IMG/VR virus record: IMGVR_UViG_3300034072_000926
Span: 186,001-250,000 of that record
Length of the DNA stretch: 64,000 nt
Reading direction: 5' to 3' (one strand)
Of this stretch, positions 1 to 64,000 are shown one piece after another. Position 1 is the stretch's first letter. Each line of letters starts with the position of its first letter. The notes below the pieces were generated by a model that had not been told where the DNA came from, did no database searches, and saw nothing but the letters and a program-made list of their open reading frames with translations. The position numbers and the translations under genes are program-made.

Positions 1-2361
1 TGGCATCTGAAGCTGAAGCTTCATGGTTATGACCAACAGGGCAATTATCGGGTCATCGGTTCGGGATGGACTTGGAAATTAACTCTGCTTGAGATTCAGA
101 GTAAGATTTCTGAGAATGGAGCGCTTCACACAATTTCGGCTCTACCGATCTCTGAAGTTGCTCTCAATAACCAGTATTGCATGATTCCCGATGGCACCTC
201 TATTGATGGAACGACTGTTGGCGAAGCAATGGGCAACCTTATGACATCCTTGAACAAGGGTGTGAATAAGAAGTATGGCGAAACAAATCCGCCGTTCATT
301 GAATATGCGATCAAGGACATGCCGTATCCCTATGATACTAAGGTCGGCGTCTCGAAGCCATTTGATCACAAGATTACCTCCTCGTCTGAAATTGACTCGA
401 ACGTCAAAACGACGACTACCTACGGAACTCAGACAAGCCAGTATGCTCCTGGCACTGATATTCCTGGCATCCTCGACACTTTGTTCGCAAGGTGCGAAAC
501 GGCAGTGAAGATGGCGCGTAACAGTCGTGAACTTCCGCCACAATCTAGCCCCGACACCGAATCCACTATTCGAGACGTGGCAAGCTTCTTGCACCGTATT
601 GATACACAGGTGGAATATACTGGATACGATGTTGTTCTTGGTGACTATTGTAAGAAGATCACCTATATTGTGAAACCCTATAGCTCGCTTCGTCTTCTGA
701 CCTCCATGGGAAGGGCAATGGCCTTCGACAAGGAAAAGTCGCTGAACAAGAACAAAGCAGCTCATGCGATTGAGAAGAAGTTCCTTCAGAAGCAATACGA
801 CTATATCTTCACTGGTCTCAACACTGAGGTCGAGAAGTTTGATATTCAGACCAACTTCCGTTGGGCAGTGAGTGTTCCCCAGCTTCAGGGTTGGGTAAGC
901 AATCAGCTAACGGCAGGTCGAGTTGATCCAACGCTGGTGGCACAGACTCACACAAATCAGCTGGCTTATTTTAATCAGACTCTGGCTGAGACTGATAAGA
1001 CGATTGCTGAGGTTGATGCAATTCGAGCAGCCCAAGGCTATGATAAGGAATCCGAAGAGGGTAAAGCCACTGAAGCAAAACGTGCTCGACTTCAGGCTGC
1101 AAGAGATAAGCATGAGAAAGCAATTGGTGTTCTCAGTAAATCAGTCGGCGCCGAGCGTGATAAGATTAACTCTGCGGCTCAAGAGAAGATCAACAATGCA
1201 AGGAAGGCAACACCACAAGGTCGAATTGTAGACGGCGAAGATGATGTCTACGAGAATGTAAGAGATGGTGGTGCAGGATATGGCGGCGCCGGTCGTGGCG
1301 ACTCTAGCTATCTACCAATCACAATCGTTCAGGATCCTGATGATCCGGCTGCGGCGGTTGCTCCTGGTTCATCCAATGATAACAATGCAAACAAGAGTGT
1401 CTACGGTGCTCTCTTGAACCAGCTCTATGGTTCGATGGACGGCAACCTGCAGGCTATTGAGCTTGATATTAAGGGTGACCCATATTGGCTCGGTCCTGGT
1501 AACTCGGGAACACCTTATGATGAATGGAGCACATCTTCTACTCCGAACTTTATGAACGGTGAACATATCTTCGTATTCCGATTCAAGCTGCCTTTGGGAT
1601 ATGATTCGGTTACTGGTACAGTTGCTTTGAACAAGGGTGCAAATGATGGCAATGGTTCATCGGCAACACCTGCAAATGGTGCAGCATCTACAGGCGGTAG
1701 CAGCAATATCTTCACTGGGTTCTACGCAACCACACAGGTAACTCACCACTTCAGAGACGGAGGGTTTAGTCAGACACTATCGGGTGTTCGTATTCCTGGT
1801 TGGTATTATGAGAATATCATCGAGGGTCGTGAGAACACCGTTGATGAAGATGTTATCTATAGCAACTCACAGAGCCCTGCAAGCCAGTATGGCGCAACTG
1901 GAGATGTTAAGACCGTTAGTCGTGGATCGTCTAGGGTTAACACTACTGGTCTCACTGATCAGGAACTCCTTGCGATCACTCTTGTTGGTGAAGCAGGTGG
2001 CGAAGGTCGCCAAGGCATGCAGGCTGTTGGTAATGTGATCATAAATCGAGTCAATGCAAACTACCGTGGTCAATCTACAGTAAGCGGCGTCATCACAGAT
2101 CCGTCGCAGTTCTCGGTTTGGAATGGTATTAACCCTGCATCTAAATATGAAGAATATTCGAGCAGATCTTCATATTCTACGGCTTATGAACTAGCCGGAC
2201 AAATGTTGGCAGGAGGAACCTCAGATATTACTGGCGGTGCCACCTCTTATCTCAACGTAACAGTTACAAAGCAGCAGCGCGGCGGCTCTCTACCTAGTTG
2301 GTATCAGTCGAGCAAGGTTACAACTAAGATTGGTAACCATACGTTCTTGAAAGGTGTATAA
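1..2361 (+). CDS. Baseplate hub/tail structural protein with C-terminal SleB-type (Hydrolase_2) cell-wall hydrolase domain; 5' end lies outside the window
   Basis: Frame is open from base 1 to the ATG at 181. 'IKGDPYWL' and 'VTHHFRDGGFSQTL' resemble hub proteins. C-terminal 'LAITLVGEAGGEGRQGMQAVGNVIINRV...SQFS...GGATSY...KIGNHTF' matches SleB/CwlJ motifs. Confidence 0.75.
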   Translation, partial: WHLKLKLHGYDQQGNYRVIGSGWTWKLTLLEIQSKISENGALHTISALPISEVALNNQYCMIPDGTSIDGTTVGEAMGNLMTSLNKGVNKKYGETNPPFIEYAIKDMPYPYDTKVGVSKPFDHKITSSSEIDSNVKTTTTYGTQTSQYAPGTDIPGILDTLFARCETAVKMARNSRELPPQSSPDTESTIRDVASFLHRIDTQVEYTGYDVVLGDYCKKITYIVKPYSSLRLLTSMGRAMAFDKEKSLNKNKAAHAIEKKFLQKQYDYIFTGLNTEVEKFDIQTNFRWAVSVPQLQGWVSNQLTAGRVDPTLVAQTHTNQLAYFNQTLAETDKTIAEVDAIRAAQGYDKESEEGKATEAKRARLQAARDKHEKAIGVLSKSVGAERDKINSAAQEKINNARKATPQGRIVDGEDDVYENVRDGGAGYGGAGRGDSSYLPITIVQDPDDPAAAVAPGSSNDNNANKSVYGALLNQLYGSMDGNLQAIELDIKGDPYWLGPGNSGTPYDEWSTSSTPNFMNGEHIFVFRFKLPLGYDSVTGTVALNKGANDGNGSSATPANGAASTGGSSNIFTGFYATTQVTHHFRDGGFSQTLSGVRIPGWYYENIIEGRENTVDEDVIYSNSQSPASQYGATGDVKTVSRGSSRVNTTGLTDQELLAITLVGEAGGEGRQGMQAVGNVIINRVNANYRGQSTVSGVITDPSQFSVWNGINPASKYEEYSSRSSYSTAYELAGQMLAGGTSDITGGATSYLNVTVTKQQRGGSLPSWYQSSKVTTKIGNHTFLKGV

Positions 2362-4178
2362 TGGCAAGTAATCGAGGCTTTAATCGATCCACAAGGACGC
2401 CTGCAGGTTATAGCCATGCGCCTGGCGGTCGTGTGGCTATGTTCAATCAGACCTATCTTGGTTATGTGAAGCATAATGAGGATGCTTTCAAGATGGGTCG
2501 TTTGAAGGTGTGGATTCCAGAATTCTCCACTGACCCGGATGACGCAAGTCAGTGGTTCACTGTCCAGTATTGCAGTCCAATGGCCGGTGCAACATCGGTC
2601 AAGAACAATGTCAAAGAGGGCCGAACAATGGCTGACACACAGAAGTCCTATGGCTGGTGGTCAGTTGTGCCTGATCTTGAAAATGAAGTTGTGGTCATGT
2701 TCCTCAATGGTGACCCTAATCGTGGCATCTACATTGGTGGCATGTATCAACAGTTCATGAACCACATGGTTCCTGGTCTGCCCACTAATGCGAGCTACCA
2801 AGAAGGACAGGATGGACAGGATCCACCGGTTGCAGAATATAACCGCTGGGATCCAAATGCTAGTAACTCTGACAACCACACTAGGGCGCGCTACGAGCCC
2901 CTACACGAGGCGCTAGTTAACCAGGGGCTCTACACAGACCAACAGCGTGGTCCTTCTACTGCTGGCGCTCGTAGGGACGGGGTGAGCAAAGCTTACGGCT
3001 TTCTCAGTCCCGGTGGTTCACAATTTGTCTTTGATGACTCTGAAGAGAACAGCTATATCAGGATCCGAACCGCAACTGGCGCACAGGTTCTGATTAATGA
3101 TTCGGCCGGTTACGTTTATATCAACTCTGGCAATGGCAACTCTTGGCTAGAAGTAAGCGATGAAGGTGTTGACGTCTACAGTGCCTATGCGGTTAGCTTA
3201 CGAGCACAGGGTGACTTCAATATCCATTCCGATGCTTCGATCAATATGTATGCCAAGAAGTCGATTAATATGTTCAGCAGTGGCTCTGGAACGATGCAAT
3301 TCGGTAAGAGTCTAGACACTATGGTTGGTTCGGCAATGACCACAAAGGTCACTGGTGACTATGGACTGAAGGTAAACGGCAAAGGTGCCCTGGAAGTCAA
3401 GGGAACTCTAGGCATGGGTGCAAGTGGCGACATCATCATGAAGGCACCACAGATCCAACAGAACGCAGCAACACCTGATAAGCCAAGTGATGCAAAAGGT
3501 CCTGAACTATCTGGTCTCGAAGACCGTGAACTCAATGTAGGATCTGAGTATGAGGAAATCTCTACCAATTCCATCGTGAGTAGGCTTCCCACTCATGAAC
3601 CTTGGTCTGGTCATCCAAGCGGTAGATCTGGAGCCGCTCGTGGTCGAGTGGACCTCAATGTGAGTTCACGAAACCAGATTGATGGCAACGGCACGTCGAG
3701 TGATAATGCTGGAGATATTCAACCCGGTGAGGAAGAGTTCATCGCCACAGATAATGCGACCTTCGTGGCTCCAGCTAGTGGTCCAGTGACATCTTTGTTC
3801 GGTCCTCGTAACACAGGTATCGCAGGCGCTAGTCGTAACCACAAGGGTGTTGACCTTGGCATTCCTCGTGGCAGTTCTGTGGTTGCAATGCGTGACGGAA
3901 CAGTCACTAAGGCAGGTTGGGGAACTGGATACGGTAACGTGATCTACATTAAGCATGATGATGGATATGAAACCCGTTACGCTCACTTGACCAGTTTCAA
4001 TGTGCGCCCAGGCACAAAGGTCAAGCAGGGACAGGTTATCGCAAAGTCAGGCAACACTGGTGTTGGTAGTGGACCGCATCTTCACTTTGAGATTCGAAAG
4101 GGCGGCGTGGCTATGAATCCAAGCCAGAAGCTCAAGAATATCAGGAAGGGTTCTCGACTTACAGCGGGAAGGAACTAA
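2361..4178 (+). CDS. gp5/VgrG-like baseplate spike protein with C-terminal M23 metallopeptidase
   Basis: N-terminal OB-fold pattern (MGRLKVWIPE...W...PDLENEVVVMFLNGDPNRG) and beta-helix-like repeats. M23 motifs HKGVDL, YAHL, GPHLHFE. Confidence 0.85.
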   Translation: MASNRGFNRSTRTPAGYSHAPGGRVAMFNQTYLGYVKHNEDAFKMGRLKVWIPEFSTDPDDASQWFTVQYCSPMAGATSVKNNVKEGRTMADTQKSYGWWSVVPDLENEVVVMFLNGDPNRGIYIGGMYQQFMNHMVPGLPTNASYQEGQDGQDPPVAEYNRWDPNASNSDNHTRARYEPLHEALVNQGLYTDQQRGPSTAGARRDGVSKAYGFLSPGGSQFVFDDSEENSYIRIRTATGAQVLINDSAGYVYINSGNGNSWLEVSDEGVDVYSAYAVSLRAQGDFNIHSDASINMYAKKSINMFSSGSGTMQFGKSLDTMVGSAMTTKVTGDYGLKVNGKGALEVKGTLGMGASGDIIMKAPQIQQNAATPDKPSDAKGPELSGLEDRELNVGSEYEEISTNSIVSRLPTHEPWSGHPSGRSGAARGRVDLNVSSRNQIDGNGTSSDNAGDIQPGEEEFIATDNATFVAPASGPVTSLFGPRNTGIAGASRNHKGVDLGIPRGSSVVAMRDGTVTKAGWGTGYGNVIYIKHDDGYETRYAHLTSFNVRPGTKVKQGQVIAKSGNTGVGSGPHLHFEIRKGGVAMNPSQKLKNIRKGSRLTAGRN

Positions 4179-4181
4179 TTG

Positions 4182-4205
4182 GAAGAGCGCCGAAAGGCGC
4201 TCTTC
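4182..4205. terminator. Bidirectional intrinsic terminator hairpin
   Basis: GAAGAGCGCC-GAAA-GGCGCTCTTC between convergent genes. Confidence 0.75.
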
Positions 4206-4207
4206 TG

Positions 4208-4810
4208 TTATCGATTTGGAATGCCCTTGATGGGAGCCATTCCTCGAGTTTCTCGGACCATGTTGATAAACATCGCCCCTTGTTCAATGGCGTCGTCAAT
4301 TGCCACGTGGGTATGTGGCAAATCATCGAACCAATGCTTTGGCATACTTCGCTTGCTACAGGACTGGAAATGCTTTCCCATAATCGCCCATGCGTAGCTC
4401 TTTACGTCTACGCAACGCGAGAAGCTGAAGGGATTATCGCCCAAGAACTTCACGCAATAGTAGTCAATCCATTTGAAGTCATACGCCGCAGGATAACCAA
4501 CGAAGATTGGCTTTCCGGGGAGCGTATCAAGCCATGCAGCGTATTCCTTCATGGCTTCTTCAGGGTCTCGAACATTGACCCTCGTCTTCGCATATGCAGC
4601 CTGGTTCTCAGGTGTCTCGTTCCAAAACTCCATTGTGCTTGGATGAGACTGAGCACCTTCTAGTGTTTCTAGATTGGCTTCAAAAGTTCCAATGAGATTC
4701 TTCTCAATGTCGAAAGCGGCAGTTGCAAAGCTGAGCATACTTGAGAGACCTGGGCATTTGCCGTCGGCCTCGATATCAGTCATACAATAGATTTCGGGTT
4801 TGCTACCCAT
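4208..4810 (-). CDS. DEDDh 3'-5' exonuclease (RNase AS/Rv2179c-like)
   Basis: TDIEADG, AYDF and HVAIDDA motifs. ATG at 4810 follows AGGAAGG. Confidence 0.75.
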   Translation of the reverse strand: MGSKPEIYCMTDIEADGKCPGLSSMLSFATAAFDIEKNLIGTFEANLETLEGAQSHPSTMEFWNETPENQAAYAKTRVNVRDPEEAMKEYAAWLDTLPGKPIFVGYPAAYDFKWIDYYCVKFLGDNPFSFSRCVDVKSYAWAIMGKHFQSCSKRSMPKHWFDDLPHTHVAIDDAIEQGAMFINMVRETRGMAPIKGIPNR

Positions 4811-4838
4811 GCTCACCTTCCTGTCCGTTTTCCGGATC

Positions 4839-5087
4839 TTAGGTTTGTGTGTTAGGATCGCTTTTCACCTTCTTAGCTGCCTTTCGAGCAGCCAAAATTT
4901 CCTCAGGGTCAGTAATCCACTTGGGATTCTTTTCGTCGGGACTTTTGAGTTCAGGTGCTACGAGAGTGCGCTTCCTCCTTGATCCATTAAGGATCATTGG
5001 AGCGGTTTCTACCTTCTTTACACTCTCGAATTTTTCGCGATCCGCTTTGGCTTTTGCCTTAGGATCGTCAATATCTGACTTTTCCAT
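4839..5087 (-). CDS. Hypothetical basic protein
   Basis: 82-aa ORF with AGGAG RBS and an upstream sigma70-like promoter. Confidence 0.6.
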   Translation of the reverse strand: MEKSDIDDPKAKAKADREKFESVKKVETAPMILNGSRRKRTLVAPELKSPDEKNPKWITDPEEILAARKAAKKVKSDPNTQT

Positions 5088-5095
5088 TCTCCTAC

Positions 5096-5123
5096 TTTAT
5101 AGCATCTATTTCCAAACTGTCAA
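5096..5123 (-). promoter_or_regulatory. Sigma70-like early promoter
   Basis: TTGACA-N16-TATAAA on the minus strand. Confidence 0.65.
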
Positions 5124-5161
5124 CAAAGAGTATTCCATAAAGTGCATGGTTTATAGCCCAC

Positions 5162-5167
5162 TAAATA
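5162..5167 (+). promoter_or_regulatory. T4-like late promoter (TAAATA)
   Basis: TAAATA about 20 nt upstream of the gp25-like gene; the motif recurs before other structural genes. Confidence 0.55.
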
Positions 5168-5188
5168 TGGTTACATTGGAGGATAGAT

Positions 5189-5569
5189 ATGGCACGTAGA
5201 GCAATTATCGGGTTCAGCACCCAAGAGATGCAGGGCAAACGAGGTTGGACAGTATATGACGTCGATCTTATCAAGCGTGACCTCCTAAACCATTTTCACA
5301 CCCGTAGGGGCGAACGTCTCATGCTGCCAACCTATGGCACTATCATTTGGGACAAACTCTTTGAACCCTTCACCGAAGGCACCAAGCAAGAGATTGTTGA
5401 TGATGTTATAAGGATCGTCAGAACTGACTCTCGCGTAAAGCTTCAGGCAGTTGATGTTTCTACCAGCACCTATGGAATTTCGGTGGCAATCGAACTGAAG
5501 TATGAGCCTTGGGATGCCGTCGGCACCTTTGCTCTCGAGTTTGACCGTCGCTCTCTTGAGAGGATCTAA
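5189..5569 (+). CDS. Baseplate wedge protein, gp25-like
   Basis: 'LIKRDLLNHFHTRRGERLMLPTYGTIIWDKLFEP' matches the GPW/gp25 pattern. Confidence 0.85.
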   Translation: MARRAIIGFSTQEMQGKRGWTVYDVDLIKRDLLNHFHTRRGERLMLPTYGTIIWDKLFEPFTEGTKQEIVDDVIRIVRTDSRVKLQAVDVSTSTYGISVAIELKYEPWDAVGTFALEFDRRSLERI

Positions 5570-5572
5570 CGA

Positions 5573-8500
5573 ATGTCCCAATCACAGCGCCAGAGCGAGT
5601 TGTTCGCAGGTAATGACTGGCTTGCAGTCTATCGTGCATTCACTGAGGTAAACCTCAACGCTTTTGACTTCTCGTCCATCCGTCAGGCTATGGTCGATTA
5701 CATCCGTCGCAACTATGCTGAAGATTTCAATGACTGGATTGAATCTTCTGAATTCGTTGCGCTGATTGACTTGCTGGCTTACTTGGGTCAGAGTCTTGCA
5801 TTCAGGACTGACATTAACGCCCGTGAGAATTTCCTAGACACGGCTCGTCGTCGTGAATCGGTTCTACGTCTCGCTCGTTCGCTTTCCTACAATCCAAAGC
5901 GTAACTACCCTGCTCGTGGCTTGGCAAAGATCACAGAGATCCGCACTACGCATGACGTCTACGATTCGACTGGTAAGAACCTCAACAATATCGCGATCAA
6001 GTGGGACGACGCCAATAACGCTGATTGGTTTGAACAGTGGGTTCTGGTTCTCAATGCCTCTCTGATTGAAACCAATCCATTCGGCGTTCCTCTCAAGACA
6101 GAATCACTCGACGGTATTGAGACTCAGTTGTATCGAGTTGACAACGTCCAGAATACTCCTGGTAACTATCCGTTCACTACTAACGTGAACAATCAGAGCT
6201 ATTCCTTCGATGTTGTGAATGCCGACTTCAACACTTCGTTTGGTTTCGTTGAGCAGACTCCTAATCCAATCTCTAGCTACCACATGATCTATAGGTCAGA
6301 TGGTAACGGCAACAGCTCGCCAAACACTGGCTTCTTTGTTTACTTCAAGCAGGGAACCCTACAGAAGAGCGACTACAAGATTTCGGAACCACAAGAAAAC
6401 CGAATGATCTATCTCGACACCAGCAACGTCAACGAAACTGACGTATGGGTTCAGAGTGTTGATGACTTGGGTTCTATCTTGTCTGCCGGTGAATGGACCC
6501 GTGTTGGTCATGTTCCTAGCGACGATATGGTCAAGGTCTTCCTAACCACTGAGAATATTACCTACAACTCAGTTGATGTGGACGTGCAGAACATCTACCA
6601 GGTAATCACACAGGAAGAGGATCGCATTGCTCTTCGTTTCGGTGACGGTCGTTTCGGCATGTCTCCAGTCGGTAACCTGCGCGTTTGGTATCGTGTCTCC
6701 TCGAATGAGAACTTGAATGTTCGTCCAGAAGATATTCAGGGTGTGAACATCAACATTCCATTCTATGCAAAGAATAACACCCAGAAGCGTTTGAGCTTAA
6801 CCTTTAGCCTACAGGAAGCAGTCAACAATGGTGTTTCAACCGAAACATCGACTGAGATTCGTCGCCGTGCTTCGAGGGTCTACTCAACTCAGGGTCGTAT
6901 GGTCAGCGGTGCTGACTATAACGAACTACCTGTTCAGACCAATCTGGCTGTGAAACTCAAAGCAGTGAATCGTGTCTACTCTGGCCAGTCTCGTTATATC
7001 GACCTCAATGATCCAACCGGTAGCTATCAGAACACTCATGTGTTCGCCGATGACGGCGCATTCTACCTATTGTCGGCCAATGAATCGTCGGAGGTGAACC
7101 ACACTGTGGCTAACACCGATGAGATGATGAACAACTTCATTCAGGATGCCGTTAGCAGTATCGCGCTGAAGGATTTCTACCACAACTATCTCTATGAGAA
7201 TCTCGCAGATGCAGATGTTGTTGGTATTACGTCATACTTCTCAACTGAATATCTTGCTAAGAATGAAATCCGACGTCAGGTTCGCGAAAGCCTAGAACTG
7301 AATAGGACTTTTGCACTTGGATTCAACAACACTACTGCGGCTGATGGCTGGTATGTCTTGGCTTCGAGCGAGATCAATCCTGATCTGTCGGCCAGTTATG
7401 CCTTTGATAGCACGGTCGCCCCTGGTCCAAACAGTTGGCTAGTTCACGTTGAATACACGAGTAACTTCTGGCGTATTACCACTAGGGGACTTTCCTATGT
7501 CTTTGAAAGCAAGCAGGATTGCAAGTTCTTCTTTGCTTCTGAATATAGGTCGATTGACCCCCAGACTGGTAAAGCAGGCAATGACACTGTAAGCCTTTTG
7601 AGAAAGCCAAACAATTTCAGTGGCATTCGTTTGTTCAACTCTGTTGCTGATAAGAATTCGAATATTCCGTTGAAATGCTTAAAGCGAGATCTGATGTTTA
7701 AGCTTGAAGGTATGTTTGTTTATCCAGATGGTTTCAATGAACCATCTAGGGTCAAGGTGCGTTTCAATGATATGAACGGCGATGGTGTTGCCGACGTTCC
7801 TTATTCCTATAAGTTGATCAAGAACATTGATCCAGAACGCAACACGATTGTGCATCAAGACACTTATAGCACGGATGGATACCCGGTTCAGAAGCTAGTC
7901 AAGCGTCTTGAACTAGACGAAGAAGATGACAACAAAATTGCAACCACTCTATTACCTGGCGAGTTTGGTTACGTGGAACTAAGCGACCACACTGTTAAGA
8001 TTTATAGGGGCAACAGCGTCAACATTGTTCCAACTGAGGCAGATGTTTGTCGTAACCCAAGCACAGGTGCAGCGGCCATTCTTGGACGTTCTTTGACGTC
8101 ACAGCAGGTTCTCTATCCAACTGGTCAATCGGGTTCCGCAAATTTCACAGTTCGTGAGGGTGTGAACGATTTGATCTTCCAGTGGAGGCACTTTGCTCCA
8201 AGTAGCCACCGAATCGATCCAGCGATCTCGAATATCATTGACATCTTTGTTCTCACTCGCGAATACAATGATGCAATGATCTCTTGGCGCAATGCCGGTG
8301 CTGATCCATTGTCTCAGCCAAAGAGCCCAAGTGAGCTTAACCTGAGGACAACATTCAATCCTCTTGAGGAATTTAAGATGTTCTCGGATGAGATCATTTG
8401 GCGTCCTGTGAAGTTCAAGCTTCTCTTTGGTCAATCGGCAGAAGCAGCCCTGCAGGCAAAGTTCAAGATTGTGAAACTGAGCGGAACCTCTATGAGCGAT

Positions 8501-8785
8501 GGCGAAATTAAGAGCCAGGTTATCGCGGCAATGAGGAATTTCTTTGAAGTAAATAACTGGGATTTCGGTGAGACATTCTTCTTCTCTGAACTAGGTGCAT
8601 ATATTCATAGGCAATTGAGCACCGCTATTTCGAGTGTAGAAATCGTCCCCGTCCAGAATGATAGTTACTTTGGTAATTTGCGTGAAATTCGATGCGCTCC
8701 GGACGAACTGTTCTTCGTAACGGCCCAGGTCAATGACATCGACATTATCACCGCAAATACTCCAACGAATCTCAGGATTAGGTAA
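5573..8785 (+). CDS. Baseplate wedge protein, gp6-like
   Basis: 'DFSSIRQAMVDY...DWIESSEFVALIDLLAY...ENFLDTARRRESVLRLARSLSYNP', 'FGDGRFG', 'RMVSGADY'. Confidence 0.85.
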   Translation: MSQSQRQSELFAGNDWLAVYRAFTEVNLNAFDFSSIRQAMVDYIRRNYAEDFNDWIESSEFVALIDLLAYLGQSLAFRTDINARENFLDTARRRESVLRLARSLSYNPKRNYPARGLAKITEIRTTHDVYDSTGKNLNNIAIKWDDANNADWFEQWVLVLNASLIETNPFGVPLKTESLDGIETQLYRVDNVQNTPGNYPFTTNVNNQSYSFDVVNADFNTSFGFVEQTPNPISSYHMIYRSDGNGNSSPNTGFFVYFKQGTLQKSDYKISEPQENRMIYLDTSNVNETDVWVQSVDDLGSILSAGEWTRVGHVPSDDMVKVFLTTENITYNSVDVDVQNIYQVITQEEDRIALRFGDGRFGMSPVGNLRVWYRVSSNENLNVRPEDIQGVNINIPFYAKNNTQKRLSLTFSLQEAVNNGVSTETSTEIRRRASRVYSTQGRMVSGADYNELPVQTNLAVKLKAVNRVYSGQSRYIDLNDPTGSYQNTHVFADDGAFYLLSANESSEVNHTVANTDEMMNNFIQDAVSSIALKDFYHNYLYENLADADVVGITSYFSTEYLAKNEIRRQVRESLELNRTFALGFNNTTAADGWYVLASSEINPDLSASYAFDSTVAPGPNSWLVHVEYTSNFWRITTRGLSYVFESKQDCKFFFASEYRSIDPQTGKAGNDTVSLLRKPNNFSGIRLFNSVADKNSNIPLKCLKRDLMFKLEGMFVYPDGFNEPSRVKVRFNDMNGDGVADVPYSYKLIKNIDPERNTIVHQDTYSTDGYPVQKLVKRLELDEEDDNKIATTLLPGEFGYVELSDHTVKIYRGNSVNIVPTEADVCRNPSTGAAAILGRSLTSQQVLYPTGQSGSANFTVREGVNDLIFQWRHFAPSSHRIDPAISNIIDIFVLTREYNDAMISWRNAGADPLSQPKSPSELNLRTTFNPLEEFKMFSDEIIWRPVKFKLLFGQSAEAALQAKFKIVKLSGTSMSDGEIKSQVIAAMRNFFEVNNWDFGETFFFSELGAYIHRQLSTAISSVEIVPVQNDSYFGNLREIRCAPDELFFVTAQVNDIDIITANTPTNLRIR

Positions 8786-11700
8786 TGGCCAAGAAAAATA
8801 ATCGTAGCCCCTTCGCATTCACACCGATTGTCCTAGATCAGGATAGTCATGAGAAGCGTCGTATTGTCAAGCAGCTTCCTGCAGTCCATCAGACTGAGAC
8901 TCTGCAGAAGTTCTTTGGCGCGACCGCTGATCATCTATTCGATCCAGGCAAGGGTCGTGCGATCAATGGTTACGTGGGTCAGAAGCCACTTTGGTATGAT
9001 CCTGACCAGGACTATTACCTGGAGGAGAACACTAGCGAGCGCACCTTCTATCAGCTAGAAGCATCGATGGTTAGCAAGGACACTGAGGGCGAACTCTCGG
9101 ATCTTCTTCCTTATCCTGACCTTATCAATCAGCTTCGTTTCCAGGGCGCCTTGACGAACAATCACAATCGTTTGTTCTCGCAGGACTATTACACCTGGTG
9201 TCCTCCGATTGATCTGGACAAGATTGTCAACTTCCGTCAGTATGTCTGGCTTCCTGTAGCGGGACTATCGCCGACTAGCACTTTCGAGGATGACCAGAGC
9301 GATGGTTGGATTCTTGAGGATGGAACCCCTGCAACTATAAGGGGTCCATGGACTGGTCTGAGCAAGTATATTGGCGACTTTGGTGGAAACCCAACTGGTG
9401 CTCAGGTCGTTAGCAAGACCTTTACCCTCAACAGTTCTGCGACTTCGGCACAGATTGAGTTTGACTTCATCAAGCTAAACTCTTGGGACAGCGTTCCTAA
9501 TATGTATCAAGCACCTCAAGCTTATGGTCCTGAGAGCATCTTCGTCCATCTAAATGATGAGTTTGCATTCTCATTCACTCCAGTTGACATTGGTGGTAAT
9601 GGCGGTGCAAGCTTGGGTTCGGGATCCTTTGTGGTCGATGGTCTAACTGGTACCTACAATGTGACCTCGCCAGGCGCTGATGCTAATTTGGACACGAACA
9701 ACCCAGACTCTCAGCAATTCACTGATCGCGTTTATCGTGTGACTATGACCGTGCTTGGAACTGGGGCAACTCTCAAGCTAGGTTTCGGATCCAACACTGA
9801 TGAGCCTTGGCAGAACGAATCCTTTGGATTGGATAATATCCGTCTATCGCAGGTGTCTACTGCGGCCGTGATCGTCAATGGCCCAACTCAGACTTATAAG
9901 AGTCAGGGCAATACCTCAGTTTACAATCTGCCAGGATATGGCACTGGTGCGGATGCTGAACTACAGGGTCTCTATGATATTGACATCCTGACCTCTGGTT
10001 TGATCCATGCCGAGGTCGATGGTGTTTCTCGTCCATTCACTTATGTAACTGGTGAGGACAAAATCACCTTTGCTCAGCGTCCTGCTTTTGATGCTGAGAT
10101 TTCGATCTCAGTCTACAGCGACCTTGAGAACAACGCAATTGGTCTTCCAAGCACTAATGTCAAGGCATTCGGTGGAACTCAGCTATCAAGTGGCATGAGG
10201 ATCATTGTACGTCTCGACAAGAACAGTGACTTTAAGAACAATCAGATTTACATCGTTGAAGGTGTTGGTAGGTCGATCTTCCTAATCAAGGAAGAGGACA
10301 ATGGTGCCAGCGACACCCCTGACTATATGGTCATGGAACGTGGATCTTCTGATCGTAACGAATGGTCAACCGGTAACCGCTGGTTCCACGTAGATACCCT
10401 GCCAGAAAGCCTGGATCCTGATTATGTTCTGAGGCAGCGAGCAAATCGTCCAATCATCGAATTCAATCGCGGTCTAGAGCTTTACAACTATGGCTCTACC
10501 CGTCGTTTCGATGTAGACATTGTGGTTGAGAACATCGAAGATCTCAACGGCTACATGAATCAGAATCCAACTTCGATCACATTGGACGGTGTTACGGTTG
10601 TTACCCGTGGAACCAATATGATCAGCATGACTGCGGTCGATCCAACCACTGGTGTGACCTATGGTGATCGCACCAGCATCCGTATCATGGTTCGCAACAC
10701 TGTAAATGAACTCTTGAACAATAACATCCTAGTCCTTGTGAACCAGGGCGGCATTCTGAAACTGATCCTAGAGACTGATGGCGACAACCCAAGTGGTCAG
10801 CCAATCTATGGCGAAGTCTTCAAGGTCAAGCTTGGTTCCTATGCGAGCAAGAACCTACATTGGGATGGTGCTTCTTGGATTGTTGGTCAGAATAAGACCA
10901 AGGTCAATCAGGCTCCGTTGTTTGAACTTTATGACCTGAACGGCAACAGCCTCAGGGATGATGGTATCTATCCGAACAGCACCTTCAAGGGTTCGAAATT
11001 GTTCAACTACAAGGTTGACACAACTGGCACACGAGTAGCAGATGCTGCTCTTGGTATTGCACTTGTTCACGACAACAAGGGTCAGATTCAGTTTGAGAAT
11101 TTCCTCCACACTGAAGCTTACCAGTATGTTGTGGGCGGTAGGTTCCTAGACATCACTGGATTCTACTTCCATAGGTCAGGCGAGCAATTCAGCAATGACT
11201 GGTATAAAGGTCCATCCCGCACCCGTCAGTTCATGATTGACCGCTACGTGAGCGATGGTCGAACCAAGCTCTTTGCTTTCAGTCAGAATGCAGAAGAACT
11301 GTATGTTTCCCTTGGTCGTGTGAATGAGAGCAAGTCTTTCGAGCGCACTGATCTAGTAGAAGACACTGACTATATCAGGATGGGTCGTCAGATCATGATC
11401 CTGAATATCAAGCTTGGCGACGTGATCGAGATCCGTTCGTTCAGTTCTGCAAATCCTCCCGTTGATGCCACTGGTCATTATGAGATTCCTCTGAACCTTC
11501 AGGCAAACCCTGATAATGACGAAGTGACCACTTTGACCAAGGGCGACTTCTATGATCACTTCAGTGAGATCATGAAGAAGCAAGCAGGCTTTGATGGTGC
11601 TGAATATGCTCTAAACAACTATCGTGATACTGCTAAGGCTATGAACCTCGGCACACATATCATTCAGCACTCGGCTGGTCTATTGAAGACCATGCTTCTG

Positions 11701-14700
11701 GCTAGCAGTCAGAATCTTGATCTTTCCGCCTCGATCCGTTTTGCTGATTCCGAATATAGCAGGTTCAAGGCTAAGTTCCAGCAGAAGATTGTCAGCTACG
11801 TCAATCAAAACCGTCTCACCAATGCTACTTCGTATGACACTTGGATCAACACAGCTCTTGAAGAGATCAACAAGGGTAAAACAAAGCTCTTCCCATTCTA
11901 CCTCAGTGGTATGGCAAAGAACGAGTCGAATCTATTGCCAACTTTCATTCCACCGACTCCTAGCTTCCTCGGCGTGCATCCCCTGTATGCCCCTGAGATT
12001 GTCTCTGACGAGGTCTCGGACGAGGATGGCAACACAGTCACTGTCTGGTATGTAAGGGGACATGACGGGTCTCTAACCCTGGGTGAGAACGAGATTAGCG
12101 CTCGTGTCTTGATGGCACTCGAGGAACGCATCTTCAACAGCATTCCTGCTTCGATCCGTATGCGCGAACGTCCTGTTTGTGATCCATTGCTTGCTTATGG
12201 TGACCAATTCCGTTCCGCTGATTACACCTATGACGAGTATCTTCAGATCCTTCGTCCTTCGTTTGAACGTTGGGCAATTGCAAATCGTCTAGATGTAAGG
12301 ACGAACGAATACTATGACAGTGATGACCTATGGACTTGGAATTGGTCTCAGATCCTAACCTCTGATGGTCAGAAGGTTCCAGGTCACTGGCGCGGGATCT
12401 ACGAGAAGTTCTTTGGAACTCAGCGTCCTGACATAATGCCTTGGGAAAGCCTTGGTTTCTCGATAAAGCCCGATTGGTGGGATGATCGCTACGGCAGTGC
12501 TCCTTACACAAGCGAGAACTTGGTTCTTTGGAATGACCTTGAGAATGGTTATATCCACAGCGGTCCACGTCAGGGCTTCAATGCTCACTTGGCTCGTCCA
12601 GGTCTATCACAGCATATCCCTGTTGACCTTCGTGGTCGTCTACGTCACCCAGGTCCACGCTGGAGGCCATCTGATACTGGTCCAAATCTAGACCAGTCTT
12701 GGACCGAAAGCCAGTATGTTGAATGGGAAGACACTAGCGCAGATGATGTGGTTCTAGGCTGTGGAATCTTGCCGACCCTTCCGCTAGTCTCTGATCGTAA
12801 GGCTGATTGGAACTATGGCGACATGGGCCCAACTGAACAGAACTGGAGGCGTTCAAGCACCTTCATGTTTGCCGCTGCTACTGCGAGCTATCTCATGAAG
12901 CCAGCTGCTTTCGTCGAACTTGGTTGGAATACTCAAGACATTGAACTGTTCTTTGCCGGTTCGGTCAATGAGCAGTGGATGAACCAGGATACAATGGGTC
13001 GCCCGAGCAACAGCGAACTACAAGTTCACGGCGAAGTCTTGGATGATCTCAGCCTTGTGACCAAGGTCGGTATTCAGCAGTGGGTTAGCGATTATTTGGC
13101 AAACCGCAATTCGGAGATTAATTCGAATCTAGCTGAAAAGGTTCGTGGTTTGGGATCGCAGCTCTCCTATAAGGTAGGTGGGTTCTCGGACGCAACGACT
13201 CTCATCACAGTTAGCGATGCATTTGGTCGTATTCCAAGCGAAGACGTCACGATCTCAAGCTACAGATCACCAAGCATCCGCGAGGAAACCTATAGCGGTC
13301 TAGCAATTGAGTATAAGTCGAATGGTTATGAGATTTACGGCTATGATACCCTGAATCCATATTTCTATACCATCCCTGCTGATAAGAACGGCAGCAAGAT
13401 CTCCGTTGGTAGCGGCATTAAGGCATCTAACCCTACTCCACTTTGGAGGGGCGCGACCTATTATACCGTGAACATCGTTGTGAAGCATGAGGACAACTTC
13501 TACCGCGCACTAAAGACCCACACAAGCTCTACGTTCTTCGAACCATCTTACTGGACTCAGGTATCTCGTCCGCAGTATGCAGACGGTGGCGCGCTTGTAT
13601 GGTATCTTGGTCAGCCAGTATCTCCGGTAATTGAGAAGGTTGCGTATGGCACTATCCTTAAGACTCCGCAGCAGGTCGCAGATTTTGTCAATGGCTACAA
13701 CCGCTACCTCGAGTCGAGGGGTTGGAAGTTTGACTCGTTGAATGATGATCAGGATGATATCCGCGATTGGAGGTCTGCACTTACAAGTTTCATCACTTGG
13801 AGCAGTCAGACTGATCGAGAGGAAGGCGACTTCCTCTCACTTAGCCCAAGTTCTAAGCTGATTCAGTATTCGACTGATCACGGCACTATTCAGCCGGTTG
13901 AACAGATCATCAATGGTCTCTACGCAATCGTGAACCAGAATGGTCAGCCAATTGATCCGAAGGATACTAGGGTCGTTCGTAACGATGGCAGCATCTCGAT
14001 CTACTGCGATTCGACAACTAGCGGTGTCTTCGGTCTGCGACTCTACGTGAGCGAGATTGAACATGTTCTTGTGTTCAACAATAAGACGATATTCGGCGAT
14101 ACCATTTATTCGCCGCTGCTCAACATCAAGCAGCCTCGTATCCGTCTTCAGGGCTTCAAGACTGTTGGTTGGAAGGGTCGTGTTGATGCACCTGGCTTCA
14201 TTGTAACTGGCGACACTTTGACTCCAAACTTCGAGCGTGCTGCGGATGACTTCCGTCGTTTCTTCGAAATTGAGTCGATGGAGAACAAGTCCCTACAGGA
14301 TCGCGCCCGTGCAAACTTCGGCTATGAGGAACGTGAATACCTCAACAATCTGCTCTTGACCTCAACTAACCAGTTTGAGTTCTATCAGGGTATGATTCAG
14401 CAGAAGGGTTCGCCAACCTCAATGCGTCGTCTCCTTCGCTCCAACTTCATTCGCCACAACAAGGGTTTGAAGCTGTTTGAGGAATGGGCATTCCGAGTTG
14501 GCGACTACGGCGGACAAGAAGTTACGCCGCAGCTGGATATCCAGATCCGTCAGAGCGAATTCAAGAACAACCCACAGTTGATCAAATTCACTAATGCTTC
14601 TGAGGCAAATACCTACGGTGTCATCAATGTCGTTGACACTAAGAATGCTGATGGCTCCTTGAATGATCTAGATGATCGTTGGAACTGGCGTCCAGATATC

Positions 14701-17700
14701 GCGGATATCAATTGGCCAACCAAGGACTTTGTTGCTAACGCGACCACTCCAGAAACTGCTGGCCCGGTCAACCTAGATGAAGTTCGCTTCACTGTTGCGA
14801 CCAATGAAGAGTTTGATGACTTTTATGGTTCGCTTTTGGATCAGGACGAAGTAATCAATGATCGTGACCGTGTTTGGGTGTATGGCATTGGTTCAGGTAG
14901 TGCATCGACTTCGTGGATGACCTACAAGTTCAATTCGACTGGCTTCAATATCGTCGATGTTGCTGCTCCTACCTTTGAGGGTCAGGGTTCGATTGTTCAG
15001 CTTGATAAGAATCTGAATGGCTTCGATGGATCTAATGATCCATGGACCAAACCATTCTATCTCAGCGCCGATATTGACCTGAATGAATATGACGACAATG
15101 GTTTTAGGATCTCGGGCGAGCGTCTTGTTCTCAAGAACATTGAGAACACTGATCTTAACCCACGCATGACCTACGTTCCAGCAACTAGAAATAAGGCAAA
15201 GGCTACACTTGAAACCACTGATCAGGCTGTTTTGATGGCATTCATGCCTCAAGCAGGACAAATGCTGAAGAGCATCACGGTCATTGTGGACGAAGCCTTC
15301 CCAAGTGATGCAACTCTTGAGATTGGTCATTCTGAAATTCATGACTTCTTCCTACCGGCTGATATGATTAATCTTTCGGTTACAGGAACTTACGAGATCA
15401 GCTCGCTCAATAACCCTAACTTCCCTTGGAACACTTCCTTGGCCGGCGGTGCTACCTATATGACAGCTGACTTGGTTTCGGCATCGACCTATGGTAGCCT
15501 GCGTATTGAAGTTGCCTATTATTACACCAAGGGCGTTGAGCTTTTGGAGAATCTCAATGGTAGTTTGGTTCCAAGCTTTGTCAATGTCGATGGCGGCACT
15601 GGTGAATTCTATACTTGGTTGAAGACTCGCTATCCAAACCTCGCCAGCGTTCCAACCACTGCTGGCATTTGGGACGATGGTGATATTGTTGAAGTAGACT
15701 CAGGTCCAGAAGATGGTCCAGATGATGGTCGTTGGTCAACTTATAAGATGATTGGAGGTTCTTGGACCGAGATTCGTCGTCAGAACCGCAAAATCAATAG
15801 CGATCTACTGACCAACGCGGCAATCTTCAACTCGACAGAAAACAAGCTCAAGTTGGTTCTTCAGCTCTACGATCCACTCAAGGGATTCATTCCTGGCACG
15901 GCTGATCGCGAACTGGAATACAAGACAAAGGCTGACCCTGCAATCTACAATGATGGTTTGATGGTGTGGGGCAAGGAACAAGTCGGCAAGCTGTGGTGGA
16001 ATCTGTCTACAACTCGTTACCTAGATTATGAGATCTATGATGATCTTTCCAATGGTGTGAACTATCGTTGGAAGAACTGGGGTCGTATTGCTCCTAATAC
16101 GAGCATTGACATTTATGAGTGGACTTGTAGTCCAGTGACTCCAAACTCCTGGTCGGCATATGTGGAGAGTAAGGCAAATCTGAAGATTGACAACAAGCCA
16201 TCGGGCGAAGTTGAAGAGACTGCACCATACATCATCGATGTTGAATGGAATGATGAAATTCAGGCTGAAGAAACTGTCTATTACTTCTGGGTTAAGAACC
16301 CAACTGTCGTTCCGGGCATTCCAAGCCGCAAGCTTTCTGCACGTCAGGTCAGCAATATCATCAGCAATCCAAGCGCACAGGACATTCCTTACTTCGCAGT
16401 CATCGATACCAATAAGGTTGTTGTTGGTGGTATCAGGCAGTTCCTAAACGAAACAGATACCGTGTTGAAGATCAAGTGGAACTTGGATGCAGACATTCAC
16501 AACAATCACCATAAGCAGTGGATGATTCTTCGTGAAGAGGACGAACGCAACACCATCAATGACGTTCTGTGGAACAAGATGCGTGACTCGGTTGTTGGCT
16601 GGGACGCAACGCAGGCGTATGTGCCGGACACTAAGCTACCAAAGGCCCAGCAGGTCGGTGCGCTAGTCCGTCCTCGCCAGTCTTGGTTCCCGACTGATGC
16701 AACTGCAACTGGCCAGCGTCCAAGCCGCGGTGCTCGCGAAGCATTCGTAGATGTCATGAATGACATCTTGTCGGCTGCTCCATTCACTGAGACTATGCCA
16801 AATTGGGAGAATGTATTTGCATCCGGCGAAGCATTGCCAACTGAAGACCGCTACATCACTACCGCTCTTGACTTGACCGACCTTGCCAACTTGCTACCTG
16901 CAAGCCGCAATATGGTTCAGCCAGGTGAATGTGTTCTCATTGAGAATACTGTTGATGCAGCTGGTTTCTGGACTCTCTGGAAGCTAGTTGAGATTTCGGG
17001 TCAGAGGACTTTCATCCTTGAAGACTTCCAAAAGTGGAGGATGCAAGAAGGTGAACTATGGAACCTAGCTGACTGGTATGCTGAGGATTGGTCTGCAAAG
17101 AACTTCCCTAACTATCGCTTCGCTACTGAGGATGATCGTAAGGCTGCTGGTAACCTCGACGTTACCCTGCTGAAGGGCACCTTGGTTCAGGTTGACCACA
17201 GTGATACCGCAAATCCACAGTGGACTTGGGATGTCTATACCTCGACAACCAAATATCAGGTCGCTAAGGCAAAGAGCACAATGAAGCTCAGCGATGCGTT
17301 CTATGATGCAAGCCGTGTCGAGTTTGGTCCTAGGGAAGTCTCTGCAATCCTCAATGCAAGCGAGGCAACTCGTATCACTCCGGCGAGGATTCAGGAACTA
17401 GCTGATCTGATCAACTATCGTGATGGTAGCCGTGAAATTGAATACATCCTGAACACTATTAAGTCGGATGTCTTTGATGTTCTACAGAAGAACAAGCTGT
17501 TCTTCGGTATGGTCAAGAGTGCGTTCAAGCAGAGCCAGGTCATCGACTGGGCATTTAAGACGTCCTTCCTCTACCTCGGCGGCTATTCGGAAACTCTACG
17601 TCAGAGCCCGGTGGCTTTCAAGGATCAGATTGACAACGTGATTGCATACTTGGAAGAGGTCAAGCCATACCACGTTAAGATTCGTGAATATGTGCGTCGC

Positions 17701-19335
17701 CTCTCTTATGGACCCGACGTTGCTGATTTGGCTATGACTGACTTTGATAAGCCAGTCTACCCAGACAGTGGTAGCTACCGAGTATTGAATCCAAACAATG
17801 CTGCGGATCAGAACATCCTAGGTCTAAACCGTCCTTGGAAGGATTGGTATGAAAACTTCCAGAAGCCAGTTCAGGAACTAGCTGATTGGAACCTAGAATG
17901 GAATGGCGTCCGTAAGATGAAGGTCAAGATGAAGTTTGACCGTATCGCTTGTGGAACTGTTTCGGGTTGGGATACTTTCCCTTGGGATCCAGCACTCTTG
18001 GTCTATAGCCAGATTGGTGGTGAGACTCAGAGCCTCAGCACTTTGAATGCTATGTATCGTAATAAGAATACTGGCGGCGATCCTGAGTTCTATCGTGACC
18101 AGACTGTAGAAACGATTGAGGATCGTAACTACTTGGTTCGTAAGGGTATCGTGACCGAGGATCGTTCGGGAACCATCGTAACTGTCCTAACAACTGGCGA
18201 ACACTTCATGTGGACCGGTGAGGCTTGGGCTAAGTTCGAGGCAATTGGTTGGGATCAGGGTCCAGACATGGGTGCAGTTACCCGTGTCGAGGAATCGTAT
18301 TATCCACTGCCTGGTATGACCCGTGCAGATGATGCAGGCTTGATTGCAGGATGTGACTTTGACGGCACTGTTATCTCGAGCAGCTTTGTCCAGGATGAAT
18401 GGGATATCTTCGAATGGGATTCTACTGGATATAGCCAGGGTATGCGTGAACATATCGGCGTTGATGTTGACAAGATTGACGGTAACACCACTGCCTCGGA
18501 TGAGAATGATCCTGCGAACATTAAAATCTCTGGTAATCAGTTTGCTCAGCCACATCGTGATTCCGGACGTCCGCACGAACTGGTAAGCATTCGTGGCATT
18601 GAGAGCATTGTGATCAACGTGACACAGAATGGTGTTCCATTGCGTAAGAGCTTCATGAACGCACAGAACAAGTGGCAGGACACTGTGATTGGAAACAGTG
18701 GTATCTCGTTTGTTGATTGGGATCAAATCAATAAGCAGGTAACGCTGACCGTTCCGGGTTGGAATGAAGATGGAAATGGATTCACGGCAATCCATGACCC
18801 TCAGAATCCATCTAATGGTTTCATCCGAGATATCATGTTGTCGAAGGGCTACAGGTCAACCAGCAATGTGGATATGACTTCTGCAGGTGTCAAGACCTTC
18901 AAGCTTCGTGACATGGCCGACATTGATAGCTTGCCAGCTGGTCTGATGGGCGACAATGTTAAGGTTGCAATCGTGAATACTAGGGATCCAAGCAAGCGCG
19001 CAATTGGTGTTCTCTCGAACAGTAAGGGTAACGAAGTTGGATCTTGGAATGGTTCGATCACGGTAGATTTCACCGATGGCTTCGTGGACATTGGTTCGGG
19101 TAAGAGTTGGAACATCATCCCTGTTGATATGTTCAACGAACCAGGTATCGTCTGGATCGACAATGCTCGTTTCACCTACACTGAAATCGAACGCACTGGT
19201 AATACGGCAATCCTCAAGAACGCAAGGCTATCGGCAAGCTCGCTAGAATGTCTGAATATTGCTGAGGATAATAGCGTGACTCTAAAGAGCACGGGTCCGG
19301 TTTTTGATGGTTCTAAACATCGTCAAAACGCCTAA
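8785..19335 (+). CDS. Very large (3516 aa) virion structural/baseplate protein
   Basis: Uninterrupted 10.5-kb ORF coupled to the gp6-like gene. 'YLEEVKPYHVKIRE' near the C-terminus. Internal CBM-like modules. Confidence 0.75.
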   Translation: MAKKNNRSPFAFTPIVLDQDSHEKRRIVKQLPAVHQTETLQKFFGATADHLFDPGKGRAINGYVGQKPLWYDPDQDYYLEENTSERTFYQLEASMVSKDTEGELSDLLPYPDLINQLRFQGALTNNHNRLFSQDYYTWCPPIDLDKIVNFRQYVWLPVAGLSPTSTFEDDQSDGWILEDGTPATIRGPWTGLSKYIGDFGGNPTGAQVVSKTFTLNSSATSAQIEFDFIKLNSWDSVPNMYQAPQAYGPESIFVHLNDEFAFSFTPVDIGGNGGASLGSGSFVVDGLTGTYNVTSPGADANLDTNNPDSQQFTDRVYRVTMTVLGTGATLKLGFGSNTDEPWQNESFGLDNIRLSQVSTAAVIVNGPTQTYKSQGNTSVYNLPGYGTGADAELQGLYDIDILTSGLIHAEVDGVSRPFTYVTGEDKITFAQRPAFDAEISISVYSDLENNAIGLPSTNVKAFGGTQLSSGMRIIVRLDKNSDFKNNQIYIVEGVGRSIFLIKEEDNGASDTPDYMVMERGSSDRNEWSTGNRWFHVDTLPESLDPDYVLRQRANRPIIEFNRGLELYNYGSTRRFDVDIVVENIEDLNGYMNQNPTSITLDGVTVVTRGTNMISMTAVDPTTGVTYGDRTSIRIMVRNTVNELLNNNILVLVNQGGILKLILETDGDNPSGQPIYGEVFKVKLGSYASKNLHWDGASWIVGQNKTKVNQAPLFELYDLNGNSLRDDGIYPNSTFKGSKLFNYKVDTTGTRVADAALGIALVHDNKGQIQFENFLHTEAYQYVVGGRFLDITGFYFHRSGEQFSNDWYKGPSRTRQFMIDRYVSDGRTKLFAFSQNAEELYVSLGRVNESKSFERTDLVEDTDYIRMGRQIMILNIKLGDVIEIRSFSSANPPVDATGHYEIPLNLQANPDNDEVTTLTKGDFYDHFSEIMKKQAGFDGAEYALNNYRDTAKAMNLGTHIIQHSAGLLKTMLLASSQNLDLSASIRFADSEYSRFKAKFQQKIVSYVNQNRLTNATSYDTWINTALEEINKGKTKLFPFYLSGMAKNESNLLPTFIPPTPSFLGVHPLYAPEIVSDEVSDEDGNTVTVWYVRGHDGSLTLGENEISARVLMALEERIFNSIPASIRMRERPVCDPLLAYGDQFRSADYTYDEYLQILRPSFERWAIANRLDVRTNEYYDSDDLWTWNWSQILTSDGQKVPGHWRGIYEKFFGTQRPDIMPWESLGFSIKPDWWDDRYGSAPYTSENLVLWNDLENGYIHSGPRQGFNAHLARPGLSQHIPVDLRGRLRHPGPRWRPSDTGPNLDQSWTESQYVEWEDTSADDVVLGCGILPTLPLVSDRKADWNYGDMGPTEQNWRRSSTFMFAAATASYLMKPAAFVELGWNTQDIELFFAGSVNEQWMNQDTMGRPSNSELQVHGEVLDDLSLVTKVGIQQWVSDYLANRNSEINSNLAEKVRGLGSQLSYKVGGFSDATTLITVSDAFGRIPSEDVTISSYRSPSIREETYSGLAIEYKSNGYEIYGYDTLNPYFYTIPADKNGSKISVGSGIKASNPTPLWRGATYYTVNIVVKHEDNFYRALKTHTSSTFFEPSYWTQVSRPQYADGGALVWYLGQPVSPVIEKVAYGTILKTPQQVADFVNGYNRYLESRGWKFDSLNDDQDDIRDWRSALTSFITWSSQTDREEGDFLSLSPSSKLIQYSTDHGTIQPVEQIINGLYAIVNQNGQPIDPKDTRVVRNDGSISIYCDSTTSGVFGLRLYVSEIEHVLVFNNKTIFGDTIYSPLLNIKQPRIRLQGFKTVGWKGRVDAPGFIVTGDTLTPNFERAADDFRRFFEIESMENKSLQDRARANFGYEEREYLNNLLLTSTNQFEFYQGMIQQKGSPTSMRRLLRSNFIRHNKGLKLFEEWAFRVGDYGGQEVTPQLDIQIRQSEFKNNPQLIKFTNASEANTYGVINVVDTKNADGSLNDLDDRWNWRPDIADINWPTKDFVANATTPETAGPVNLDEVRFTVATNEEFDDFYGSLLDQDEVINDRDRVWVYGIGSGSASTSWMTYKFNSTGFNIVDVAAPTFEGQGSIVQLDKNLNGFDGSNDPWTKPFYLSADIDLNEYDDNGFRISGERLVLKNIENTDLNPRMTYVPATRNKAKATLETTDQAVLMAFMPQAGQMLKSITVIVDEAFPSDATLEIGHSEIHDFFLPADMINLSVTGTYEISSLNNPNFPWNTSLAGGATYMTADLVSASTYGSLRIEVAYYYTKGVELLENLNGSLVPSFVNVDGGTGEFYTWLKTRYPNLASVPTTAGIWDDGDIVEVDSGPEDGPDDGRWSTYKMIGGSWTEIRRQNRKINSDLLTNAAIFNSTENKLKLVLQLYDPLKGFIPGTADRELEYKTKADPAIYNDGLMVWGKEQVGKLWWNLSTTRYLDYEIYDDLSNGVNYRWKNWGRIAPNTSIDIYEWTCSPVTPNSWSAYVESKANLKIDNKPSGEVEETAPYIIDVEWNDEIQAEETVYYFWVKNPTVVPGIPSRKLSARQVSNIISNPSAQDIPYFAVIDTNKVVVGGIRQFLNETDTVLKIKWNLDADIHNNHHKQWMILREEDERNTINDVLWNKMRDSVVGWDATQAYVPDTKLPKAQQVGALVRPRQSWFPTDATATGQRPSRGAREAFVDVMNDILSAAPFTETMPNWENVFASGEALPTEDRYITTALDLTDLANLLPASRNMVQPGECVLIENTVDAAGFWTLWKLVEISGQRTFILEDFQKWRMQEGELWNLADWYAEDWSAKNFPNYRFATEDDRKAAGNLDVTLLKGTLVQVDHSDTANPQWTWDVYTSTTKYQVAKAKSTMKLSDAFYDASRVEFGPREVSAILNASEATRITPARIQELADLINYRDGSREIEYILNTIKSDVFDVLQKNKLFFGMVKSAFKQSQVIDWAFKTSFLYLGGYSETLRQSPVAFKDQIDNVIAYLEEVKPYHVKIREYVRRLSYGPDVADLAMTDFDKPVYPDSGSYRVLNPNNAADQNILGLNRPWKDWYENFQKPVQELADWNLEWNGVRKMKVKMKFDRIACGTVSGWDTFPWDPALLVYSQIGGETQSLSTLNAMYRNKNTGGDPEFYRDQTVETIEDRNYLVRKGIVTEDRSGTIVTVLTTGEHFMWTGEAWAKFEAIGWDQGPDMGAVTRVEESYYPLPGMTRADDAGLIAGCDFDGTVISSSFVQDEWDIFEWDSTGYSQGMREHIGVDVDKIDGNTTASDENDPANIKISGNQFAQPHRDSGRPHELVSIRGIESIVINVTQNGVPLRKSFMNAQNKWQDTVIGNSGISFVDWDQINKQVTLTVPGWNEDGNGFTAIHDPQNPSNGFIRDIMLSKGYRSTSNVDMTSAGVKTFKLRDMADIDSLPAGLMGDNVKVAIVNTRDPSKRAIGVLSNSKGNEVGSWNGSITVDFTDGFVDIGSGKSWNIIPVDMFNEPGIVWIDNARFTYTEIERTGNTAILKNARLSASSLECLNIAEDNSVTLKSTGPVFDGSKHRQNA

Positions 19336-19342
19336 ATAAATA
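19333..19342 (+). promoter_or_regulatory. Late promoter (overlapping TAAATAAATA)
   Basis: Motif directly upstream of the gene at 19368. Confidence 0.5.
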
Positions 19343-19367
19343 CACTTATAATAGGATTGGAGAGGTC

Positions 19368-19931
19368 ATGAGCGAAGAATTCCAGGATGATGTTCTGCCC
19401 AAGATGACAGGTCACGTTTTGATTCGTGACCCTGAATCTGGTCAGGTAATCCTCGATAAGAAAAACGCAATTCACTATGAAAACATGAGCCTTGCAATTG
19501 GATATGCTCTCGCGAATAAAGGCGAGGGCATCATCTACAGCATGGCTTTTGGTAATGGCGGTAGCGCGGTTAGTGGAACGGGTGCAATCACCTATTTCCC
19601 TACCAACACAGTTGATCCCAAGGCAGATCTCTATGATCCTACTTACAATAAGATCATTGATGCCTCCTCGACTAACTTCATCGAAGTGAAGCACCTTCTT
19701 GGCACACCTTACACTGACATTGTTGTGACCTGTACTCTAGATTACAATGAACCAAGTGGTCAAGAGGCATTTGACGACGCCTCTCATACCGATGGCACCT
19801 ATGTATTCGACGAGCTAGGCCTCAAGACCAGCGAAGGTCTATTGCTCACTCATGTTGTGTTCAATCCAATCCAGAAGGCTCTGAATCGACTAATTGAGGT
19901 TGTCTACACACTACGAGTCCAGATGAATTAA
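19368..19931 (+). CDS. Virion structural protein (baseplate/tail-fibre attachment-like)
   Basis: 'MAFGNGG', 'FDELGL', 'HVVFNPIQKALNRLIEVVYTLR'; lies between the baseplate and fibre genes. Confidence 0.6.
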   Translation: MSEEFQDDVLPKMTGHVLIRDPESGQVILDKKNAIHYENMSLAIGYALANKGEGIIYSMAFGNGGSAVSGTGAITYFPTNTVDPKADLYDPTYNKIIDASSTNFIEVKHLLGTPYTDIVVTCTLDYNEPSGQEAFDDASHTDGTYVFDELGLKTSEGLLLTHVVFNPIQKALNRLIEVVYTLRVQMN

Positions 19932-19950
19932 CCATGTGCTTTATCGGGCA

Positions 19951-19957
19951 ATAAATA
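19951..19957 (+). promoter_or_regulatory. Late promoter (ATAAATA)
   Basis: Upstream of tail fibre 1, which has an AGGAGG RBS. Confidence 0.55.
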
Positions 19958-19977
19958 TCTGAGATTCAGGAGGGTAT

Positions 19978-21093
19978 ATGAGTTACAAGATCAACAAAGC
20001 AGATGGCAAATCTGTCATTGTCAAAGACCTTGAGAGTGAGATCGTTGGTGGTCTAAACCTTCTCGGTTACGGCTTTGCTAACTATGGCGATGAAATTGCT
20101 CAGAACTTTGTCAAAGACTTAGAGAACAATGCAGGCACCGCAGAACCCACTAACCCGGTTCTCGGTCAGTTCTGGTTCCAGATTCCACTAAACTTGACTA
20201 GTGAAAATCGTAATCTGAGGATTTGCACCAACACAAACGGCACCTCGCTTGATGGTCGTTGGAAGACATTGTTCTCGATTACCCCTGCGGGCGAGATACA
20301 GCTTGATGCTTGGACTCTTAGGGGTAAGGCACCCGTGACACCCGGTGGTGGTTCTACGGGCATGGGACAACCCGTAGTGCTAGATTCCAATGGTAAGATC
20401 AACGCTGCCTATCTTACTGCGACTACGAGTGTCGGCACCGCTGACGTTGCAAATCGTCTAGCCAATGCTAGAACTTTTGGTTCAAGGAACGGTGGTCTAA
20501 GCTTTGATGGAACGCAGAATGTTCCTCTAACGACTGCTCACATTGGCGAAGGTGATCAGCAGTATTTTACAACTGCTCGTGCTCGTTCCACTCTTTCGGG
20601 TGGTCGTTATATTACCTATAACTCGACCACTGGTGAGATTGCTTTCAATGGTCCAGATCCAACAAGTGGCGAAACTGGTCCACAAGGACCGGCCGGTCCA
20701 CAAGGACCCCAAGGTCCGCAGGGGGAAACTGGTCCACAGGGTCCCCAGGGTCCCGCCGGCGCCACTGGACCACAAGGTCCAGAAGGTCCAACCGGTCAGA
20801 TCGGTAATGGTATTACTGGTCAAGGCGCTAATTGGGTCATGTTCTCAAATGGCTATAAGATCCAATGGGGATTCCAGTCCACATATGGTTCAAACGTAAT
20901 GGCATATGTTACGTATCCTGTGGCCTTTTCGAGCCTACCAAGCTTTACCGTATCCGGCGCGTATTCGACTGGTGGTAACGCAAAGGATAACTGGCCTGGA
21001 ACGCTTCACGCAAACAGTTCAACAACTCGAGGCTGCATGAAGAGTGCATCCGACGAAAGTGGCACATTCCACTGGGTAGCAATGGGATTCTAA
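19978..21093 (+). CDS. Tail fibre protein 1 with collagen-like (Gly-X-Y) segment
   Basis: GPQ/GPA repeats. C-terminal 'NGYKIQWG...YPVAF...HWVAMG' fibre-tip domain. Confidence 0.75.
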
Positions 21094-21096
21094 ACG

Positions 21097-21477
21097 ATGA
21101 AATATTTCTACAGTCCATCAACAGCTGGCTTCTATATTGAGGGTGTCAACACGTTTATTCCTGACGATGTATTTGAAGTCCCTGAAGCTGATTACAATGC
21201 TCTGTTTGAAGGGCAATCAACTGGCAAGCAGATTGTCTACAAGTCTCGCAAGCTTCAACTAGCTGACCATGAAATTATCAAGAAGACATGGGACGATGTT
21301 CGCGCTCGTCGTGATGCTCTTTTGACCGCTTGTGATTGGACGCAAATGCCTGATGCCCCCTTGACAGATGAAGTAAAGGCACTTTGGCGCACCTATCGTC
21401 AGAAGCTTCGCGATATTACTGAAATCTATAGTGATCCCGATAAGGTTGTTTGGCCACTTGCTCCTGGGGAGGAATAA
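21097..21477 (+). CDS. Tail fibre assembly chaperone
   Basis: 'MKYFYSPSTAGFY' and 'RARRDALLTACDWTQMPDAPL...WRTYRQKLRDI...WP'. Confidence 0.8.
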   Translation: MKYFYSPSTAGFYIEGVNTFIPDDVFEVPEADYNALFEGQSTGKQIVYKSRKLQLADHEIIKKTWDDVRARRDALLTACDWTQMPDAPLTDEVKALWRTYRQKLRDITEIYSDPDKVVWPLAPGEE

Positions 21478-22586
21478 TGAGCTATACAGTCAATAAATCC
21501 AATGGTGATATCGCGACAGTTGTTAATGACTTTCGTAAGGAAATTGTCGGCGGACTGAATATCCTCGGACTTGGCTATGTCAACTATGGCGAAGACATTG
21601 CGAACAACTTCGTAAGAGTTGCAGAAAACTTTGCCCATAGTGTTCCGCCATCTGATCCTTTGAAGGGACAGATTTGGTATGATATCTCAGTCGCAAATCC
21701 AGTTCTACGTGTTTTCAACGGCACAACCTGGACTCCTATGTTCTCAATTGACCTTGCGAACAATAGGGCATTGATCTTCTTCAACGGTAACCCAATTGCT
21801 CCTAGTCTCGATCCTACACCCGCGACTCTAGTTGTCCGTGGCAGCGATGGTAAGATTCCATCAAGCAGCATTCCTAGTGGATTGACCGCTGGTAGCTCGA
21901 CCACTGCGGCTCGTTTGGATCCTGGTGCAAAGATCAACGGCACTCAGTTCACCGGTGCAACCGATATCACGATTAACTCAGGACAAATTCCTGAGAATGG
22001 CAATCTCTATTACAGTGATGGTCGTGTTCGTGCAGCTCTATCGGGCGGACGTTACATCAACATCAATACCACAACCGGCGAAGTTTCCTACACTGGTCCG
22101 GATCCGACACAGGGCGGTGATGGTGCAACTGGTCCTCAAGGTCCAAAAGGCGATAAGGGCGACAAGGGAGATACTGGTAGTCAGGGACCAGCCGGACAAG
22201 ACGGTGCCCAGGGGCCACAAGGACCAGAAGGTCCACAGGGTATTCCCGGAACAGCAGCTCAAGTTATCACGGCTCAGAATTTGAATAAGAATGGATACGT
22301 GGTATTCAGTGGCGGATTCTGTATTCAGTGGGGTAACAGTCGCACTCGAGTCGGTGACGAATATGCCTATAATGTGACCTTCAACATTGCAATGCAGGGT
22401 GCAGCATGGGCAGTGTCTATTACACCTTATATTGCCGCTCCTAGCATTTCGCGAGATATTTGGTTCCAGCGAGCCAGCGAAGGCGGTAGTCCGGCAGGAA
22501 CTGGTGTTGTTATTCAGGCACAGAGTTCGACTAAGAACAATAACAACTGTGACGGTTACGACTGGATCGCAATCGGCATCGTTTAA
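21477..22586 (+). CDS. Tail fibre protein 2 with collagen-like segment (paralogue of fibre 1)
   Basis: ATG at 21477 (TAATG overlap). N-terminus and 'LSGGRYI...TTGE' shared with fibre 1. GPQ/GDK repeats and 'IQWG' tip. Confidence 0.75.
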   Translation: MSYTVNKSNGDIATVVNDFRKEIVGGLNILGLGYVNYGEDIANNFVRVAENFAHSVPPSDPLKGQIWYDISVANPVLRVFNGTTWTPMFSIDLANNRALIFFNGNPIAPSLDPTPATLVVRGSDGKIPSSSIPSGLTAGSSTTAARLDPGAKINGTQFTGATDITINSGQIPENGNLYYSDGRVRAALSGGRYININTTTGEVSYTGPDPTQGGDGATGPQGPKGDKGDKGDTGSQGPAGQDGAQGPQGPEGPQGIPGTAAQVITAQNLNKNGYVVFSGGFCIQWGNSRTRVGDEYAYNVTFNIAMQGAAWAVSITPYIAAPSISRDIWFQRASEGGSPAGTGVVIQAQSSTKNNNNCDGYDWIAIGIV

Positions 22587-22592
22587 TCAAAG

Positions 22593-22623
22593 AAAAAGCC
22601 CGGTATTTCTACCGGGCTTTTTT
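22593..22623. terminator. Bidirectional rho-independent terminator
   Basis: AAAAAGCCCGGTA-TTTC-TACCGGGCTTTTTT at the junction of the + and - gene blocks. Confidence 0.85.
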
Positions 22624-22630
22624 GTGACTA

Positions 22631-23569
22631 TCAGACCTTGAAAGTCGTCTTGAACTCACCTAGTTCACGCTTGCTCATTCGGAAATGCTCAAGGAATGCA
22701 GCTTCGTTCTCAAACTGTGCCTGAATATGATCATATGCTTCCGAGAAGCTGAGATCAAACTCGTTGGAACGAGTGATCAGAGCCTGGAGCAGTTCCACTT
22801 CCATACCCGAGAAGGTCTTCGCATCGCGAATGTAATCCTCATAGGCTTCGCAAGCTGCGGGGAACAGAGGCTGAACCAGCTTGTAAATCGCACGAGCAAA
22901 TTCCTGGATTTCCCACTGAGCGTGAGAGTCTTCGCGCAGCTTCAGCATGTGGAACAGGTTATGGAGGTTCTGCTTCCAGTAAAGCTCGGTGTAACCAGCA
23001 ACTGGCATAACAGTGCGAGCAATCTCACGCGAGATACCGGCTTCTGGAAACTCTTCCGAGAAACCATAATGCTCGACTAGACCGCCTTCATTGAGAAGGG
23101 TCTGGTAAATCTTGTGACTGTGGGTGGTTGCCTGACGAATCAGATCCTGAGCAGCCTGCTTGTCAGCATCGGTCATATCGCCGCCACGACCCTGCTTGTT
23201 GGTCGAGCTCTGAGGCAGGATATTCTCGAGCAGAGGCACATACATTTCATCAGTCAGAACCGAATAGCGACCCGAATACTCGTTCAGGCTCGAAGTGCGG
23301 TGACGCACCAGCTGACGCATGACAAAGATTGGAAGCTTGAGGTGCAGCTTTACTTCGCACATCTCAAGAGGACTGGTATGCTTGTGGCGTACCAAGTAAC
23401 GGATGAGTCCACGGTCTTCACGGACACTCTTCGTGCCGTTACCATAGGAAACTCGAGCAGCACTAACGATATCAGCGTCACTGCCCATATGATCGACCAG
23501 GCCTACAAAGCCGTGATCGAGAACTGGGACATATTTGTTATCGCCAGTTACTTCGCTCTGAAGGGTCAT
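22631..23569 (-). CDS. thyX: Flavin-dependent thymidylate synthase
   Basis: ThyX signature RHRTSSLNEYSGRY, plus 'HTSPLE' and 'HAQWEI'. Confidence 0.95.
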   Translation of the reverse strand: MTLQSEVTGDNKYVPVLDHGFVGLVDHMGSDADIVSAARVSYGNGTKSVREDRGLIRYLVRHKHTSPLEMCEVKLHLKLPIFVMRQLVRHRTSSLNEYSGRYSVLTDEMYVPLLENILPQSSTNKQGRGGDMTDADKQAAQDLIRQATTHSHKIYQTLLNEGGLVEHYGFSEEFPEAGISREIARTVMPVAGYTELYWKQNLHNLFHMLKLREDSHAQWEIQEFARAIYKLVQPLFPAACEAYEDYIRDAKTFSGMEVELLQALITRSNEFDLSFSEAYDHIQAQFENEAAFLEHFRMSKRELGEFKTTFKV

Positions 23570-23625
23570 TCTACACTCCTAGTATGTTCTGGATTGAGTG
23601 TTTGTTCTCAATCCAGACTATACAC

Positions 23626-23901
23626 TCAGAGCGCTATATCCTTCAATATGATTTCGGAGAAATGTCGGATACAATCTTTCACTTCTGCGAGATTTAGGAT
23701 AAGGCCAATCTCAGAGATTCCCTGGTCCTCAAGAGATGCTTCGTCCATCATAATCTCCTCGAGTTCTTCTCGGGTGATGATGCGAACATCGTCATCAAGG
23801 TCGGTCACACACGCTGCCGAAACAAATTCGGAAGGCACATGATCAGGTTCAATTTCAGCTAGGATCTTATCGAGAAGGTCCTCAAACTCCGGTGTCGCCA
23901 T
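23626..23901 (-). CDS. Hypothetical acidic protein
   Basis: ORF with AGGAG RBS before the ATG at 23901. Confidence 0.6.
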   Translation of the reverse strand: MATPEFEDLLDKILAEIEPDHVPSEFVSAACVTDLDDDVRIITREELEEIMMDEASLEDQGISEIGLILNLAEVKDCIRHFSEIILKDIAL

Positions 23902-24343
23902 TGTCGTCACTCCTAACGAGTTTGACCGCTACTTGGTAGCGCTCATACATTGAGCGAACGGCATGATTTTCTTTGATCAACTTCCGTTCACTAATGTATT
24001 TAATCAATTCGTCACGAGTAACGGTCTCATACGAACCGTCCTTCATCTCAATATCAATCTCGTCATGCTGCTTCCTTAGCGTTGGAGCAGCATGATAATA
24101 GTCGTATGACACAGGATTACCAAACAATCTGATCATATCGTCTGTGTTATTGACATTACTGAGAGTCTGATAGGATCTAGATGTGGAAGTGATTCCAAGG
24201 GATGACGGTGTCTCTATGATATCTTTGATGGCCTGCTGCTGATAGGGATAAAGCATATCAGTGAAGGAATGATCCTTGGTTTCCTTGTATAGATCCATCA
24301 CTGATTCAGCAGTGGTCTTCTTTGTTTCGACTCGCTTAATCAT
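23882..24343 (-). CDS. Hypothetical protein, tandem paralogue family (shared C-terminal helix)
   Basis: C-terminus 'IKENHAVRSMYERYQVAVKLVRSD'. Confidence 0.6.
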   Translation of the reverse strand: MIKRVETKKTTAESVMDLYKETKDHSFTDMLYPYQQQAIKDIIETPSSLGITSTSRSYQTLSNVNNTDDMIRLFGNPVSYDYYHAAPTLRKQHDEIDIEMKDGSYETVTRDELIKYISERKLIKENHAVRSMYERYQVAVKLVRSDDNGDTGV

Positions 24344-24686
24344 TCTTATCGCCACCTACAAGACGGATACTAGCAGTTAGCCTATCCCACTGGCTCTGAA
24401 GTAGCTCATTAGTCTGAATAAGATCCATAACCTTCTTGAGCTTTTGAAACTCGAGAAGTTGCTCATCCAAAGTATTGAGAACATCATCGAGACTTGGGTG
24501 CGCGTCGGTGCTAGATTTGATAGTGGTCAAAGTATTCAGACGATGATGGATCTTAGCCCATTTTGCCTCCTTGGTCCTAACATCCTGCATCTGCTGTTCT
24601 ACACGAGCATAAGCCTCTTGGTATTCAGCGCGAACATTAGCCTCGGCCTGTTCCTGAAGGGCTACGATATCAATTTCCTGTGTCAT
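24336..24686 (-). CDS. Hypothetical coiled-coil protein, tandem paralogue family
   Basis: C-terminus 'IQTNELLQSQWDRLTASIRLVGGD'. Confidence 0.6.
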   Translation of the reverse strand: MTQEIDIVALQEQAEANVRAEYQEAYARVEQQMQDVRTKEAKWAKIHHRLNTLTTIKSSTDAHPSLDDVLNTLDEQLLEFQKLKKVMDLIQTNELLQSQWDRLTASIRLVGGDKND

Positions 24687-25155
24687 CTGTCATCCTCATC
24701 ATAACTAAAATTCTTTCCCACTGGGCTTTGACCATTGGATTGGATTCGAAGGCATCTAAGAGGATCTGGAAATCTTGAGCTTTTCTCAATTGATAGAGAA
24801 GTGCCATACCAAACTCGTCCCTATCGAGCGGAAGGTCAATTGGTGTGATAGATGGATCTCTCCATGTCTCCCTCTCTCCCTTTATCGTTTTGTTACCAAA
24901 GACGCTATGGTATTGGTAATGATTAGCGGTTCGATTGGGATCTTTATCCTTGATGATTGTCCAAGACTGACGAATCCAATCCAGAGCCTTATGCCATGAA
25001 TCGATAGTTCGTTCCAGCCCTAGCTTTTCCCGACTGATTTGATCCGACAGTCTGACCATATCGTCAGATGCCTTATTAAAACCTGCCTGGTAAGCTTCGT
25101 GCTTTATTGCCTCTAGCTCGTTACTAAGAGCATTCCAATCATTCGGATTTGTCAT
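24670..25155 (-). CDS. Hypothetical coiled-coil protein, tandem paralogue family
   Basis: C-terminus 'FESNPMVKAQWERILVMMRMTDD'. Confidence 0.6.
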   Translation of the reverse strand: MTNPNDWNALSNELEAIKHEAYQAGFNKASDDMVRLSDQISREKLGLERTIDSWHKALDWIRQSWTIIKDKDPNRTANHYQYHSVFGNKTIKGERETWRDPSITPIDLPLDRDEFGMALLYQLRKAQDFQILLDAFESNPMVKAQWERILVMMRMTDDTGN

Positions 25156-25417
25156 AGCCTGCAATCCTTAATGCCATCATGAACTTGTCCCAGGCCCCGC
25201 TCACAATTGAATTCTCCTTGATGGCTTTGATCAAGATATCAAAGTGTTGAGCCTTTGGTTCGGCGGCTTCTATTCGTTTATTGAGGAGTTCAATTCTCAT
25301 TTTAAGCTGACGGACAGTTTCTTCCAAACCTGCAACTCTCGTCTGAGATTTTTCAAGGGCAAGAATTGCTTCTTCTCGATTTAGATTAGAATACATTTCA
25401 TCCAAATCCTTAGACAT
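25139..25417 (-). CDS. Hypothetical coiled-coil protein, tandem paralogue family
   Basis: Likely start MSKDLD at 25417. C-terminus 'IKENSIVSGAWDKFMMALRIAGYD'. Confidence 0.6.
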   Translation of the reverse strand: MSKDLDEMYSNLNREEAILALEKSQTRVAGLEETVRQLKMRIELLNKRIEAAEPKAQHFDILIKAIKENSIVSGAWDKFMMALRIAGYDKSE

Positions 25418-25859
25418 TGTCAGAACCAGACATCTTCCTGAAGAGCTGCATGTCCTTGAACATCTTCTTGATCTGTTCGTTACCCTCAACATCCTCCATG
25501 AGGTAGTGCCATTTCAAGGCGTGATGGCACATGACATTGTAGGCACGATTCAGCTTCTTGAGACGGTGACGAAGCTGAGCTTCGACTTCCTCTGATGTTT
25601 CAAGTTCGAGATCACCCTGATACCTGAAATGATAGCTCTGGAGTTCGCCGTCAAACAGATCTGCGTCGTCAAGTTTTGAACTAGGGTAATACGAATCTTC
25701 TATCTCATCACTGACGCATTCACCGTCGAGATCATAATAGCGAGCGTCGAAGATGCTTTCGGCCATATCCGGACCAAAGGGATGATAATTCGCATGCCAA
25801 GGTCCAGAAGAACTAGCGGCGGAGACAGAAGCTTTGCGAATGCGGTTTAGTCGTGACAT
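25410..25859 (-). CDS. Hypothetical protein, tandem paralogue family
   Basis: C-terminus 'VEGNEQIKKMFKDMQLFRKMSGSD'. Confidence 0.55.
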   Translation of the reverse strand: MSRLNRIRKASVSAASSSGPWHANYHPFGPDMAESIFDARYYDLDGECVSDEIEDSYYPSSKLDDADLFDGELQSYHFRYQGDLELETSEEVEAQLRHRLKKLNRAYNVMCHHALKWHYLMEDVEGNEQIKKMFKDMQLFRKMSGSDNV

Positions 25860-25916
25860 AAAGAATCCTGGAAAATTGCTTTTCCAGGATTCTAACACAT
25901 TAGGCTTTGAGGTGCA

Positions 25917-26174
25917 TTATTGCAGTTCGCCTCGTTGCTTCATCGTTGTCACATTTTCCAATGCAGCAATGATGACAGCAGCGGCTTTTACAAGATTGTC
26001 CTCAAACTCTTCAGTCTCAGGAACAATTCCATTACGACGAACCTCGGAGCTCACGTAATGGGTAATCATTGCAACCCAGTCGCCGGGTGTGTTCTTTGCA
26101 TCCCATTCCGAACCAGGCAGATCATTCTGCCTAGCACGTTCATCTGCGATGCGTTCAAGAATAGCAGAGAGCAT
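25917..26174 (-). CDS. Small all-alpha protein, possibly MazG-like NTP pyrophosphohydrolase
   Basis: 'ERARQ...W...EDNLVKAAAVIIAALE' resembles MazG-like helices; the match is weak. Confidence 0.4.
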   Translation of the reverse strand: MLSAILERIADERARQNDLPGSEWDAKNTPGDWVAMITHYVSSEVRRNGIVPETEEFEDNLVKAAAVIIAALENVTTMKQRGELQ

Positions 26175-27187
26175 TACTTCTTAGCCTTTGGTGGACGACC
26201 ACGCTTCTTAGGAGCAGCTTCCTTGGAACCAGCTGGGGTGCCATCCTTGCGAGGACGACCAACTGGATTCTTAGGCTGCATTGCGGCCCAAGCTTCCTTG
26301 TCTGCTTTGTCTTCCCTGAGAGCAGCACGATCCAGAAACTCCTGGATGGCTAGGTCAGAGGTATCAACCTGATTGCCTTCAACGACTTCGGCTTCGACAG
26401 GAGGAACATATGCCTGGAAGTCAAATGCCGCTGCCTGAAGAGCTGCCTGAACGTCAGCTGGCAAAGTAGGGTCGATTTCAACTGCGACGTTCTCTGGCAG
26501 GGTTTCTGCTTCCGAGACTTGTGCAGTTGCTTCGATAGCTTCTTCCTGCTCTACGGGAGCCTGAGGGGCTTCTAGGGCAGTCTCAGTCGCAATCTCCGAT
26601 GCCTCGGTTACTTCTGGACTAGCCGTCACCTGTGGTTCAGCATTTTCGACCGGACGCAGTTCGGGAACCAGACGATAGGCCCGCTCACGCTTTGCGGCGG
26701 CAGCATCCTCGAGGTCCTGTGCCTGCTGGAGAATGTTCTGGGCAATATCCATCTGTGCCTGTGCAGAATCAGACTTCTGATTCTCGAGGATCCTGTTCTC
26801 CAACTGAACGTCAGGGGTCTTAGGAGCATCTTCGCCGTTCATGTAGTCCACGATGGTGCGGAGCGGACATGGGGCGTTAGGTGCTGGATACATGACCACG
26901 TTGTCGATTTCAACAGCGCGAAGCAGACCATAGGTGTGCAGGGCGTTCATCATGTCCAGACCCAGATCAGGCAGGATCCTGCGCTGAAGCAGAGAGTGAA
27001 GGTGTGGGGTCTGCTGACCCTCGGTGGAATCGATGATATCCATCAGTGCGTCATGGAAACGATCCGGCAGAGCGTCAGTGTCTACAACTAGAGCATTCTC
27101 CTCGTTGCCGGGGATCTGCATGTAAACCACTACGCAGCGGCGGTCAGTGTTCCTGATGCGACCAACGTGCTTCTTGAATGTGCTCAT
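26174..27187 (-). CDS. Conserved jumbo-phage protein with acidic linker and C-terminal AT-hooks
   Basis: AAGGAG RBS before the ATG at 27187. GRPRK and KKRGRPPK motifs. Confidence 0.65.
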   Translation of the reverse strand: MSTFKKHVGRIRNTDRRCVVVYMQIPGNEENALVVDTDALPDRFHDALMDIIDSTEGQQTPHLHSLLQRRILPDLGLDMMNALHTYGLLRAVEIDNVVMYPAPNAPCPLRTIVDYMNGEDAPKTPDVQLENRILENQKSDSAQAQMDIAQNILQQAQDLEDAAAAKRERAYRLVPELRPVENAEPQVTASPEVTEASEIATETALEAPQAPVEQEEAIEATAQVSEAETLPENVAVEIDPTLPADVQAALQAAAFDFQAYVPPVEAEVVEGNQVDTSDLAIQEFLDRAALREDKADKEAWAAMQPKNPVGRPRKDGTPAGSKEAAPKKRGRPPKAKK

Positions 27188-27200
27188 TATTGAGTTCTCC

Positions 27201-27482
27201 TTATTGGACAATACGGAAGGTTCGAGTTCCCACAGGTGCTAGTTGATCTTCTCTAACCAGCGCGAGGCCCTTACCTTCTTCAATGTCAATCTTTGCCTTC
27301 TCAATCGGAATCACAAGATGATTCATAGAGAAGATTTCTTGGTTGCCGATGACGACATACCAAAGCGTTCCAGTATGATTATTCGGTCGAACAATCTTGA
27401 CGAAGCTGGAACACTGATTGCCATGCTCGTCTTGATATACGAGCATGGCAGAGGTGTCTGGCAGATATTTGCAATCTACCAT
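27201..27482 (-). CDS. Hypothetical protein
   Basis: Likely start MVDCKY at 27482; fits between neighbouring genes. Confidence 0.5.
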   Translation of the reverse strand: MVDCKYLPDTSAMLVYQDEHGNQCSSFVKIVRPNNHTGTLWYVVIGNQEIFSMNHLVIPIEKAKIDIEEGKGLALVREDQLAPVGTRTFRIVQ

Positions 27483-27489
27483 AGCCGTA

Positions 27490-27696
27490 TTAGCCTTCGG
27501 CTTCGTCTTCAGCAGGCGCTTCCTTGGGAAGCGTTGCATCGAGGAATACGGCAATCTTGTCGCGAACCGAGCCAACGCTCGAGAGTTCGCCGCCCTTGAA
27601 TGCGCCGCGTTCAGCAGCGATATCGATGATGCGAAGGGCATTCTGCAGATCAACCAGAGTGATCTGAGGGGTGGTATCCGGGGTCTCATCTGCCAT
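27490..27696 (-). CDS. Small conserved phage protein
   Basis: 'DLQNALRIIDIAAERGAFKGGELSSVG'. AGGAG RBS and an upstream TAAATA at 27783-27788. Confidence 0.65.
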   Translation of the reverse strand: MADETPDTTPQITLVDLQNALRIIDIAAERGAFKGGELSSVGSVRDKIAVFLDATLPKEAPAEDEAEG

Positions 27697-27809
27697 GAGT
27701 TATTCTCCTATTGCGGCATGTCCGATCTATGGAGAATACTAGATATTGAGCAAATACTCAATATTCTGGCAGCATCCGACCATATTTAGTCAAATGCTGC
27801 CAGGAAAGA

Positions 27810-28385
27810 TTAGAGAGCTGTCCTGCGACGCTTCTTGGGCTTCACAGTCACGATGTCAGGGTTCCAACCCGTGAACTGAACCCAAGACTCATGAGGCACT
27901 TCGATGGCAATGTTCTGCGCCTTGGCTACCAACTGGTAGTAGTCAGGACGCTTCGGTGTGCCACAGTTAGGCTTCATGGTCATGAAGTGCGCCTTCTGAT
28001 GGTTGCACTCACCACAAGCGGCTACGACGTTCTCCCAGCGGGTCTTACCGCCGTGGAAACGAGGAACAACGTGGTCGATTGTCAGCGGACCCTTGATCTC
28101 GCTTTCGTGCTGACCACAGTATTGACACTTGTGATCGTCACGGAGCAGGACGTTGGTGCGGCTGAACTTTACCCCACGGTTGACCTTCACGTAGTCACGA
28201 AGCAGAAGCACTGCAGGCACTTCGATTGTAGTCGAAGGGCTGTGGACTTCCCAATCTTCGTAAGTCGCCATAACTTCGGCGTTCTCGAGGAACATGAGCT
28301 TTATGGACTGTTGCCACGGAAGTGTGCTCAGGGGCACGACGCTCAGTGGCAAACCGTCTGCATTCAAGATTAGCGTGTCAGACAT
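27810..28385 (-). CDS. HNH endonuclease (McrA-like)
   Basis: 'RDDHKCQYCG...TIDHVVPRFHGG...WENVVAACGECNHQK'. Confidence 0.9.
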   Translation of the reverse strand: MSDTLILNADGLPLSVVPLSTLPWQQSIKLMFLENAEVMATYEDWEVHSPSTTIEVPAVLLLRDYVKVNRGVKFSRTNVLLRDDHKCQYCGQHESEIKGPLTIDHVVPRFHGGKTRWENVVAACGECNHQKAHFMTMKPNCGTPKRPDYYQLVAKAQNIAIEVPHESWVQFTGWNPDIVTVKPKKRRRTAL

Positions 28386-28428
28386 GATTCACCAGATTTC
28401 TACGTTGTTTTGTACCCCTACAGTTCTA

Positions 28429-28456
28429 CTTATACTGGTAGACAGACAAGAGTCAA
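28429..28456 (-). promoter_or_regulatory. Sigma70-like promoter
   Basis: TTGACT-N16-TATAAG. Confidence 0.55.
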
Positions 28457-28490
28457 CCTATTAGTAGCCAAGGAGTCGTTTTCCTTTAAG

Positions 28491-29762
28491 TTAATGACTC
28501 TTAAAGTTTTTTATGACGAGATTGTCACCTTCGAACAAAATATCAGCCGAAGTTAATCGACCTCCTTTGCCGCAACCAGTGTCCATGAAATAGGCTTCTC
28601 CGCCGCCAGTTCCCTTTACAACCAGTGGCTTAAAGGTGTCCCTGATATCATGGCCGACCATCACTCGTTTACCCTGGGGGATCCTATTCACCCATTCGTA
28701 GATGCGTGTAGGGTAACCATCTGCCCTCGGCGGTGCCGAATTGTCAACTTCGCCAAAGAGAGCCATAGTCTCAAAGCGACCATTCAATCTTGCACTCCTG
28801 ATGTCAAACATCTCAGGTTCTGCTGCACCGTGTGTGAACAAAGTGTCGCCGATAATCCAGTGATGTCTGGAGAATCCGAGAAGTGCCTTGTAGCGATTCT
28901 CGAACTTCTTCCTTGCTTCGCTACTAAGTGCCTCAATGGCCGCAGTGGTGACCTTGTTGCCATCACTGAGACGAAGACGAACATCGTTGAATCGAACCTG
29001 TTCGAGCCAGCGCTCAATCTTACGTTCGTGGTTACCAATGAGACATACGCCGCGACCTCGAGTCACAACGTCATAGACGTGGTCTACACACTCAAGGGAA
29101 TTTGGTCCATAGTCCACAACATCTCCTAGGAAGACACAGAAGAGATTTCTCTGACTTGCCCACTCGGTTGCATTCTTGAGAGGCTCCAACATGCCATGAA
29201 CATCGCCGACGACCATCACTCCTCGGAAGCCACGAAACTCGATGGCCTTTTTGAGGTCATGATTGTCTAGCTTGGGAATGACCTGGAAATCATCCTTCCT
29301 TGTGTCAATGACATTGGCGATTGAATCGCCCCTGAGAATGTCTCGCTCGTTAGTTCGGAAAATGTGCTCATGCTTTGTGATTGCACCTGATGCACCTGCA
29401 CGCCAGCTTCTATTGGAATTAGACAGCTTTATATCGAGATCACGATTGCAGACGACGTAGAAGATAGGAACGCCGACTTTTGTTCCAATATCAGCAAGAG
29501 TCAGACGATCCTTTTTGCGGAGATTGGTTGCATCAACGACCACGCGCTCGCCAAGCTCTAGCTTCAGCTGGGTGCGACGATGAATCTCACGGAATACAGT
29601 ATCGTTGGCATCAAGACGCTGGTAGTCGCCTGTCAGCTCATAACGAATGTCTTCGCTGCTCATAACCTCATAGGGAGCGAACTTGAGATTGGACCAATAG
29701 GTTTTGCCACCGCCTGCGGGGCCGACCATAATGACCAGGCTATGGAGTGGAATCTTTTTCAT
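28491..29762 (-). CDS. Polynucleotide kinase-phosphatase (P-loop kinase + metallophosphoesterase; Pnkp-like, no ligase domain)
   Basis: GPAGGGKT and VVDATN (kinase); GDVHG, GDVVDYG, GNHE, GHD, DTG (phosphoesterase). Confidence 0.85.
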   Translation of the reverse strand: MKKIPLHSLVIMVGPAGGGKTYWSNLKFAPYEVMSSEDIRYELTGDYQRLDANDTVFREIHRRTQLKLELGERVVVDATNLRKKDRLTLADIGTKVGVPIFYVVCNRDLDIKLSNSNRSWRAGASGAITKHEHIFRTNERDILRGDSIANVIDTRKDDFQVIPKLDNHDLKKAIEFRGFRGVMVVGDVHGMLEPLKNATEWASQRNLFCVFLGDVVDYGPNSLECVDHVYDVVTRGRGVCLIGNHERKIERWLEQVRFNDVRLRLSDGNKVTTAAIEALSSEARKKFENRYKALLGFSRHHWIIGDTLFTHGAAEPEMFDIRSARLNGRFETMALFGEVDNSAPPRADGYPTRIYEWVNRIPQGKRVMVGHDIRDTFKPLVVKGTGGGEAYFMDTGCGKGGRLTSADILFEGDNLVIKNFKSH

Positions 29763-29832
29763 AACTCAGTTTACTTGGTATTTGACTCGGGTGTCAATTT
29801 TGTTGCATAATAGGTTAACATTGAGGATCCTT

Positions 29833-30282
29833 ATGCGCCGCGCACTTCTTATGACAGGTATTGCTGCAGGAACGGCAATTCTATTTACTGTTGGACTTCT
29901 GACGTCTCCTAACAAAGACGAGAAACTCAAACAACATATGGACAAAGTCCGAGCGATCGCGTTGTGCCAAAAGGGCTACGAGATCGCGAGTTCCTTCCCG
30001 TCCTATGCGAGTCGAAATGTTCAGGACGTTGATCTCAAAATTGCCCTTGTGAATAGGGCTGATTCCCTAGAAGCAAAGAGCAAGGAACTTGAACTGCTCC
30101 TCACTGAGGACTTTAAGCAAGAAGCCAAAGACCTTGGCCTGGATAGTATTACCTATGATGCACAATTGGCTAGCATCATAAGTGAGGCAGAAGTTCAGGC
30201 TGTCATGGCTTTCCAGCAGACTGAGGAACCCCTAGAGGTCCTCAGCCAGCTGGATGAAGTTTGCCAATCCATTACCGAATAA
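29833..30282 (+). CDS. Hypothetical exported/membrane-anchored protein
   Basis: GAGGA RBS, ATG at 29833, hydrophobic N-terminus. Confidence 0.55.
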   Translation: MRRALLMTGIAAGTAILFTVGLLTSPNKDEKLKQHMDKVRAIALCQKGYEIASSFPSYASRNVQDVDLKIALVNRADSLEAKSKELELLLTEDFKQEAKDLGLDSITYDAQLASIISEAEVQAVMAFQQTEEPLEVLSQLDEVCQSITE

Positions 30283-30850
30283 CCGCGTTACCCTCAGCAT
30301 CAATGCTCAGGGTGCCACGCTTGACCCGCAGAGAACCCTTGGTCGCCGGATGATCAGGGGTTTCTCGCGTTGAGAAGCCAGTCTGACAATCCATGTGGTT
30401 GACATAATAGGTTTTACCCTTAGCCTTCACAACCCACATCGGCACGAAGTCGTATTCGATGGATTTCTTATTAAAGTGGAAGTCGATGTTCTTGGATTCG
30501 ACCTCGAGGGGATATTCCTTCTTCTGCTCCTCAATACCCTTACGCATGTTCCTAATGTTCTGCCAGTGAATCTTAGCTTCCTCGAGAACAGTGAGCAGCT
30601 TGCGGGCAGTGACACGCTTGTAATGGTGCTCGCTCTGACGACGGGCTAGAGCCGTTGCAATCTCGTCATAGATTTCATCACGACCATCTTCATCCCAGGC
30701 AGATTCCAGTCGACGAGACAAGTCCTTGATCTTTTTGCGGTTATGCCGAATGTCCAGGCTGGCGTAAGCATAGAGCTTACGCCATTCCGAACGCCACGCC
30801 ATATAGCCCTGATAGTCCTTGAAATTGGGCTTCATACCATGAACGCTCAT
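30272..30850 (-). CDS. Hypothetical protein (N-terminal half paralogous to the next gene)
   Basis: AAGGAGG RBS; 'F..YQGYMAWRSEWRKLY...DIR'. Confidence 0.6.
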   Translation of the reverse strand: MSVHGMKPNFKDYQGYMAWRSEWRKLYAYASLDIRHNRKKIKDLSRRLESAWDEDGRDEIYDEIATALARRQSEHHYKRVTARKLLTVLEEAKIHWQNIRNMRKGIEEQKKEYPLEVESKNIDFHFNKKSIEYDFVPMWVVKAKGKTYYVNHMDCQTGFSTRETPDHPATKGSLRVKRGTLSIDAEGNAVIR

Positions 30851-30860
30851 CTGGACCTCC

Positions 30861-31115
30861 TTAGGCTTCAACGGCAGCAGCGAGCTGCTCGTTCTTGAAG
30901 GTCTTGGCTGCTTCCAGTTCCAACATGAGGTTGTTGGCCTTGCGACGCAGCAGATGCAGGCTATACTGCTCGCTCGAAACGTCCTTGCCCTTCATGGAAG
31001 CCATAACCTTCTTGAGGTCACGGATCTCCTGCGAGATCTGTGCATACTTGAAGCGCCATGCTGCACGGTAGACCAGGTAGGTTTCACGCGAATTGAAATC
31101 GAAAGTATAAGTCAT
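30861..31115 (-). CDS. Hypothetical helical protein
   Basis: GGAGGAG RBS, ATG at 31115; 'FNSRETYLVYRAAWRFKY...EIR'. Confidence 0.65.
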   Translation of the reverse strand: MTYTFDFNSRETYLVYRAAWRFKYAQISQEIRDLKKVMASMKGKDVSSEQYSLHLLRRKANNLMLELEAAKTFKNEQLAAAVEA

Positions 31116-31417
31116 TAGATTGCTCCTCCAAAAGTCAGTTTGAAAAGTAGGGCGGTGTCGTGGTTCTCGAAATACCATTTGTCACCACCGCCGTTGTGCC
31201 AAAAGCTACCATTGTGTTCATTACACCAGGGCATCATCTCAGAGGTTTTCTCTTTGACAGTTACCGTGGTGCATTCAGGCCAAGCTTCACGAAGCCTCTT
31301 GCTCCAATGCTTGTCTCGGGTTGAGACTCCTACTGGTTGGCAAAACTTCATACCGCATTCACGCCATGCCTTGATGTAGGCTTGGGTTGCGATAGTTTGA
31401 GCTGTTTTGAAATCCAT
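31115..31417 (-). CDS. Small 'FKL-tail' family protein
   Basis: C-terminal FENHDTALLFKLTFGG. Confidence 0.6.
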   Translation of the reverse strand: MDFKTAQTIATQAYIKAWRECGMKFCQPVGVSTRDKHWSKRLREAWPECTTVTVKEKTSEMMPWCNEHNGSFWHNGGGDKWYFENHDTALLFKLTFGGAI

Positions 31418-31420
31418 CGG

Positions 31421-31879
31421 TCACTCCACTGCGCTGAAACGCTTGGTGATCGCATGTGCCTGTTCGCGGGTGCAAGGGCCAATACCCAGGGCAGTCACGA
31501 TGGGCGAACCATCGAACTCGGTGCCGGGGATAATGTGGTTCTTGTCCACGATGAGGGAAGTGATCAGACCAGCAGCCTGGGCCTCTTCGTAAGCGCGCTG
31601 GATAGCGGCTTCGTTCTTGGCCTTGAGGATGACTTGGGTGCCGATGAAGTCCGGGCCCTGGTAAACACGCAGGAGTTCCGGTTCGCGCCGACTAGCGAGA
31701 AGCACACAATTCTTGGCCGCATGACAAGCCTGGCTTGCCAGCTTACCGGGCTTCATAGCCAGGTCGCCTCGAATGATGCTATAGATGCGAAGCTTTTCAG
31801 AGGCAGCTTCGAAGGCCTCGTCGTCATTATCCGCTTCGTAGCGAGCAATGGCTTCCTACAAGAACGAGTTCGTCAGCAT
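31421..31879 (-). CDS. pth2: Peptidyl-tRNA hydrolase type 2 (Pth2) with in-frame amber codon at codon 8 (31856-31858)
   Basis: 'IIRGDLAMKPGKLASQACHAA...VILKA...LIVD...TALGIGP' is Pth2. The ORF-track start (31756) truncates the conserved first strand. The in-frame ATG at 31879 follows the RBS AGAAAGGA and reads MLTNSFL*EAIARYE. Confidence 0.8.
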
Positions 31880-31919
31880 TTGCAGTCCTTTCTATTTGCG
31901 TCCAACATCGGACGTCCTC

Positions 31920-31947
31920 AACATAAGACACTTTTAGGATGTGTCAA
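31920..31947 (-). promoter_or_regulatory. Sigma70-like promoter of pth2
   Basis: TTGACA-N16-TATGTT. Confidence 0.55.
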
Positions 31948-31961
31948 CACTTAAATTGAAA

Positions 31962-32300
31962 TTATTTTGCCTCGGTTTCTTTCAAGGCTTCAATCTCTTC
32001 CCTGGTGTAATATTTCGTCGTATCAGGGCTAGTACAACCATGTGGACTATGGTATTTCATTTTCCACATCAATGCACCTTTCTCAGTTGGAAAGATAACC
32101 TCCAATGCAGGACCTTCCCAACGTCCGCCCCAAGCCTCAATATCAGCAAGGACTTCTGGCTTTAGATCAGGTGTAAACTTATCAGCCCAGTGACCTATAA
32201 TCAAACCTTCTTTCCAGAGGTTGATCGTGCCATACCCGAAATGATGTTCCGTTGGTTCATCATCGTTTATGCCATTCCAGGTATAATAGGTCATCGCCAC
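31962..32300 (-). CDS. Small 'FKL-tail' family protein (divergent)
   Basis: FPTEKGALMWKMKY. Confidence 0.55.
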   Translation of the reverse strand: MAMTYYTWNGINDDEPTEHHFGYGTINLWKEGLIIGHWADKFTPDLKPEVLADIEAWGGRWEGPALEVIFPTEKGALMWKMKYHSPHGCTSPDTTKYYTREEIEALKETEAK

Positions 32301-32623
32301 CTCAGCTTAAACATCATCGCATCGCGCGAATGGCTAAACACCACACCGACACTATACGAGCAACCTGTCTCCCAGCCAACTTTCTTCCACTCGCCATGCT
32401 TGACATTTTCCTTACACCATTCCTCAACAGGAATGAATGTGGACCAGGAAAAGCCTAGCATCTTGACCAGATACCAGTTCGGGAACTTCTTATGGATTGA
32501 TTCGACGAAATCTCCGTCTTCCCATTCGTCTTCTTCGAATAGGTTTGAGGTCTCCACGTCTTCGGAAATTTGGCCATCGTGGTAACCGAGATCGTCCCAC
32601 AGCCAGGTAACATCATTATTCAT
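32291..32623 (-). CDS. Small 'FKL-tail' family protein
   Basis: VEEWCKEN...FSHSRDAMMFKLRWR; GGAGGA RBS. Confidence 0.65.
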   Translation of the reverse strand: MNNDVTWLWDDLGYHDGQISEDVETSNLFEEDEWEDGDFVESIHKKFPNWYLVKMLGFSWSTFIPVEEWCKENVKHGEWKKVGWETGCSYSVGVVFSHSRDAMMFKLRWR

Positions 32624-32705
32624 TATATCCTCCAGTCAGTAATGTTGTTGAAACATTCTGTGGAGGAGGGCCTCGTTGGACCTAGTGATGCTTATTCGTG
32701 TTCAT
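32616..32705 (-). promoter_or_regulatory. Leader ORF MNTNKHH*(TAG)VQRGPPPQ... with anti-SD hairpin; putative amber-responsive translational attenuator
   Basis: ATG lies 7 nt after the -10 box, with TAG at codon 8. The read-through frame ends at TAA overlapping the ATG at 32623. TCCTCCA pairs with the SD TGGAGGA. Confidence 0.55.
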
Positions 32706-32712
32706 GTAACTA

Positions 32713-32741
32713 CTTATAAGACACTAGGTCCGCAGAGTCAA
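32713..32741 (-). promoter_or_regulatory. Sigma70-like promoter (leaderless leader-ORF transcript)
   Basis: TTGACT-N17-TATAAG. Confidence 0.6.
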
Positions 32742-32743
32742 AA

Positions 32744-33187
32744 TTAAATCAGTTCCTGATCGGCCGCAGCATTCAGAATACCGCGATAGACCCGCATGTT
32801 GGGACGATACGGTCCACTGGCGCTGAAATAGCGCATATCGTCCCCGTTGAAGATCTTGTCCAACGCAGCAGCGACCGCAGCACTCCTGCACTGTCCCATG
32901 AGACAATGAACGTATAAGACGCTCACATCCTTCTCTACCATTTCGTGATAGAAATCCAGGACTTGCTTGGCATGATCATCATCGAACAGGATACGGGTTT
33001 CCTCTTCGGGTTCCCCGTTCTTATACTGATCAATGTCGTGGAACTGTAGGTTCAGCCTACCCATGAGGTATTCATTCTCATGGATAGTGGGAAACTCGCC
33101 CTTCTCACAGATGCTGACTACTGCCCAAGGCTTCTCGGGCGGATTGGCAACTTCCATGATGGCTCGGCTATATACTACAAACTTCAT
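32744..33187 (-). CDS. Protein-tyrosine/dual-specificity phosphatase-like protein
   Basis: Cx5R motif HCLMGQCRSAAVA, plus 'FHDID' and 'PNMRV'. Confidence 0.8.
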   Translation of the reverse strand: MKFVVYSRAIMEVANPPEKPWAVVSICEKGEFPTIHENEYLMGRLNLQFHDIDQYKNGEPEEETRILFDDDHAKQVLDFYHEMVEKDVSVLYVHCLMGQCRSAAVAAALDKIFNGDDMRYFSASGPYRPNMRVYRGILNAAADQELI

Positions 33188-33537
33188 GCACCAGTTTTAT
33201 TCTGTTCTGGAGCACCTGTCAACTTCTTAAAAGCTTCGACTTCCCTGTCGAGAATTTCGAGAGCAATAGGAATATCTGCGCCTGCAACTCGAATGTCGAA
33301 AAAGCCCCAATGACATTCATCGTCGCCGTCCGAATCGTAGCACTGATATTCAGTGCCGGTCTTCTCGTCGAGGAAATGGTTATCCAGAGAATACCAGAGA
33401 TCTTCATCAATAGCACCGACTGGAATTTTGATGCGACATGTGAGCTCGATGATAGGTTTCTCGGCATCATGCACGAAAATCCAATCGGTCGGGACAACCA
33501 GCTTAGAATCCCGAACCAAGATCGCAAAGATGCTCAT
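33184..33537 (-). CDS. Hypothetical acidic protein
   Basis: ORF with ATGA overlaps on both sides. Confidence 0.55.
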   Translation of the reverse strand: MSIFAILVRDSKLVVPTDWIFVHDAEKPIIELTCRIKIPVGAIDEDLWYSLDNHFLDEKTGTEYQCYDSDGDDECHWGFFDIRVAGADIPIALEILDREVEAFKKLTGAPEQNKTGA

Positions 33538-34334
33538 TCGTCACTGCCATTTGCGTGACGAGTGACATGCAGAGCGTTATCGGCCTGATACTTCTCGACC
33601 TGCTGCCAATTGTAGATGCAGCGATCCAGACCGATGGCAATCTCGAGCACAAGTGCGTCCTTCTCAACAAGACCTTTCTTGCTCTGGAACTTCAGCTTCT
33701 CAGGGAAATCAGTTCGCAGGCTGATGCTGCAAACTTCCATCCACTTGTCACCGTTCCAGACTTCAACGTCCATCGTCTTCAGCGAATAGGCCGGCAGACG
33801 ATCCGACTCAACAAGACGGGTCGGTAAATGAACCATAGAGGCGATCATCTTCCGAACGGGTTCGAGGATCGCAGCATGATAGTCGTTCGCTGTGTCTGCA
33901 CTGTAGATGCACTGGAACTCTTGCTGGTAGAACTCCTTAAGGCGCATGTGCTTGGTCGGCTGCACGATTTCCCGACGGAAGCTCTTACCCGCCTGCCAAA
34001 CCACAAAGGGCGGGGAAACGCCAAGATGGTTGTTGAGCAGGTATTGCGCGTAGGCATAGCTACCGGGAGTGGTTTCGGGTCGCAGCGTCAACGGCGCTTC
34101 GCCGGACATGGCCGGGACCTGCTGATCCCATACATCCTCAGATGTGTAGTTGACATTGAGTAGATCACGCGGAGTGAGTAACGGGGCCTCGACGAAATGG
34201 AACTTCCACTGCGGGTTCAAGGCCAGCAATGCGTTTTGAATGGTCCGAGCAAAATAGTCCCGGAAGGTTTCGCGAAGGCGGATCTCTTCCTCATTCCAGA
34301 AGACCAGACCATTGATGTTATAGGGATTCTGCAT
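33534..34334 (-). CDS. Class II aminoacyl-tRNA synthetase catalytic domain, GlyRS (alpha2-type)-like, lacking an anticodon-binding domain
   Basis: LRPETT, QAGKSFRRE (motif 2), RLKEFYQQEFQ, PAYS..TMDVE, WMEVCSISLRTDF, VLEIAIGLDR (motif 3). The protein ends about 25 aa after motif 3. Likely start MQNPYN at 34334. Confidence 0.75.
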   Translation of the reverse strand: MQNPYNINGLVFWNEEEIRLRETFRDYFARTIQNALLALNPQWKFHFVEAPLLTPRDLLNVNYTSEDVWDQQVPAMSGEAPLTLRPETTPGSYAYAQYLLNNHLGVSPPFVVWQAGKSFRREIVQPTKHMRLKEFYQQEFQCIYSADTANDYHAAILEPVRKMIASMVHLPTRLVESDRLPAYSLKTMDVEVWNGDKWMEVCSISLRTDFPEKLKFQSKKGLVEKDALVLEIAIGLDRCIYNWQQVEKYQADNALHVTRHANGSDE

Positions 34335-34342
34335 AATGGGCC

Positions 34343-34852
34343 TTACTGGTTGAGAATGAAGATGAAGGAAACAACTGCCATCATAACACCGCCCCAGAAG
34401 AATGGGCTCTTCAGCAGCGCGGGCTTGATATCTGGGATAGCGATGGGTTCTGGTTCCGGCCTCGGTTCCCGAACATTTCTGAGCCCGAGGAAGGCTTGCC
34501 ATTCCCATTCCGAAGAAGGCCGGTCATTGTTGTTCGTACTAGCCGCACCAGCATAGCCGATATACAGGCCTTCGCTGGCCGCCCATGTCCTCAGCTCTTC
34601 CCATACGGGCTGATATGCAGATTTCTCATCTTCCATATCCCATCGAGAACCATAGCAGGGCATTTCGAAGAGATGCCGGATAGCCTTTGGGGCAGTCACT
34701 GGCGCATATTCACTGCCGTGCTTTACTGCCTCTTGTAGGGCTTCGAGCAAGGTGGACTTTACGAAGAACCGAAGGAGGTCTGCATTCTCCTTCAGTTCAT
34801 TATGGATGGCTTCGCGCTTGGTCTTGCGAAGATCATCTGCGAGCGTTGCCAT
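34343..34852 (-). CDS. Hypothetical protein with C-terminal transmembrane anchor
   Basis: Hydrophobic C-terminal 'PFFWGGVMMAVVSFIFIL'. Confidence 0.6.
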   Translation of the reverse strand: MATLADDLRKTKREAIHNELKENADLLRFFVKSTLLEALQEAVKHGSEYAPVTAPKAIRHLFEMPCYGSRWDMEDEKSAYQPVWEELRTWAASEGLYIGYAGAASTNNNDRPSSEWEWQAFLGLRNVREPRPEPEPIAIPDIKPALLKSPFFWGGVMMAVVSFIFILNQ

Positions 34853-36171
34853 TAGTCTTCAATCCTCAAGTGATCTGCCTTGTATTCAGCTTCGAAGACA
34901 TCCTTATAGGTTTTGATGATTAGAATCAATACCGCAGGATACAGGAAGGTGGACAGAAGGACATTGCCGACCACAATAGCCTCGAAGAGTTCCAGGTATT
35001 CAAAGTCCCTGGGAATCATATGCAACATGAGCAGCGAGAACGCACCCTTCACACCGGCAGCAGTCAATACCTTCCACCAATGCAGCGGGATGGTCACAAC
35101 TTTATCAGTCCGCTGACTCATCCAAGCAAACCCGCCCAACATGACCATTCGAATGATCGTCGAACCTACGAATACTGCCATGATCTCGCCCCAATACTTC
35201 ACAAGCAACTGGAGATTGATCAGATTAGCCATCGTAATGAACAAGACCGTCGAGGCAATGATTGCAATGAACTGGATGTTACCGATGACGACTTGATAGG
35301 CATAGGAATCCTTGATCATGTTGTCGAAACGAGGAATGATCTTCCCAATGGTCCGACCACGTTCGCCAGTGTCCTCAACAGCATTCTCGAGTTCACTCGA
35401 TAGTCGCTTGGTGATGATATTGTTGGCGAAGAGGATCGCAACGATAACAGCAAAGATGCCAGAAGCATGATAGTGTTCAGCAATCGCGAACGCGCCTAGG
35501 GCCATGAGCAGGACAATCATCGTCTCAGTCATTGCATCGTGGATATAACGCAGAGCAATAAGACCCACGTAACCAACGACCAGACCAATGCCAAGTGCGC
35601 CGACGACCATCTTGACCGCGTAGAGGGTGGGGTTATCCGCTACATGCTCGGGGCCATGACCCATATAGACTAGCGCGATACTGAATACAATCAGGGCACT
35701 TGCGTCGTTGAACAAACTCTCACCCTCTGCGAGGACTTTGAGATTGTGAGGCAAATGCGACCGACCGAACACCGCAGAGACCGAAACTGGATCCGTTGCA
35801 AGGATCATACAGAACAATGCTGCGACCGCCGGGGCCGTCAGATGGTAGTCAGGTAGAATGTGTCGATTGACCATGATTGCAAGGCCGACCGAAAGGACGA
35901 TCATAATGCCTGCAATGTAGAACAAGCTTAGGGCATTGCGCTTGAGCTCATCCCAGCGGAGCATCATAGCGTCAACGCATATCAGGATGGGAAGCATGAG
36001 GAAGACCAGATGGTCAAATGTTTGATCACTAATCTCGATGGGACGATGCCCGGAAAGTGAAACCAGAACCACCGAGGCGATAATTGTTATCGGGGTGGGA
36101 ACGCCTAGCTTTTGCTGGACGAAAAGAGCCGTAGCGGCTATGAGCACAACAAAGATAGCTAGTTCTAGCAT
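34852..36171 (-). CDS. CPA1-family Na+(K+)/H+ antiporter (NhaP-like)
   Basis: Many hydrophobic helices; ATDPVSV and EGESLFNDA motifs. Confidence 0.9.
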   Translation of the reverse strand: MLELAIFVVLIAATALFVQQKLGVPTPITIIASVVLVSLSGHRPIEISDQTFDHLVFLMLPILICVDAMMLRWDELKRNALSLFYIAGIMIVLSVGLAIMVNRHILPDYHLTAPAVAALFCMILATDPVSVSAVFGRSHLPHNLKVLAEGESLFNDASALIVFSIALVYMGHGPEHVADNPTLYAVKMVVGALGIGLVVGYVGLIALRYIHDAMTETMIVLLMALGAFAIAEHYHASGIFAVIVAILFANNIITKRLSSELENAVEDTGERGRTIGKIIPRFDNMIKDSYAYQVVIGNIQFIAIIASTVLFITMANLINLQLLVKYWGEIMAVFVGSTIIRMVMLGGFAWMSQRTDKVVTIPLHWWKVLTAAGVKGAFSLLMLHMIPRDFEYLELFEAIVVGNVLLSTFLYPAVLILIIKTYKDVFEAEYKADHLRIED

Positions 36172-36209
36172 CTACTTTCCTATTCTGTTTGACCTCATAA
36201 AATGTTGAG

Positions 36210-36282
36210 CGCGCCTAGCGAGGCTCGAACTCGCGACCCGCGGATTTAGAGTCCGCTGCTCTACCAACTGAGCTATAAGCGC
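36210..36282 (-). tRNA. Amber-suppressor tRNA (anticodon CUA), tRNA-Gly-like body, no encoded CCA
   Basis: Minus strand GCGCTTA-TA-GCTC-AGTTGGTA-GAGC-A-GCGGA-CTCTAAA-TCCGC-GGGTC-GCGAG-TTCGAGC-CTCGC-TAGGCGC-G gives a complete cloverleaf with a 7-nt loop CT-CTA-AA. Confidence 0.92.
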
Positions 36283-36293
36283 ATGTAACCTTT

Positions 36294-36752
36294 TTAGGAC
36301 TTATTCTCCAGCCTGTCAAGACGTTCCATGATTTCTCGGAGAAGTTCTACCTGCTCCCTGGATTGATTCTTGAGAAGTTCCTGTTCCTCGTGCGTGAATG
36401 CATCGCTGTTGACGATCAGATGTGCGGCAAACTTAGCCGTGATGATCGGTGCGATGATAAAGGTGCAAACGTGCATGAACACGCCTGCAAGAAACTTGCT
36501 CCAGGGATGCGTGGGAAACATATCCCCGTATCCAACAGTGGTCGCTGTCACGGTCGCCCACCAAAAGCTGTCAGTGATGTCCTTGCCTTCGATGAAGCTG
36601 AACATAAGAGCAGCTATGGTCATGATCAGGCCATATGCAATTGCAAGGCTTATGACCCGATTGAACAGTTTCTGCATCAGCGTCAATTCTTGACCAGCCC
36701 CGGCTGCGGCGGTCCACAAATCACTACCGGCTTGTTCGATCTTTCTACGCAT
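36294..36752 (-). CDS. Two-TM potassium channel (KcsA-like)
   Basis: Selectivity filter TATTVGYGD flanked by two TM helices. Confidence 0.9.
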   Translation of the reverse strand: MRRKIEQAGSDLWTAAAGAGQELTLMQKLFNRVISLAIAYGLIMTIAALMFSFIEGKDITDSFWWATVTATTVGYGDMFPTHPWSKFLAGVFMHVCTFIIAPIITAKFAAHLIVNSDAFTHEEQELLKNQSREQVELLREIMERLDRLENKS

Positions 36753-36814
36753 AAGAATACCTCCTACACCACTCTCGTAGCATAGGAGGTTTCTTTGTCA
36801 ACCAGTATTAGCGA

Positions 36815-37408
36815 TTAGTTGAGTTCGCTATACTGGCTGGCCATCTTGTCCGACATTGCCTGGAGCATGCCGTGGATGCCCTTGTAGATGGTCGTGAACA
36901 CACGGTAGAGGAAATCACCGAAGAACGTGCCGATGATCGACCAGGGCCAGAACACCATCCAGGTCGTCACGCGACCCTTGTTGTAGCGCACCATACGAGT
37001 GTTGTTGATGTCCAGGTAAGACACATCACGACGCTTGTTGAATTCATCCCGCACCGCCGGATCGGCGGGGAAATCATTCAGTCCCTTTTCCTTCAAGAAG
37101 GCCGAACGCAGTTCGTCATACTTCTCGAACAGTGCCGGCAGGAAGAACGCACGCCATTTGACGATAGCCCAGAGGCCGGCGATCACGAAATAGCCGATGA
37201 CTCCGTAGAGGACGTAGATCGGATGTTCCTTGACCGTTGCAATGATCGGCGTAGTCGTGAAGGCCAGGATGACACCGATTCCGACCAGCGAGGTCAGAAT
37301 TGCATAGCCGGTCTTTTCCTGACTAACCTGCCCGGCGAGGACCAGGGTGAGCAGCGCGATGAGGCTCCAGAACAGGACGCCTCCAAATTCAATAAAACTA
37401 TAAATCAT
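36815..37408 (-). CDS. Hypothetical membrane protein
   Basis: Several hydrophobic segments. Confidence 0.65.
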   Translation of the reverse strand: MIYSFIEFGGVLFWSLIALLTLVLAGQVSQEKTGYAILTSLVGIGVILAFTTTPIIATVKEHPIYVLYGVIGYFVIAGLWAIVKWRAFFLPALFEKYDELRSAFLKEKGLNDFPADPAVRDEFNKRRDVSYLDINNTRMVRYNKGRVTTWMVFWPWSIIGTFFGDFLYRVFTTIYKGIHGMLQAMSDKMASQYSELN

Positions 37409-38758
37409 TTAGAGTTTCCTCCATTCGGTGCCGTGAACGCCATCGGCAAGCGCGATTCCTGCATCAGTAAGCTGCTGACGAATCTGATCCGCTCTCTCGT
37501 AATCTCGATTCGCACGAGCAGCTTGACGTGCCGCTATTAGCGACTCTACCCACACCTTGTCAACACCAAAGGTGCGCCACTGGTGAGGAGTTTGGTTAAA
37601 GAAACCAAGGAACTGAGCACATTTGATCAGTTGAGCCTTAGATTTTGCCTTTTCATTTCCACTTTCCAACGCATCAGCGAGTTCGTGGAGAATGGCAATA
37701 GCTTTGGTGGTATTCAGATCATGCTGGAGAGCATTCAGGAAATTCTCCGGCAGATCACAATCTTCGGCATAATTGACATCATCGTGCCGGTAGATCGTCT
37801 CATATAGACGATCCAACGACTTATAGGCCACATCCAGTTTCGACAATGTGAAGTCCATCGGACTACGATAATGTGACTGGAGGAAGAGATAACGAACTGC
37901 CTCGCCGGGATATTGCTCGACCAGCTCATTGAGGTAGATTACATTGCCCCGACTCTTCGACATCTTTTCGCTGTCGACGGTCAAAAGACCATTATGGATC
38001 CAGTTATTGGCCAGTGGCTTACCAATGGCGCAATGACTCTGAGCACATTCGGCTTCATGATGTGGAAAGCGAAGATCCTGTCCGCCGCCATGAATGTCGA
38101 TGGTCTGTTCATTAAACTCAGCAGCAATCATAGCTGAGCATTCAATATGCCAACCCGGTCGACCTTGACCCCAAGGACTATTCCACCAAGGCTCGCCCTC
38201 TTTTGCGGGCTTCCAGAGAATGAAGTCCCTTGGATCCTTTTTCTTTGGATCAACTTCGACTCGCGAACCACTTTCAAGGCTCTTGTGATTAGCAAGTCCA
38301 GGATGCGGGTTACTGGGAACATGGAAGAATACCTCACCCTTGCGGACATACGCATACTTCTGTTCAACGAGACGCTTAATTAGCGTCAGCATCCCTCTAA
38401 TGTTCTCTGTGGCTTTAGGCTCTACCGTTGGAGCCAAGCAATTGAGGGCAGCAAGGTCAGCGTGATATGCCTCGAGAGCCGGCTCGGTTATGGCCGAGAT
38501 ATCGACACCTTGCTCAATCGAAGCGTTGATGATCTTGTCATCAATATCCGTGACATTACGAGCATATCTGACTGCATTTTCACCATATGTATAGCGGAGC
38601 AATCGGAAGAGCTGGTCGAATACGATAGCGGGGCGAGCATTGCCAATGTGGGCCGGGCCATAAACGGTTGGTCCACAGACATACATGCTCACGTGATTTG
38701 GATCGAGCGGTGTGAACTCTCGCAGAGAACGCGACTGACTATCATAGAGTTTAATCAT
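37409..38758 (-). CDS. cysS: Cysteine--tRNA ligase
   Basis: CGPTVY, HIGN, GRPGWHIECSAM, DIHGGGQDLRFPHH, KMSKS. Confidence 0.95.
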   Translation of the reverse strand: MIKLYDSQSRSLREFTPLDPNHVSMYVCGPTVYGPAHIGNARPAIVFDQLFRLLRYTYGENAVRYARNVTDIDDKIINASIEQGVDISAITEPALEAYHADLAALNCLAPTVEPKATENIRGMLTLIKRLVEQKYAYVRKGEVFFHVPSNPHPGLANHKSLESGSRVEVDPKKKDPRDFILWKPAKEGEPWWNSPWGQGRPGWHIECSAMIAAEFNEQTIDIHGGGQDLRFPHHEAECAQSHCAIGKPLANNWIHNGLLTVDSEKMSKSRGNVIYLNELVEQYPGEAVRYLFLQSHYRSPMDFTLSKLDVAYKSLDRLYETIYRHDDVNYAEDCDLPENFLNALQHDLNTTKAIAILHELADALESGNEKAKSKAQLIKCAQFLGFFNQTPHQWRTFGVDKVWVESLIAARQAARANRDYERADQIRQQLTDAGIALADGVHGTEWRKL

Positions 38759-38764
38759 ACTGCC

Positions 38765-38792
38765 AGCTTACAGGAAAAAGGTTAGCTGTCAA
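38765..38792 (-). promoter_or_regulatory. Sigma70-like promoter, leaderless cysS transcript
   Basis: TTGACA-N16-TAAGCT, with the ATG 6 nt downstream. Confidence 0.5.
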
Positions 38793-39193
38793 CCAAAAGT
38801 CAATTTGAACAGAATAGCCATCCTGCGATCAGAGAACCTAGCAGTGAGTCGAAACTCAACTTTGCTATTGCGACCTGAAATTGCTTCTTCAAATGGATCA
38901 CCGGCATCAACTAGGAAACTGAAATGAACATTGCCTTGTGTTATGGTTTCCTTTGCCCATTCCATGATATTGATACCATTGAGATGGAAGTCAGGGCGAC
39001 ACAGAACATTGCGATGAGCCTGGTAGTCTGCCAGAGTTCCATATTCAACAGTTAGGAATGGAACCTTAACAGTTGCTCGATAGGGTTCGAGACGCCTCCA
39101 CCACTTATCGCGAAAGGCATAGACGTAATATCGCTCGTCACGATAGGGAATATCACCTCCACCGCGATGAAATGTTTTCTGCGTCCAGCTCAT
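38789..39193 (-). CDS. Small 'FKL-tail' family protein
   Basis: FSDRRMAILFKLTFG. Confidence 0.6.
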   Translation of the reverse strand: MSWTQKTFHRGGGDIPYRDERYYVYAFRDKWWRRLEPYRATVKVPFLTVEYGTLADYQAHRNVLCRPDFHLNGINIMEWAKETITQGNVHFSFLVDAGDPFEEAISGRNSKVEFRLTARFSDRRMAILFKLTFG

Positions 39194-39531
39194 CGTCCAC
39201 CCATCTGAAGTTTGAACATCAATGCACTATTGGGATCAGTGAATCGAACCCGAATAATGCAAGGATCTTCTTTAAGAAAAGAATAGCTTTTTGCGGGATA
39301 GACATCAAAGATGTATGATCCCTTTGCATTGTCTTTCAGCCACTCCTCTAGATCTTCGCCATTTGCATTGAAGAAGCTGCACTCGTTATTCCGACGTCTT
39401 GGACAGAGAAAGGTCTTGATTGTTCCTCCACGAACAATCGCTTCGGTCCAGGGCTTGAAGACTTTATGGAGACTGAACAAACGCAGATGCATCTTTGTGA
39501 TATGAACGTCTGTGTAGCGTCTAAATATCAT
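39190..39531 (-). CDS. Small 'FKL-tail' family protein
   Basis: LEEWLKDN...FTDPNSALMFKLQMGG. Confidence 0.6.
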   Translation of the reverse strand: MIFRRYTDVHITKMHLRLFSLHKVFKPWTEAIVRGGTIKTFLCPRRRNNECSFFNANGEDLEEWLKDNAKGSYIFDVYPAKSYSFLKEDPCIIRVRFTDPNSALMFKLQMGGR

Positions 39532-40354
39532 CCCCGAGATATTCCTTCAATGCAGCGGCACTGATTCCCTTGACAACCTTCTCCAGATCACAAGCGTAGA
39601 GACCAGCACAACTGAAACCATTCAGTTCGACCAGTTTAGCACCATTATCCGTAAGAGCAACATCACAGGTGTAGGCAATGTCAACTTGCCAAGGATGTTC
39701 TGCCACCTTCTGTGCTAGTTCTTCACATTCGGGGAGCCAATCACGACGAATGTCTAGTTTTCCATCCCAGCGATATTCAGAACCGGCAATGATCTTGCCA
39801 TCTGCGATTACAAAACGAAACTCGCCCTGGATATTCCTCAACGGAGCCATGAAGCAAAGGGTGTCGTTCATAACACCGCTAGTCTGTTCGAGTGTAGAGA
39901 TGTCATGGTCCACATTCTCGGACACCATACGCTGTCCGGCAAATGTCTTGTAACCACTATTGGGGCGAACGAACACCCCATTTGGACTCTGGTGGATTAT
40001 GAAATCTTTGACACGTTCTTTGAACATGGCCCAGGTCAAGAACTGTCCATCCGAATTCATGAACCAATCGAGTGGCAGATTGCTCATGTAGGAAGTAACC
40101 TGCGTGTTCAGGTTTACCCCGAGAGGACCAGGCTGTATCTTTGGAGACTGGACAGCTTTTACGAATTGATGAGAGCCATACATGACCACACACTTATTCT
40201 CAAGACCAGGTGGTTCACTATAGGTGCCATCGTCGTGACGATCGACAAAGATCACTTCGTGCCCAGCCGCCTGTGCATAGTGATCGATGGTATGGCGGTC
40301 ATACGAGAGTTTCTCGAGAATGCCGCGGTCTAAGAGCCAGATAACAGGAGCCAT
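39521..40354 (-). CDS. ATP-grasp domain protein (R2K/DUF4343-like)
   Basis: 'FVRPNSGYKTFAG', 'EFRFVIADGKII', 'CDVA...LVELNGFSCAGLY'. Confidence 0.75.
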   Translation of the reverse strand: MAPVIWLLDRGILEKLSYDRHTIDHYAQAAGHEVIFVDRHDDGTYSEPPGLENKCVVMYGSHQFVKAVQSPKIQPGPLGVNLNTQVTSYMSNLPLDWFMNSDGQFLTWAMFKERVKDFIIHQSPNGVFVRPNSGYKTFAGQRMVSENVDHDISTLEQTSGVMNDTLCFMAPLRNIQGEFRFVIADGKIIAGSEYRWDGKLDIRRDWLPECEELAQKVAEHPWQVDIAYTCDVALTDNGAKLVELNGFSCAGLYACDLEKVVKGISAAALKEYLGDDI

Positions 40355-40395
40355 CCGTCCTATCTAAGGACGGATGGCCTATCTGTCAACCACAT

Positions 40396-40725
40396 TTAAG
40401 CGGCGTAACGCTGCTCAAAAGGGAGTTCGGTTTGGATTTCTGTCGCCTCATCAATCGGAGTGACGACGAGATTGGCTTCTGCCATGATGCCGAACATGAT
40501 CTTGCGAAGCTGTTGCGCCATCTTGATCGCCTTAACATCCGAATCCATTACTGGATCGGTTCGGATCTTGTGGAGCTCTGCCTTCGCCGACTTTCTGGCA
40601 TCGTTGAGGAGCATTGTTGTGAATGCTTCTTCGACTTGGTCCGGAGTAACCGGCTTCCCCTCAGCTAGTAACTCAGGGGCAATGTGCTGGATATCCATAT
40701 TGAACGAAATATTGAACTTGGACAC
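40396..40725 (-). CDS. Hypothetical protein
   Basis: GTG start with GGAG RBS inside a long hairpin. Confidence 0.55.
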   Translation of the reverse strand: MSKFNISFNMDIQHIAPELLAEGKPVTPDQVEEAFTTMLLNDARKSAKAELHKIRTDPVMDSDVKAIKMAQQLRKIMFGIMAEANLVVTPIDEATEIQTELPFEQRYAA

Positions 40726-40889
40726 ATTCGATCTCCACTGTGAAGCGTCTCGACTTAGAGCACAAACCCATTATTCGACGATTAACAATAGTTCTAAGCC
40801 GATCTCTTGCCAGTGGCATCTGCCCTAGCACTTCTCGATTTATATGGTTACAGGATAGAGTCAAGCGGAAATATGACTATTACGGGAAA

Positions 40890-41207
40890 TTAAGTATTAC
40901 TACGGAAATATGACAAAAACAAAGGTATCTGTGGTTTGTCGTGGAGGAAGTAAGGACTCAGCTTGAAATAGAGAGCTTCTCGCACATCGATGAACAAAAT
41001 TCGGATATATGTATGATTTGTATGGTCTTCTTGCTGCACCTCCTCAAGGTGCTCAAGGGTCCACTCGCTCTTACAGTTCTTCAAGAGCCAGATCTCTATG
41101 AAACTATAGAGTAAATCTACTTTTAACTTTGTTAGGTGCGAAACTTCGAGAACGACGGTAAAGCCGTTTTCCAAGATCTGAGGATGAGTTGTCCGCAGTA
41201 GGTGCAT
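40890..41207 (-). CDS. Small 'FKL-tail' family protein
   Basis: IEIWLLKN...FIDVREALYFKLS. The ATG at 41207 sits 4 nt after TAAATA. Confidence 0.5.
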   Translation of the reverse strand: MHLLRTTHPQILENGFTVVLEVSHLTKLKVDLLYSFIEIWLLKNCKSEWTLEHLEEVQQEDHTNHTYIRILFIDVREALYFKLSPYFLHDKPQIPLFLSYFRSNT

Positions 41208-41265
41208 ACTGTATTTATGAACTATAACACAGTCCACAAATACAGTCATGCTTCGAAGGAGGAAG

Positions 41266-42471
41266 TTATTCCGTATCCTTTGCGTCCCTCAAGGCATACC
41301 AGCTTTGGCCGCCCCAAAGATGACGGATATTATCCACTTTGCCTTGACTGGAAAGGCTATTTCCTACGAGGTTGACCAAATACTCGTAGAGGCTAGCCTC
41401 TCCTTCTTCTAGGTGATCCCACATCCAGAACTTCACACCATTGGTGATCTTGTCTGAACCCTGAAGGTTCTTCTCCGCAAACTTCTTTTTGCTACCGTTG
41501 AAGTTGTCGAAGTCGGCCTGAACCTCCCAGTAGAGATCACTTGCAAGCTTCTTAAGGCTTTCGAAGATTATTTTGCCAAATGTCTCGGTCTTCTCGATGA
41601 GATCCTCAGGCAAGAATGGCTTTGCGTCATCGAGCTTGTTCTCAATGATTAAGCGAATGACATCCTTCTCAAGGGTTAGATGCTCAAGCGTCTTATGAAG
41701 CTGAGAATACCATTCGCCCTTGAGCTTCAGCATCGTGCCATCGGCCCAACGGAAGACGTCGCCTTCCTCGCCCTCTAGCGCACGAATCTCCTCAATGACT
41801 TCCTCGTCAAAGCCTTCCAGTTCATAGGAGAAGCTGCATACAGGAATACCATATGCCTCAGCTTCTTCCTTGAGCATCGGAGCATTCATATACTCACCGG
41901 ATTCGTTCTCACGAAGCGCAGTTAGGATCAGACTGGTCACTGGATAGTCGATGACGATACGCTGAATGCGCGAGCACCATTCGAAGATTGGTGTCCAACC
42001 CTGGCTCATCCAATACTTACAGAACTCGTGATACTCAACTTTGTCCGCTGCCCAGGTATCCACAGGAGCAGCAACTCCGGTCAAACCCATCTTGGTGCAG
42101 AAACGAACACTACCGTCAATCAACAGAGGAGTGATCATCGAACCATCGAGCTTCTTGAAGCGACGGTATGGCGAATCCCAATCCACGGCCGAAATCTGAG
42201 TCTCAGGACGCTCTCCAAGATTGAAGAACTTGTGATATTTGCGTGACAGCACCTTGCCCGTAGCGGTATCGAAGGTAATACCACGACACTCGCGAAGGAT
42301 AGCGGTGCGCTCATCGACTACCGGAGGGAAGGTATCCTCAAAATTAACGAGATAGTTGATTACCGTGTAGCCGTGCTCTTCATCGACCTTAACAACGAAC
42401 TCGTCCCGGCCTTCAATCGCACTGAGCACTTGATTGATGTGAGTGATGCGAGGAAAGGTATAGGCAGTCAT
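41266..42471 (-). CDS. RNA ligase 1 (T4 Rnl1-like)
   Basis: 'ECRGITF', 'KFFNLGE', motif I KKLDGSMI, 'TPIFE', 'EG', 'KLKGEWY'. Confidence 0.9.
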   Translation of the reverse strand: MTAYTFPRITHINQVLSAIEGRDEFVVKVDEEHGYTVINYLVNFEDTFPPVVDERTAILRECRGITFDTATGKVLSRKYHKFFNLGERPETQISAVDWDSPYRRFKKLDGSMITPLLIDGSVRFCTKMGLTGVAAPVDTWAADKVEYHEFCKYWMSQGWTPIFEWCSRIQRIVIDYPVTSLILTALRENESGEYMNAPMLKEEAEAYGIPVCSFSYELEGFDEEVIEEIRALEGEEGDVFRWADGTMLKLKGEWYSQLHKTLEHLTLEKDVIRLIIENKLDDAKPFLPEDLIEKTETFGKIIFESLKKLASDLYWEVQADFDNFNGSKKKFAEKNLQGSDKITNGVKFWMWDHLEEGEASLYEYLVNLVGNSLSSQGKVDNIRHLWGGQSWYALRDAKDTE

Positions 42472-42510
42472 GTGTGGCCCCTAGGCTGAAAATCGATCTA
42501 GGAGTAAGAG

Positions 42511-42536
42511 TGTGGGGAGTCCTAGGACTCCCCACA
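42511..42536. repeat. Perfect 26-bp palindrome within a structured clpP-ligase intergenic region
   Basis: TGTGGGGAGTCCTAGGACTCCCCACA. Confidence 0.8.
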
Positions 42537-42559
42537 TGGCCACACAATGTGGTTAGGAA

Positions 42560-43177
42560 TTAACGGTGTTCTTTGACTTCGTCGCCGAGACCCATCTCAA
42601 CAGCTTCCTGTGCCGAGAGGAAGGTGTCGAACTTCATCGTCTCAAACATCTCGTCATAGGACTTGCCTGCAGTGTTGTGACGCACATACAGTTCAGTCAG
42701 GCGTTCGTTGATGCGCTTGCTCTCTTCCATCGAACGAACAGCATCTTCGAACTGGAGTTCCTGAACGTGAACCGAACCCGAAGTGCCACGAGTGCCCGAC
42801 GACACACGATGGATCATCGTGCGCGACTCGGGAAGCAGATAACGCTTACCAGCTGCGCCTGCCTGAGCCAGGAAGGAACCCATCGAACAAGCCTGACCCA
42901 TAACGAGGGTGCAAACGTCAGGCTTGATGAAGCGCATGGTGTCGTAGATTGCCAGACCGGCAGTCACTGCGCCACCTGGCGAGTTGATGTAGAGCCAGAT
43001 GTCCTTTTCCGAATCTTCCGATTCGAGGAAGAGAAGCTGGGCGCACACAATCTGAGCCATGTGGTCTTCAACCTCACCATTGAGGAAGATGATGCGCTCC
43101 TTGAGCAAACGGGAGTAGATATCGTATGCGCGTTCGCCACGATTGGTAGTTTCGATGACTGTTGGAACCAGTGCCAT
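42560..43177 (-). CDS. clpP: ATP-dependent Clp protease proteolytic subunit
   Basis: [31 protein letters not shown] (catalytic Ser), MIH. Confidence 0.95.
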
Positions 43178-43244
43178 AATACGTAGAACTCCTTAATTGC
43201 TCAATCGGTTTAGCACCGCGTATTTCTTACTATCAATATTCTTT

Positions 43245-43559
43245 TTAAGAAATTTGCCACGCCTGGTGACCACCGCGTAGCTTGAACATCAACGCGTCAT
43301 TCTTGTCCTGAAACCGAACAACCATCGTATGATCGTTGGTCTTGCGGGACTTTGGATGTTGGTAGCAGTAAGAAGCCCATTGACCCGGATTGTTCTCACG
43401 GAGCCAGTCCTGGACTTTCTTTATTGATTCCCAGCTATCGGGAATATTGAACTGAACGCGAGTCCAGTTGAGGTTCATTGGACCCTGACTATGTTGTCTA
43501 AATAGCTCAGTTGTCGGGACTTCAAAGTTTGTGAATGTAATCTGTTCGGGCTGTTCCAT
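43245..43559 (-). CDS. Small 'FKL-tail' family protein
   Basis: VQDWLREN...FQDKNDALMFKLRGG. Confidence 0.6.
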   Translation of the reverse strand: MEQPEQITFTNFEVPTTELFRQHSQGPMNLNWTRVQFNIPDSWESIKKVQDWLRENNPGQWASYCYQHPKSRKTNDHTMVVRFQDKNDALMFKLRGGHQAWQIS

Positions 43560-43715
43560 AATCCTATGTTATGGTTTCTGCACTACAGATGTCTATAATG
43601 TCTTACAACTTTTACAGCTTTGAAACGCTCAACGAGCACGACAAGCAACCCTTGCGATCATGTGGTCTAGCAGGGCAATATCGACGGTTAGCGGGCTTGA
43701 TAGCGCAGTCATGAG

Positions 43716-43744
43716 AACAAGAGGGAAGTTGCCTCCCCTCTTGT
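43716..43744 (-). terminator. Intrinsic terminator after the vWA gene
   Basis: ACAAGAGGGGAG-GCAA-CTTCCCTCTTGT-TCTC on the minus strand. Confidence 0.65.
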
Positions 43745-43764
43745 CCTTGTGTTGGTCGAAGCTG

Positions 43765-45054
43765 TTACGCGGCGCGCTTGGCCTCGTCCTTCACATAATA
43801 TGCGGTCATGCCGAAGGGAGCAACGATGTTGGTGTTGCCGTGGACCACGAACAGCGTGTCGCAGTAGTCCTCTTCGCCCCACGTGCCGCAGGGATAACCG
43901 TCCGTGAACATGACGAACTTCTTGGGTTCGATTGCATCGCCCAGACCCTCGACATCGCCGAAGCCATAGCCGGCCGGATCGCGCATGAACTCCCAGTTGC
44001 ACTCAAACATGGTGCCACCGCCACCCTTGGGATCATAGCTCATGATCTCGTCCAGGTTGTTTGCCGTGAAGACCGCCGGGTTATAGACGCGAGTGTCGAA
44101 CGTCCACAGGGTCAGCTTGAACTCGTCGAACGTCTCCATGATGCCCTTAGTTTCCGAAAGGAAGTCGCGGAGCATTTCGTCGGTCATCGAACCCGAGGTG
44201 TCGATGCAGACTGCAACGTCGACGGTGTCCTTGAAGTTGCTGCCGGGCAGGATGACCGTTGCGCCACCGTCCACGCCCCACGAGCGCTTGCTCGGACGGT
44301 TGAAGGTGTAGTCGTCCTTGATCGAGGACTGGATGTGCATTTCCAGAAGGGTGCGCCAGTCCATGATGGGGTTGGTGAAGTCCTCGATGAGACGCTTGAC
44401 GCCCGCAGGGACCTTGCCGGCGCCCACGGCCTGAGCAGCATTGATCGTCGCAGCCTTGATTTCGTTGCGGATCTTTTGCTTGTCCTCTTCGGTCAGCTGG
44501 GGAGGACCATCGGGGCCGCCCTGGACAGTAACCGTAACGGTCTTGCCGCCGCTGTTGCCATCTTCGTCGCCTTCGCCGTCGCTGCCGTCCATTTCCAGAT
44601 GCTCGTCCAGGGTCATCTGGAACTTGGTCTGGTTCTGTTCGAGCAGGCGATACACCTCTTCCGACGTCATTTCGTCGGTGTATTTGTCGTCATACAGGCC
44701 GCCCTGGGGCATCTTGCCCAGCTTTTCCTTGACGAGGGTGTAATTGACGATATAGTCGTTCGCCATGTTCCACAGTTTGTGTTCACGCGAGCCCTTGCGA
44801 CCAAGGTGGTCGTAAACGCAGTGAAGCACTTCGTGGCCAATGAGGAACAGCAGTTCGTCGGGCGTCAGCGCCTTGATGAATTCGCGGTTGTAATAGAGCT
44901 TGCGGCCGTCGGTTGCAGCGGTCTTGCACCACTTGGTTGCATCGACGAGCTCCATGCGCGTAGCGAGGTTACCGAAGAACGGCTGGTTGAAGAGAAGACC
45001 CACACGCGCCTGCACAATGGCCTGGACGACGGGATCTGACATATTTGCTGCCAT
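43765..45054 (-). CDS. HExxH metallopeptidase-like + vWA domain protein (DUF2201-type)
   Basis: TAATDG, HEVLH, MIDAS DTSGS, GGGT, FTDG. Confidence 0.85.
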   Translation of the reverse strand: MAANMSDPVVQAIVQARVGLLFNQPFFGNLATRMELVDATKWCKTAATDGRKLYYNREFIKALTPDELLFLIGHEVLHCVYDHLGRKGSREHKLWNMANDYIVNYTLVKEKLGKMPQGGLYDDKYTDEMTSEEVYRLLEQNQTKFQMTLDEHLEMDGSDGEGDEDGNSGGKTVTVTVQGGPDGPPQLTEEDKQKIRNEIKAATINAAQAVGAGKVPAGVKRLIEDFTNPIMDWRTLLEMHIQSSIKDDYTFNRPSKRSWGVDGGATVILPGSNFKDTVDVAVCIDTSGSMTDEMLRDFLSETKGIMETFDEFKLTLWTFDTRVYNPAVFTANNLDEIMSYDPKGGGGTMFECNWEFMRDPAGYGFGDVEGLGDAIEPKKFVMFTDGYPCGTWGEEDYCDTLFVVHGNTNIVAPFGMTAYYVKDEAKRAA

Positions 45055-45079
45055 GGAAACCTTCCTTTCTTGTCTGCCC

Positions 45080-45107
45080 ATTATAACATGAGCAAACTCT
45101 TTGTCAA
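45080..45107 (-). promoter_or_regulatory. Consensus sigma70 promoter
   Basis: TTGACA-N16-TATAAT. Confidence 0.75.
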
Positions 45108-45119
45108 CCTATTTGGCAT

Positions 45120-45153
45120 AAAAACGGGGTGGAATGTTGCCACTCCACCCCGT
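45120..45153 (-). terminator. Intrinsic terminator after the AAA gene
   Basis: ACGGGGTGGAG...TTCCACCCCGT-TTT on the minus strand. Confidence 0.7.
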
Positions 45154-45180
45154 CCCGTTAGGCCACGGGAACCGTTTGGA

Positions 45181-46383
45181 TCAAGCGCCCAGGATCAGGT
45201 CCTGATACTTGTCCGAGAAGTCGTCCCAGTTCTTCATGCCCGAAGGATCGAACTGGATCTTGAAGATCGCCAGTGCGGTGCGCGCACCCATGATCACCAT
45301 TTCGGACTGGAAGTTGCCCATCATGAAGCCGAGGAAGTTATCCACGTTCGTGTTGAACTTCTTCTTGTCTTCGGCCTTGGCGCCCTTGCCGGCGTTGGTG
45401 TCGAAGCGGTCCTTCAGCTCGTAGCACAGAGCGGTCGTCAGTGCATACATCAGCGAGATGTCAGCGCCCTTCTTCAGCTCAGTGACCTTGCCTTCCAGAA
45501 TGTCGCTGGCGGCGGGCAGGTTTGCCGCGTTCTTGCGGTATTCCAGGAACTTGACCGCGATACCGTCGCCGACGGCGCCGGCGATCAGTGCCATCTGGAC
45601 GCTTTCCGGCAGATTCGGATCACCGCGCAGGATATCCGAAACGCTTTCCCACGAACGAGGGGTCGGGAAGCCACGCGATGCGCTCGTCGCTTCGAACTGG
45701 AACAGTTCGTGCTTGAAGGCAGTCAGGTAGCCGACCACGGCCTGGTGGAACTGGGTGTTCAGCGCGAAGGTCTGGAAGTCTTCGAAGTCGACCCGCATTT
45801 CGATGTGCGTGAAGCGATTCAGCAGCGGGGTCGGCATCTTGAACGTGGCGCCCTTGTCGGTGTCACGGTTGCCGGCGGCCATCACGATCACGTTGGTCGG
45901 GCAGACCCATTCGCCGAGCGCGCCGTCCAGAACGATCTGGTAAGAACCAGCCTGGACCGAAGGAGCAGCGTTGGGAAGTTCGTCGAGCAGGATGATCGCA
46001 CCATCATAATTGTGGCCGAAATCGTCGGTGATGACTGCGCGACCCTTTTCGTCGCCGGCGGTGCGCTTGGGCAGCATTGCCGGGATCGCCCATTCCACAT
46101 ATGCACGACCTTCGTCGTTCTTGAAGGGAACCGGGATGCCGCGAAGGTCAGTGGGTTCCATCTGCGTCAGTCGAATGTCGATGAGCTTGTAGTTCAGCTC
46201 GTCGGCGACCTGTTCGACGACCGAGGACTTTGCGATGCCGGGAGCGCCCCAGATGAACAGACCACGGCGCTTCTTGCCGATTTCTGCGTTCTTGAGGTTC
46301 ACTTCCACCATGTGCTTGATTGCAATGGCAGCTTCCGACGGCTTCACCGTCAGCGTGTCGATACGATTTGCCTTCTTGGACAT
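45181..46383 (-). CDS. MoxR-like AAA+ ATPase
   Basis: Walker A GAPGIAKS, Walker B ILLDE, AAGN, NRF, TPRSW. Confidence 0.9.
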   Translation of the reverse strand: MSKKANRIDTLTVKPSEAAIAIKHMVEVNLKNAEIGKKRRGLFIWGAPGIAKSSVVEQVADELNYKLIDIRLTQMEPTDLRGIPVPFKNDEGRAYVEWAIPAMLPKRTAGDEKGRAVITDDFGHNYDGAIILLDELPNAAPSVQAGSYQIVLDGALGEWVCPTNVIVMAAGNRDTDKGATFKMPTPLLNRFTHIEMRVDFEDFQTFALNTQFHQAVVGYLTAFKHELFQFEATSASRGFPTPRSWESVSDILRGDPNLPESVQMALIAGAVGDGIAVKFLEYRKNAANLPAASDILEGKVTELKKGADISLMYALTTALCYELKDRFDTNAGKGAKAEDKKKFNTNVDNFLGFMMGNFQSEMVIMGARTALAIFKIQFDPSGMKNWDDFSDKYQDLILGA

Positions 46384-46429
46384 TTGAACTCCTTATAGTG
46401 GCCTAACGGTTACTAACAACCTATCTGCA

Positions 46430-46457
46430 CCTATAACACCTAAAAGCGGCATGTCAA
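46430..46457 (-). promoter_or_regulatory. Sigma70-like promoter
   Basis: TTGACA-N16-TATAGG. Confidence 0.55.
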
Positions 46458-46568
46458 CCAACTTTTTAATGTTTTCGGTGAAGGAGTTTGTTTGTCCCCG
46501 CCGCTGTTTGCTGGTTAGCGGGACATTATAAGAAATGCAATATAGAAAATGACTACGTGGTGATTTTT

Positions 46569-46964
46569 CTAGCTAACAAAGGCTTGGATAAGGGTATCCA
46601 GATCTCCGACCAGTTTTGCCTTCATGGCTAGATCGGGTTCAAATAGCTGAATCGTGATGGGAAGATAGTTCGTTGTATACCAAGGCATGCGACACATTCG
46701 ATCTAGGTACAATATATGACGGCTCGAGAAAATCTGCTGATCAGGGAATACCACTTCAAATTTCTTGAAGTAGCTAGACATGATCGCTAGACCACCCTGG
46801 CTCAATTGCAAGCCATGCTTGTTATCATTCCCTCCACGGAAATTCACAAACATCATGCGAATGATCTCTTCGTCAGACATGCCAGGTAGCTGCGAAGCCG
46901 CGGCGACAGGTTTATCCTCCATCGCTTTGCGGATCGCAGCTACTATGACGTAATGGACGCTCAC
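46569..46964 (-). CDS. Hypothetical protein
   Basis: Coupled ORF ending in TAG; weak 'FEPDLAMKAKL' resemblance to the FKL tail. Confidence 0.55.
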   Translation of the reverse strand: MSVHYVIVAAIRKAMEDKPVAAASQLPGMSDEEIIRMMFVNFRGGNDNKHGLQLSQGGLAIMSSYFKKFEVVFPDQQIFSSRHILYLDRMCRMPWYTTNYLPITIQLFEPDLAMKAKLVGDLDTLIQAFVS

Positions 46965-47248
46965 TCTGAGATTGGCTTACCGCCAGTTAGTTCATAGACC
47001 TTGAACTTGTCGGTCTTGAACAACTTGTTGAGCTTTTCCGCTAGGTTGAAAGCATGTCCAGGATTGCTGAACGACACTTTCTTATACTTAGGGCCTGGAT
47101 AATTGATCAAACTGTTGATCGATCTTAGATTAATTGGCTTTCCATCATAGAAAACAGCGTAGATCGCTTCGGCCTCAAGAACTTGTTCAGCCTTGTAGGT
47201 CTTGGGATCCGTGTAGTCCAGAAGGATTTTCGGCTTAGGACGAGACAT
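46961..47248 (-). CDS. Conserved jumbo-phage hypothetical protein
   Basis: MSRPKPKILL...KYKKVSFSNPGHAFNLA. GAGG RBS and TAAATA at 47276-47281. Confidence 0.7.
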   Translation of the reverse strand: MSRPKPKILLDYTDPKTYKAEQVLEAEAIYAVFYDGKPINLRSINSLINYPGPKYKKVSFSNPGHAFNLAEKLNKLFKTDKFKVYELTGGKPISE

Positions 47249-47285
47249 TTGCGACCTCTCTATTAAACACAAAGATATTTATCCA

Positions 47286-47313
47286 TTGACATTTGGAACA
47301 GGGCTGTTAGAAC
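47286..47313 (+). promoter_or_regulatory. Sigma70-like promoter, leaderless coaE-coaD transcript
   Basis: TTGACA-N16-TAGAAC, with the ATG 6 nt downstream. Confidence 0.5.
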
Positions 47314-47319
47314 ACGGGT

Positions 47320-47901
47320 ATGACTCAATATAAACGAATCGTAGGTCTTTCAGGAGGCATGGGTGCAGGCAAGTCCACACTCGTTGCTGTTATTCTGGAA
47401 AATGGCATTCCTGTTTGGGATGCAGACAAGGCTGTTCATGCTCTCTATGAGACTGAGGGCTTTGTCGATGAAATCTCAAGCAAATTGGGAATCAGGACGC
47501 GAGCAGAGGCTGCTGCCCTAATCGTTCAGGACCCAAGTGTTCTTCCTATACTGGAAAAGCTTGCCGAGGAATGGCTCGAAGCTGACTTCCAAGTGTTCAT
47601 GAGCAAGCATGAGTCGGCAAAGTTCGTGATCATGGACGTTCCACTGCTTTATGAGCAGGGATGGGACGAACTCTGTGATTCGGTGATTATTGTCCAATGT
47701 CCCAGGGCTATCCGCGAAGAGCGCGTGATGAAACGGCCTGGTATGACTCCTGAGAAGATGAAGCTTCTCATGGACAAGCAACTTAGCGATGAAGAACGTC
47801 TAGACCGGGGTAACTTCATCGTCTACACTGACAGCGATATTGAGGATAGTCGTCACATTATGACAGGCATCCTCACACACCTTCAGGAGTTTTACGCATG
47901 A
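47320..47901 (+). CDS. coaE: Dephospho-CoA kinase
   Basis: GLSGGMGAGKST, DADKAVH, DVPLLYE. Confidence 0.85.
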   Translation: MTQYKRIVGLSGGMGAGKSTLVAVILENGIPVWDADKAVHALYETEGFVDEISSKLGIRTRAEAAALIVQDPSVLPILEKLAEEWLEADFQVFMSKHESAKFVIMDVPLLYEQGWDELCDSVIIVQCPRAIREERVMKRPGMTPEKMKLLMDKQLSDEERLDRGNFIVYTDSDIEDSRHIMTGILTHLQEFYA

Positions 47902-48446
47902 CCGCAGTTGGTCTTTATGCTGGTTCATTCGACCCTCTAACCCGTGGTCATCTGGACATCATATGCAAGGCTGTTCAGACCTTCGAGACAACCTACGTGG
48001 CTTGTGCGAGGAATGCAGCGAAGAAGGGACTCTTCGCGATTGCAGATCGTCTGGATCTGATTCAGAGCTCCTGTGAGGAATGGGAGAATCCCATCCTCAA
48101 ACAAGCAATCTCGCAAGGTCGTTTGCAGTTTGGTTCCTATGAGGGAATCAGCATCATCAAGTATGCAAACCAAATTGGCGCAACCCACATTGTTCGTGGT
48201 CTTCGACAGGCCGGCGATTTCAATGATGAGTTCGCGTTGACTGGTATTGCGGGTCAACTGGACAGCAATGTGATCTTCACACATTTCATCGGCAAGGAGA
48301 AATACCTGCATGTCTCGAGTTCAACGGCTCGGGAACTCGCGAGTTTGAATGAAGATGTCAGCTGGCTTGTCACTCCTAGTGTCGAGCACGCCTTGAAGGT
48401 GGTATTCAGCGGAGGGCAACTAGCCGCTCACCCCTACAAGCCGTAA
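47898..48446 (+). CDS. coaD: Phosphopantetheine adenylyltransferase
   Basis: YAGSFDPLTRGHLDII, IVRGLR..GDF..E, VSSS. Confidence 0.9.
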   Translation: MTAVGLYAGSFDPLTRGHLDIICKAVQTFETTYVACARNAAKKGLFAIADRLDLIQSSCEEWENPILKQAISQGRLQFGSYEGISIIKYANQIGATHIVRGLRQAGDFNDEFALTGIAGQLDSNVIFTHFIGKEKYLHVSSSTARELASLNEDVSWLVTPSVEHALKVVFSGGQLAAHPYKP

Positions 48447-48484
48447 ATATTAGATCGAGAAACAATCTCGACTAGGAGAATAAT

Positions 48485-48697
48485 ATGGATGCCGGTTTTC
48501 TATTGATGTTTGTCATGTGGCTGTTCCTGATGTTTGCAATTCCAGGAGCCATTTTTGCCATCTACAAAGAAACACAGGAGAGAACGATTTGTTCTCCCCT
48601 GATCGTCTCACTTCTCGTCATCACAGTTTGTATGGCCTACGCTTTCTACATATTCACGCAGGTCTGCTTCCCAGTTGTTCGCGCGCTCTTCCTGTAA
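48485..48697 (+). CDS. Small two-TM membrane protein
   Basis: AGGAG RBS, TAAATA at 48444, hydrophobic. It overlaps the 3' end of the opposing ORF. Confidence 0.5.
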   Translation: MDAGFLLMFVMWLFLMFAIPGAIFAIYKETQERTICSPLIVSLLVITVCMAYAFYIFTQVCFPVVRALFL

Positions 48698-48895
48698 GGT
48701 AGCGTGACCGAACCACTTACGGGGATTGCCACAACAGTGGCTTGAACAAGGATGAGGGGTGGTTGCGCTTTTGCGGAGCCACTTTTCACGCTTTTCAGGA
48801 TCGTGAGAACCCCACCATCCTACCTTGCTGGCACGAACTTTCGCACGAGCGATTGCACGCTCTCGTTGAGCACGCCTCCAAGACCTATCTCGCAT
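48608..48895 (-). CDS. Basic Arg-rich protein with CxxxCCGNPRK motif
   Basis: GGAGG RBS; 'PHPCSSHCCGNPRKWFG..TLQE'. Confidence 0.65.
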   Translation of the reverse strand: MRDRSWRRAQRERAIARAKVRASKVGWWGSHDPEKREKWLRKSATTPHPCSSHCCGNPRKWFGHATLQEERANNWEADLREYVESVGHTNCDDEK

Positions 48896-48936
48896 GTTAA
48901 CCTCCACACGCCTAGGCCCCAGCTTGATTGCCGGGG

Positions 48937-48975
48937 TCAGGGTGTGAGCGGAGGTCCTGAAGTGTAAAAATCCAT
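48937..48975 (-). promoter_or_regulatory. Leader ORF MDFYTSGPPLTP* overlapping an anti-SD arm (putative attenuator)
   Basis: ACCTCC..CACAC in the leader pairs with GTGTGGAGGT, the SD of the gene at 48895. Inner hairpin CCCCGGC-AATCAA-GCTGGGG. Confidence 0.45.
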
Positions 48976-48979
48976 ACCG

Positions 48980-49852
48980 TTACTTACTTGGAACTTCGAT
49001 TTGTGTCAAGGTAAAGGGCGGATTCTCACGTGGATAGCCCCGTGCATTGTTGGCATAGATAACACCATCAATCTCAGTCATCTTCCTCGTGTGAGTGTGG
49101 CCATAGACCCAATAACGGATCTTCTTGTTCACATCTGCTTCCAAGCAATTTTTCAAGCTCGTGTTCACATAGCTTGGAGTGAGCGTATTCCAGAACACAT
49201 CGCCAGCTTTCCACTGCATAATGTCTGCCCTTGGGCTCATATGTGTGGTCATGACAATTGACGCAACATCGTCATCATTCTGAACATCACGGACATTCTC
49301 AGCCAGCTGAACACTCTGTTCCATAGCCATACGAAGAGGACTGCTACCATCGAAATCGGGATAGCGAGAATCGTTGGAATATGAAGCCCATGCGCGTTGT
49401 GCCGTGAAGCTTGTAATGCCTTGATTAGCATAAGCCTCAAAGTCATACCAGCCGGTAGCACCGAAGAATGCCACTCCATCTAGCACGAACGTATCAGTAC
49501 CATCGAGGTAGTGGACATTCGGGAAGGCTTTGAGCTCCTCCTTGAAGAACTCCATGCCGTTCCGAACTGTCATGTCTTCGCCATAATGCTCATGGTTGCC
49601 ATCAACGACAATCACGTGTTCATATTCCTCTGCCGCAGCACCTACGACTTCCTTAGAAGTGAATAGGCTATTCGCAGTATCACCAGCAATGATCAGAACA
49701 CGGCTTTCCGGGTTCTTGTAATAACGCCAGTCGATATGGAGGAACTGTGACTTATATGGTTCACCTGTCCACATGCGACGATCGGGATCATGGAGAATAG
49801 TCTCACCCATCCACTGATCAACATGGAGGTCAGAACAGAAATCAATCTTCAC
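48980..49852 (-). CDS. Calcineurin-like metallophosphoesterase
   Basis: SDLH, AGD, GNHE, THMSP, GHTH. Confidence 0.85.
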   Translation of the reverse strand: MKIDFCSDLHVDQWMGETILHDPDRRMWTGEPYKSQFLHIDWRYYKNPESRVLIIAGDTANSLFTSKEVVGAAAEEYEHVIVVDGNHEHYGEDMTVRNGMEFFKEELKAFPNVHYLDGTDTFVLDGVAFFGATGWYDFEAYANQGITSFTAQRAWASYSNDSRYPDFDGSSPLRMAMEQSVQLAENVRDVQNDDDVASIVMTTHMSPRADIMQWKAGDVFWNTLTPSYVNTSLKNCLEADVNKKIRYWVYGHTHTRKMTEIDGVIYANNARGYPRENPPFTLTQIEVPSK

Positions 49853-50064
49853 TTGAATGATCCTCCAGTCACGACAATCTCTTGAACGCCTGCGTTGGCA
49901 AGTTCTTCGATTTTCTTCAACAGCTCATTCTCCCTCAGGAGCAAAAGAGCCATGCTGTTCGCGAGATCCTGAGCATCATCCATCGACATATTGAATGTCC
50001 GAGTCTGACTCCGGGATTGTTGACGAACGCGGTCAATATACCGCTTGATTACTTCTTGGCTCAC
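49849..50064 (-). CDS. Hypothetical protein
   Basis: Coupled ORF. Confidence 0.6.
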   Translation of the reverse strand: MSQEVIKRYIDRVRQQSRSQTRTFNMSMDDAQDLANSMALLLLRENELLKKIEELANAGVQEIVVTGGSFK

Positions 50065-50528
50065 TTATTCTGACTCGACTGGATGTTCTCTTGTGTGGTC
50101 AGCATTGTGACGTGGTTGCTCAGCTCTAGCTTGGACTTGAACGGACCAACGCTTTCGTAGTCCTCAGTAGTCTTCTGTTTGGGACAGCAAACAAGTGTCC
50201 AACCCTTGGGGAATTTGAGACCCCAATAGCCTGCACAGAACACAACCTTACCGCCAATGGTATAGAGAGGTGGCTTCTCGCTCTTAATCACGATATGCTC
50301 GTGGCGAACCGCATAGCCTGCAATGTGACTATGCTCAGTGTCTTCAGCCCGCTCTTCAATCTTGAGTTTGCCGAACTTCTTTTCAACCGCATCGTAGCTT
50401 TCGAACTCGATACGGCTTTGAGGGCTCATAAAGAGATATCCCTCGTCGGTCTTGAACAAAAGACCAGATGTGCCTGAACTTGCACGGATGAGCCAGCTAT
50501 TGCTGGTTAGTTGGAGCATTTTGCTCAT
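50061..50528 (-). CDS. Conserved phage hypothetical protein
   Basis: 'FCAGYW...CPK...YESVGPFK'; GGAGG RBS. Confidence 0.65.
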   Translation of the reverse strand: MSKMLQLTSNSWLIRASSGTSGLLFKTDEGYLFMSPQSRIEFESYDAVEKKFGKLKIEERAEDTEHSHIAGYAVRHEHIVIKSEKPPLYTIGGKVVFCAGYWGLKFPKGWTLVCCPKQKTTEDYESVGPFKSKLELSNHVTMLTTQENIQSSQNK

Positions 50529-50585
50529 TGCGACCTCCGGTTAATAGAACTACCGTAGCAGACCTATTAGCCAGAGTGCAATAAA

Positions 50586-50945
50586 TCAGTCAGCTTTATC
50601 AGTAGTGTCTGAGGTTCCCGCAGAAGCACTCTCAGGGCGGTCGATGCCCATAGCCTCATACGCAGCATGGAAGAACGGTCTCGTTCTGTCGCGTTCTTCT
50701 CCGACGCTTAAGATACCCTTAACAGCGAGGACACCTTGTATGAAACCAATCCAACGCGAAGTCTTGTCCGTTGGCCAAACATCCACCATCTTTGTTGCTT
50801 GATTCAACATCCAGTAGAGGTTCGCAACATCAGTCTCTTTGACGACTTCAACGATGAGTTGCTGTCTGGTATAGTTGTTCATCAGCATCTCCCCCAGACC
50901 GTTGAGGGTCTGAAGGAGTGCGGCGCGAAGCGGGGCGTCGTTCAT
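50586..50945 (-). CDS. Hypothetical protein
   Basis: 'DKTSRWIGFIQGVL...ERDRTRPFFH'. Confidence 0.6.
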   Translation of the reverse strand: MNDAPLRAALLQTLNGLGEMLMNNYTRQQLIVEVVKETDVANLYWMLNQATKMVDVWPTDKTSRWIGFIQGVLAVKGILSVGEERDRTRPFFHAAYEAMGIDRPESASAGTSDTTDKAD

Positions 50946-51373
50946 TCGGCAGATTCTTCGACTACCGGACGGTAATAGTCCGAAGATGCGCGACCATCTA
51001 GACGATGATCGTCATTCTTGTCATTGGCCCAGGCCGACACGATATAACCCTCACGAGCAAGAACATACGAATAGTCGTATTTCTCGTCCAGGTTATGGAT
51101 ACGGATCAGCATCTTCTGGATGCGGTTCATGGATTCGCCGAACTCGTTGAGGACTTCATAATACTCAACAAGAGTGTTGGCAGAGTGGAAGATTTCCTCG
51201 CGGGTCGGCAGAGGAATGATCCCACGCTTGTCTTCAATCAACTGTTCGGCGGCGTGATAAGTCACATCCACATCAGTGATCTGTCCGAGGAACTCCATGC
51301 ACATTTGGCCAGTGTTCTCAGGGAAGTAAATCTTGTGGTGGTAGCGACGAAGATTAGGGCGCTGGCGCGACAT
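50942..51373 (-). CDS. Hypothetical protein
   Basis: Likely start MSRQRP at 51373. Confidence 0.55.
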   Translation of the reverse strand: MSRQRPNLRRYHHKIYFPENTGQMCMEFLGQITDVDVTYHAAEQLIEDKRGIIPLPTREEIFHSANTLVEYYEVLNEFGESMNRIQKMLIRIHNLDEKYDYSYVLAREGYIVSAWANDKNDDHRLDGRASSDYYRPVVEESAE

Positions 51374-51374
51374 T

Positions 51375-51941
51375 TTATGCGATCTCCTTGAGCAGCTCTT
51401 CGACTTTCTTGCGATCACAGAGCTTGCGATTCTTAAAACGAGTGTCGGTGCTGGGAACGGCATATCGGAGATATTCCTTCACCAGCGGATGCAATTTGTC
51501 CGGTGGACCAGCCCTTGCTGGAACTTCAAACTCAGCCATGGCCAAGTAGATACCGTCTGCATCTCGGAAGAAATCAATCTCCCAAACACCTGAGGTATTG
51601 TTACAGGGTAACATGAACCGCGTCTTTGTCAGCTTGTGATCAGCCTCGCTCCACGCTAGGTCGAAATCATCGTCACTCATAGGAGTTTCGATCTCAAGAC
51701 AACCTGGCTGTTGAGTCAGGTCGAACTTATAAGTGAAGATCTTCTCGACGATCATTTCGTCAAGTGTCTCTCCGCTCTTTACAGACCATTCGCGCTTGCG
51801 AATGCGTCCCCCCTTACCGAGATACGCTTGTTCGATCTCGGCTCGTCCCACGATCAAGCCTGATGTGCTGATGGGATTTAGTCGATTCCACAGCTCATCC
51901 GCCGAACGCAGGAGATACTTAAATTCTAACTCGATTGGCAT
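51375..51941 (-). CDS. CYTH-domain (triphosphate tunnel metalloenzyme) protein
   Basis: N-terminal ExExK (IELEFKY), IEQAYL, KTRF, WEIDFF, AEFE. Confidence 0.8.
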   Translation of the reverse strand: MPIELEFKYLLRSADELWNRLNPISTSGLIVGRAEIEQAYLGKGGRIRKREWSVKSGETLDEMIVEKIFTYKFDLTQQPGCLEIETPMSDDDFDLAWSEADHKLTKTRFMLPCNNTSGVWEIDFFRDADGIYLAMAEFEVPARAGPPDKLHPLVKEYLRYAVPSTDTRFKNRKLCDRKKVEELLKEIA

Positions 51942-52045
51942 ATTATGCAACTTTCCCCTACGCTCATGTGTTGTATTGCTTCGTAGGGGCGGTGATGTCA
52001 ACACCTTAATGATGAAGAAACATCACCGCCTCGGTTAACCCTTTG

Positions 52046-53095
52046 TCAGACCTTTGTGTATGACGCCTGTAGCACTGTTGCGTAATCGTTAGGATTCTTT
52101 GCTAGGTTGGGTAGATTCATCTCCTCACAAAACTTGAGGAAGTAAATGCCCACGCCTTGCTTCCTGGGAGCCTGACAGGCCTCGATAATCACAGAATCCA
52201 TAAGTTCTTTGATATCGTCAGGCTGTTGCCTCAGGTCGATGAGATGTTGATTTCGCTTGTAGGCGTCAAGAACCTTGATCATGTTGCCCTCGTGGTCTTC
52301 CCATTCGTCTTGCATGAACATTGTCCAATCGTAGCCACGACCATGACGATCCTCAAAAGCTTCCTTGATACCTGGCTTCTTAGAAGAGCCATTCTCGCGA
52401 ACGCCTGGCTTGGCAGACATGATATTATCCGATGCGTCGCCGCGGATAATCTTCTTGAAGAGTTCATAGTCCGGATTAGGAGGTGTTAGTTCCTCCTTGA
52501 CCTTCTTCTTAACCTCTCGTTCCTTGCCCGTCTTGCCGATGAACTTTTCCGTAACGGTCTTTTCCTTAACGGCGGGTTTACCGTTCTCATCTAGCACGCT
52601 ATCAAGGGAGATTGTAACGCCCTTCACACCATCATGGATGCGAACATTGGGAGCGAGCAGCTGGTAGAAGTCTGAGTCACTCGACATAATAATGTGCTGA
52701 TCGTCTGGATGCAGGTCGATCCAACGAGCAATGAAGTCGTCTGCCTCGCAACCCGGCGATTCCAAGATGGTCACATTCGTGCGCTTGCGGAGGAATTCAA
52801 TAAAGACTTTCATCGTGTCGAAGAAGAACTCATCCTCTTCACGTTCGCTCTTTGTCTTGAGTGCATCCTGAACCCGACGATGTGCCTTGTATTCGGGATA
52901 GACGTCTTTGCGCCACGAGCTCTTATCCAGAGCCACGACCACGTGAGTGGCCTTATATTCGCGCCACAGTTTCCTGAGGCTGTTGAAGGCAATCTGAAGA
53001 GTGTTACCAGCTTTCAAAGCGGCATCACCTTGGATGACATGCCTTGCGCGGTGAAACAGATTGCTCAAGTCAACGATTGCATATGTTGCAGTCAT
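52046..53095 (-). CDS. rnh: RNase H / 5'-3' exonuclease (T4 rnh-like)
   Basis: IVDLSN, SWRK..YPEYK, EADD, SSDSDF.QL, GDASDNI. Confidence 0.85.
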   Translation of the reverse strand: MTATYAIVDLSNLFHRARHVIQGDAALKAGNTLQIAFNSLRKLWREYKATHVVVALDKSSWRKDVYPEYKAHRRVQDALKTKSEREEDEFFFDTMKVFIEFLRKRTNVTILESPGCEADDFIARWIDLHPDDQHIIMSSDSDFYQLLAPNVRIHDGVKGVTISLDSVLDENGKPAVKEKTVTEKFIGKTGKEREVKKKVKEELTPPNPDYELFKKIIRGDASDNIMSAKPGVRENGSSKKPGIKEAFEDRHGRGYDWTMFMQDEWEDHEGNMIKVLDAYKRNQHLIDLRQQPDDIKELMDSVIIEACQAPRKQGVGIYFLKFCEEMNLPNLAKNPNDYATVLQASYTKV

Positions 53096-53151
53096 AAAAA
53101 CTCCTGAGTGTCACCTATCTTAACACTCAGGAGTCCTATTTGTCATTATTC

Positions 53152-54006
53152 TTAGCGGTATTCAGTCAACCCGTCATCCCTGCGAGTTTTCTGGCTTCCT
53201 GCCATTGGCATTGGATCATCATCACCTGTATCGATGGAATCAAGATCCTCAAGATGAAGGTTGTGCTTCATCATTGCCTCGAACCATTTGTCAACGGCTT
53301 CCTCAGCAGTGGATCCTACATAGCCCAGAGTCTCAATGAACTGAACAAAGTGTTCATTCCAATCCAACTCAATAGCCATCCTCACCCCGCTACCATTTGT
53401 CGCGTGATCAGCGCCTATGATATTGAACCAAGGCTCTCTGAGCAAATTAGCAACACTCTTATCATGACCGTTCTGGTCAATGTTGCCCCACTTTAGCTCT
53501 AGGTCCAACTGAGCAATCTGATAGTCGATGGAAGTCTTATCCTCAAACTTCATATCAAGCAGTTCGTGATCGGCTTCCTCTTCAGTCTTCTTCTGGAAGC
53601 GAACATCAAGCTTCAGCTTTTCCTTCTGATACTGTTCAGTGTCCTTGACTGCATAGGATAGCTCAAACAGCTTGTATTCAAGTTCCTCAGCAGTGAGTCG
53701 ACCATAGCGGTTCAGGTATTTCGCTACTTCACGTTCGCGATCAATATCAACCAACTTAGGATCGTTCTCGAGAAGTCCTAGACCATAGTCAAACTCGCCA
53801 ATCTTATGAAAGCGATAGTCAAGCTTCAGTTTATCGTAACGATACTCCTTGGACTCCTTGTCATCATGCTCGATTTCCAGAAGGCGATAGGCTAGATCCT
53901 CACCATCCCAATGATATTCCGCAAAAGCAACTTCGCGTCGCTTGCCAGCTAGGCCCCAATTGGCCGGCCACCAGCCGAATGGGACGATTCGTGTAATCTT
54001 TGCCAT
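53152..54006 (-). CDS. Conserved jumbo-phage hypothetical protein
   Basis: C-terminal 'ELDWNEHFV...GYVG...EEAVDKWF'. Confidence 0.6.
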   Translation of the reverse strand: MAKITRIVPFGWWPANWGLAGKRREVAFAEYHWDGEDLAYRLLEIEHDDKESKEYRYDKLKLDYRFHKIGEFDYGLGLLENDPKLVDIDREREVAKYLNRYGRLTAEELEYKLFELSYAVKDTEQYQKEKLKLDVRFQKKTEEEADHELLDMKFEDKTSIDYQIAQLDLELKWGNIDQNGHDKSVANLLREPWFNIIGADHATNGSGVRMAIELDWNEHFVQFIETLGYVGSTAEEAVDKWFEAMMKHNLHLEDLDSIDTGDDDPMPMAGSQKTRRDDGLTEYR

Positions 54007-54015
54007 ATTATCCTC

Positions 54016-54546
54016 TTACTTTACTGGAGTATTTACCCCAATGAGGTTAAGAATCTGGGTCATACGGTCAACTTCAGGGTTATTGGTCACACGACTGTAG
54101 GTAATCTGCTTCCTATTCAGAAGATTGACCATCGCGGAATCGACCTCAACGGCCTCTTCTGCAGTCTGATTCCTACCAGCAGTCTGGTAAGCAAAGTCGC
54201 GACCGATTAAGAAGTTGTGATTGTCGTATGAGTTGAAGACGTCCATGACGAACGGTTCAAAGGTTTCATAATAGTTCTCAGGTGCATAGACCAAACCAAT
54301 AGGTAATGGACTATCCGTGATCACATACTCGACCTGACCCTTGAGACGCTCAAGGCGACGATTCTGTTTCGCGAGAATGTAGAGCTGGTCACCAAGGACA
54401 TTGTGACGCTTTTCCCACGTCATGTCCTTGGCATACTCAGTCACAAGCTCAACGGGAATCTGTAGCTTCTTCATTTCGAAGAAGAGACCAGCGGCAGTGG
54501 TTGACTTGCCTGCTCCTGGCCCGCCCCAGATATTGATTACCTTCAT
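54016..54546 (-). CDS. P-loop nucleotide kinase (NadR/AAA_28-like)
   Basis: GGPGAGKST, EYAK, ITDSPL, GRNQ. Confidence 0.7.
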   Translation of the reverse strand: MKVINIWGGPGAGKSTTAAGLFFEMKKLQIPVELVTEYAKDMTWEKRHNVLGDQLYILAKQNRRLERLKGQVEYVITDSPLPIGLVYAPENYYETFEPFVMDVFNSYDNHNFLIGRDFAYQTAGRNQTAEEAVEVDSAMVNLLNRKQITYSRVTNNPEVDRMTQILNLIGVNTPVK

Positions 54547-54812
54547 ATATTCCTCCACCCGACAATCTCAACTTCTTCACGGCTATGAATGAAATGAACT
54601 TTGAGATAATCTGGCAATTGTTGGTATTGAGCAGGTGAAATATAAGAACCAGTTGGCCTACGAATTCCATAAACCATGATAGGATAAGCAGACAAGGCTA
54701 TCATAATCTTGATCGAATCAGCTGTCGAAATAGTATAGAGACTTTCAAGAGGACGATAGATATCTAGTTCCATCGTCTTAGGCGCTTTGGCCTTCCTAAA
54801 CCAACCGAACAT
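54543..54812 (-). CDS. Hypothetical protein
   Basis: Likely start MFGWFR at 54812. Confidence 0.5.
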   Translation of the reverse strand: MFGWFRKAKAPKTMELDIYRPLESLYTISTADSIKIMIALSAYPIMVYGIRRPTGSYISPAQYQQLPDYLKVHFIHSREEVEIVGWRNI

Positions 54813-54813
54813 C

Positions 54814-55743
54814 TTACTTTCCAATAATATTGCCAAAGCACCAAGTGTGAACACGTAGGGCTACGGAATAACCACGCTCCACTGCCTGTTCAGCAATAAT
54901 AGCCTGATGGCTTTCCTGCATCTCACGGTCAGCACCAACAGGCATAATCCAAACGTCCCAATCAATACCGGCTTTGCGATATGCTTCAGTTGCCCTCGCA
55001 ACTTCATCCCAAGAACGATCAGTGCCGTTGCTGACGAACTTCAACTGACCATGATCGCTGATTGCCTTATAGTGGGCAAGAACGTCTGGCTTGATCGCGT
55101 TGTCCCAAAGTTCGCCCGAGAGATAGAGCTTAGGGCTTACAGACCAGAACAGTTCTGTATCACAAGCCACTGCATCATGATCTGCATCGAGCAGCTTCGT
55201 TGGACGCTCCCTGAAATCTCCATTGAAGAAGTTCTCAAAAGCAGGGCGAGGCTTCTGCGTTCCATTTGTTTCAATGGTAACGAAACGAGGCATGTTGTAA
55301 CGCTTGCGGAAGTTCTGCATCACATCAACAACTGCGGTCTGGCTCATCATTGGTTCGCCGCCGGTGAAAGCCATGTGGTGCCACTGCTTCGAGGTAGGAT
55401 GTTCAAACTTACCACCAGGTAGAGTTGCTTCAATCTTGTCACAGATTTCAGCAGCCGTGTTCTGATGAGCAAGGTGTGAGAACCTCTTGGACCATGAGTA
55501 GCTCGAATCACAGCCCCTGTGGAAAACTGGAAGAGCTTCCATAGACTTGTATTCCGAAGGATCAATCTTCAGATAGTCCAGGTCGTAGGTCTCTGGCTTA
55601 TCGGGCTGTTCCTGACCGAAGCCCGCACATTCGAAGTTGCAACCCCAAACTCGCAACCATGCTGTTGGACGACCGGTGTAAGCACCTTCACCCTGGAATG
55701 TTTGTCCGAAGATCTCGGAGTATCGATATTTCTTTTCAGTCAT
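54814..55743 (-). CDS. queE: 7-carboxy-7-deazaguanine synthase (radical SAM)
   Basis: SEIF.TFQGEG..TG.P..WLR..GCNFEC...GCDS, FTGGEP, IETNGT, SVSPK, R.H. Confidence 0.85.
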   Translation of the reverse strand: MTEKKYRYSEIFGQTFQGEGAYTGRPTAWLRVWGCNFECAGFGQEQPDKPETYDLDYLKIDPSEYKSMEALPVFHRGCDSSYSWSKRFSHLAHQNTAAEICDKIEATLPGGKFEHPTSKQWHHMAFTGGEPMMSQTAVVDVMQNFRKRYNMPRFVTIETNGTQKPRPAFENFFNGDFRERPTKLLDADHDAVACDTELFWSVSPKLYLSGELWDNAIKPDVLAHYKAISDHGQLKFVSNGTDRSWDEVARATEAYRKAGIDWDVWIMPVGADREMQESHQAIIAEQAVERGYSVALRVHTWCFGNIIGK

Positions 55744-56243
55744 GCTTTCCACCATTCCTCGTAGGGAAAGATCACCCAGGAATCATCTTCGCTGCGATTG
55801 ATCTCTCGACCTGCATAATTGGGCTCGAAGAGATCCTGGCCAATGTTGTTCCACAATACTGCAGACTTGAGCTCGTTGGAGCAATCATATTCGTCCGCAT
55901 TATCTAGGTGGCACAGGATTTCATCCAGCTGGTCCACTACATTACGGAGAGTATCCCCGCCATCGCAAATATCATCTACGAGTAGGACCTTTTTCTTTGC
56001 CTTGATCTTCAGCGCAACATCGTTGATTTCAGATGCCTGACTGACCTTGCGATCACGAAGAGAATAGTTGATCACTTCGAGGGGCTTGCCCAGGTAGTGG
56101 CTCAACATTGTGGCGGGCACCAATCCCCCGCGAGCAATACCGACGATGATATCTGGCATGAAAGCATCCAGGGTCATCTGGCGCAGGATCTCTTGAAGGT
56201 CACCGCGCAATTGGGTATTGGTGTAAATGATCTTGTTGGGCAT
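55740..56243 (-). CDS. Type I phosphoribosyltransferase (xanthine/guanine PRT-like)
   Basis: GIARGG, PRPP loop VLLVDDICDGGDT, WVIFPYE. Confidence 0.85.
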   Translation of the reverse strand: MPNKIIYTNTQLRGDLQEILRQMTLDAFMPDIIVGIARGGLVPATMLSHYLGKPLEVINYSLRDRKVSQASEINDVALKIKAKKKVLLVDDICDGGDTLRNVVDQLDEILCHLDNADEYDCSNELKSAVLWNNIGQDLFEPNYAGREINRSEDDSWVIFPYEEWWKA

Positions 56244-56545
56244 TAGCACCACCTCATCTTGAAGAGCATTGCTTCCCTGATATCTAGTTCGACCAACACA
56301 TATTCGTAAATAGTGATTGCTCGATGATCAGGGAAGCAAGTCCAAATCCAATCCATAGCCTCCGAAGCCTCCATCACAAGAAAGAAGTTTCGGACGACTT
56401 GCATTGCTTCACGCTGTCCTACTTTTGGTTTGCCCCAAGTCATGTTCTTGACCATCAGGTCAACAGCATGGTTGGATTCATCCTCAGTTAGACCTAAGAC
56501 CATCATCTCAGGAATCTTAGGATCGTAGATAGCGTGAGGCAACAC
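56243..56545 (-). CDS. Small 'FKL-tail' family protein
   Basis: LDIREAMLFKMRWC. Confidence 0.55.
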   Translation of the reverse strand: MLPHAIYDPKIPEMMVLGLTEDESNHAVDLMVKNMTWGKPKVGQREAMQVVRNFFLVMEASEAMDWIWTCFPDHRAITIYEYVLVELDIREAMLFKMRWC

Positions 56546-56548
56546 GGA

Positions 56549-57310
56549 TTAATTGTGGCCCTTCATGCTCAGCATGATCTTGTAGAACTCGTCCTTCAGG
56601 TGAGCATCTTCACGGAACTTGCCACGCATAATTGCAGTGGTCATATCCGATTCGTGCTCGCGAACACCGCGATGCGTCATGCAGTGGTGTTCGGCCTTCA
56701 GGACAACCGCGACGTTTTCAGTCTCGGCGTATTCGACCAGAGCATCAGCAATCTGAGTGGTCATCTCTTCCTGAATCTGAGGACGTTCGCTGATCCAGTG
56801 GACCAGACGATTGAACTTCGACAGGCCAATGACTTTATCCTCAGGGAAGATACCAACCCAGCACTTGCCAACAATATTCTGGAAGTGATGAGCACAAGTG
56901 GAACGGATCGAGATCGGACCTGCGGTGTAGAGATCCTGATAGCCGATGTTGGGGAACGAAGTGATCTTCGGAGCAGCCGAATAACGACCGCCGTAGGTTT
57001 CGTTCACATACATCTTGGCTACGCGACGAGCCGTGCCATTGGTGTTGTGGTCATGATCAGTGTCGATGACCAGGCTGCGGAGAACCGCTTCCATCTTCTC
57101 AGTGACTTCATCGACTAGAAGAGCACGCTCTTCATCGCTGATGAACTTTGAGATGTTGTCGTTGCAATGGAACTGTTGACCAGCTTCAATCAAACGGGCG
57201 CGGATTTGTTCAGATACCGGAATTGGTGTGTCGGTAGCTGTAACCTCTTGCCCGAAAGTGCATTCACAATCGTTAGAGCCGCAGCTCTCGGTAAGTTTGG
57301 TGTCGGACAT
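56549..57310 (-). CDS. folE: GTP cyclohydrolase I
   Basis: TARRVAKMY, STCAHH, GLSKFNR, RPQIQE, HHCM..RGV. Confidence 0.95.
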   Translation of the reverse strand: MSDTKLTESCGSNDCECTFGQEVTATDTPIPVSEQIRARLIEAGQQFHCNDNISKFISDEERALLVDEVTEKMEAVLRSLVIDTDHDHNTNGTARRVAKMYVNETYGGRYSAAPKITSFPNIGYQDLYTAGPISIRSTCAHHFQNIVGKCWVGIFPEDKVIGLSKFNRLVHWISERPQIQEEMTTQIADALVEYAETENVAVVLKAEHHCMTHRGVREHESDMTTAIMRGKFREDAHLKDEFYKIMLSMKGHN

Positions 57311-57338
57311 TATCTGTCTCTCCTTATAGTTGTTCTAT

Positions 57339-57367
57339 ACCATACTTAGAAACTGGCATAGTGTCAA
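57339..57367 (-). promoter_or_regulatory. Sigma70-like promoter of folE
   Basis: TTGACA-N17-TATGGT. Confidence 0.5.
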
Positions 57368-57378
57368 TTTATTAGCTG

Positions 57379-57819
57379 TTAATTGCTCAGCTTTAGCATG
57401 AGCGCACACTTATTTAGAAAAGGTGCGATATCGGCTTCATTCTCGAAGAAAATCTCAAAGAAACCGCTTCCTGTGCCCTTAGAGATCATCGAACCAGTTG
57501 TTGAATCCCAGTCCTTGTCCCTAGAGTAGCTCTTGTCCATCGTCCAGAATCCGGTGCAGTTTTCATCACAATAGCGATGAATATCCTCCATAACGTCATC
57601 AATATCAGCATGGTCATATGAACCAAAGTCAGACACGTTGCTGGTATTAAACTTGATCAGAACCTTATTGCGAAGGAACTTCTGAGCAAGCTCTTGGAAC
57701 TCAGGCTTTACAGCCCAAGTTCTCCAGTTGCGGGGACGTCCATCCTCTTGAGGAACTTCCATCATCCGTGCTTCGATGAAACGCTGGCGACGAATTACTC
57801 CAACAGTTAGGTCGGTCAT
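57379..57819 (-). CDS. Hypothetical protein (divergent FKL-tail-like)
   Basis: YCDENCTGFW...FFENEAD...ALMLKL. Confidence 0.55.
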   Translation of the reverse strand: MTDLTVGVIRRQRFIEARMMEVPQEDGRPRNWRTWAVKPEFQELAQKFLRNKVLIKFNTSNVSDFGSYDHADIDDVMEDIHRYCDENCTGFWTMDKSYSRDKDWDSTTGSMISKGTGSGFFEIFFENEADIAPFLNKCALMLKLSN

Positions 57820-58889
57820 GCGAGCAGCCTATCTAGCATCGGGTTACAGGAGAGATACTTATCAAGCAGCTTCTGCTTTTGCTTGGCCATCTTATCCTGG
57901 AACAGGTGGTAATTCTTAATCACATGCGTGAGAGCCTTGACCATCGGATAACGATGAGCCGTATAGTAGTCCCAGTCTGCTGTCCAATCACTCGGATAGA
58001 GCAAATCGTATTCATACATCTCAGTGTAGGATAGACGGTTAGGCAAGAACGGAATCGCTCCGACCAATACACCTTCCATTGCCGAGATACCTAGGGTTTC
58101 CTGCAAATTAGCGGAGAAGACAACCTTGGCTTCTCCCAACAATTTGTGGTATTCATCCTTTGTGAGCTTCTTGTCCTGACAGACCACAAACTCAACATTC
58201 GGCATTTCCTGTGCGAGGTCACGGAAGATCTCCACTTGCTTCTCAGGAGCAATTCGATGCGGGAACAAGACGAGGTCACGCTTAGGCATACCCTCAAATG
58301 CCCTCAGGCTGTCAACGAGTGCAGAGTGGGGCTGTCCGCTTATCACGCAACGTTCCTCGGCTGTTCCTCTTGCAGGGAGTAATGTGTTGAGAAACAACTC
58401 CTTGTGGAACTCGGTGGCAAAATAGTTGAAGTGACTAGCGTAGAACAGTCCGCGCTCAGTGTTGTAGGTCCAACGCTTGTCCCGAATCAAACGACCGAGG
58501 AAGTCCTGAGGATCATAAGAACCTGCATGCCACATGCTATGGATCTCAACGGGAATCTGCATCAGTTCACTCATATAGCGAACCTGTGTGATACCAGTGT
58601 GCCACGCATCGGTGAACAGAACCTTGTCACCTGCCTTCACGACACCCTTCTGGAAATACTCGACTAGTCGATTGACCTGAGAGTTCTTCCAGATATTGGT
58701 TGCAAAGAAATCCAAGAAGGCACCTTCGGTTGGTGCGCTGCTCGTCTGTTCACCCGCGATATTGTAGACAGTGACATCCTTGCCACGTTCCTGAGCCGTC
58801 TGCTCAATTAGCTTTGGGATACCATCGAACCACTGACCAGTGTATCGGGTTTCCAATGGCTCTAGGGCCATGATAAAAATGTTTGTCAT
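57816..58889 (-). CDS. GT-B fold glycosyltransferase (GT4-like)
   Basis: 'HRIAPEKQ' and the Ex7E motif 'QETLGISAMEG', then 'PNRLSYTEM'. Confidence 0.8.
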   Translation of the reverse strand: MTNIFIMALEPLETRYTGQWFDGIPKLIEQTAQERGKDVTVYNIAGEQTSSAPTEGAFLDFFATNIWKNSQVNRLVEYFQKGVVKAGDKVLFTDAWHTGITQVRYMSELMQIPVEIHSMWHAGSYDPQDFLGRLIRDKRWTYNTERGLFYASHFNYFATEFHKELFLNTLLPARGTAEERCVISGQPHSALVDSLRAFEGMPKRDLVLFPHRIAPEKQVEIFRDLAQEMPNVEFVVCQDKKLTKDEYHKLLGEAKVVFSANLQETLGISAMEGVLVGAIPFLPNRLSYTEMYEYDLLYPSDWTADWDYYTAHRYPMVKALTHVIKNYHLFQDKMAKQKQKLLDKYLSCNPMLDRLLA

Positions 58890-58890
58890 A

Positions 58891-59202
58891 TCAGCACCAA
58901 ATTAGTTTGAACATCAGAGCGTCGTCAAGTTTCTCAAAATACCAGACAACCTCATATTCTCGGTAATAATTGTCAACGTCCCAATCGTATCCACCACCGG
59001 CCATAAAATCAATTATATCCGATTGGTCAGGATCTACGAACTTGACTATCCAAGCCCAACGACCTCTGTCTTCTTCGAAGAGCCACTTCATAGATTCAAC
59101 ATCTGATGACTCGAGTGCCTCTTTGTTGTGATTCATAAGAGCCCGACGTAGATCGTCGTCCATATCATGAAGGGTGTAGGCAACTTGATGATCCCAGAAC
59201 AT
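58891..59202 (-). CDS. Small 'FKL-tail' family protein
   Basis: FEKLDDALMFKLIWC. Confidence 0.6.
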   Translation of the reverse strand: MFWDHQVAYTLHDMDDDLRRALMNHNKEALESSDVESMKWLFEEDRGRWAWIVKFVDPDQSDIIDFMAGGGYDWDVDNYYREYEVVWYFEKLDDALMFKLIWC

Positions 59203-59203
59203 G

Positions 59204-59452
59204 TCACATCCACGTTAGCTTGAACAACATTGCGGAATTATCATCCCAAATGTCGATATAGAATATCAGATAGGTATGTAGGCCCTCTCCTAGATCACGC
59301 TGCTCATGCAAAGCATAATCGTCATACTTGATATTGCGCTGATCCAGCCATTCCTTAACCACTGGATTGAGTCTTAGATCAAAATCAGCCGGGTCATCAG
59401 GATGGGCAAAGTTATGCCAATCGTAGAGAGGTTTACGAAGCTGGAAAATCAC
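59204..59452 (-). CDS. Small 'FKL-tail' family protein
   Basis: VKEWLDQ...DDNSAMLFKLTWM. Confidence 0.6.
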   Translation of the reverse strand: MIFQLRKPLYDWHNFAHPDDPADFDLRLNPVVKEWLDQRNIKYDDYALHEQRDLGEGLHTYLIFYIDIWDDNSAMLFKLTWM

Positions 59453-59820
59453 TTCTTGACCGGATACTCAGCAAAGCTTCCGTTCTCACCGTCTTCGCTC
59501 ACCTCAATAGTGATGTGACGATTAGGGAACTTTGTGGTGATCTCAGCATAGAGTGCATCACTGATCATTTCACAGGACTTATAATCCAGTTCGAGGGTGC
59601 CGTTGCCGTAGAGGCTTTCGAGCCAACGCTTGAACTGAATGAACTCCAGGTCGCGATCATCATGGAACACTTCAATCCAGACCTTGAACTTGAACATATG
59701 ACGATGGTCATAGCCAAGGAACTTCACGTCTGCGAGGTTCGGGTCTGTTAGTGCGGCGGGGTATTTGTGGACACCTTCTTTTGCGAACGTGACCCAAATC
59801 ATCTTAAAGTCTTCTGTCAT
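59449..59820 (-). CDS. QueD/6-pyruvoyl-tetrahydropterin synthase-like T-fold protein
   Basis: H...HRH metal-binding motif, 'SCEM', 'VSEDGENG'; adjacent to folE and queE. Confidence 0.65.
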   Translation of the reverse strand: MTEDFKMIWVTFAKEGVHKYPAALTDPNLADVKFLGYDHRHMFKFKVWIEVFHDDRDLEFIQFKRWLESLYGNGTLELDYKSCEMISDALYAEITTKFPNRHITIEVSEDGENGSFAEYPVKK

Positions 59821-59857
59821 GCTCTCTTTATAGCAAAACAGGTGACAGCGAGCAATA

Positions 59858-60190
59858 TTATCTGGAGAGCTTATTGATCAAGGCAGCGACTAGAAGTCTG
59901 CGATACACTGAGAATCGCTTCAAAGTGGGATTGAGGAAGATACGGATACCCCAATGATAATGGCTGACAATGGGTGCAGCCTTTTGATTCTTCCGCTTTC
60001 TCACACTTTGTCTGTCAACTGGATTATACTCAGACTTTATGACTGGCTCATGAACAATCATGAAGGCGCCGGGAATGAAGCGGTGCATTATAGAGTAGAT
60101 GCGCTTATACTCTTCAAAAGTGGTGTGCATCTTGAGAAATAGGTGATCAGGATGTCTGCCACCCGAATAGTTGGTAATATCTTGAATCAC
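59858..60190 (-). CDS. Hypothetical basic protein
   Basis: Coupled ORF. Confidence 0.5.
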   Translation of the reverse strand: MIQDITNYSGGRHPDHLFLKMHTTFEEYKRIYSIMHRFIPGAFMIVHEPVIKSEYNPVDRQSVRKRKNQKAAPIVSHYHWGIRIFLNPTLKRFSVYRRLLVAALINKLSR

Positions 60191-60396
60191 ATCCAGGTCA
60201 ACTTGAAAAACATTGCATCCTTGGGATTAGGAATCTGAATATACGCTCTTTGATCCATGAAACCCAGACTTAGGTGATATTTGATGCCATTACGATACAA
60301 CCAAGAGTAGAACTGGCCACTCAAGGTTCTTACCTTAGATTCCTTGACCACGATATAGGTATAGTGATCATCTTCTCGCAATTCAAAGGTCGTCAT
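60187..60396 (-). CDS. Small 'FKL-tail' family protein
   Basis: PNPKDAMFFKLTWM. Confidence 0.6.
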   Translation of the reverse strand: MTTFELREDDHYTYIVVKESKVRTLSGQFYSWLYRNGIKYHLSLGFMDQRAYIQIPNPKDAMFFKLTWM

Positions 60397-60629
60397 AGCC
60401 AGGTCATCTTGAACAGTATGGCGTGATTATCATCGGGAAAGTTTAGCTCAACGAGACGGTATGATACCACTCGTCCAGAGAACAGAATGCCTAGGTCGTT
60501 ACACCATTCGGCAACTTCTTCATCTAAGACAGGAAACCAGCTTCCTTCACCTTCTCGATCAATTGTGCATCGAGTCACGAAGCCAGCGTCTTTGTTCTCT
60601 TTGCAATGAGTTTTGACATAGAGCTTCAT
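60393..60629 (-). CDS. Small 'FKL-tail' family protein
   Basis: VAEWCND...FPDDNHAILFKMTWL. Confidence 0.6.
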   Translation of the reverse strand: MKLYVKTHCKENKDAGFVTRCTIDREGEGSWFPVLDEEVAEWCNDLGILFSGRVVSYRLVELNFPDDNHAILFKMTWL

Positions 60630-60976
60630 GCGAGACCCTTAAAACCGAGACGATCGTTAGCGACGCGACGATCAAAATGGCCAAGGAAGATATTCTTGGA
60701 AGGTATATTCCAGGCTAGAACGAAATGTCGAGCAGTCTTGAGATCTTTGAATTTCAAGTAGCTTTCTTTGCGACCCTTGGCTCTGTTCTGATACTTGACC
60801 TCGACAACGTGTTGAGTCTTGGCTACGCCATTGGCTTCTAGCCAGCGTTCCAGGTCGGGATTCATCTCACGTTTCCAACCACTGCCATAGATCCTCATGT
60901 TGTTAGTGGCCTCGGATCCTTGAACCCAACGCCAATGAAACCGACGATCAAGTATGATTGAAATCTCTATATCCAT
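60626..60976 (-). CDS. Small 'FKL-tail' family protein (divergent)
   Basis: LERWLEAN...FKDLKTARHFVLAW. Confidence 0.55.
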   Translation of the reverse strand: MDIEISIILDRRFHWRWVQGSEATNNMRIYGSGWKREMNPDLERWLEANGVAKTQHVVEVKYQNRAKGRKESYLKFKDLKTARHFVLAWNIPSKNIFLGHFDRRVANDRLGFKGLA

Positions 60977-61215
60977 GTCAACTTGAATAGCATCGCGTCT
61001 TTCAAGCTGTCAAAATAGATTGCAGAAACCTTGCTAAATGGAGCCTCGCCATACCAATATTCGAGGTTCTGATCTTTCAGCCATTCCTCAATATCCTCAT
61101 TGAGGCGATAGGTCTTACCGTAATAGGGATCAGCAGAACTCTTCCATCGACTGTCGAGGTGACGATGGCGACCGTCCAACATAACGAGATGTTTGTTTGT
61201 GAACATTATAGCCAC
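60967..61215 (-). CDS. Small 'FKL-tail' family protein
   Basis: IEEWLKDQ...FDSLKDAMLFKLTWI. Confidence 0.6.
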   Translation of the reverse strand: MAIMFTNKHLVMLDGRHRHLDSRWKSSADPYYGKTYRLNEDIEEWLKDQNLEYWYGEAPFSKVSAIYFDSLKDAMLFKLTWI

Positions 61216-61418
61216 CTTAGTTTGAACATAGCGGCCTTCTTACGATCCGTTATGTGTATGATTGCTTTGAAATTGGATAAGAGACTAAAGACGTATTCAG
61301 TCTTCGTGACTACGAGCCAGAGTTTAACATCACGCCGCAAATGTAAAGAAGTCTGCCATTCATTGACTTGCTGAGACTCGATAAACTCTGATCCAAGTTC
61401 GAACAGAGTATCAAGCAT
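61206..61418 (-). CDS. Small 'FKL-tail' family protein
   Basis: Likely start MLDTLF at 61418; TDRKKAAMFKLRWL. Confidence 0.55.
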   Translation of the reverse strand: MLDTLFELGSEFIESQQVNEWQTSLHLRRDVKLWLVVTKTEYVFSLLSNFKAIIHITDRKKAAMFKLRWL

Positions 61419-61989
61419 CCTTAGCCTTCTTCGCGTAGGTATTCCAGATATGCAGATCGAAATCAGCAACACTCATACCCGACGCATCAGCGAGCTTGAG
61501 GAACTCTTTCTCCAATTCAGCATACTTCTTACCACCTGGTGTTCCGACCTGAGTCGTTAGTCCGAGGTCGCGCATGTGACGAATCACATGGGTATCAAGA
61601 CAAGCGATGCGTTGATTGGCACGGGTATGGAGCATGAAATAGCGGGCAGTCTTCGCCCCGGCTCCGTGGATCGCTTCGAGGTCTGCAATCGTGCAGGTCT
61701 TGAGATCAGTGCCGAGACTCTGACTGAATGCCCTAGATAATTTGTTGTATTGACCCAGCTTGGCGTCCTTGATCGAGTCAAGTAACATGCCACATTGTTC
61801 CAAGACAGCAACGACTTGGAAAGGTGTCTGGAAGTTGGGAAACTCTGCTCGACCAGCTGATAGAAAAGCTTCGAGGTGTTTAGCCTGAGTAACCGCTGTC
61901 TTTCCTGCTACACAGAGACAGAATAGCCAGAACTCTTGAAGCTCTGCATCGGTGCGGTCAAACTTTGTGACATCTGTTGGATCAATCAT
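61411..61989 (-). CDS. HhH DNA glycosylase/lyase, archaeal-type Ogg (8-oxoG)-like
   Basis: HhH 'IHGAGAKTARYF' with Lys, 'ACLDTHVIR' with Asp, 'KKYAELE...FDLHIW'. Confidence 0.7.
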   Translation of the reverse strand: MIDPTDVTKFDRTDAELQEFWLFCLCVAGKTAVTQAKHLEAFLSAGRAEFPNFQTPFQVVAVLEQCGMLLDSIKDAKLGQYNKLSRAFSQSLGTDLKTCTIADLEAIHGAGAKTARYFMLHTRANQRIACLDTHVIRHMRDLGLTTQVGTPGGKKYAELEKEFLKLADASGMSVADFDLHIWNTYAKKAKDA

Positions 61990-62023
61990 ACACCCTCATA
62001 GCAGGGAGAATTGCGTTGTGTCA

Positions 62024-62533
62024 CTATCCGATATGTTTCCAAGTTTTCCTTGATTTTACGTTCTTGATTGTAGAAACATTAACCGAGAATTTATCAGCCA
62101 ACTGAACATTCGTTAGATTAGAATTCCTAATAAAACGGATATCATTTTCTTTGAGGACCGAACAACCGTTTCTTTCTCCGATTGCATTCCTACCTCGAGC
62201 AATACAGTCATCAGAATTGTCTTTATGCGTTCCGATAGATAAATGAGATGGTTTCACACATGATGGATTATCACAGGAATGTCGAATGAGCATTCCGATA
62301 GGTATGTTTCCGTTATGTGCTTCGTAAGACAATCGATGAGCAAAGATTTGCTTCCCGTTCAGGATTACAAATCCATAACCTTTTCTATCACGAGAGCCTG
62401 TCCAGATCAAGCAATCGTTGACCTCTTTAGAGTTTAGATCTATTCTACATTTAGGAGAACAGACTTTCTTAGTCGAGTTGCTATTCACTTGCATTTCATT
62501 AGAACATACAAGACATTGGACAGTGTAAGACAT
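62024..62533 (-). CDS. HNH homing endonuclease (HNH_3-type) with N-terminal Zn finger and C-terminal HTH
   Basis: CLIWTG...GYG...AHRLSY...RHSCDNPSCVKPSHL..GT..DN. Visibly more AT-rich than its neighbours. Confidence 0.85.
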   Translation of the reverse strand: MSYTVQCLVCSNEMQVNSNSTKKVCSPKCRIDLNSKEVNDCLIWTGSRDRKGYGFVILNGKQIFAHRLSYEAHNGNIPIGMLIRHSCDNPSCVKPSHLSIGTHKDNSDDCIARGRNAIGERNGCSVLKENDIRFIRNSNLTNVQLADKFSVNVSTIKNVKSRKTWKHIG

Positions 62534-62544
62534 CGATCTTGAGA

Positions 62545-62670
62545 TTGAGGAGGTGGGGGCCACGCAAACCCCCGCAAGCTGCTCTGGAACTACCGTTCCT
62601 GCGCGAAGAAAGGAATCACCTCCTCAAGAGTAAATTGGGCAGCTTGCTTTGTGGGGCACTAGGCCCCACA
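62545..62670. ncRNA. Candidate structured (pseudoknotted) RNA upstream of the HNH gene
   Basis: Interleaved perfect stems 62545-62555/62617-62627 and 62574-62582/62639-62647, plus three hairpins. Confidence 0.4.
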
Positions 62671-62674
62671 CTCA

Positions 62675-63430
62675 TTACTTCTTGCGAGCAGGAAGAATGA
62701 ACTTGTATTCGGCAACACCCGAAGCCATCGTGATCTGCAGAGCGCCACGGCTCGAGAACTGAAGCTTGAGGTTTTCGTCAGCACCCAGCTTGAGGATCTT
62801 CAGCACTGGATCAATGCCCCAGTGAAGATCGCCACCCAGGTCACCCGAGACATCGTCAGCGATGGTTAGGTAAGCGCGGTGCATGGACGAACCTTCGTCG
62901 CCGATGTAGAAGCGCAGCTCGTTCTTGCCTTCTTCGTTCTTGACGGTCTTGACCATGAAGAAGTTTTCGAAGGTGCTATACAGACCTGCAAGAGCCTGCA
63001 GTTCCTTGAGCTTGCTGGCCGAAGGATCAACCTCGACGTCCCAGGTCGTGCCCAGGAACTTAGCCTGGTCAGGAATCAGATCCTTCGACATCAGACGGTA
63101 AGCTGCATTGCTCTTGGTGTTCTTGTTGTTGAACACGATTTCCTCAGGGGTATCAACGCCACCACGATCGCGACGCTTAATGTCGACGGTCACCCCGTCG
63201 CCCTTGTAGAGAGCACTGGTAACCAGACCCTGCAGAAGACCAAGCTGCGACAGACCGAATTCACCCTTGAGGGCTGGTTCGACGGTGGTCAGCTCGCCCT
63301 TGACAATGACAGTGCGATCATTGTCCATAGCTTCGATGATGGTCTTGTCATCAGTGCCGGTGATCTTCACCGTGTCGATGAAGCCAAGGCCACCAGTGTG
63401 CCTTACGATGTCCTGAAATGTTTCACGCAT
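62675..63430 (-). CDS. Probable DNA polymerase sliding clamp (gp45/PCNA-like)
   Basis: About 250 aa alpha/beta protein ending 'YKFILPARKK', near the DNA polymerase. The fold call is an inference. Confidence 0.5.
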   Translation of the reverse strand: MRETFQDIVRHTGGLGFIDTVKITGTDDKTIIEAMDNDRTVIVKGELTTVEPALKGEFGLSQLGLLQGLVTSALYKGDGVTVDIKRRDRGGVDTPEEIVFNNKNTKSNAAYRLMSKDLIPDQAKFLGTTWDVEVDPSASKLKELQALAGLYSTFENFFMVKTVKNEEGKNELRFYIGDEGSSMHRAYLTIADDVSGDLGGDLHWGIDPVLKILKLGADENLKLQFSSRGALQITMASGVAEYKFILPARKK

Positions 63431-63465
63431 TAGGGAGTTTATCCTTCTATTTGGATGTTTAACCT

Positions 63466-63494
63466 AATCTAGCAATTAGGTGAACGAACGTCAA
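63466..63494 (-). promoter_or_regulatory. Sigma70-like promoter
   Basis: TTGACG-N17-TAGATT. Confidence 0.5.
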
Positions 63495-63497
63495 TAA

Positions 63498-63800
63498 TTA
63501 GATCACCCTGACTTCGCATTGTCCACCGAAACGGCCCTGTCCGTCCGTGTAAACCGCAACTTCGTAACCCTCAGAATCGAGAGTCTTTACGAAGTCACAG
63601 AATGCAGTCATCTTGTCAGCTGGGATGATCCAGTTTGCTGCCTTCACATTGTTGTAGGCAATCATATACCCGGCCCAGCTGAGCTCAGGGAATTCAGCGA
63701 ATAGGAGTTCTCCCGTTCGCCGTTCACTTGAGGACAACTCTTCACGCGAAGGTGCCTTAGTGCGATTAATTAGGAGAACTCTATTCATCTTATTCCTCAA
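63498..63800 (-). CDS. Hypothetical protein
   Basis: Coupled to the stop of the polymerase gene. Confidence 0.5.
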   Translation of the reverse strand: MRNKMNRVLLINRTKAPSREELSSSERRTGELLFAEFPELSWAGYMIAYNNVKAANWIIPADKMTAFCDFVKTLDSEGYEVAVYTDGQGRFGGQCEVRVI

Positions 63801-64000
63801 AAGCTAAAGAGATCATTGAAAGTCGTGTCTTCGCGGGTCTCACTGAGGTCCCACTTCAACACACCAATCAGGTTGTTGATCTTCTTGTCAATGATCGTGT
63901 CTTCCATCGACGCAGAGTCGAAAGGAAGTTCCTTATACCACTCCGGAATGTTGAGCTCGTCGATTGGATAGGCAACGCTGTCCATCTTCAACGGGTTTGG
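63797..64000 (-). CDS. Family B DNA polymerase, C-terminal end (5' part outside the window)
   Basis: 'AYPIDE...PEWYKELPFD...M...IIDKKI.N.IGVLKW' and a terminal clamp-binding-like 'FNDLFSF'. Confidence 0.7.
   Translation of the reverse strand, partial: PNPLKMDSVAYPIDELNIPEWYKELPFDSASMEDTIIDKKINNLIGVLKWDLSETREDTTFNDLFSF

Follow-up and report, generated by a model that had tools for sequence, protein, structure and literature searches.

Known leader-peptide and stop-codon systems

Three kinds of described system come close to the leader reported here. First of all, RAPP-class arrest-peptide leaders, such as SecM-secA, ApdA/ApdP-secDF, ApcA-yidC2 and the Streptomyces RAPP/RGPP uORFs, encode R-[A/G]-P-P in an upstream ORF, and the stalled ribosome sits on the 5' arm of a hairpin that hides the Shine-Dalgarno (SD) sequence of the next gene. 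RAPP and RGPP are the strongest, context-tolerant, EF-P-resistant arrest motifs, RSPP and RDPP are partly permissive, and ApdP comes from Sinorhizobium (PMC12992588, PMC10951233). Second, crAss-like and Lak-type phages using genetic code 15 or 4 encode suppressor tRNAs that decode in-frame stops across many, mostly late, genes, and this has been proposed to time gene expression. Third, in leader-peptide attenuation (trp, his, tna), the progress of a ribosome along a short leader ORF decides whether a downstream structure forms, and an engineered tna leader with an inserted TAG requires a suppressor tRNA for downstream expression (Liu, Qi, Yanofsky and Arkin 2011, as reviewed in PMC6412442).

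We describe here a leader in a jumbo phage that combines elements of these systems. A leaderless mini-ORF ending in an amber stop is followed, in the read-through frame, by a putative Arg-Gly-Pro-Pro arrest motif, and precedes a gene whose SD is sequestered in a hairpin. In contrast to the RAPP-class leaders, the motif lies behind an in-frame amber codon, and is thus translated only after suppression; the nascent chain at the motif is only about 13 residues (MNTNKHH-X-VQRGP), with no hydrophobic, signal or membrane segment, so that force-dependent release is not expected; and the downstream gene is a phage gene of unknown function rather than sec or yidC. In contrast to the recoded phages, the genome uses the standard code, with TAG ending 73 of 430 ORFs of 150 aa or more (17%) and no excess of TAG-interrupted frames over TAA or TGA in crude scans, only a leader peptide and the start of pth2 carry the in-frame stop, and any effect on the downstream gene is indirect, through RNA structure. 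In contrast to the attenuators, no U-run follows the hairpin, so the proposed action is on translation initiation rather than on termination. We found no published natural precedent and no paper describing this element, although the literature searched was incomplete, and an Rfam search of positions 31700-32900 gave no match at E up to 1.

Sequence and structure of the leader

The window analysed is a stretch of 64,000 nucleotides (positions 186,001 to 250,000 of IMG/VR record IMGVR_UViG_3300034072_000926), and belongs to a 465-kb jumbo phage that carries 58 tRNAs, two with anticodon CUA, each behind its own promoter. The relevant features, all on the minus strand, are as follows.

32736..32741 (-): -35 box TTGACT of the leader promoter
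32722..32731 (-): 5' arm (GGACCTAGTG) of a perfect 10-bp inverted repeat, inside the 17-nt promoter spacer
32713..32718 (-): -10 box TATAAG, 7 nt before the mini-ORF ATG, which implies a leaderless transcript
32682..32705 (-): leaderless mini-ORF MNTNKHH, ATG (32705-32703) AAC ACG AAT AAG CAT CAC TAG (32684-32682)
32678..32687 (-): 3' arm (CACTAGGTCC) of the inverted repeat, containing the amber codon
32669..32682 (-): small hairpin GGUC/GGCC that starts at the G of UAG
32616..32681 (-): read-through frame VQRGPPPQNVSTTLLTGGYNE, stopping at TAA 32618-32616, 2 nt after the ATG (32623-32621) of the downstream gene
32664..32675 (-): codons CGA GGC CCT CCT (RGPP), a putative ribosome-arrest motif; at arrest the P site would hold CCT 32669-32667 and the A site CCT 32666-32664
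32661..32667 (-): anti-SD arm TCCTCCA of the main hairpin
32641..32657 (-): inner stem AATGTT (32657-32652) / AACATT (32646-32641) and its loop
32628..32634 (-): 3' arm TGGAGGA, the SD of the downstream gene
32291..32623 (-): downstream gene ("gene X", 110 aa), with an acidic N-terminus and a conserved C-terminal alpha/beta domain, function unknown
31421..31879 (-): pth2 (peptidyl-tRNA hydrolase), ATG 31879, with an in-frame amber at codon 8 (TAG 31858-31856; MLTNSFL)
36209..36282 (-): tRNA with anticodon CUA (amber suppressor), with its own TTGACA promoter; the second tRNA-CUA lies outside the window

Every sequence statement of the original prediction, namely the promoter, the amber-terminated mini-ORF, the read-through frame, the SD-sequestering hairpin and the early amber of pth2, is confirmed. 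RNAfold pairs TCCTCCA with TGGAGGA and AATGTT with AACATT, and for the 113-nt leader dG is -25.7 kcal/mol and z is -2.0, with 4 of 200 shuffles folding as well. The single locus would not be significant on its own, since an open 21-codon frame occurs in about 58% of shuffles and promoter-proximal mini-ORFs ending in TAG are not enriched genome-wide.

The transcription start is inferred from the promoter sequence. A consensus sigma-70 scan does not call this promoter because it demands T at the last -10 position, whereas the -10 box of these leaders ends in G or A. TATAAG and TACGAG-type -10 boxes do, however, recur at plausible promoters throughout this genome, and the motif TTGAC[AT]-N16-18-TAnnn[TG] precedes many of its genes as well as all homologous leaders. 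About half of 83 promoter-plus-ATG hits in this genome open ORFs of 75 codons or more, so leaderless translation is routine here. Contigs from near relatives cover the leader, but RNA contigs aligned to the window do not.

The 10-bp inverted repeat is unique in the genome, and equivalent repeats with different sequences occur in two of the homologous leaders described below (L052 and L053). Spacer-to-downstream inverted repeats are a general feature of this phage's promoters (18 of 129 have 8 or more exact bases), and many promoter spacers carry anti-SD sequences; at this locus, the spacer arm pairs with the amber region of the mini-ORF and not with the SD, and the SD hairpin lies wholly inside the local transcript. 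It could be argued that the mini-ORF is not translated and that the conserved features are nucleic-acid signals, the inverted repeat acting as an operator or as a hairpin in read-through transcripts and the SD hairpin as a thermometer or protein-binding site. The repeat does contain the TAG, and there are no expression data. However, only the triplet TAG is common to all clades while its flanks differ, it is always in frame with an ATG at the predicted start, the frame behind it is selectively open, and the inverted repeat is absent or shifted in many relatives. We thus regard this explanation as very unlikely.

Gene X has 104 homologues, mostly on jumbo-phage-sized contigs. Profile searches against Pfam, PHROGs and NCBIfam gave no match, and one JGI label on a homologue ("YggL/DUF469") was not reproduced by Pfam. 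The AlphaFold model has a mean pLDDT of 74, and Foldseek against PDB and AFDB clusters gave no hit with TM of 0.5 or more on both sides.

Conservation among related leaders

What puts the architecture well beyond chance is its conservation in 25 homologous leaders (numbered here with the prefix L) from the cultured phages Phosso and Atu_ph07 and from IMG/VR, JGI, ENA and Logan contigs, whose sequences have otherwise diverged. Relatives share ancestry, so the counts that follow are not independent. All 23 leaders from the amber-type phages have a promoter-proximal mini-ORF of 2-10 codons ending in TAG, and in 21 of 25 leaders the ATG lies 5-7 nt after the -10 box (TATAAG or TAAATA). Over the first 15 amber leaders, the read-through frame has 1 stop, against 19 and 20 in the other two frames. 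In all 23 it stays open across the 5' arm of the hairpin, and in 18 it ends within 8 nt of the start of gene X, often in an ATGA overlap, or runs in frame with it.

Every leader folds into a hairpin between the stop and the gene. The 3' arm is the SD region in 20 leaders, in all of which region -16..-4 of gene X is paired, and a similar small stem follows the TAG in the closest relatives. RNAalifold on the 12 closest leaders gave only a 6-bp consensus stem with little covariation, and support for the hairpin comes instead from the different arm sequences between clades. In L003, L046, L056 and L057 the hairpin is followed by a U-run, and these terminator-type relatives are closer to attenuators.

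The original prediction, which noted the resemblance of RGPP to arrest motifs, played down its Pro codons as a possible by-product of the anti-SD. The motif is, in fact, the most conserved peptide feature: RGPP, RAPP, RSPP, RDPP or RPPP appears in 17 of the 18 amber-type leaders with an SD-sequestering hairpin. The second Pro codon lies -15 to +5 nt from the first base of the anti-SD arm in all 20 SD-type leaders, and within 2 nt in 12 of them. The background P(R[AGSD] given PP) is 0.017 in this genome, with only 1 such motif in about 142,000 aa of predicted proteins, and no convincing R[AGSD]PP motif was found behind another TAG. The anti-SD itself forces Pro-Pro in one of three frames, so part of the motif is structurally explained; the Arg and the small residue before Pro-Pro, on the other hand, are not dictated by it, and in L050 RSPP lies just 5' of, not inside, the predicted anti-SD arm. 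Five relatives (L003, L046, L054, L056 and L057) lack the motif, and four of them use terminator-like hairpins, so arrest cannot be universal in the family.

These data also bear on a second alternative, amber-gated translational coupling without arrest, in which read-through ribosomes simply unwind the hairpin and then terminate at or on the start codon of gene X and reinitiate there, or make an N-terminally extended protein where the frames coincide, the RxPP motif being a by-product of the anti-SD and of shared ancestry. In its favour, the read-through frame ends in an ATGA overlap or within 8 nt of the start in 13 leaders and is in frame with it in 5, and in the four terminator-like leaders without RxPP, close ribosome-polymerase coupling would be enough. 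However, in L047 and L064-L067 the read-through frame stops inside the hairpin, 17-31 nt before the start, yet L064-L067 keep RAPP. Together with the position of RSPP in L050 and the low background of R[AGSD] before PP, this makes coupling without arrest unlikely, although it remains the strongest of the alternatives.

Co-variation with the suppressor tRNA and the neighbouring pth2

The identity of the stop co-varies with the suppressor anticodon of the phage. Syntenic tRNA-CUA genes were found in 13 of the 15 amber-type loci examined. Atu_ph07, on the other hand, has 33 tRNAs, one UCA and no CUA (PMC6102473), and in its clade both the gene X leader and pth2 use TGA instead of TAG. The nearest phage tRNAs to the tRNA-CUA are ambiguous as to its identity (Ser, Asn, Leu, Lys), and the discriminator appears, by our reading of the alignment, to be G in the four close orthologues.

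Suppression is used next door. The amber of pth2 is in frame with the PTH2 domain, and in 11 relatives pth2 has an SD, an ATG, 3-7 codons and an in-frame stop, followed by 32-50 conserved codons with no start codon, so suppression must occur in these phages. A wider regulon was not apparent: three crude scans for ATG-N18-TAG arrangements found no excess of TAG over TAA or TGA, although our gene map was rough and missed small genes, including gene X itself, so that sensitivity was low. One candidate is the helicase at genome 111198-112691, with VNRFSRL-TAG plus 28 in-frame codons.

A third alternative is that the mini-ORF senses termination or peptidyl-tRNA turnover rather than the suppressor. 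Ribosomes would always stop at UAG, and the output would depend on RF1 activity or on drop-off of the short peptidyl-tRNA, as with lambda bar minigenes, which would tie the leader to Pth activity and make the phage tRNA-CUA irrelevant to it. The ORFs are indeed very short and lie next to a peptidyl-tRNA hydrolase gene, and the spacing from the stop to the hairpin is 12-13 nt in the window, Phosso and Atu_ph07 clades. However, this spacing is 38 nt or more in L003 and other relatives, and the model does not explain why the frame beyond the stop stays open and encodes an arrest motif positioned on the anti-SD, or why the stop switches to TGA exactly in the clade whose suppressor is tRNA-UCA. We therefore consider it improbable.

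A proposed mechanism

The comparative evidence supports the core of the original prediction, namely that read-through of an amber-terminated leaderless uORF opens an SD-sequestering hairpin and turns on the downstream gene. Stalling at the UAG itself, which was offered there as an alternative to read-through, is not supported, since the UAG lies 12 nt or more 5' of the hairpin and up to about 40 nt or more in relatives. Arrest after read-through is probably the step that holds the hairpin open.

We propose that the element is a cis-acting translational switch whose input is the phage's own amber-suppressor tRNA. Host-type RNA polymerase would start at or within a nucleotide or two of the ATG at 32705, giving a leaderless mRNA on which a ribosome translates MNTNKHH and meets UAG. 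Without charged tRNA-CUA, RF1 would release the ribosome 12 nt before the hairpin, the anti-SD arm would stay paired with the SD, and gene X would not be translated. With charged tRNA-CUA, the ribosome would read on through V-Q-R-G-P-P and arrest; the second Pro codon lies within the anti-SD arm, so the stalled ribosome would hold the hairpin open and leave the SD free for a second ribosome. Ribosomes that escape would run to the TAA that overlaps the start region, which could add termination-reinitiation coupling. Since pth2 is gated by its own in-frame amber, the suppressor tRNA would act as a trans-acting licence or timer for a small translation-maintenance regulon. We hold this model with moderate confidence: it is supported by comparison only, with no experiment, known RAPP peptides are longer, and arrest by a chain of only 13 residues is untested.

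A more far-reaching reading is possible but more tentative. Standard-code jumbo phages may use a suppressor tRNA as a dedicated trans-acting regulatory RNA, whereby decoding of one amber (or opal) codon unmasks an ultra-short RGPP/RAPP arrest peptide in a leaderless mRNA, the arrest opens an SD hairpin or, in relatives, overrides a terminator, and the same tRNA licenses an amber-interrupted peptidyl-tRNA hydrolase. Such a tRNA-sensing switch may report whether the phage's tRNA supply, processing and charging (possibly by the adjacent anticodon-blind class II synthetase core) are working, for example under host attack on tRNAs.

Implications

If correct, this would be a natural case in which an arrest peptide is switched by decoding of a stop codon rather than by secretion, a drug or a metabolite, a logic that until now existed only as a synthetic design, and the part is small enough to be useful as a suppressor-dependent genetic switch. 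It would extend RAPP/RGPP arrest to phages and to a nascent chain of about 13 residues on a leaderless mRNA; ApdP comes from within the host group (alpha-proteobacteria) of the cultured relatives. It would also explain why phages that keep the standard genetic code nevertheless carry nonsense-suppressor tRNAs. The authors of the Atu_ph07 study noted the tRNA-UCA but could name no target (PMC6102473), and this work names two concrete targets, the gene X leader and pth2.

Genomic context and the leader locus

The 64-kb window occupies positions 186001-250000 of a single 465,259-bp contig, which carries 58 tRNA genes, two of them with anticodon CUA. Its nearest cultured relatives are Sinorhizobium phage Phosso (469 kb) and Agrobacterium phage Atu_ph07 (490 kb); it is therefore a jumbo phage, and sequencing runs place it in soil or subsurface metagenomes. 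It uses the standard code, since TAG terminates 73 of 430 ORFs of 150 aa or more. A single ORF of 3516 codons is also found at window 8785-19335 (+).

The original prediction described a promoter-proximal, leaderless uORF with an amber at codon 8, followed by a hairpin that sequesters the SD of the next gene. These sequence features lie on the minus strand and are exactly as described, and we additionally found a perfect 10-bp inverted repeat that is unique in the genome. The features of the locus, all on the minus strand, are as follows.

32741-32736 (-), TTGACT, followed by 17 nt
32731-32722 (-), one arm of the 10-bp inverted repeat, in the promoter spacer
32718-32713 (-), TATAAG, followed by 7 nt
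32705-32682 (-), the mini-ORF from ATG to TAG, encoding MNTNKHH
32687-32678 (-), the other arm of the inverted repeat, covering the amber codon
32667-32661 (-), TCCTCCA, which pairs with the SD around an inner stem AATGTT/AACATT
32634-32628 (-), TGGAGGA, the SD
32618-32616 (-), TAA, which ends the read-through frame just after the ATG (32623) of a 110-aa ORF ('gene X')
31421-31879 (-), pth2 (peptidyl-tRNA hydrolase, Pfam PTH2), 800 bp downstream, with an SD-led ATG at 31879 and TAG at codon 8 (31858-31856), in frame with the PTH2 domain

The Pfam match of pth2 needs residues that lie before the first internal ATG; public annotations start the gene at the internal ATG. The inverted repeat could form only in read-through transcripts or as DNA, and equivalent repeats with different sequences occur in two of the homologous leaders described below, L052 (ACGTGTGGAT/ATCCACACGT) and L053 (GCGTTGGGC/GCCCAACGC). 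Taken alone, the locus is not statistically remarkable.

Conservation of the leader in related phages

We collected 25 homologous leaders upstream of homologues of gene X (labelled L003, L045 and so on when they come from contigs other than the cultured phages). They came from Phosso and Atu_ph07, IMG/VR, JGI metagenomes, and ENA, Logan and NCBI contigs reached through a protein search. Synteny is conserved, the order being K+ channel, tRNA-CUA, a class II aminoacyl-tRNA-synthetase-like core, a few small genes, gene X, sometimes a small gene, pth2, then a kinase-phosphatase-like gene and an HNH gene. In the window, a Na+/H+ exchanger family protein and a small K+ channel (Ion_trans_2), at 34852-36171 (-) and 36294-36752 (-), lie between the suppressor tRNA and the synthetase-like gene, and the channel is syntenic in relatives. 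Contigs from two other runs, one DNA and one metatranscriptome, join 31963 to 32291 with three other letters between; natural relatives therefore lack the 112-aa gene between gene X and the pth2 promoter. Gene X itself has 104 homologues, almost all on very large phage contigs, and searches gave it no family or fold assignment.

First of all, all 23 leaders of the amber type have a mini-ORF of 2-10 codons ending in TAG, examples being MNTNKHH, MNTNLHH, MKTNIHT, MKKILTHH, MNKKYTHL, MTYY, MTNR and ML, with a tRNA-CUA found in 13 of the 15 loci examined. Outside the TAG, the flanks differ between clades: CACTAGG, CTTGTAGC, TTAGAACC, CATGTAGA. Second, in 21 of 25 leaders the ATG is 5-7 nt after a TATAAG or TAAATA box that follows TTGAC by 17-18 nt, which predicts leaderless mRNAs. 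In fact, leaderless expression looks routine in this phage, as about half of 83 hits to TTGAC-N16-19-TAnnnN followed within 4-9 nt by ATG or GTG open ORFs of 75 codons or more, among them the CysRS (start near 38792, genome 224792), DnaJ-like and kinase-phosphatase-like (near 29797, genome 215797) genes. Many sigma-70-like promoters of this genome also carry, in the spacer between -35 and -10, a sequence complementary to the SD of the gene they drive, for example at genome 439954, 377981, 222801 (= window 36801) and 43615 (all -). Of 129 promoter-like sites, 18 have exact inverted repeats of 8-14 nt, against about 4.8 nt for shuffled spacers; only transcripts arriving from upstream could form that stem, much as appears to be the case for phage T4 genes e, soc and 49.

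Third, the frame behind the stop is kept open. For the first 15 amber leaders the read-through frame has 1 stop between the amber and the gene start, while the other two frames have 19 and 20. Over all 23, the frame always covers the 5' arm of the hairpin; it ends within 8 nt of the start codon in 13 leaders (ATGA overlap in 7), is in frame with the start codon in 5, and stops inside the hairpin, after the 5' arm, in 5.

Finally, every leader folds into a substantial hairpin between the stop and gene X, and in 20 leaders the 3' arm covers positions -16..-4 of gene X. The arm sequences differ between clades: TCCTCCA/TGGAGGA in the window, CTCAC/GTGAG in its main clade, GTTCTCC/GGAGAAC in the Phosso clade, CTCCT/AGGAG in L047 and CTCCAT/ATGGAG in the Atu_ph07 clade. 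Within the closest clade, on the other hand, covariation is weak, because the stem is simply conserved, and the element matches no Rfam family. In four distant relatives, L003 (2840-2880), L046 (3868-3905), and L056 and L057 (just before position 6001), the structure is a GC-rich stem followed by a U-run, an intrinsic-terminator look-alike, and the family therefore seems to have both translational and transcriptional versions. In L057 this structure abuts the annotated ATG, which has no SD. These four leaders suggest a transcription-attenuation version of the same switch, or an amber-interrupted longer gene X.

A putative arrest motif in the read-through peptide

In 17 of the 18 amber leaders with an SD hairpin, the read-through peptide carries R-[G/A/S/D/P]-P-P between 3 and 13 codons after the amber. 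The motif is RGPP in the window, L048 and L063; RAPP in L051-L053, L064-L067 and L069; RSPP in Phosso, L045, L068 and L050; RDPP in L071; and RPPP in L049. The second Pro codon, which is the A site in known RAPP arrests, lies between -15 and +5 nt from the first base of the anti-SD arm in all 20 SD-type leaders, and within 2 nt in 12 of them. The original prediction allowed that the Pro codons may simply be a by-product of the anti-SD. The anti-SD does explain Pro-Pro in one frame, but it does not explain the Arg and the small residue before it: in this genome P(R[AGSD] given PP) is 0.017 in six-frame translation, and our approximate proteome of about 142,000 aa has a single such motif. Furthermore, in L050 RSPP lies just 5' of the predicted anti-SD arm rather than inside it.

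RAPP and RGPP give the most robust arrest, tolerate varied N-terminal contexts and resist EF-P, whereas RSPP and RDPP are partly permissive, and RGPP is the most avoided tetrapeptide in many bacterial phyla (PMC12992588). ApdP comes from Sinorhizobium medicae (PMC10951233). In the window, a ribosome arrested with CCT 32669-32667 in the P site would have the anti-SD arm inside its mRNA channel, and the SD, which lies more than 30 nt downstream, would be free. Arrest by a nascent chain of only 13 residues is, however, unproven. The element is not a SecM/ApdP-type secretion monitor, because it has no signal segment and is not upstream of sec or yidC.

Link to the suppressor tRNA

A tRNA-CUA gene lies within 6 kb of gene X in 13 of the 15 amber-type loci for which flanks were at hand; the orthologues align, and their acceptor stems show compensatory changes. 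The phage itself has two different tRNA-CUA genes, at window 36209-36282 (-) and genome 441571-441647 (-), each directly behind its own TTGACA promoter. The one in the window has no encoded CCA end and the other has one, and the amino-acid identity of the two could not be assigned. Conserved in synteny close to the tRNA-CUA gene is a 324-aa class II aminoacyl-tRNA-synthetase catalytic core (window 33534-34508, -), annotated in Phosso as 'serine-tRNA synthetase'. It is nearest to GlyRS and HisRS but far below the family cut-offs, and it appears to lack an anticodon-binding domain, as inferred from its length (324 aa against about 450-480) and the extent of the matches. It is a candidate anticodon-blind charging enzyme for the suppressor.

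Atu_ph07, on the other hand, has 33 tRNAs, one with anticodon UCA (75 nt, not selenocysteine-like) and none with CUA (PMC6102473). In Atu_ph07 and its metagenomic relative L058, the stop 12 nt before the anti-SD is TGA, and read-through gives IVFKPP and then TAG sitting on the anti-SD, a Pro-Pro-stop arrangement. In pth2 the in-frame stop is TAG in nine relatives from the amber-type phages and TGA in the two Atu_ph07-clade genomes, and in every case it is followed by 32-50 conserved codons without any start codon. Suppression is thus evidently used by these phages, and the stop identity follows the suppressor.

The element is not part of genome-wide recoding. One further amber-gated leader is possible: upstream of a helicase-like gene (genome 111198-112691, -; judged from its motifs alone), an SD-led GTG opens VNRFSRL and then TAG at codon 8, and a strong hairpin and 28 stop-free codons follow, in frame with the SD-led ATG of the helicase, although this may be chance.

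Proposed mechanism

In the literature that we could search, we found no description of a natural suppressor-gated leader or arrest peptide. The closest precedent is synthetic, an amber codon inserted in the tna leader peptide (Liu et al. 2011, cited in PMC6412442). We regard the element as new in combining known kinds of control, an arrest-peptide leader and programmed read-through by a phage tRNA.

We propose that a leaderless mRNA is made and that the ribosome translates the mini-ORF. Without charged suppressor it terminates before the hairpin, and gene X stays silent; with suppressor it reads on, arrests at RGPP on the anti-SD arm, and exposes the SD. Ribosomes that escape may add coupling at the overlapping stop and start. 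These steps are inferred rather than demonstrated; all support is comparative, and the relatives share ancestry. Both tRNA-CUA genes and both regulated units have host-type promoters, and the arrangement therefore resembles a coherent feed-forward delay that also checks that the tRNA has been processed and charged.

What the first reader, a model, noticed from the sequence alone, without database searches (positions are those of the whole stretch)
33534..34334. Minimal GlyRS-like synthetase with only the catalytic domain
Seen: about 266 aa with motifs matching alpha2-type GlyRS (LRPET, GKSFRxE, R.KEF.Q.E, Y in PAYS, RTDF, LE...GLDR). The acidic glycine-pocket residues appear retained, with Ala where Ser is usual in motif 3. 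The C-terminal anticodon domain and the insertion domains are missing. Alphaproteobacteria normally use the unrelated alpha2beta2 GlyRS, so this is unlikely to be a simple host capture. Alternative role: an aaRS paralogue that ligates an amino acid to a protein or carrier, as EpmA and amino acid:carrier-protein ligases do.
Basis: partly seen in the sequence, partly recalled or inferred. Interest (0 to 1): 0.75.

Follow-up and report, generated by a model that had tools for sequence, protein, structure and literature searches.

The report
Stand-alone GlyRS-like catalytic core in jumbo phage
A giant phage carries a 266-residue enzyme that is only the catalytic core of a glycyl-tRNA synthetase; it belongs to a large, unstudied family found in huge phages and in about half of Rhizobium species, and it probably activates glycine, but what it loads the glycine onto is not settled.

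Summary
Window 33537-34334 (-), stop at 33534-33536, encodes a 266-aa class II synthetase core.

By sequence profile and by predicted fold its nearest relatives are the dimeric (alpha2) GlyRSs. The anticodon-binding domain and insertion 1 are absent, and no HGTP anticodon domain was found anywhere in the 465-kb phage genome.

It is not a one-off:
- About 1,800 relatives were found, nearly all 220-290 aa.
- They occur in jumbo and huge phages (Sinorhizobium, Caulobacter, Brevundimonas and Xanthomonas phages, and metagenomes).
- One tight bacterial clade (Rhizobium, Agrobacterium, Devosia, Phenylobacterium and others) carries it; RefSeq calls it 'aminoacyl--tRNA ligase-related protein'.
- The four bacterial genomes checked also have the canonical GlyQ.

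Twenty positions are invariant across 61 diverse members, including the ATP-binding arginines and the three glutamates of the glycine pocket. The enzyme is therefore very probably active.

No protein neighbour is conserved, and the phage has no carrier-protein or Mom gene. The gene sits within 500 bp of a tRNA in 22 of 76 phage loci. In this window it lies among CysRS, PTH2, an RNA ligase and a tRNA(CUA).

Best reading (about 0.45): an anticodon-blind glycine-tRNA ligase that reads only the acceptor stem. A non-tRNA acceptor remains a serious rival (about 0.3). I class it as a new variant of a known kind.

The parts
33534..34334 (-). CDS of the stand-alone GlyRS-like class II catalytic core (266 aa plus TGA stop; protein P0001)
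   Evidence: The stop overlaps the next gene's ATG (ATGA).
34167..34205 (-). Motif 1 region (residues 44-56, KFHFVEAPLLTPR), the class II dimer-interface motif
   Evidence: Family alignment A1: E49 is at least 90% conserved and the consensus is xExPxLxP. Coordinates.
34068..34085 (-). LRPETT strand (residues 84-89), carrying the first glutamate of the glycine pocket (E87)
   Evidence: T88 and T89 are invariant; L84, R85 and E87 are at least 90% conserved. It aligns to LRPETAQG of Mycobacterium GlyRS.
33912..33989 (-). Motif 2 (residues 116-141): R120 and E122, a loop of the same length as in GlyRS, then F135, Q137 and E139
   Evidence: Ungapped alignment to [24 protein letters not shown] of GlyRS. 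S118, R120, E122, F135, Q137 and E139 are invariant.
33705..33797 (-). LPAYS..T.D.E and E..S.S.RTDF strands (residues 180-210) of the active-site sheet
   Evidence: P181, Y183, D189, E200, S203, R207 and D209 are invariant. The segment aligns to LSHYAERTVDIEY...GELEGIANRTDFD of GlyRS.
33621..33647 (-). Motif 3 (residues 230-238, LEIAIGLDR): E231, A233 where GlyRS has Ser, and R238
   Evidence: E231, D237 and R238 are invariant; A233 and G235 are at least 90% conserved. The structural alignment runs through this helix.
36209..36282 (-). tRNA with anticodon CUA (amber-suppressor type). It lies upstream on the same strand. This position is conserved in the window's phage clade; a link to the enzyme is not shown.
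37409..38758 (-). Full-length cysteinyl-tRNA synthetase in the same minus-strand gene run (context only)
   Evidence: NCBIfam cysS scores 467 bits, above its cut-off of 340. It is syntenic with the gene in 15 loci.
31421..31756 (-). PTH2-type peptidyl-tRNA hydrolase (context only)
   Evidence: Pfam PF01981, E 3.4e-16. It lies near the gene in 13 loci.
41266..42471 (-). T4 RnlA-type RNA ligase (context only; tRNA repair)
   Evidence: Pfam PF09511, E 1.6e-30. It lies near the gene in 13 loci, including Caulobacter phage CcrSC.

Best explanation
The gene encodes a stand-alone class II synthetase core descended from dimeric (alpha2) GlyRS.

What is shown:
- It has the GlyRS fold and the GlyRS active-site signature.
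- It lacks insertion 1 and the anticodon-binding domain.
- It belongs to a large family under strong purifying selection at the catalytic positions.

What is inferred:
- It dimerises through motif 1 and makes glycyl-adenylate from glycine and ATP.
- It recognises that tRNA only through the acceptor stem and discriminator (G1:C72, C2:G71, G3:C70, U73), with no reading of the anticodon.
- In the phage this would keep its own and the host's tRNA-Gly charged independently of the host's unrelated GlyQS enzyme. It would be part of a translation and tRNA-maintenance gene set that also includes CysRS, SerRS, PTH2, an RNA ligase, a PNK-like enzyme and 58 tRNAs.

My sub-probabilities:
- GlyRS-derived core: 0.95
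- Active in amino-acid adenylation: 0.8
- The amino acid is glycine: 0.6
- The acceptor is tRNA: about 0.45-0.5
For: GlyRS ancestry:
- The best NCBIfam hit is glycine--tRNA ligase (60.6 bits; hisS follows at 35).
- The family profile hits alpha2 GlyRS at E 2e-19. ProRS is at 9e-7, PylRS at 1e-5 and SerRS at 2e-5.
- Foldseek and VIA-align both rank GlyRS first (Z 22-24; other class IIa enzymes reach about 21).

An active enzyme:
- Twenty columns are invariant in 61 sequences that share only 30-50% identity.
- They include R120 (motif 2), R238 (motif 3), F135 and E139. E87 is at least 90% conserved and E231 is invariant.
- Their spacing matches the Glu188/Arg220/Phe235/Glu239/Glu359/Ser361/Arg366 set of T. 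thermophilus GlyRS. I take those numbers from my knowledge of Arnez et al. 1999.
- The motif 2 loop, which contacts the acceptor end in class II enzymes, has exactly the GlyRS length.

tRNA context:
- The gene is within 500 bp of a tRNA in 22 of 76 dereplicated phage loci. In this genome only 5.8% of positions are that close to a tRNA.
- It is within 10 kb of a tRNA in 43 of 80 loci, almost always on the same strand, and often inside a tRNA array.
- tRNA-Gly makes up 11 of 51 tRNAs within 500 bp, against 26 of 272 farther away (Fisher p 0.03).
- The window's neighbours are CysRS, PTH2, an RnlA-type ligase and a PNK-like enzyme.
- The combination G1-C2-G3 plus U73 is unique to four tRNA-Gly among the phage's 58 tRNAs.

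Other points:
- No protein neighbour is conserved, so the acceptor must be something every host cell supplies.
- The phage has no GlyQ of its own.
- There is a precedent for an anticodon-domain-less synthetase that still charges tRNA: CysRS* with selC* tRNA-Cys (PMC5389517).
Against: - No activity was measured, and nothing here shows tRNA binding.
- C35 and C36 in the anticodon are major tRNA-Gly identity elements and are read by the domain that is missing (textbook knowledge).
- The bacterial members sit in genomes that already have GlyQS. They have no adjacent tRNA in 9 of the 10 loci scanned (one Phenylobacterium locus has a tRNA-Ala just downstream on the opposite strand). The gene is accessory: 86 of 173 Rhizobium species carry it, and several copies are decayed. 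A plain second GlyRS is not obviously useful there.
- In some contigs the neighbours point to small-molecule or DNA-modification chemistry: an L-amino-acid-ligase-type ATP-grasp, a methyltransferase and TAGT.
- tRNA arrays occupy several regions of these genomes, and the loci are phylogenetically related, so the proximity statistics overstate independence.
- Ser to Ala in motif 3 leaves the exact amino-acid specificity open.
Confidence: 0.45

Rival explanations
1. It is an amino-acid ligase with a non-tRNA acceptor. The core still makes glycyl-adenylate (or adenylate of another small amino acid) but passes it to something else. Candidates are a host protein (as EpmA does to EF-P), the phosphopantetheine arm of a carrier protein (as the alphaproteobacterial aa:CP ligases do), a small molecule (as MshC does), or a modified DNA base or sugar.
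For: - Several known synthetase paralogues without an anticodon domain work this way (established knowledge).
- The B. japonicum glycine:carrier-protein ligase is a close structural match of similar size (Z 20.7, 297 aa).
- The bacterial clade lives beside a full GlyQS, has a nearby tRNA in only 1 of the 10 loci scanned, and is accessory.
- In contigs L009-L011 the gene directly follows an L-amino-acid-ligase-type ATP-grasp, with no intergenic gap, and precedes a methyltransferase, TAGT and a sugar epimerase.
- An R2K ATP-grasp lies 5 kb upstream in this window and in phage Phosso.
Against: - The phage genome has no PP-binding domain.
- No protein neighbour is conserved in 89 loci, whereas aa:CP ligases sit next to their carrier gene.
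- Sequence and fold are closest to GlyRS, not to methanogen-type SerRS or LysRS.
- The motif 2 loop keeps the full GlyRS length.
- The gene is strongly associated with tRNA arrays in phages.
Confidence: 0.3
2. It is the dedicated synthetase of the neighbouring amber-suppressor tRNA(CUA). Having no anticodon domain, the enzyme would ignore the CUA anticodon and load glycine, giving phage-controlled read-through of UAG.
For: - A tRNA(CUA) lies upstream on the same strand in this window. In seven of the closest IMG/VR relatives (L016-L022) and in phage Phosso it sits about 50-1100 bp upstream.
- The window's copy has G1:C72, C2:G71 and G3:C70, like tRNA-Gly.
- An anticodon-domain-less CysRS* paired with an opal suppressor is a precedent (PMC5389517).
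Against: - The linkage is confined to one clade. Other clades have other tRNAs or none next to the gene, and the bacterial sister clade has no suppressor tRNA nearby.
- The acceptor stems of the orthologous tRNA(CUA) genes are not conserved and are not Gly-like. Only G73 is constant, and that is not a glycine discriminator.
- The genome shows no sign that TAG is read as sense. TAG ends 112 of 522 long ORFs, and there is no excess of long ORF pairs split by a TAG.
Confidence: 0.07
3. It makes a nucleotide product rather than loading an acceptor. The core would use its adenylate chemistry to produce Ap4A-type dinucleoside polyphosphates or another adenylylated signal, acting in phage-host conflict.
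For: - Human GlyRS synthesises Ap4A; structure 2ZT5 (GlyRS in complex with Ap4A) is among the top structural matches.
- In Labrys, Agrobacterium and Roseibium the gene is a lone cargo gene in mobile islands, with resolvases, IS elements, DUF3987 and PcfJ nearby.
- NAD-salvage genes recur nearby in phages: NadM-like in 14 loci, and NadR plus PnuC in XbC2.
Against: - The glycine-pocket glutamates are conserved as strongly as the ATP site, which direct ATP condensation would not need.
- There is no hit in PADLOC.
- No effector or sensor gene is linked to it.
Confidence: 0.07
4. It is a non-catalytic relic or regulatory subunit, comparable to HisZ or POLG2, or a decaying gene fragment.
For: It scores far below the curated GlyRS cut-offs (60.6 against 312 bits). 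POLG2 is among the fold matches (Z 20.2).
Against: - All catalytic residues are invariant across a family that has diverged to about 30% identity.
- The length is uniform at 220-290 aa in hundreds of clusters.
- The model is confident (pLDDT 94).
Confidence: 0.03

Closest known systems
Dimeric (alpha2) glycyl-tRNA synthetase, e.g. Mycobacterium GlyRS (PDB 8sld, 8u2p) and Thermus thermophilus GlyRS (1ati, 1b76)
   Same: It has the class II catalytic fold and GlyRS is the best match by profile and by structure. It keeps LRPET, FR.E, a motif 2 loop of equal length, REF.Q.E, RTDF and E.x.G.DR. The three pocket glutamates and both ATP-binding arginines are conserved.
   Different: About 90 residues of catalytic-domain insertions, including insertion 1, and the whole C-terminal anticodon-binding domain are missing. 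Ser is replaced by Ala in motif 3. Identity is only 18-23%. It fails the curated full-length models.
RefSeq 'aminoacyl--tRNA ligase-related protein' of Rhizobium, Agrobacterium, Shinella, Devosia and Phenylobacterium (uncharacterised)
   Same: It is the same family, 57-62% identical, with the same length and motifs. It forms the sister clade to this phage's clade.
   Different: It is chromosomal or on mobile islands and is usually not next to tRNA genes. The four genomes checked also carry GlyQ. It is found in 86 of 173 Rhizobium species, with some decayed copies.
Amino acid:[carrier protein] ligases of Alphaproteobacteria (Bll0957, PDB 3mf1 and 4h2s; Atu2573)
   Same: It is an anticodon-domain-less class II core of similar size that activates glycine or alanine, found in the same bacterial groups. 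The fold is similar (Z 20.5-20.7).
   Different: Those enzymes derive from methanogen-type SerRS, have a zinc site and are encoded next to their carrier protein (established knowledge). Here the ancestry is GlyRS, no cysteine is invariant, the phage has no PP-binding gene and no neighbour is conserved.
Anticodon-domain-less synthetases that still charge tRNA: CysRS* with selC* tRNA-Cys(UCA) (PMC5389517) and PylRS forms that consist of the catalytic domain only
   Same: These show that a synthetase without an anticodon reader can work and can be paired with suppressor tRNAs. PylRS cores have the same size range and give weak profile hits (E 1e-5).
   Different: They belong to different synthetase families. 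No dedicated tRNA partner is conserved with this family outside one clade.

Membership tests
alpha2-type glycyl-tRNA synthetase (class IIa GlyRS) | Class II catalytic fold with motifs 1, 2 and 3 | tested here: met
   Pfam PF00587 scores 37.6 bits, above its cut-off of 29.3. The AF2 model has pLDDT 94. GlyRS is the top match by Foldseek and by VIA-align at Z 22-24.
alpha2-type glycyl-tRNA synthetase (class IIa GlyRS) | GlyRS active-site signature: three pocket glutamates, the motif 2 and motif 3 arginines, and Ser in E-x-S-x-G-x-D-R | tested here: inconclusive
   E87, E139, E231, R120 and R238 are conserved or invariant with GlyRS spacing, but the Ser position is Ala233 in at least 90% of members. 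The mapping to T. thermophilus residue numbers rests on my recall of Arnez et al. 1999, not on a superposition with ligand.
alpha2-type glycyl-tRNA synthetase (class IIa GlyRS) | Score above the curated whole-protein cut-offs of the GlyRS models | tested here: not met
   NF003211 scores 60.6 bits against a cut-off of 312. TIGR00389 scores 34.4 against 243.3.
alpha2-type glycyl-tRNA synthetase (class IIa GlyRS) | C-terminal HGTP-type anticodon-binding domain | tested here: not met
   The protein ends about 20 residues after motif 3. PF03129 was not found anywhere in the genome, while it rang in 14 of 14 control genomes. None of the best 150 relatives exceeds 352 aa, too short to add an anticodon domain.
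alpha2-type glycyl-tRNA synthetase (class IIa GlyRS) | Insertion domain between motif 1 and motif 2 (insertion 1) | tested here: not met
   The model's 257 residues align across residues 18-354 of the GlyRS chain, with about 90 residues of the chain unmatched. A few relatives do carry a 60-75-aa insert at that exact site.
alpha2-type glycyl-tRNA synthetase (class IIa GlyRS) | Glycylation of tRNA-Gly | not testable with these tools
   The complex prediction with tRNA was not folded by the tool. An enzyme assay is needed.
Amino acid:[carrier protein] ligase | Adjacent carrier-protein gene with a phosphopantetheine attachment domain | tested here: not met
   PF00550 was not found in the phage genome. 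No protein neighbour is conserved upstream or downstream in 89 loci.
Amino acid:[carrier protein] ligase | Descent from methanogen-type SerRS with an active-site zinc triad | tested here: not met
   The profile gives GlyRS at E 2e-19 and SerRS at 2e-5. C142 and C202 are not among the invariant or 90% conserved columns.
EpmA/PoxA (EF-P lysyl ligase) | LysRS-type class IIb core (Pfam tRNA-synt_2) | tested here: not met
   P0001 has no PF00152 hit. The best structural relatives are class IIa enzymes.
HisZ-type non-catalytic paralogue | Loss of the catalytic residues | tested here: not met
   The motif 2 and motif 3 arginines and the pocket glutamates are invariant or at least 90% conserved.

The most novel reading that the evidence does not exclude
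The family is a natural synthetase of about 240 residues that ignores the anticodon. In this phage clade it would work as a pair with the adjacent tRNA(CUA), loading glycine onto an amber suppressor. The phage would then carry its own self-contained stop-codon read-through module, made from the smallest known class II synthetase.
Probability: 0.07. Interest if true: 0.9.

Novelty: new variant of a known kind. Interest (0 to 1): 0.6.

Why it matters
If the protein charges tRNA, it would be among the smallest natural class II synthetases. It would work from acceptor-stem information alone. That bears on three questions:
- how much of a synthetase is needed to keep the code (the 'operational RNA code' and the urzyme debate);
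- how giant phages free their translation from host enzymes or from host tRNA-targeting defences;
- the search for compact orthogonal synthetase/tRNA pairs.

If it loads glycine onto something else, it defines a new GlyRS-derived ligase. That ligase would be spread over hundreds of phage lineages and half of the Rhizobium species.

Either way, the family is large, conserved and carries only a generic name, and my searches of the held library found no paper on it. A simple enzyme assay would settle the main question.

Tried and rejected
- **Complex prediction.** I submitted two copies of the protein with phage tRNA-Gly(GCC). The tool did not fold it and gives no verdict for RNA partners, so it is no evidence either way.
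- **Separate anticodon-domain gene.** PF03129 was not found in the genome.
- **Carrier protein.** PF00550 was not found.
- **Mom-type DNA glycylation.** This pathway uses Gly-tRNA-Gly (PMC13219725). Neither phage Mu Mom nor Pfam PF25680 finds anything in the genome.
- **TAG recoding.** There is no signal. TAG ends 112 of 522 long ORFs. Long same-frame ORF pairs split by a single stop number 14 for TAG, 14 for TGA and 22 for TAA.
- **Kinship of the tRNA(CUA).** No clear relation to tRNA-Gly or to any other phage tRNA (best about 70% identity to several), and the acceptor stems of its orthologues vary.
- **Conserved partner gene.** All-against-all comparison of ORFs in 89 loci found none. The immediately upstream and downstream ORFs are unrelated between clades.
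- **Defence-system libraries.** No PADLOC hit. PHROGs gave only a weak hit to a family of unknown function.
- **Motif 3 fragment search.** A search of the PDB with residues 196-250 alone returned nothing.
- **Inserts.** Pfam on the insert-bearing relatives found no domain in the inserts.
- **Literature.** Eight searches found no paper on this family. The jumbo-phage review PMC7824862 does not mention it.
- **Megablast.** A 10-kb piece of the window found no near-identical isolate phage.
Full report
**Where the window lies.** The window is bases 186,001-250,000 of a 465,259-bp virus record (49% GC, CheckV completeness 100%), that is, a jumbo phage. The genome carries 58 tRNA genes. Five are tRNA-Gly and two have a CUA anticodon. 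ORF statistics fit the standard code.

**The observation.** The ORF on the minus strand codes from 34334 down to 33537, with a TGA stop at 33534-33536, giving 266 aa.
- An in-frame upstream extension overlaps the preceding gene. The ATG at 34334 follows that gene's stop by 8 nt and matches the N-termini of the homologues.
- The stop overlaps the ATG of the next gene, so the gene sits in a tight minus-strand operon.

**What it resembles.**
- Pfam gives the class II core domain G/H/P/S/T at 37.6 bits, above its cut-off.
- NCBIfam ranks glycine--tRNA ligase first at 60.6 bits, far below the full-length cut-off of 312.
- The single sequence hits Mycobacterium GlyRS in the PDB at E 1e-9.
- A profile of 61 family members hits alpha2 GlyRS at E 2e-19. 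ProRS, PylRS, SerRS and HisRS follow at 1e-6 to 1e-4.
- In these alignments the segment from GKSFR to EFQ is ungapped against GlyRS, so the motif 2 loop has the GlyRS length.
- An AlphaFold2 model built on the family alignment is confident (pLDDT 94, pTM 0.90).
- Foldseek and VIA-align both put GlyRS structures first (Z 22-24, 18-23% identity). Other class IIa synthetases come next at Z about 21, then the B. japonicum glycine:carrier-protein ligase (20.7) and POLG2 (20.2).
- The model's 257 ordered residues span residues 18-354 of the Mycobacterium chain. About 90 residues of GlyRS insertions and the whole anticodon-binding domain are therefore missing.
- PF03129 finds nothing anywhere in the phage genome but rings in 14 of 14 control genomes.

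**The family.**
- The word-indexed search found 1,840 relatives at E <= 0.001. The listed ones are nearly all 245-300 aa and many sit on contigs of 200-950 kb.
- The exhaustive search over 50%-identity representatives found 168 clusters at E <= 1e-10. The best 150 are almost all 210-290 aa or fragments, and none exceeds 352 aa.
- Isolate phages with a copy include Sinorhizobium phage Phosso (63% identity), Xanthomonas phage XbC2 (48%), five Brevundimonas phages and a dozen Caulobacter Bertelyvirus-type phages (about 41%). Their annotations vary from 'hypothetical' to 'serine-tRNA synthetase'.
- In an alignment of 61 diverse members (30-50% identity to the query) twenty columns are invariant: T88, T89, P109, Q114, S118, R120, E122, F135, Q137, E139, P181, Y183, D189, E200, S203, R207, D209, E231, D237 and R238. 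E87, R131 and A233 are at least 90% conserved.
- By motif spacing these correspond to the ATP-binding arginines, the adenine-stacking Phe and the three glutamates of the GlyRS 'negatively charged pit'. The residue numbers for T. thermophilus come from my recall of Arnez et al. 1999.
- The usual Ser of motif 3 is Ala throughout the family.
- A few members carry a 60-75-aa insert exactly where GlyRS has insertion 1. Pfam sees no domain in it.

**Bacterial members.**
- A scan of one genome per species found the same short protein (57-62% identical) in many Rhizobium species and in Shinella, Labrys, Devosia and Phenylobacterium. The protein-database search added Agrobacterium and Roseibium.
- RefSeq names it 'aminoacyl--tRNA ligase-related protein'.
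- In Rhizobium it is a lone gene in an ordinary chromosomal neighbourhood, with Mla-type ABC transport genes, a GGDEF protein and a D-Ala-D-Ala carboxypeptidase.
- In Labrys, Agrobacterium and Roseibium it lies among resolvases, IS elements, DUF3987 and PcfJ.
- It is present in 86 of 173 Rhizobium species genomes, and several copies are broken.
- The four genomes checked have GlyQ and no full-length alpha2 GlyRS. The phage has no GlyQ.
- In a maximum-likelihood tree the bacterial copies form one clade (SH-aLRT 100). It is sister to the window's phage clade (97) and nested within phage diversity. The tree is midpoint-rooted, so the direction of transfer is not proven.

**Context in phages.**
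- In the window the minus-strand run reads as follows: RnlA-type RNA ligase; R2K ATP-grasp; CysRS; a potassium-channel-like protein; tRNA(CUA); a Na+/H+ exchanger; a 169-aa protein; the GlyRS-like core; a 117-aa protein; a phosphatase-like protein; PTH2; and, further on, a PNK-like kinase/phosphoesterase.
- Phosso shows the same order without the two transporters.
- Across 80 IMG/VR loci plus isolates, no protein neighbour is conserved beyond the window's own clade. The ORFs immediately upstream and downstream are unrelated between clades.
- What does recur is tRNA. 43 of 80 loci have tRNAs within 10 kb, almost always on the same strand, and 22 of 76 dereplicated loci have one within 500 bp. 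In this genome only 5.8% of positions are that close.
- tRNA-Gly is the commonest tRNA near the gene: 11 of 51 within 500 bp against 26 of 272 farther away, p 0.03.
- These figures are inflated by relatedness among the loci and by the several tRNA clusters these genomes hold.
- In the phage's own tRNA set, G1-C2-G3 with U73 is found only in four tRNA-Gly.

**The tRNA(CUA).**
- In the window's clade a tRNA(CUA) lies about 50-1100 bp upstream of the gene.
- Its discriminator G73 is constant, but the acceptor stems vary and are not Gly-like.
- It has no clear parent among the phage tRNAs.
- The genome shows no TAG recoding.
- A dedicated pair is therefore possible but weakly supported. The precedent is the anticodon-domain-less CysRS* with an opal suppressor (PMC5389517).

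**Other checks.**
- No Mom homologue, although Mom uses Gly-tRNA-Gly (PMC13219725).
- No PP-binding domain.
- No PADLOC hit.
- The same genome has full-length SerRS and CysRS that pass their curated cut-offs. It also has a second truncated class IIa core, HisRS-like, 147 aa, inside the main tRNA array.
- The literature searches found no study of this family.
- The complex prediction with tRNA was not run by the tool.

**Verdict.** Amino-acid activation, most likely of glycine, is well supported by conservation. The acceptor is not established.
- tRNA-Gly read through its acceptor stem fits the phage context best (about 0.45).
- A non-tRNA acceptor is the main rival (about 0.3). The bacterial copies living beside GlyQS favour it.
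- I class the finding as a new variant of a known kind, with interest 0.6.

Noticed in passing
outside the window: genome C1:3559-4002 (-), = L003:1435-1878 (-): A second truncated class IIa synthetase core, HisRS-like and 147 aa (open frame 181 aa). It has motif 2, the GGGRY motif and motif 3, but lacks the N-terminal motif 1 region, the insertion and the anticodon domain. It lies inside the main tRNA array, about 1.5 kb from tRNA-His. NCBIfam hisS scores 125 bits against a cut-off of 287. Two domain-stripped synthetases in one phage suggests a wider phenomenon.
   Followed up: partly
window 36209-36282 (-) and genome C1:441571-441647 (-): Two tRNA genes with a CUA (amber-suppressor) anticodon in a genome that shows no sign of TAG recoding. 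Copies orthologous to the window's tRNA keep G73 but have varied acceptor stems. Which enzyme charges them and what they are for is unknown.
   Followed up: partly
window 34852-36171 (-) and 36294-36752 (-): A phage-encoded Na+/H+ exchanger (439 aa) and a small potassium-channel-like protein (152 aa, with a TVGYGD filter). Compared with phage Phosso, they are inserted in the interval between CysRS and the GlyRS-like gene, one on either side of the tRNA(CUA).
   Followed up: no
window 41266-42471 (-), 28491-29762 (-), 31421-31756 (-): An RNA-repair and translation-rescue set on the same strand: a T4 RnlA-type RNA ligase, a kinase plus metallophosphoesterase protein (PNK-like), and an archaeal/eukaryotic-type peptidyl-tRNA hydrolase PTH2.
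   Followed up: no
window 39521-40354 (-): An R2K-clade ATP-grasp protein (277 aa), a family predicted to ligate amino acids to proteins. It is also present upstream of the gene in phage Phosso.
   Followed up: no
L009:1050-5093, L010, L011 (metagenome contigs carrying relative P0125): Here the GlyRS-like gene directly follows, with no intergenic gap, an L-amino-acid-ligase-type ATP-grasp. It is followed by a 49-aa ORF, a 395-aa methyltransferase, a TET-associated glycosyltransferase (TAGT) and a sugar epimerase/dehydratase. This looks like a modification cluster.
   Followed up: no
L008:1086-3688 (CcrSC), L006:1-1453 (XbC2) and 13 further loci: NAD-salvage genes recur a few kb upstream of the gene in several phage clades: NadM-type NMNAT/ADP-ribose pyrophosphatase with NAMPT, or NadR with PnuC. 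An isochorismatase-family gene lies downstream in Rhizobium and Agrobacterium. This may be shared synteny of accessory genes rather than a functional link.
   Followed up: partly
L098, L099 (contigs of 16-21 kb binned into proteobacterial MAGs): Their GlyRS-like proteins group with the phage clade rather than with the bacterial clade in the tree. These contigs are probably phage DNA mis-binned into MAGs.
   Followed up: no
window 32744-33187 (-): A 147-aa protein with an HCxxGxxRS motif and a weak dual-specificity phosphatase hit. Its counterpart in phage Phosso is annotated as tyrosine phosphatase.
   Followed up: no

What the first reader, a model, noticed from the sequence alone, without database searches (positions are those of the whole stretch)
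54016..59820. 7-deazaguanine cluster with PRTase, nucleotide kinase and glycosyltransferase but no visible transglycosylase
Seen: QueD-like, GT4-like glycosyltransferase, folE, purine PRTase, queE and a NadR-like kinase, all co-oriented between the DNA polymerase/clamp genes and RNase H. Known: FolE, QueD and QueE make 7-carboxy-7-deazaguanine (CDG), which phages usually insert into DNA post-replicatively through DpdA. No queC, dpdA or tgt is in this window. Inference: the PRTase and kinase could instead convert the deazapurine base into a nucleotide for direct incorporation by the polymerase, and the glycosyltransferase could add a sugar, giving an undescribed hypermodified base.
Basis: partly seen in the sequence, partly recalled or inferred. 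Interest (0 to 1): 0.72.

Follow-up and report, generated by a model that had tools for sequence, protein, structure and literature searches.

The report
Deazaguanine DNA-modification cluster; transglycosylase encoded elsewhere

Summary
The genes are real, co-oriented on the minus strand and conserved in over ten related phage contigs: FolE, a QueE-like radical-SAM enzyme, a purine PRTase, an AAA_28 kinase and a GT4-fold glycosyltransferase. The "QueD-like" gene is DpdL, the proposed 7-carboxy-7-deazaguanine decarboxylase of Cellulophaga phage phiST. It carries the LxxxHRHxF signature. The true QueD lies at genome 60118-60675.

The 465-kb genome does encode a divergent 583-aa TGT-fold protein at 103171-104922. 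It has DSGGFQ, HFLGVG and YDVSSP motifs, Z 16-17 to solved TGTs, and remote homology to DpdA2. In Pseudomonas phage PA5oct and two metagenomic phages this gene sits directly beside the same DpdL-GT-PRTase-QueE genes.

So the "no transglycosylase, hence nucleotide route" inference is not supported. The system is a dispersed DpdA-dependent, QueC-less, DpdL-type deazaguanine module.

Three points remain open. DpdL and the GT4 are tightly linked across many large phages, and other jumbo phages put NDP-sugar pathway genes in this module, which suggests an undescribed glycosylated deazaguanine. The PRTase is usually adjacent to or near QueE. It keeps the N7-contacting Asp of 6-oxopurine PRTases, so I favour salvage of released guanine. 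The DpdA subfamily appears unreported in the papers I read.

The parts
54016..54558 (-). P-loop nucleoside/nucleotide kinase (AAA_28; phrog_2107 'thymidylate kinase'), 180 aa
   Evidence: Profile vs PDB gives only a weak match to deoxyguanosine kinase 2jas (E 0.005). In L010 it lies between QueE and the PRTase. Found only in the megaphage clade and Phosso.
54814..55755 (-). QueE-like radical-SAM 7-carboxy-7-deazaguanine synthase, 313 aa; overlaps the PRTase gene by 16 nt
   Evidence: phrog_2076 1.9e-52, Fer4_12/Radical_SAM, N-terminal QueE NCBIfam matches. 78-84% identical in relatives.
55740..56252 (-). Small 6-oxopurine-type phosphoribosyltransferase, 170 aa; the only PF00156 gene in the genome
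   Evidence: PF00156 1.8e-18. Profile vs PDB: P. horikoshii purine PRTase 1vdm 7.9e-22, S. solfataricus GpT-1/2, then HGPRT/XGPRT. VDDxxD[ST]G motif with an invariant third Asp (D97) in 10 diverse homologues. Single copy.
56549..57310 (-). GTP cyclohydrolase I (FolE), 253 aa
   Evidence: PF01227 4.7e-47; NF006824 1.1e-50; phrog_2197 1e-53.
57379..57819 (-). 146-aa protein of unknown function; 1-3 tandem paralogues in relatives between GT and FolE
   Evidence: No Pfam/PHROG/NCBIfam hit. jackhmmer finds it only in the megaphage clade and Phosso gp225. Atlas search uninformative.
57816..58889 (-). GT4-like retaining GT-B glycosyltransferase, 357 aa
   Evidence: AF2 pLDDT 92. Foldseek and VIA give Z 24-25 to sucrose-phosphate synthase, BshA, GlgM and MshA; tetrahydrobiopterin glucosyltransferase 5zes is at Foldseek rank 4. 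E272-x7-E280 motif. The BUCT-ZZ01 homologue passes the Pfam Glycos_transf_1 cut-off. Adjacent to DpdL in Phosso, PA5oct, ACP17 and BUCT-ZZ01, near it in L017, and one gene away (DpdA2 between them) in X1.
59449..59820 (-). DpdL (QueD-like T-fold protein; proposed CDG decarboxylase), 123 aa
   Evidence: phrog_17812 4.4e-34. Homologue of phiST CGPG_00067 = DpdL. DpdL signature L35-x3-H39-R-H41-x-F43 as defined in PMC10516641.
56243..56545 (-). Small ORF (100 aa) of a paralogous family ending ...AMLFK(L/M)xW
   Evidence: A homologue lies at the same place in L005.
58891..59452 (-). Two more small paralogues (103 aa and 82 aa) of the same ...MLFKLxW family, between GT and DpdL
61411..61989 (-). 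Ogg/EndoIII-like helix-hairpin-helix DNA glycosylase, 192 aa; a possible accessory part
   Evidence: PF22175 4.7e-8. The GAGAKTA...LDTHV stretch keeps the Lys and Asp of the HhH-GPD active site (read from the sequence). Conserved between the clamp gene and DpdL in all megaphage relatives.

Best explanation
The window holds the biosynthetic core of a DpdA-dependent, QueC-less ('DpdL-type') 7-deazaguanine DNA-modification system. Its parts are scattered over four places in a 465-kb phage genome.

Shown by homology: FolE (window), QueD (genome 60 kb) and QueE (window) convert GTP to 7-carboxy-7-deazaguanine (CDG).

Inferred from the phiST precedent: DpdL (window) removes the carboxyl group to give 7-deazaguanine or a close derivative.

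Fold, motifs and gene neighbourhood shown, activity inferred: a divergent 583-aa TGT-fold transglycosylase at genome 103171-104922, distantly related to DpdA2, exchanges guanine in replicated phage DNA for this base.

Inferred from tight DpdL-GT linkage and from sugar-pathway genes in the same module of other jumbo phages: the GT4 enzyme, and probably a second GT at genome 447767-449080, adds a sugar to the deazaguanine, before or after insertion.

Inferred, about even odds: the PRTase is an accessory guanine (6-oxopurine) salvage enzyme. It would convert the guanine released by base exchange into GMP, and the kinase would carry this toward GDP/GTP. That would remove a competitor of the near-isosteric 7-deazaguanine and refill the GTP pool that FolE consumes.
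For: Pathway genes.

DpdL identity.

Hidden transglycosylase:
- PA5oct gp168 homologue in G000 (30% identity, 3e-61).
- The family of at least 2107 proteins has invariant DSGG-Q, H-LG and S-D motifs.
- AF2 model pLDDT 86. The top 50 Foldseek PDB hits are all tRNA-guanine transglycosylases, with VIA Z 16-17 over about 290 residues.
- hhalign to ACP17 gp123 gives prob 88%, E 2.9e-6 across the three motifs.
- gp123 is 34-36% identical to the VH7D and nt-1 proteins. I take these to be the tested DpdA2 of PMC10516641, which names no locus tags.

Neighbourhood: the gene is adjacent to the cluster in PA5oct (DpdA-GT-DpdL-x-x-PRT-QueE), in L011/L012 and in L017. It is also present in G001, G003 and Phosso. 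BUCT-ZZ01 holds every part contiguously: QueE-PRT-x-QueD-FolE-GT-DpdA2-DpdL-GT.

Search controls worked: phrog_887 finds the 9g DpdA and phrog_20335 finds the phiST DpdA3.

GT role: the genome has no ThyA/dCMP-hydroxymethylase homologue, so no 5-hydroxymethyl-pyrimidine acceptor made that way. In the L048/L049 phages, a GT and NDP-sugar genes (dehydratase/epimerases, aminotransferase, TPP enzyme, methyltransferase) lie between QueD and PRT-QueE.

PRTase as guanine salvage:
- The nearest solved relatives are 6-oxopurine PRTases.
- The third Asp of the PRPP motif is invariant.
- Carbon at position 7 blocks HPRT salvage, and guanine exchange by TGT is reversible whereas 7-deazaguanine insertion is not (PMC8136771).
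- TubE rejects 7-deazaguanine (PMC6112128).
- The PRTase is absent from Phosso, ACP17 and X1, which keep DpdA, DpdL and GT.
Against: - No enzyme here has been assayed.
- DpdL's decarboxylase activity was never demonstrated. Cui et al. saw no dDG on co-expressing DpdL with DpdA.
- The DpdA-like protein matches no Pfam or PDB sequence profile. Its link to DpdA2 rests on one hhalign hit that weakens to E 3.6e-4, prob 37%, against a four-sequence DpdA2 profile.
- In this genome the DpdA gene is 137 kb from the cluster.
- The GT's acceptor is unknown. Its closest structural matches act on small molecules, not DNA, and 7-deazaguanine offers no obvious major-groove attachment site.
- Among the records searched, the PRTase occurs only in DpdL-bearing phages. 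In phiST, which has 100% dDG, it sits in an RNase H-PRTase-dNMP kinase-x-RNR operon. That equally fits a base-to-deoxynucleotide route.
- The reading of the conserved Asp is my inference from HGPRT enzymology. I could not compare TubE or ToyH.
Confidence: 0.68

Rival explanations
1. The PRTase attaches ribose-5-phosphate to CDG or 7-deazaguanine. The kinase, the phage RNR and host NDK turn this into a deoxynucleoside triphosphate. The phage polymerase incorporates it directly, and the TGT-fold protein is irrelevant or only a back-up.
For: - Precedent: TubE is a CDG-specific PRTase in a FolE/QueD/QueE cluster that lacks QueC (PMC6112128).
- The PRTase sits adjacent to or near QueE in many arrangements.
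- In the records searched it occurs only in DpdL-type phages, including phiST, whose G is fully replaced. There it lies in an RNase H-PRTase-dNMP kinase-x-RNR operon, and a MazG-like pyrophosphatase lies in the phiST deazaguanine cluster.
- G000 encodes RNR and MazG.
- DpdA3 activity was never shown (PMC10516641).
Against: - In the complete or near-complete records searched, every PRTase-bearing phage also encodes a TGT-fold DpdA.
- Phosso, ACP17 and X1 keep DpdA, DpdL and GT without the PRTase.
- The PRTase keeps the Asp that contacts N7 in 6-oxopurine PRTases. HPRT-type enzymes do not salvage 7-deazaguanines (PMC8136771).
- A neighbouring carboxylate on CDG would be repelled by that Asp (my inference).
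- PA5oct DNA was inferred to be modified in GA/GG contexts rather than at every G (PMC12191111).
Confidence: 0.12
2. The glycosyltransferase is not part of the deazaguanine chemistry. It glycosylates something else, such as a pterin made from the FolE product as cyanobacterial BGluT does, a host envelope polymer, or a protein. The DNA base would then be plain 7-deazaguanine, as in phiST.
For: - The top structural matches are small-molecule GT4 enzymes, including UDP-glucose:tetrahydrobiopterin glucosyltransferase (5zes, Foldseek rank 4).
- phiST makes dDG without this GT.
- L003 and L007 relatives lack the GT.
- 7-deazaguanine has no hydroxyl or amine side chain to glycosylate.
Against: - The GT is adjacent to or within one gene of DpdL or DpdA in six unrelated phage lineages.
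- Other jumbo phages place a GT and an NDP-sugar pathway between QueD and PRT-QueE.
- A GT4 enzyme (HuiG) glycosylates the 2-amino group of a 7-deazapurine base in huimycin.
- PA5oct is sensed by nucleases specific for hypermodified DNA.
Confidence: 0.2
3. The cluster makes a free 7-deazapurine nucleoside or nucleotide as a small molecule, for example an antimetabolite or a counter-defence molecule, rather than a DNA base.
For: CDG pathway plus PRTase plus kinase without QueC resembles the tubercidin logic. A 2026 preprint uses absence of dpdA/tgt as its rule for secondary-metabolite deazapurine clusters.
Against: - A DpdA-like gene is present, so that rule is not met.
- No GMP reductase, UbiD decarboxylase, Nudix or HAD phosphatase was seen in the cluster.
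- The location is the replication module, between the clamp and RNase H.
- PA5oct DNA is itself modified.
Confidence: 0.04

Closest known systems
Cellulophaga phage phiST dDG system (FolE, QueD, QueE, DpdL, DpdA3; Cui et al. 2023, PMC10516641)
   Same: QueC-less CDG pathway plus DpdL with the LxxxHRHxF motif. A TGT-superfamily transglycosylase. A P-loop kinase next to DpdL in phiST (AAA_18). A PRTase of the same family elsewhere in phiST.
   Different: The transglycosylase here is not DpdA3 (phrog_20335 absent). It is a 583-aa protein remotely related to DpdA2. phiST has no GT4 partner. Here the genes are dispersed over four loci.
DpdA2 of Vibrio phages VH7D and nt-1, with homologues in Acidovorax phage ACP17, Xanthomonas phage X1 and Synechococcus phage BUCT-ZZ01 (phrog_10773)
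   Same: DSGG(F/L)Q, H(F/L)LGVG and SYD(V/S)(S/T) motifs. hhalign E 2.9e-6 to ACP17 gp123. In ACP17, X1 and BUCT-ZZ01 the DpdA2 lies beside the same GT and DpdL.
   Different: Only remote similarity: no BLAST or HMM hit between the families. The protein is about 140-160 residues longer, with insertions. No member has been assayed. I found no description of the family in the papers read.
Pseudomonas jumbo phage PA5oct gp162-gp168
   Same: Homologues of DpdA-like (gp168), GT (gp167, 40% identity), DpdL (gp166, about 50%), PRTase (gp163) and QueE (gp162) in one block next to the clamp homologue gp170. Its DNA is reported as G-modified (PMC12191111).
   Different: PA5oct has all parts contiguous and an epimerase-like fragment (gp164). 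No AAA_28 kinase homologue was found. The identity of its modified base is unpublished in the papers I could read.
Tubercidin and toyocamycin biosynthesis (TubE/ToyH PRTases on CDG/preQ0)
   Same: FolE-QueD-QueE with a PF00156 PRTase. The tubercidin pathway also lacks QueC and decarboxylates CDG chemistry.
   Different: Those pathways lack any TGT/DpdA and carry GMP reductase, a UbiD decarboxylase and a Nudix or HAD phosphatase. Decarboxylation is by UbiD at the nucleotide level, not by a T-fold protein. The product is a secreted nucleoside.
T4 hydroxymethylcytosine glucosylation (gp42, gp1 kinase, gp56, alpha/beta-GT)
   Same: The concept of a modified base plus a GT-B glycosyltransferase plus a dNMP kinase in a T4-like replication module.
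   Different: The genome has no ThyA-family hydroxymethylase. The GT here is GT4-like, and the T4 glucosyltransferases are not among its top 50 structural matches in either list. The base is a purine analogue inserted by base exchange.

Membership tests
Phage DpdA-dependent 7-deazaguanine DNA modification system | GTP-to-CDG enzymes FolE, QueD and QueE are encoded | tested here: met
   FolE and QueE are in the window. QueD is at genome 60118-60675 (PF01242 45 bits; phrog_2389 1.3e-35).
Phage DpdA-dependent 7-deazaguanine DNA modification system | A TGT-superfamily DNA transglycosylase (DpdA) is encoded | tested here: met
   Genome 103171-104922. AF2 model with VIA Z 16-17 and all top 50 Foldseek hits being TGT. 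Invariant DSGGFQ, HFLGVG and YDVSSP motifs. hhalign to the DpdA2-family protein ACP17 gp123, E 2.9e-6. Adjacent to the cluster in PA5oct, L011/L012 and L017. PF01702, phrog_887, phrog_7068 and phrog_20335 themselves do not hit it.
Phage DpdA-dependent 7-deazaguanine DNA modification system | Guanine in virion DNA is replaced by a 7-deazaguanine derivative | not testable with these tools
   Indirect only. PA5oct, which shares the module, has restriction-resistant DNA interpreted as G-modified (PMC12191111).
DpdL (proposed CDG decarboxylase) | QueD-like T-fold protein with LxxxHRHxF in place of QueD's CxxxHGH | tested here: met
   L35-G-Y-D-H39-R-H41-M-F43, conserved in 7 homologues except that the residue before the first His varies (D or P). 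The motif definition comes from PMC10516641.
DpdL (proposed CDG decarboxylase) | Homology to phiST CGPG_00067, and co-occurrence with FolE, QueD, QueE and DpdA but not QueC | tested here: met
   tblastn 33% identity, 9e-9, landing on CGPG_00067. No QueC in the genome; the weak PF06508 hit is NadE.
DpdL (proposed CDG decarboxylase) | Catalyses decarboxylation of CDG to 7-deazaguanine | not testable with these tools
   Also not shown in the literature. Heterologous expression gave no dDG.
GT4-type retaining GT-B glycosyltransferase | Two-Rossmann-domain GT-B fold closest to GT4 enzymes | tested here: met
   pLDDT 92. Z 24.6 to 6kih, 24.4 to BshA 3mbo, 23.6 to GlgM, over 300-317 aligned residues.
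GT4-type retaining GT-B glycosyltransferase | Sequence-profile membership (Pfam Glycos_transf_1 or Glyco_trans_1_4 above cut-off) | tested here: not met
   No Pfam hit for the window protein. The homologue in BUCT-ZZ01 (26.5% identity) passes PF13692 and PF00534. An E-x7-E motif (E272...E280) is visible in the sequence.
6-oxopurine phosphoribosyltransferase (Gpt/Hpt type) | Type I PRTase domain with a PRPP motif acidic pair followed two residues later by the N7-contacting Asp (DDxxD[ST]G) | tested here: met
   PF00156. D93, D94, D97 and G99 are invariant in 10 homologues at 21-55% identity. The nearest solved structures are archaeal purine PRTases, HGPRT and XGPRT. The role of the third Asp is from my knowledge of HGPRT enzymology.
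6-oxopurine phosphoribosyltransferase (Gpt/Hpt type) | Uses guanine, hypoxanthine or xanthine rather than a 7-deazapurine | not testable with these tools
   Needs an enzyme assay.
TubE/ToyH-type deazapurine nucleoside pathway | No TGT/DpdA in the genome (rule used in bioRxiv 10.64898/2026.04.15.718813) | tested here: not met
   A TGT-fold DpdA-like gene is present.
TubE/ToyH-type deazapurine nucleoside pathway | Tailoring enzymes: GMP reductase, UbiD decarboxylase or adenylosuccinate enzymes, and a Nudix or HAD phosphatase | tested here: inconclusive
   None is among the cluster ORFs scanned. The rest of the genome was not searched for them.
T4-type pre-replicative hydroxymethyl-pyrimidine glucosylation | ThyA-family dNMP hydroxymethylase | tested here: not met
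   PF00303 has no match in the genome at E<=0.1, and the control genomes did match.

The most novel reading that the evidence does not exclude
Two unexcluded novelties could hold together. First, the DpdL-GT4 pair yields a sugar-bearing 7-deazaguanine in DNA, which would be a purine counterpart of glucosyl-hydroxymethylcytosine. Second, the PRTase, kinase and RNR form a TubE-like nucleotide branch, so part or all of the modified base enters through the polymerase. [quoted passage not shown] The probability given is for the second, more radical part. The glycosylated base alone I put at about 0.4.
Probability: 0.12. Interest if true: 0.85.

Novelty: new variant of a known kind. Interest (0 to 1): 0.55.

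Why it matters
7-deazaguanine DNA modifications protect phages from restriction enzymes, and one report cited here extends this to CRISPR-Cas9 in vitro. They are currently catalogued by looking for known DpdA subfamilies.

- This case shows that a large clade of 400-470-kb phages, PA5oct-like Pseudomonas jumbo phages and other uncultured phages use a long, very divergent DpdA that Pfam and PHROG profiles miss. The family has at least 2100 homologues in metagenomes. DpdA-based surveys would therefore under-count these systems or misread them as DpdA-less.
- The conserved pairing of DpdL with a GT4 glycosyltransferase, and the insertion of whole NDP-sugar pathways into the same module in other jumbo phages, predicts an undescribed glycosylated deazapurine in DNA. 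This can be tested directly in cultured phages (Phosso, PA5oct, ACP17, X1, BUCT-ZZ01).
- The recurrent PRTase gives a concrete hypothesis for how phages that replace many guanines deal with the released guanine. It might also explain why heterologous DpdL + DpdA expression failed.

Tried and rejected
- megablast of the region against cultured phages: no hit.
- PF01702 (TGT) on the genome found nothing. This proved an insufficient test, because the validated 9g DpdA1 also fails Pfam TGT.
- DpdA1 profiles (phrog_887, phrog_7068) and the DpdA3 profile (phrog_20335) are absent from G000, its relatives, Phosso and BUCT-ZZ01. The weak phrog_887 hit inside PA5oct gp168 (E 0.013) gave the lead.
- DpdA4 (PF20314) was not searched.
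- The weak QueC hit turned out to be NAD synthase.
- Profile-versus-PDB sequence searches failed for the GT, DpdL and the DpdA-like family. Only structure prediction resolved the GT and the DpdA-like protein.
- hhalign of the DpdA-like family against a single 9g DpdA1 sequence was not significant.
- The kinase could not be assigned a substrate.
- The 146-aa protein stayed unexplained.
- The ORF at 54543-54854 (103 aa) has no homologue even in close relatives and may not be a gene.
- The full records behind L048-L050 could not be searched for DpdA.
- No supplementary tables of Cui et al. were available to see which ACP17 protein they called DpdA.
- I could not obtain TubE or ToyH sequences to compare their PRPP motifs.
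- Literature searches found no paper linking a PRTase or a glycosyltransferase to phage 7-deazaguanine DNA modification.
- Read mapping and complex prediction were not used, because neither would discriminate the hypotheses.

Full report
**Where the window lies.** The window is bases 186001-250000 of a 465,259-bp virus record that CheckV rates 100% complete. GC is 49% and the standard code fits. The nearest cultured relative is Sinorhizobium phage Phosso (469 kb). Several IMG/VR contigs of 417-462 kb are closer.

**The observation.** All genes lie on the minus strand between a 5'-3' exonuclease/RNase H-like gene (52046-53095) and a sliding-clamp homologue (62675-63430).
- FolE (56549-57310), a QueE-like radical-SAM enzyme (54814-55755), a PF00156 PRTase (55740-56252) and an AAA_28 kinase (54016-54558) are supported by Pfam, PHROG and NCBIfam hits.
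- The 357-aa protein (57816-58889) matches no profile. It folds with pLDDT 92 into a GT-B enzyme with Z 24-25 to retaining GT4 enzymes and has an E-x7-E motif. "GT4-like" is therefore right.
- The 123-aa "QueD-like" protein (59449-59820) is not QueD. Its cultured-phage homologues include Cellulophaga phage phiST CGPG_00067. Cui et al. named that protein DpdL, the proposed CDG decarboxylase behind 2'-deoxy-7-deazaguanine. The window protein carries their diagnostic LxxxHRHxF motif.
- The real QueD is at genome 60118-60675 among unrelated genes.
- QueC is absent; the only weak hit is NAD synthase.
- The gene set recurs in the same order in more than ten related contigs, and in shuffled order in distant ones. 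It is therefore a real, selected module.

**The missing transglycosylase.** Pfam TGT finds nothing in the genome. That test is weak, because the validated DpdA1 of phage 9g also fails it. PHROG models for DpdA1 and DpdA3 are negative too, with working positive controls.

The lead was a faint DpdA1 hit inside PA5oct gp168. That gene lies immediately beside PA5oct's homologues of the GT, DpdL, PRTase and QueE. G000 encodes a gp168 homologue of 583 aa at genome 103171-104922, next to a DnaB-like helicase gene.

Evidence that this protein is a TGT/DpdA relative:
- Its family has at least 2107 metagenomic members and no Pfam domain. It has invariant DSGGFQ, HFLGVG and YDVSSP blocks. From my knowledge of TGT enzymes, these correspond to the catalytic-Asp, substrate-pocket and nucleophile-Asp motifs.
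- An AF2 model (pLDDT 86) returns only tRNA-guanine transglycosylases among its top 50 Foldseek PDB hits.
- It aligns to bacterial, archaeal and human TGTs at Z 16-17 over about 290 residues.
- hhalign links the family to ACP17 gp123 (prob 88%, E 2.9e-6, all three motifs aligned).
- gp123 is 34-36% identical to the VH7D and nt-1 proteins. I take these to be the tested DpdA2 of Cui et al., who name no locus tags. The VH7D protein lies between FolE and a QueF-like gene.
- Against a four-sequence DpdA2 profile the link is weaker (E 3.6e-4, prob 37%).

The same family is present in G001, G003 and Phosso. It is contiguous with the cluster in PA5oct and in the contigs behind L011/L012 and L017. The T4-like cyanophage BUCT-ZZ01 has every part in one block: QueE-PRTase-x-QueD-FolE-GT-DpdA2-DpdL-GT. 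Its first GT has a 44%-identical homologue at genome 447767-449080 of G000.

The system here is thus complete but dispersed over four loci.

**The glycosyltransferase.** The GT and DpdL are adjacent in Phosso, PA5oct, ACP17 and BUCT-ZZ01, close in L017, and separated only by DpdA2 in X1. In G000 only small ORFs lie between them.
- The genome has no ThyA-family hydroxymethylase that could supply a hydroxymethyl-pyrimidine acceptor.
- In another widespread group of 230-346-kb phages, a GT, a methyltransferase, NDP-sugar dehydratase/epimerases, a DegT-type aminotransferase and a TPP enzyme lie between QueD and PRTase-QueE.
- A GT4 enzyme that glycosylates the 2-amino group of a 7-deazapurine base exists in huimycin biosynthesis.
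- PA5oct DNA resists five restriction enzymes and is attacked by nucleases that sense hypermodified G.
- I found no paper describing a glycosylated deazaguanine in DNA.

I therefore think a sugar-bearing deazaguanine is likely, about 0.4. The acceptor atom, and whether the sugar is added before or after insertion, remain unknown. The nearest structural relatives act on small molecules. One of them is a pterin glucosyltransferase, which keeps a non-DNA role alive.

**The PRTase and kinase.** The PRTase is the only PF00156 gene in the genome. It overlaps QueE by 16 nt. It lies next to or near QueE or FolE in every arrangement seen.
- Its nearest solved relatives are archaeal purine PRTases, then HGPRT and XGPRT.
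- Ten homologues down to 21% identity keep DDxxD[ST]G with the third Asp invariant. In HGPRT that Asp contacts N7 (my knowledge).
- Published work states that carbon at position 7 blocks HPRT salvage. It also states that guanine exchange by TGT is reversible while 7-deazaguanine insertion is not.
- TubE, the CDG-specific PRTase of tubercidin biosynthesis, rejects 7-deazaguanine.
- The PRTase is absent from Phosso, ACP17 and X1, which keep DpdA, DpdL and GT. It is therefore accessory.

My preferred reading is that it converts the guanine released by base exchange into GMP, which the kinase carries onward. A 465-kb genome with 49% GC releases a very large amount of poorly soluble guanine per burst. 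That guanine is nearly isosteric with the incoming base. This step is inference.

The counter-evidence is real. Among the records searched, the PRTase occurs only in DpdL-type phages. In phiST, whose G is fully replaced, it sits in an RNase H-PRTase-dNMP kinase-x-RNR operon. That also fits a route from base to deoxynucleotide. Cui et al. do not mention a PRTase.

**Comparison and novelty.** The system works like the phiST/ACP17 DpdL-type deazaguanine modification. It meets the sequence-level defining features of a DpdA-dependent system.

It differs in three ways: a long, very divergent DpdA subfamily that I did not find described, a conserved GT4 partner, and a recurrent PRTase and kinase. I rate it a new variant of a known kind.

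The striking claim of the finding, a DpdA-independent nucleotide route, is not supported. It retains about 0.12 probability as a parallel branch.

Noticed in passing
window 61411-61989 (-): An Ogg/EndoIII-like helix-hairpin-helix DNA glycosylase (PF22175, 4.7e-8) that keeps the catalytic Lys and Asp (GAGAKTA...LDTHV). It sits between the clamp gene and DpdL and is conserved at that spot in all megaphage relatives. In PA5oct and L017 that spot holds the DpdA-like gene. It could act on guanine or damaged guanine in DNA, or relate to host nucleases that sense modified G.
   Followed up: partly
window 56243-56545, 58891-59202, 59204-59452, 60187-60396, 60967-61215 (all -); also genome 51383, 177347, 218291, 321092, 322360: A family of ten small ORFs (68-110 aa) that all end in ...A(M/L)(L/M/F)FK(L/M)xW. 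Five of them are interspersed among the cluster genes. Function unknown.
   Followed up: partly
window 62024-62563 (-): An HNH homing-endonuclease-like gene (PF13392, 4.2e-12) lies between the clamp and the glycosylase. No BLAST homologue turned up in the relatives' loci, which would fit a mobile insertion.
   Followed up: no
window 54814-55755 (-): The QueE-like protein has its radical-SAM cysteines as C-N-F-E-C, then about 38 residues, then C-D-S. This is a long insertion inside the usual CxxxCxxC-type motif. Only the N-terminal 35 residues match the NCBIfam QueE models.
   Followed up: no
window 57379-57819 (-) and L003-L007 equivalents: The 146-aa unknown protein occurs as one to three tandem, diverged paralogues between the GT and FolE in relatives. 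This suggests a fast-evolving accessory factor.
   Followed up: partly
genome 447767-449080 (+) (L029:6768-8081): A second GT1/GT4-type glycosyltransferase (437 aa), 44% identical to the 447-aa GT inside the BUCT-ZZ01 deazaguanine cluster. Two GTs might add two sugars or two linkages.
   Followed up: partly
L048/L049 (JGI and ENA contigs of 338-346 kb), 1-9431: In another widespread jumbo-phage group the order is QueD, a GT (phrog_14945), a methyltransferase, an NDP-sugar dehydratase/epimerase, a DegT aminotransferase, a TPP enzyme, an epimerase, the PRTase and QueE. This is an unusual-sugar pathway sitting inside a deazaguanine module.
   Followed up: partly
L051 (phiST NC_020842 24000-33000): 4219-4647 (-): phiST, the phage with 100% dDG, encodes a PRTase of the same family in an RNase H-PRTase-dNMP kinase (PF21448)-x-RNR operon. 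The word 'phosphoribosyl' does not occur in the text of the paper that described its modification.
   Followed up: partly
L050 (NCBI GCA_013573015.1 contig), 1-12456: Another phage-like contig carries two phrog_2076-type or rSAM genes, FolE, PRTase, PTPS and a DAO-type FAD oxidoreductase together. This hints at yet another deazapurine derivative.
   Followed up: no
genome 400025-401032 (-) (L001:880-1887); L028:11083-12237 and L028:6273-6773: The phage encodes an NAD synthase (NadE), a CCA-adding/poly(A) polymerase-family enzyme, and a protein with a ribosomal L7/L12 C-terminal-like stretch.
   Followed up: no
window 54543-54854 (-): This 103-aa ORF, which overlaps both the QueE and kinase genes at its ends, has no homologue even in the closest relatives. 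It may not be a gene.
   Followed up: partly
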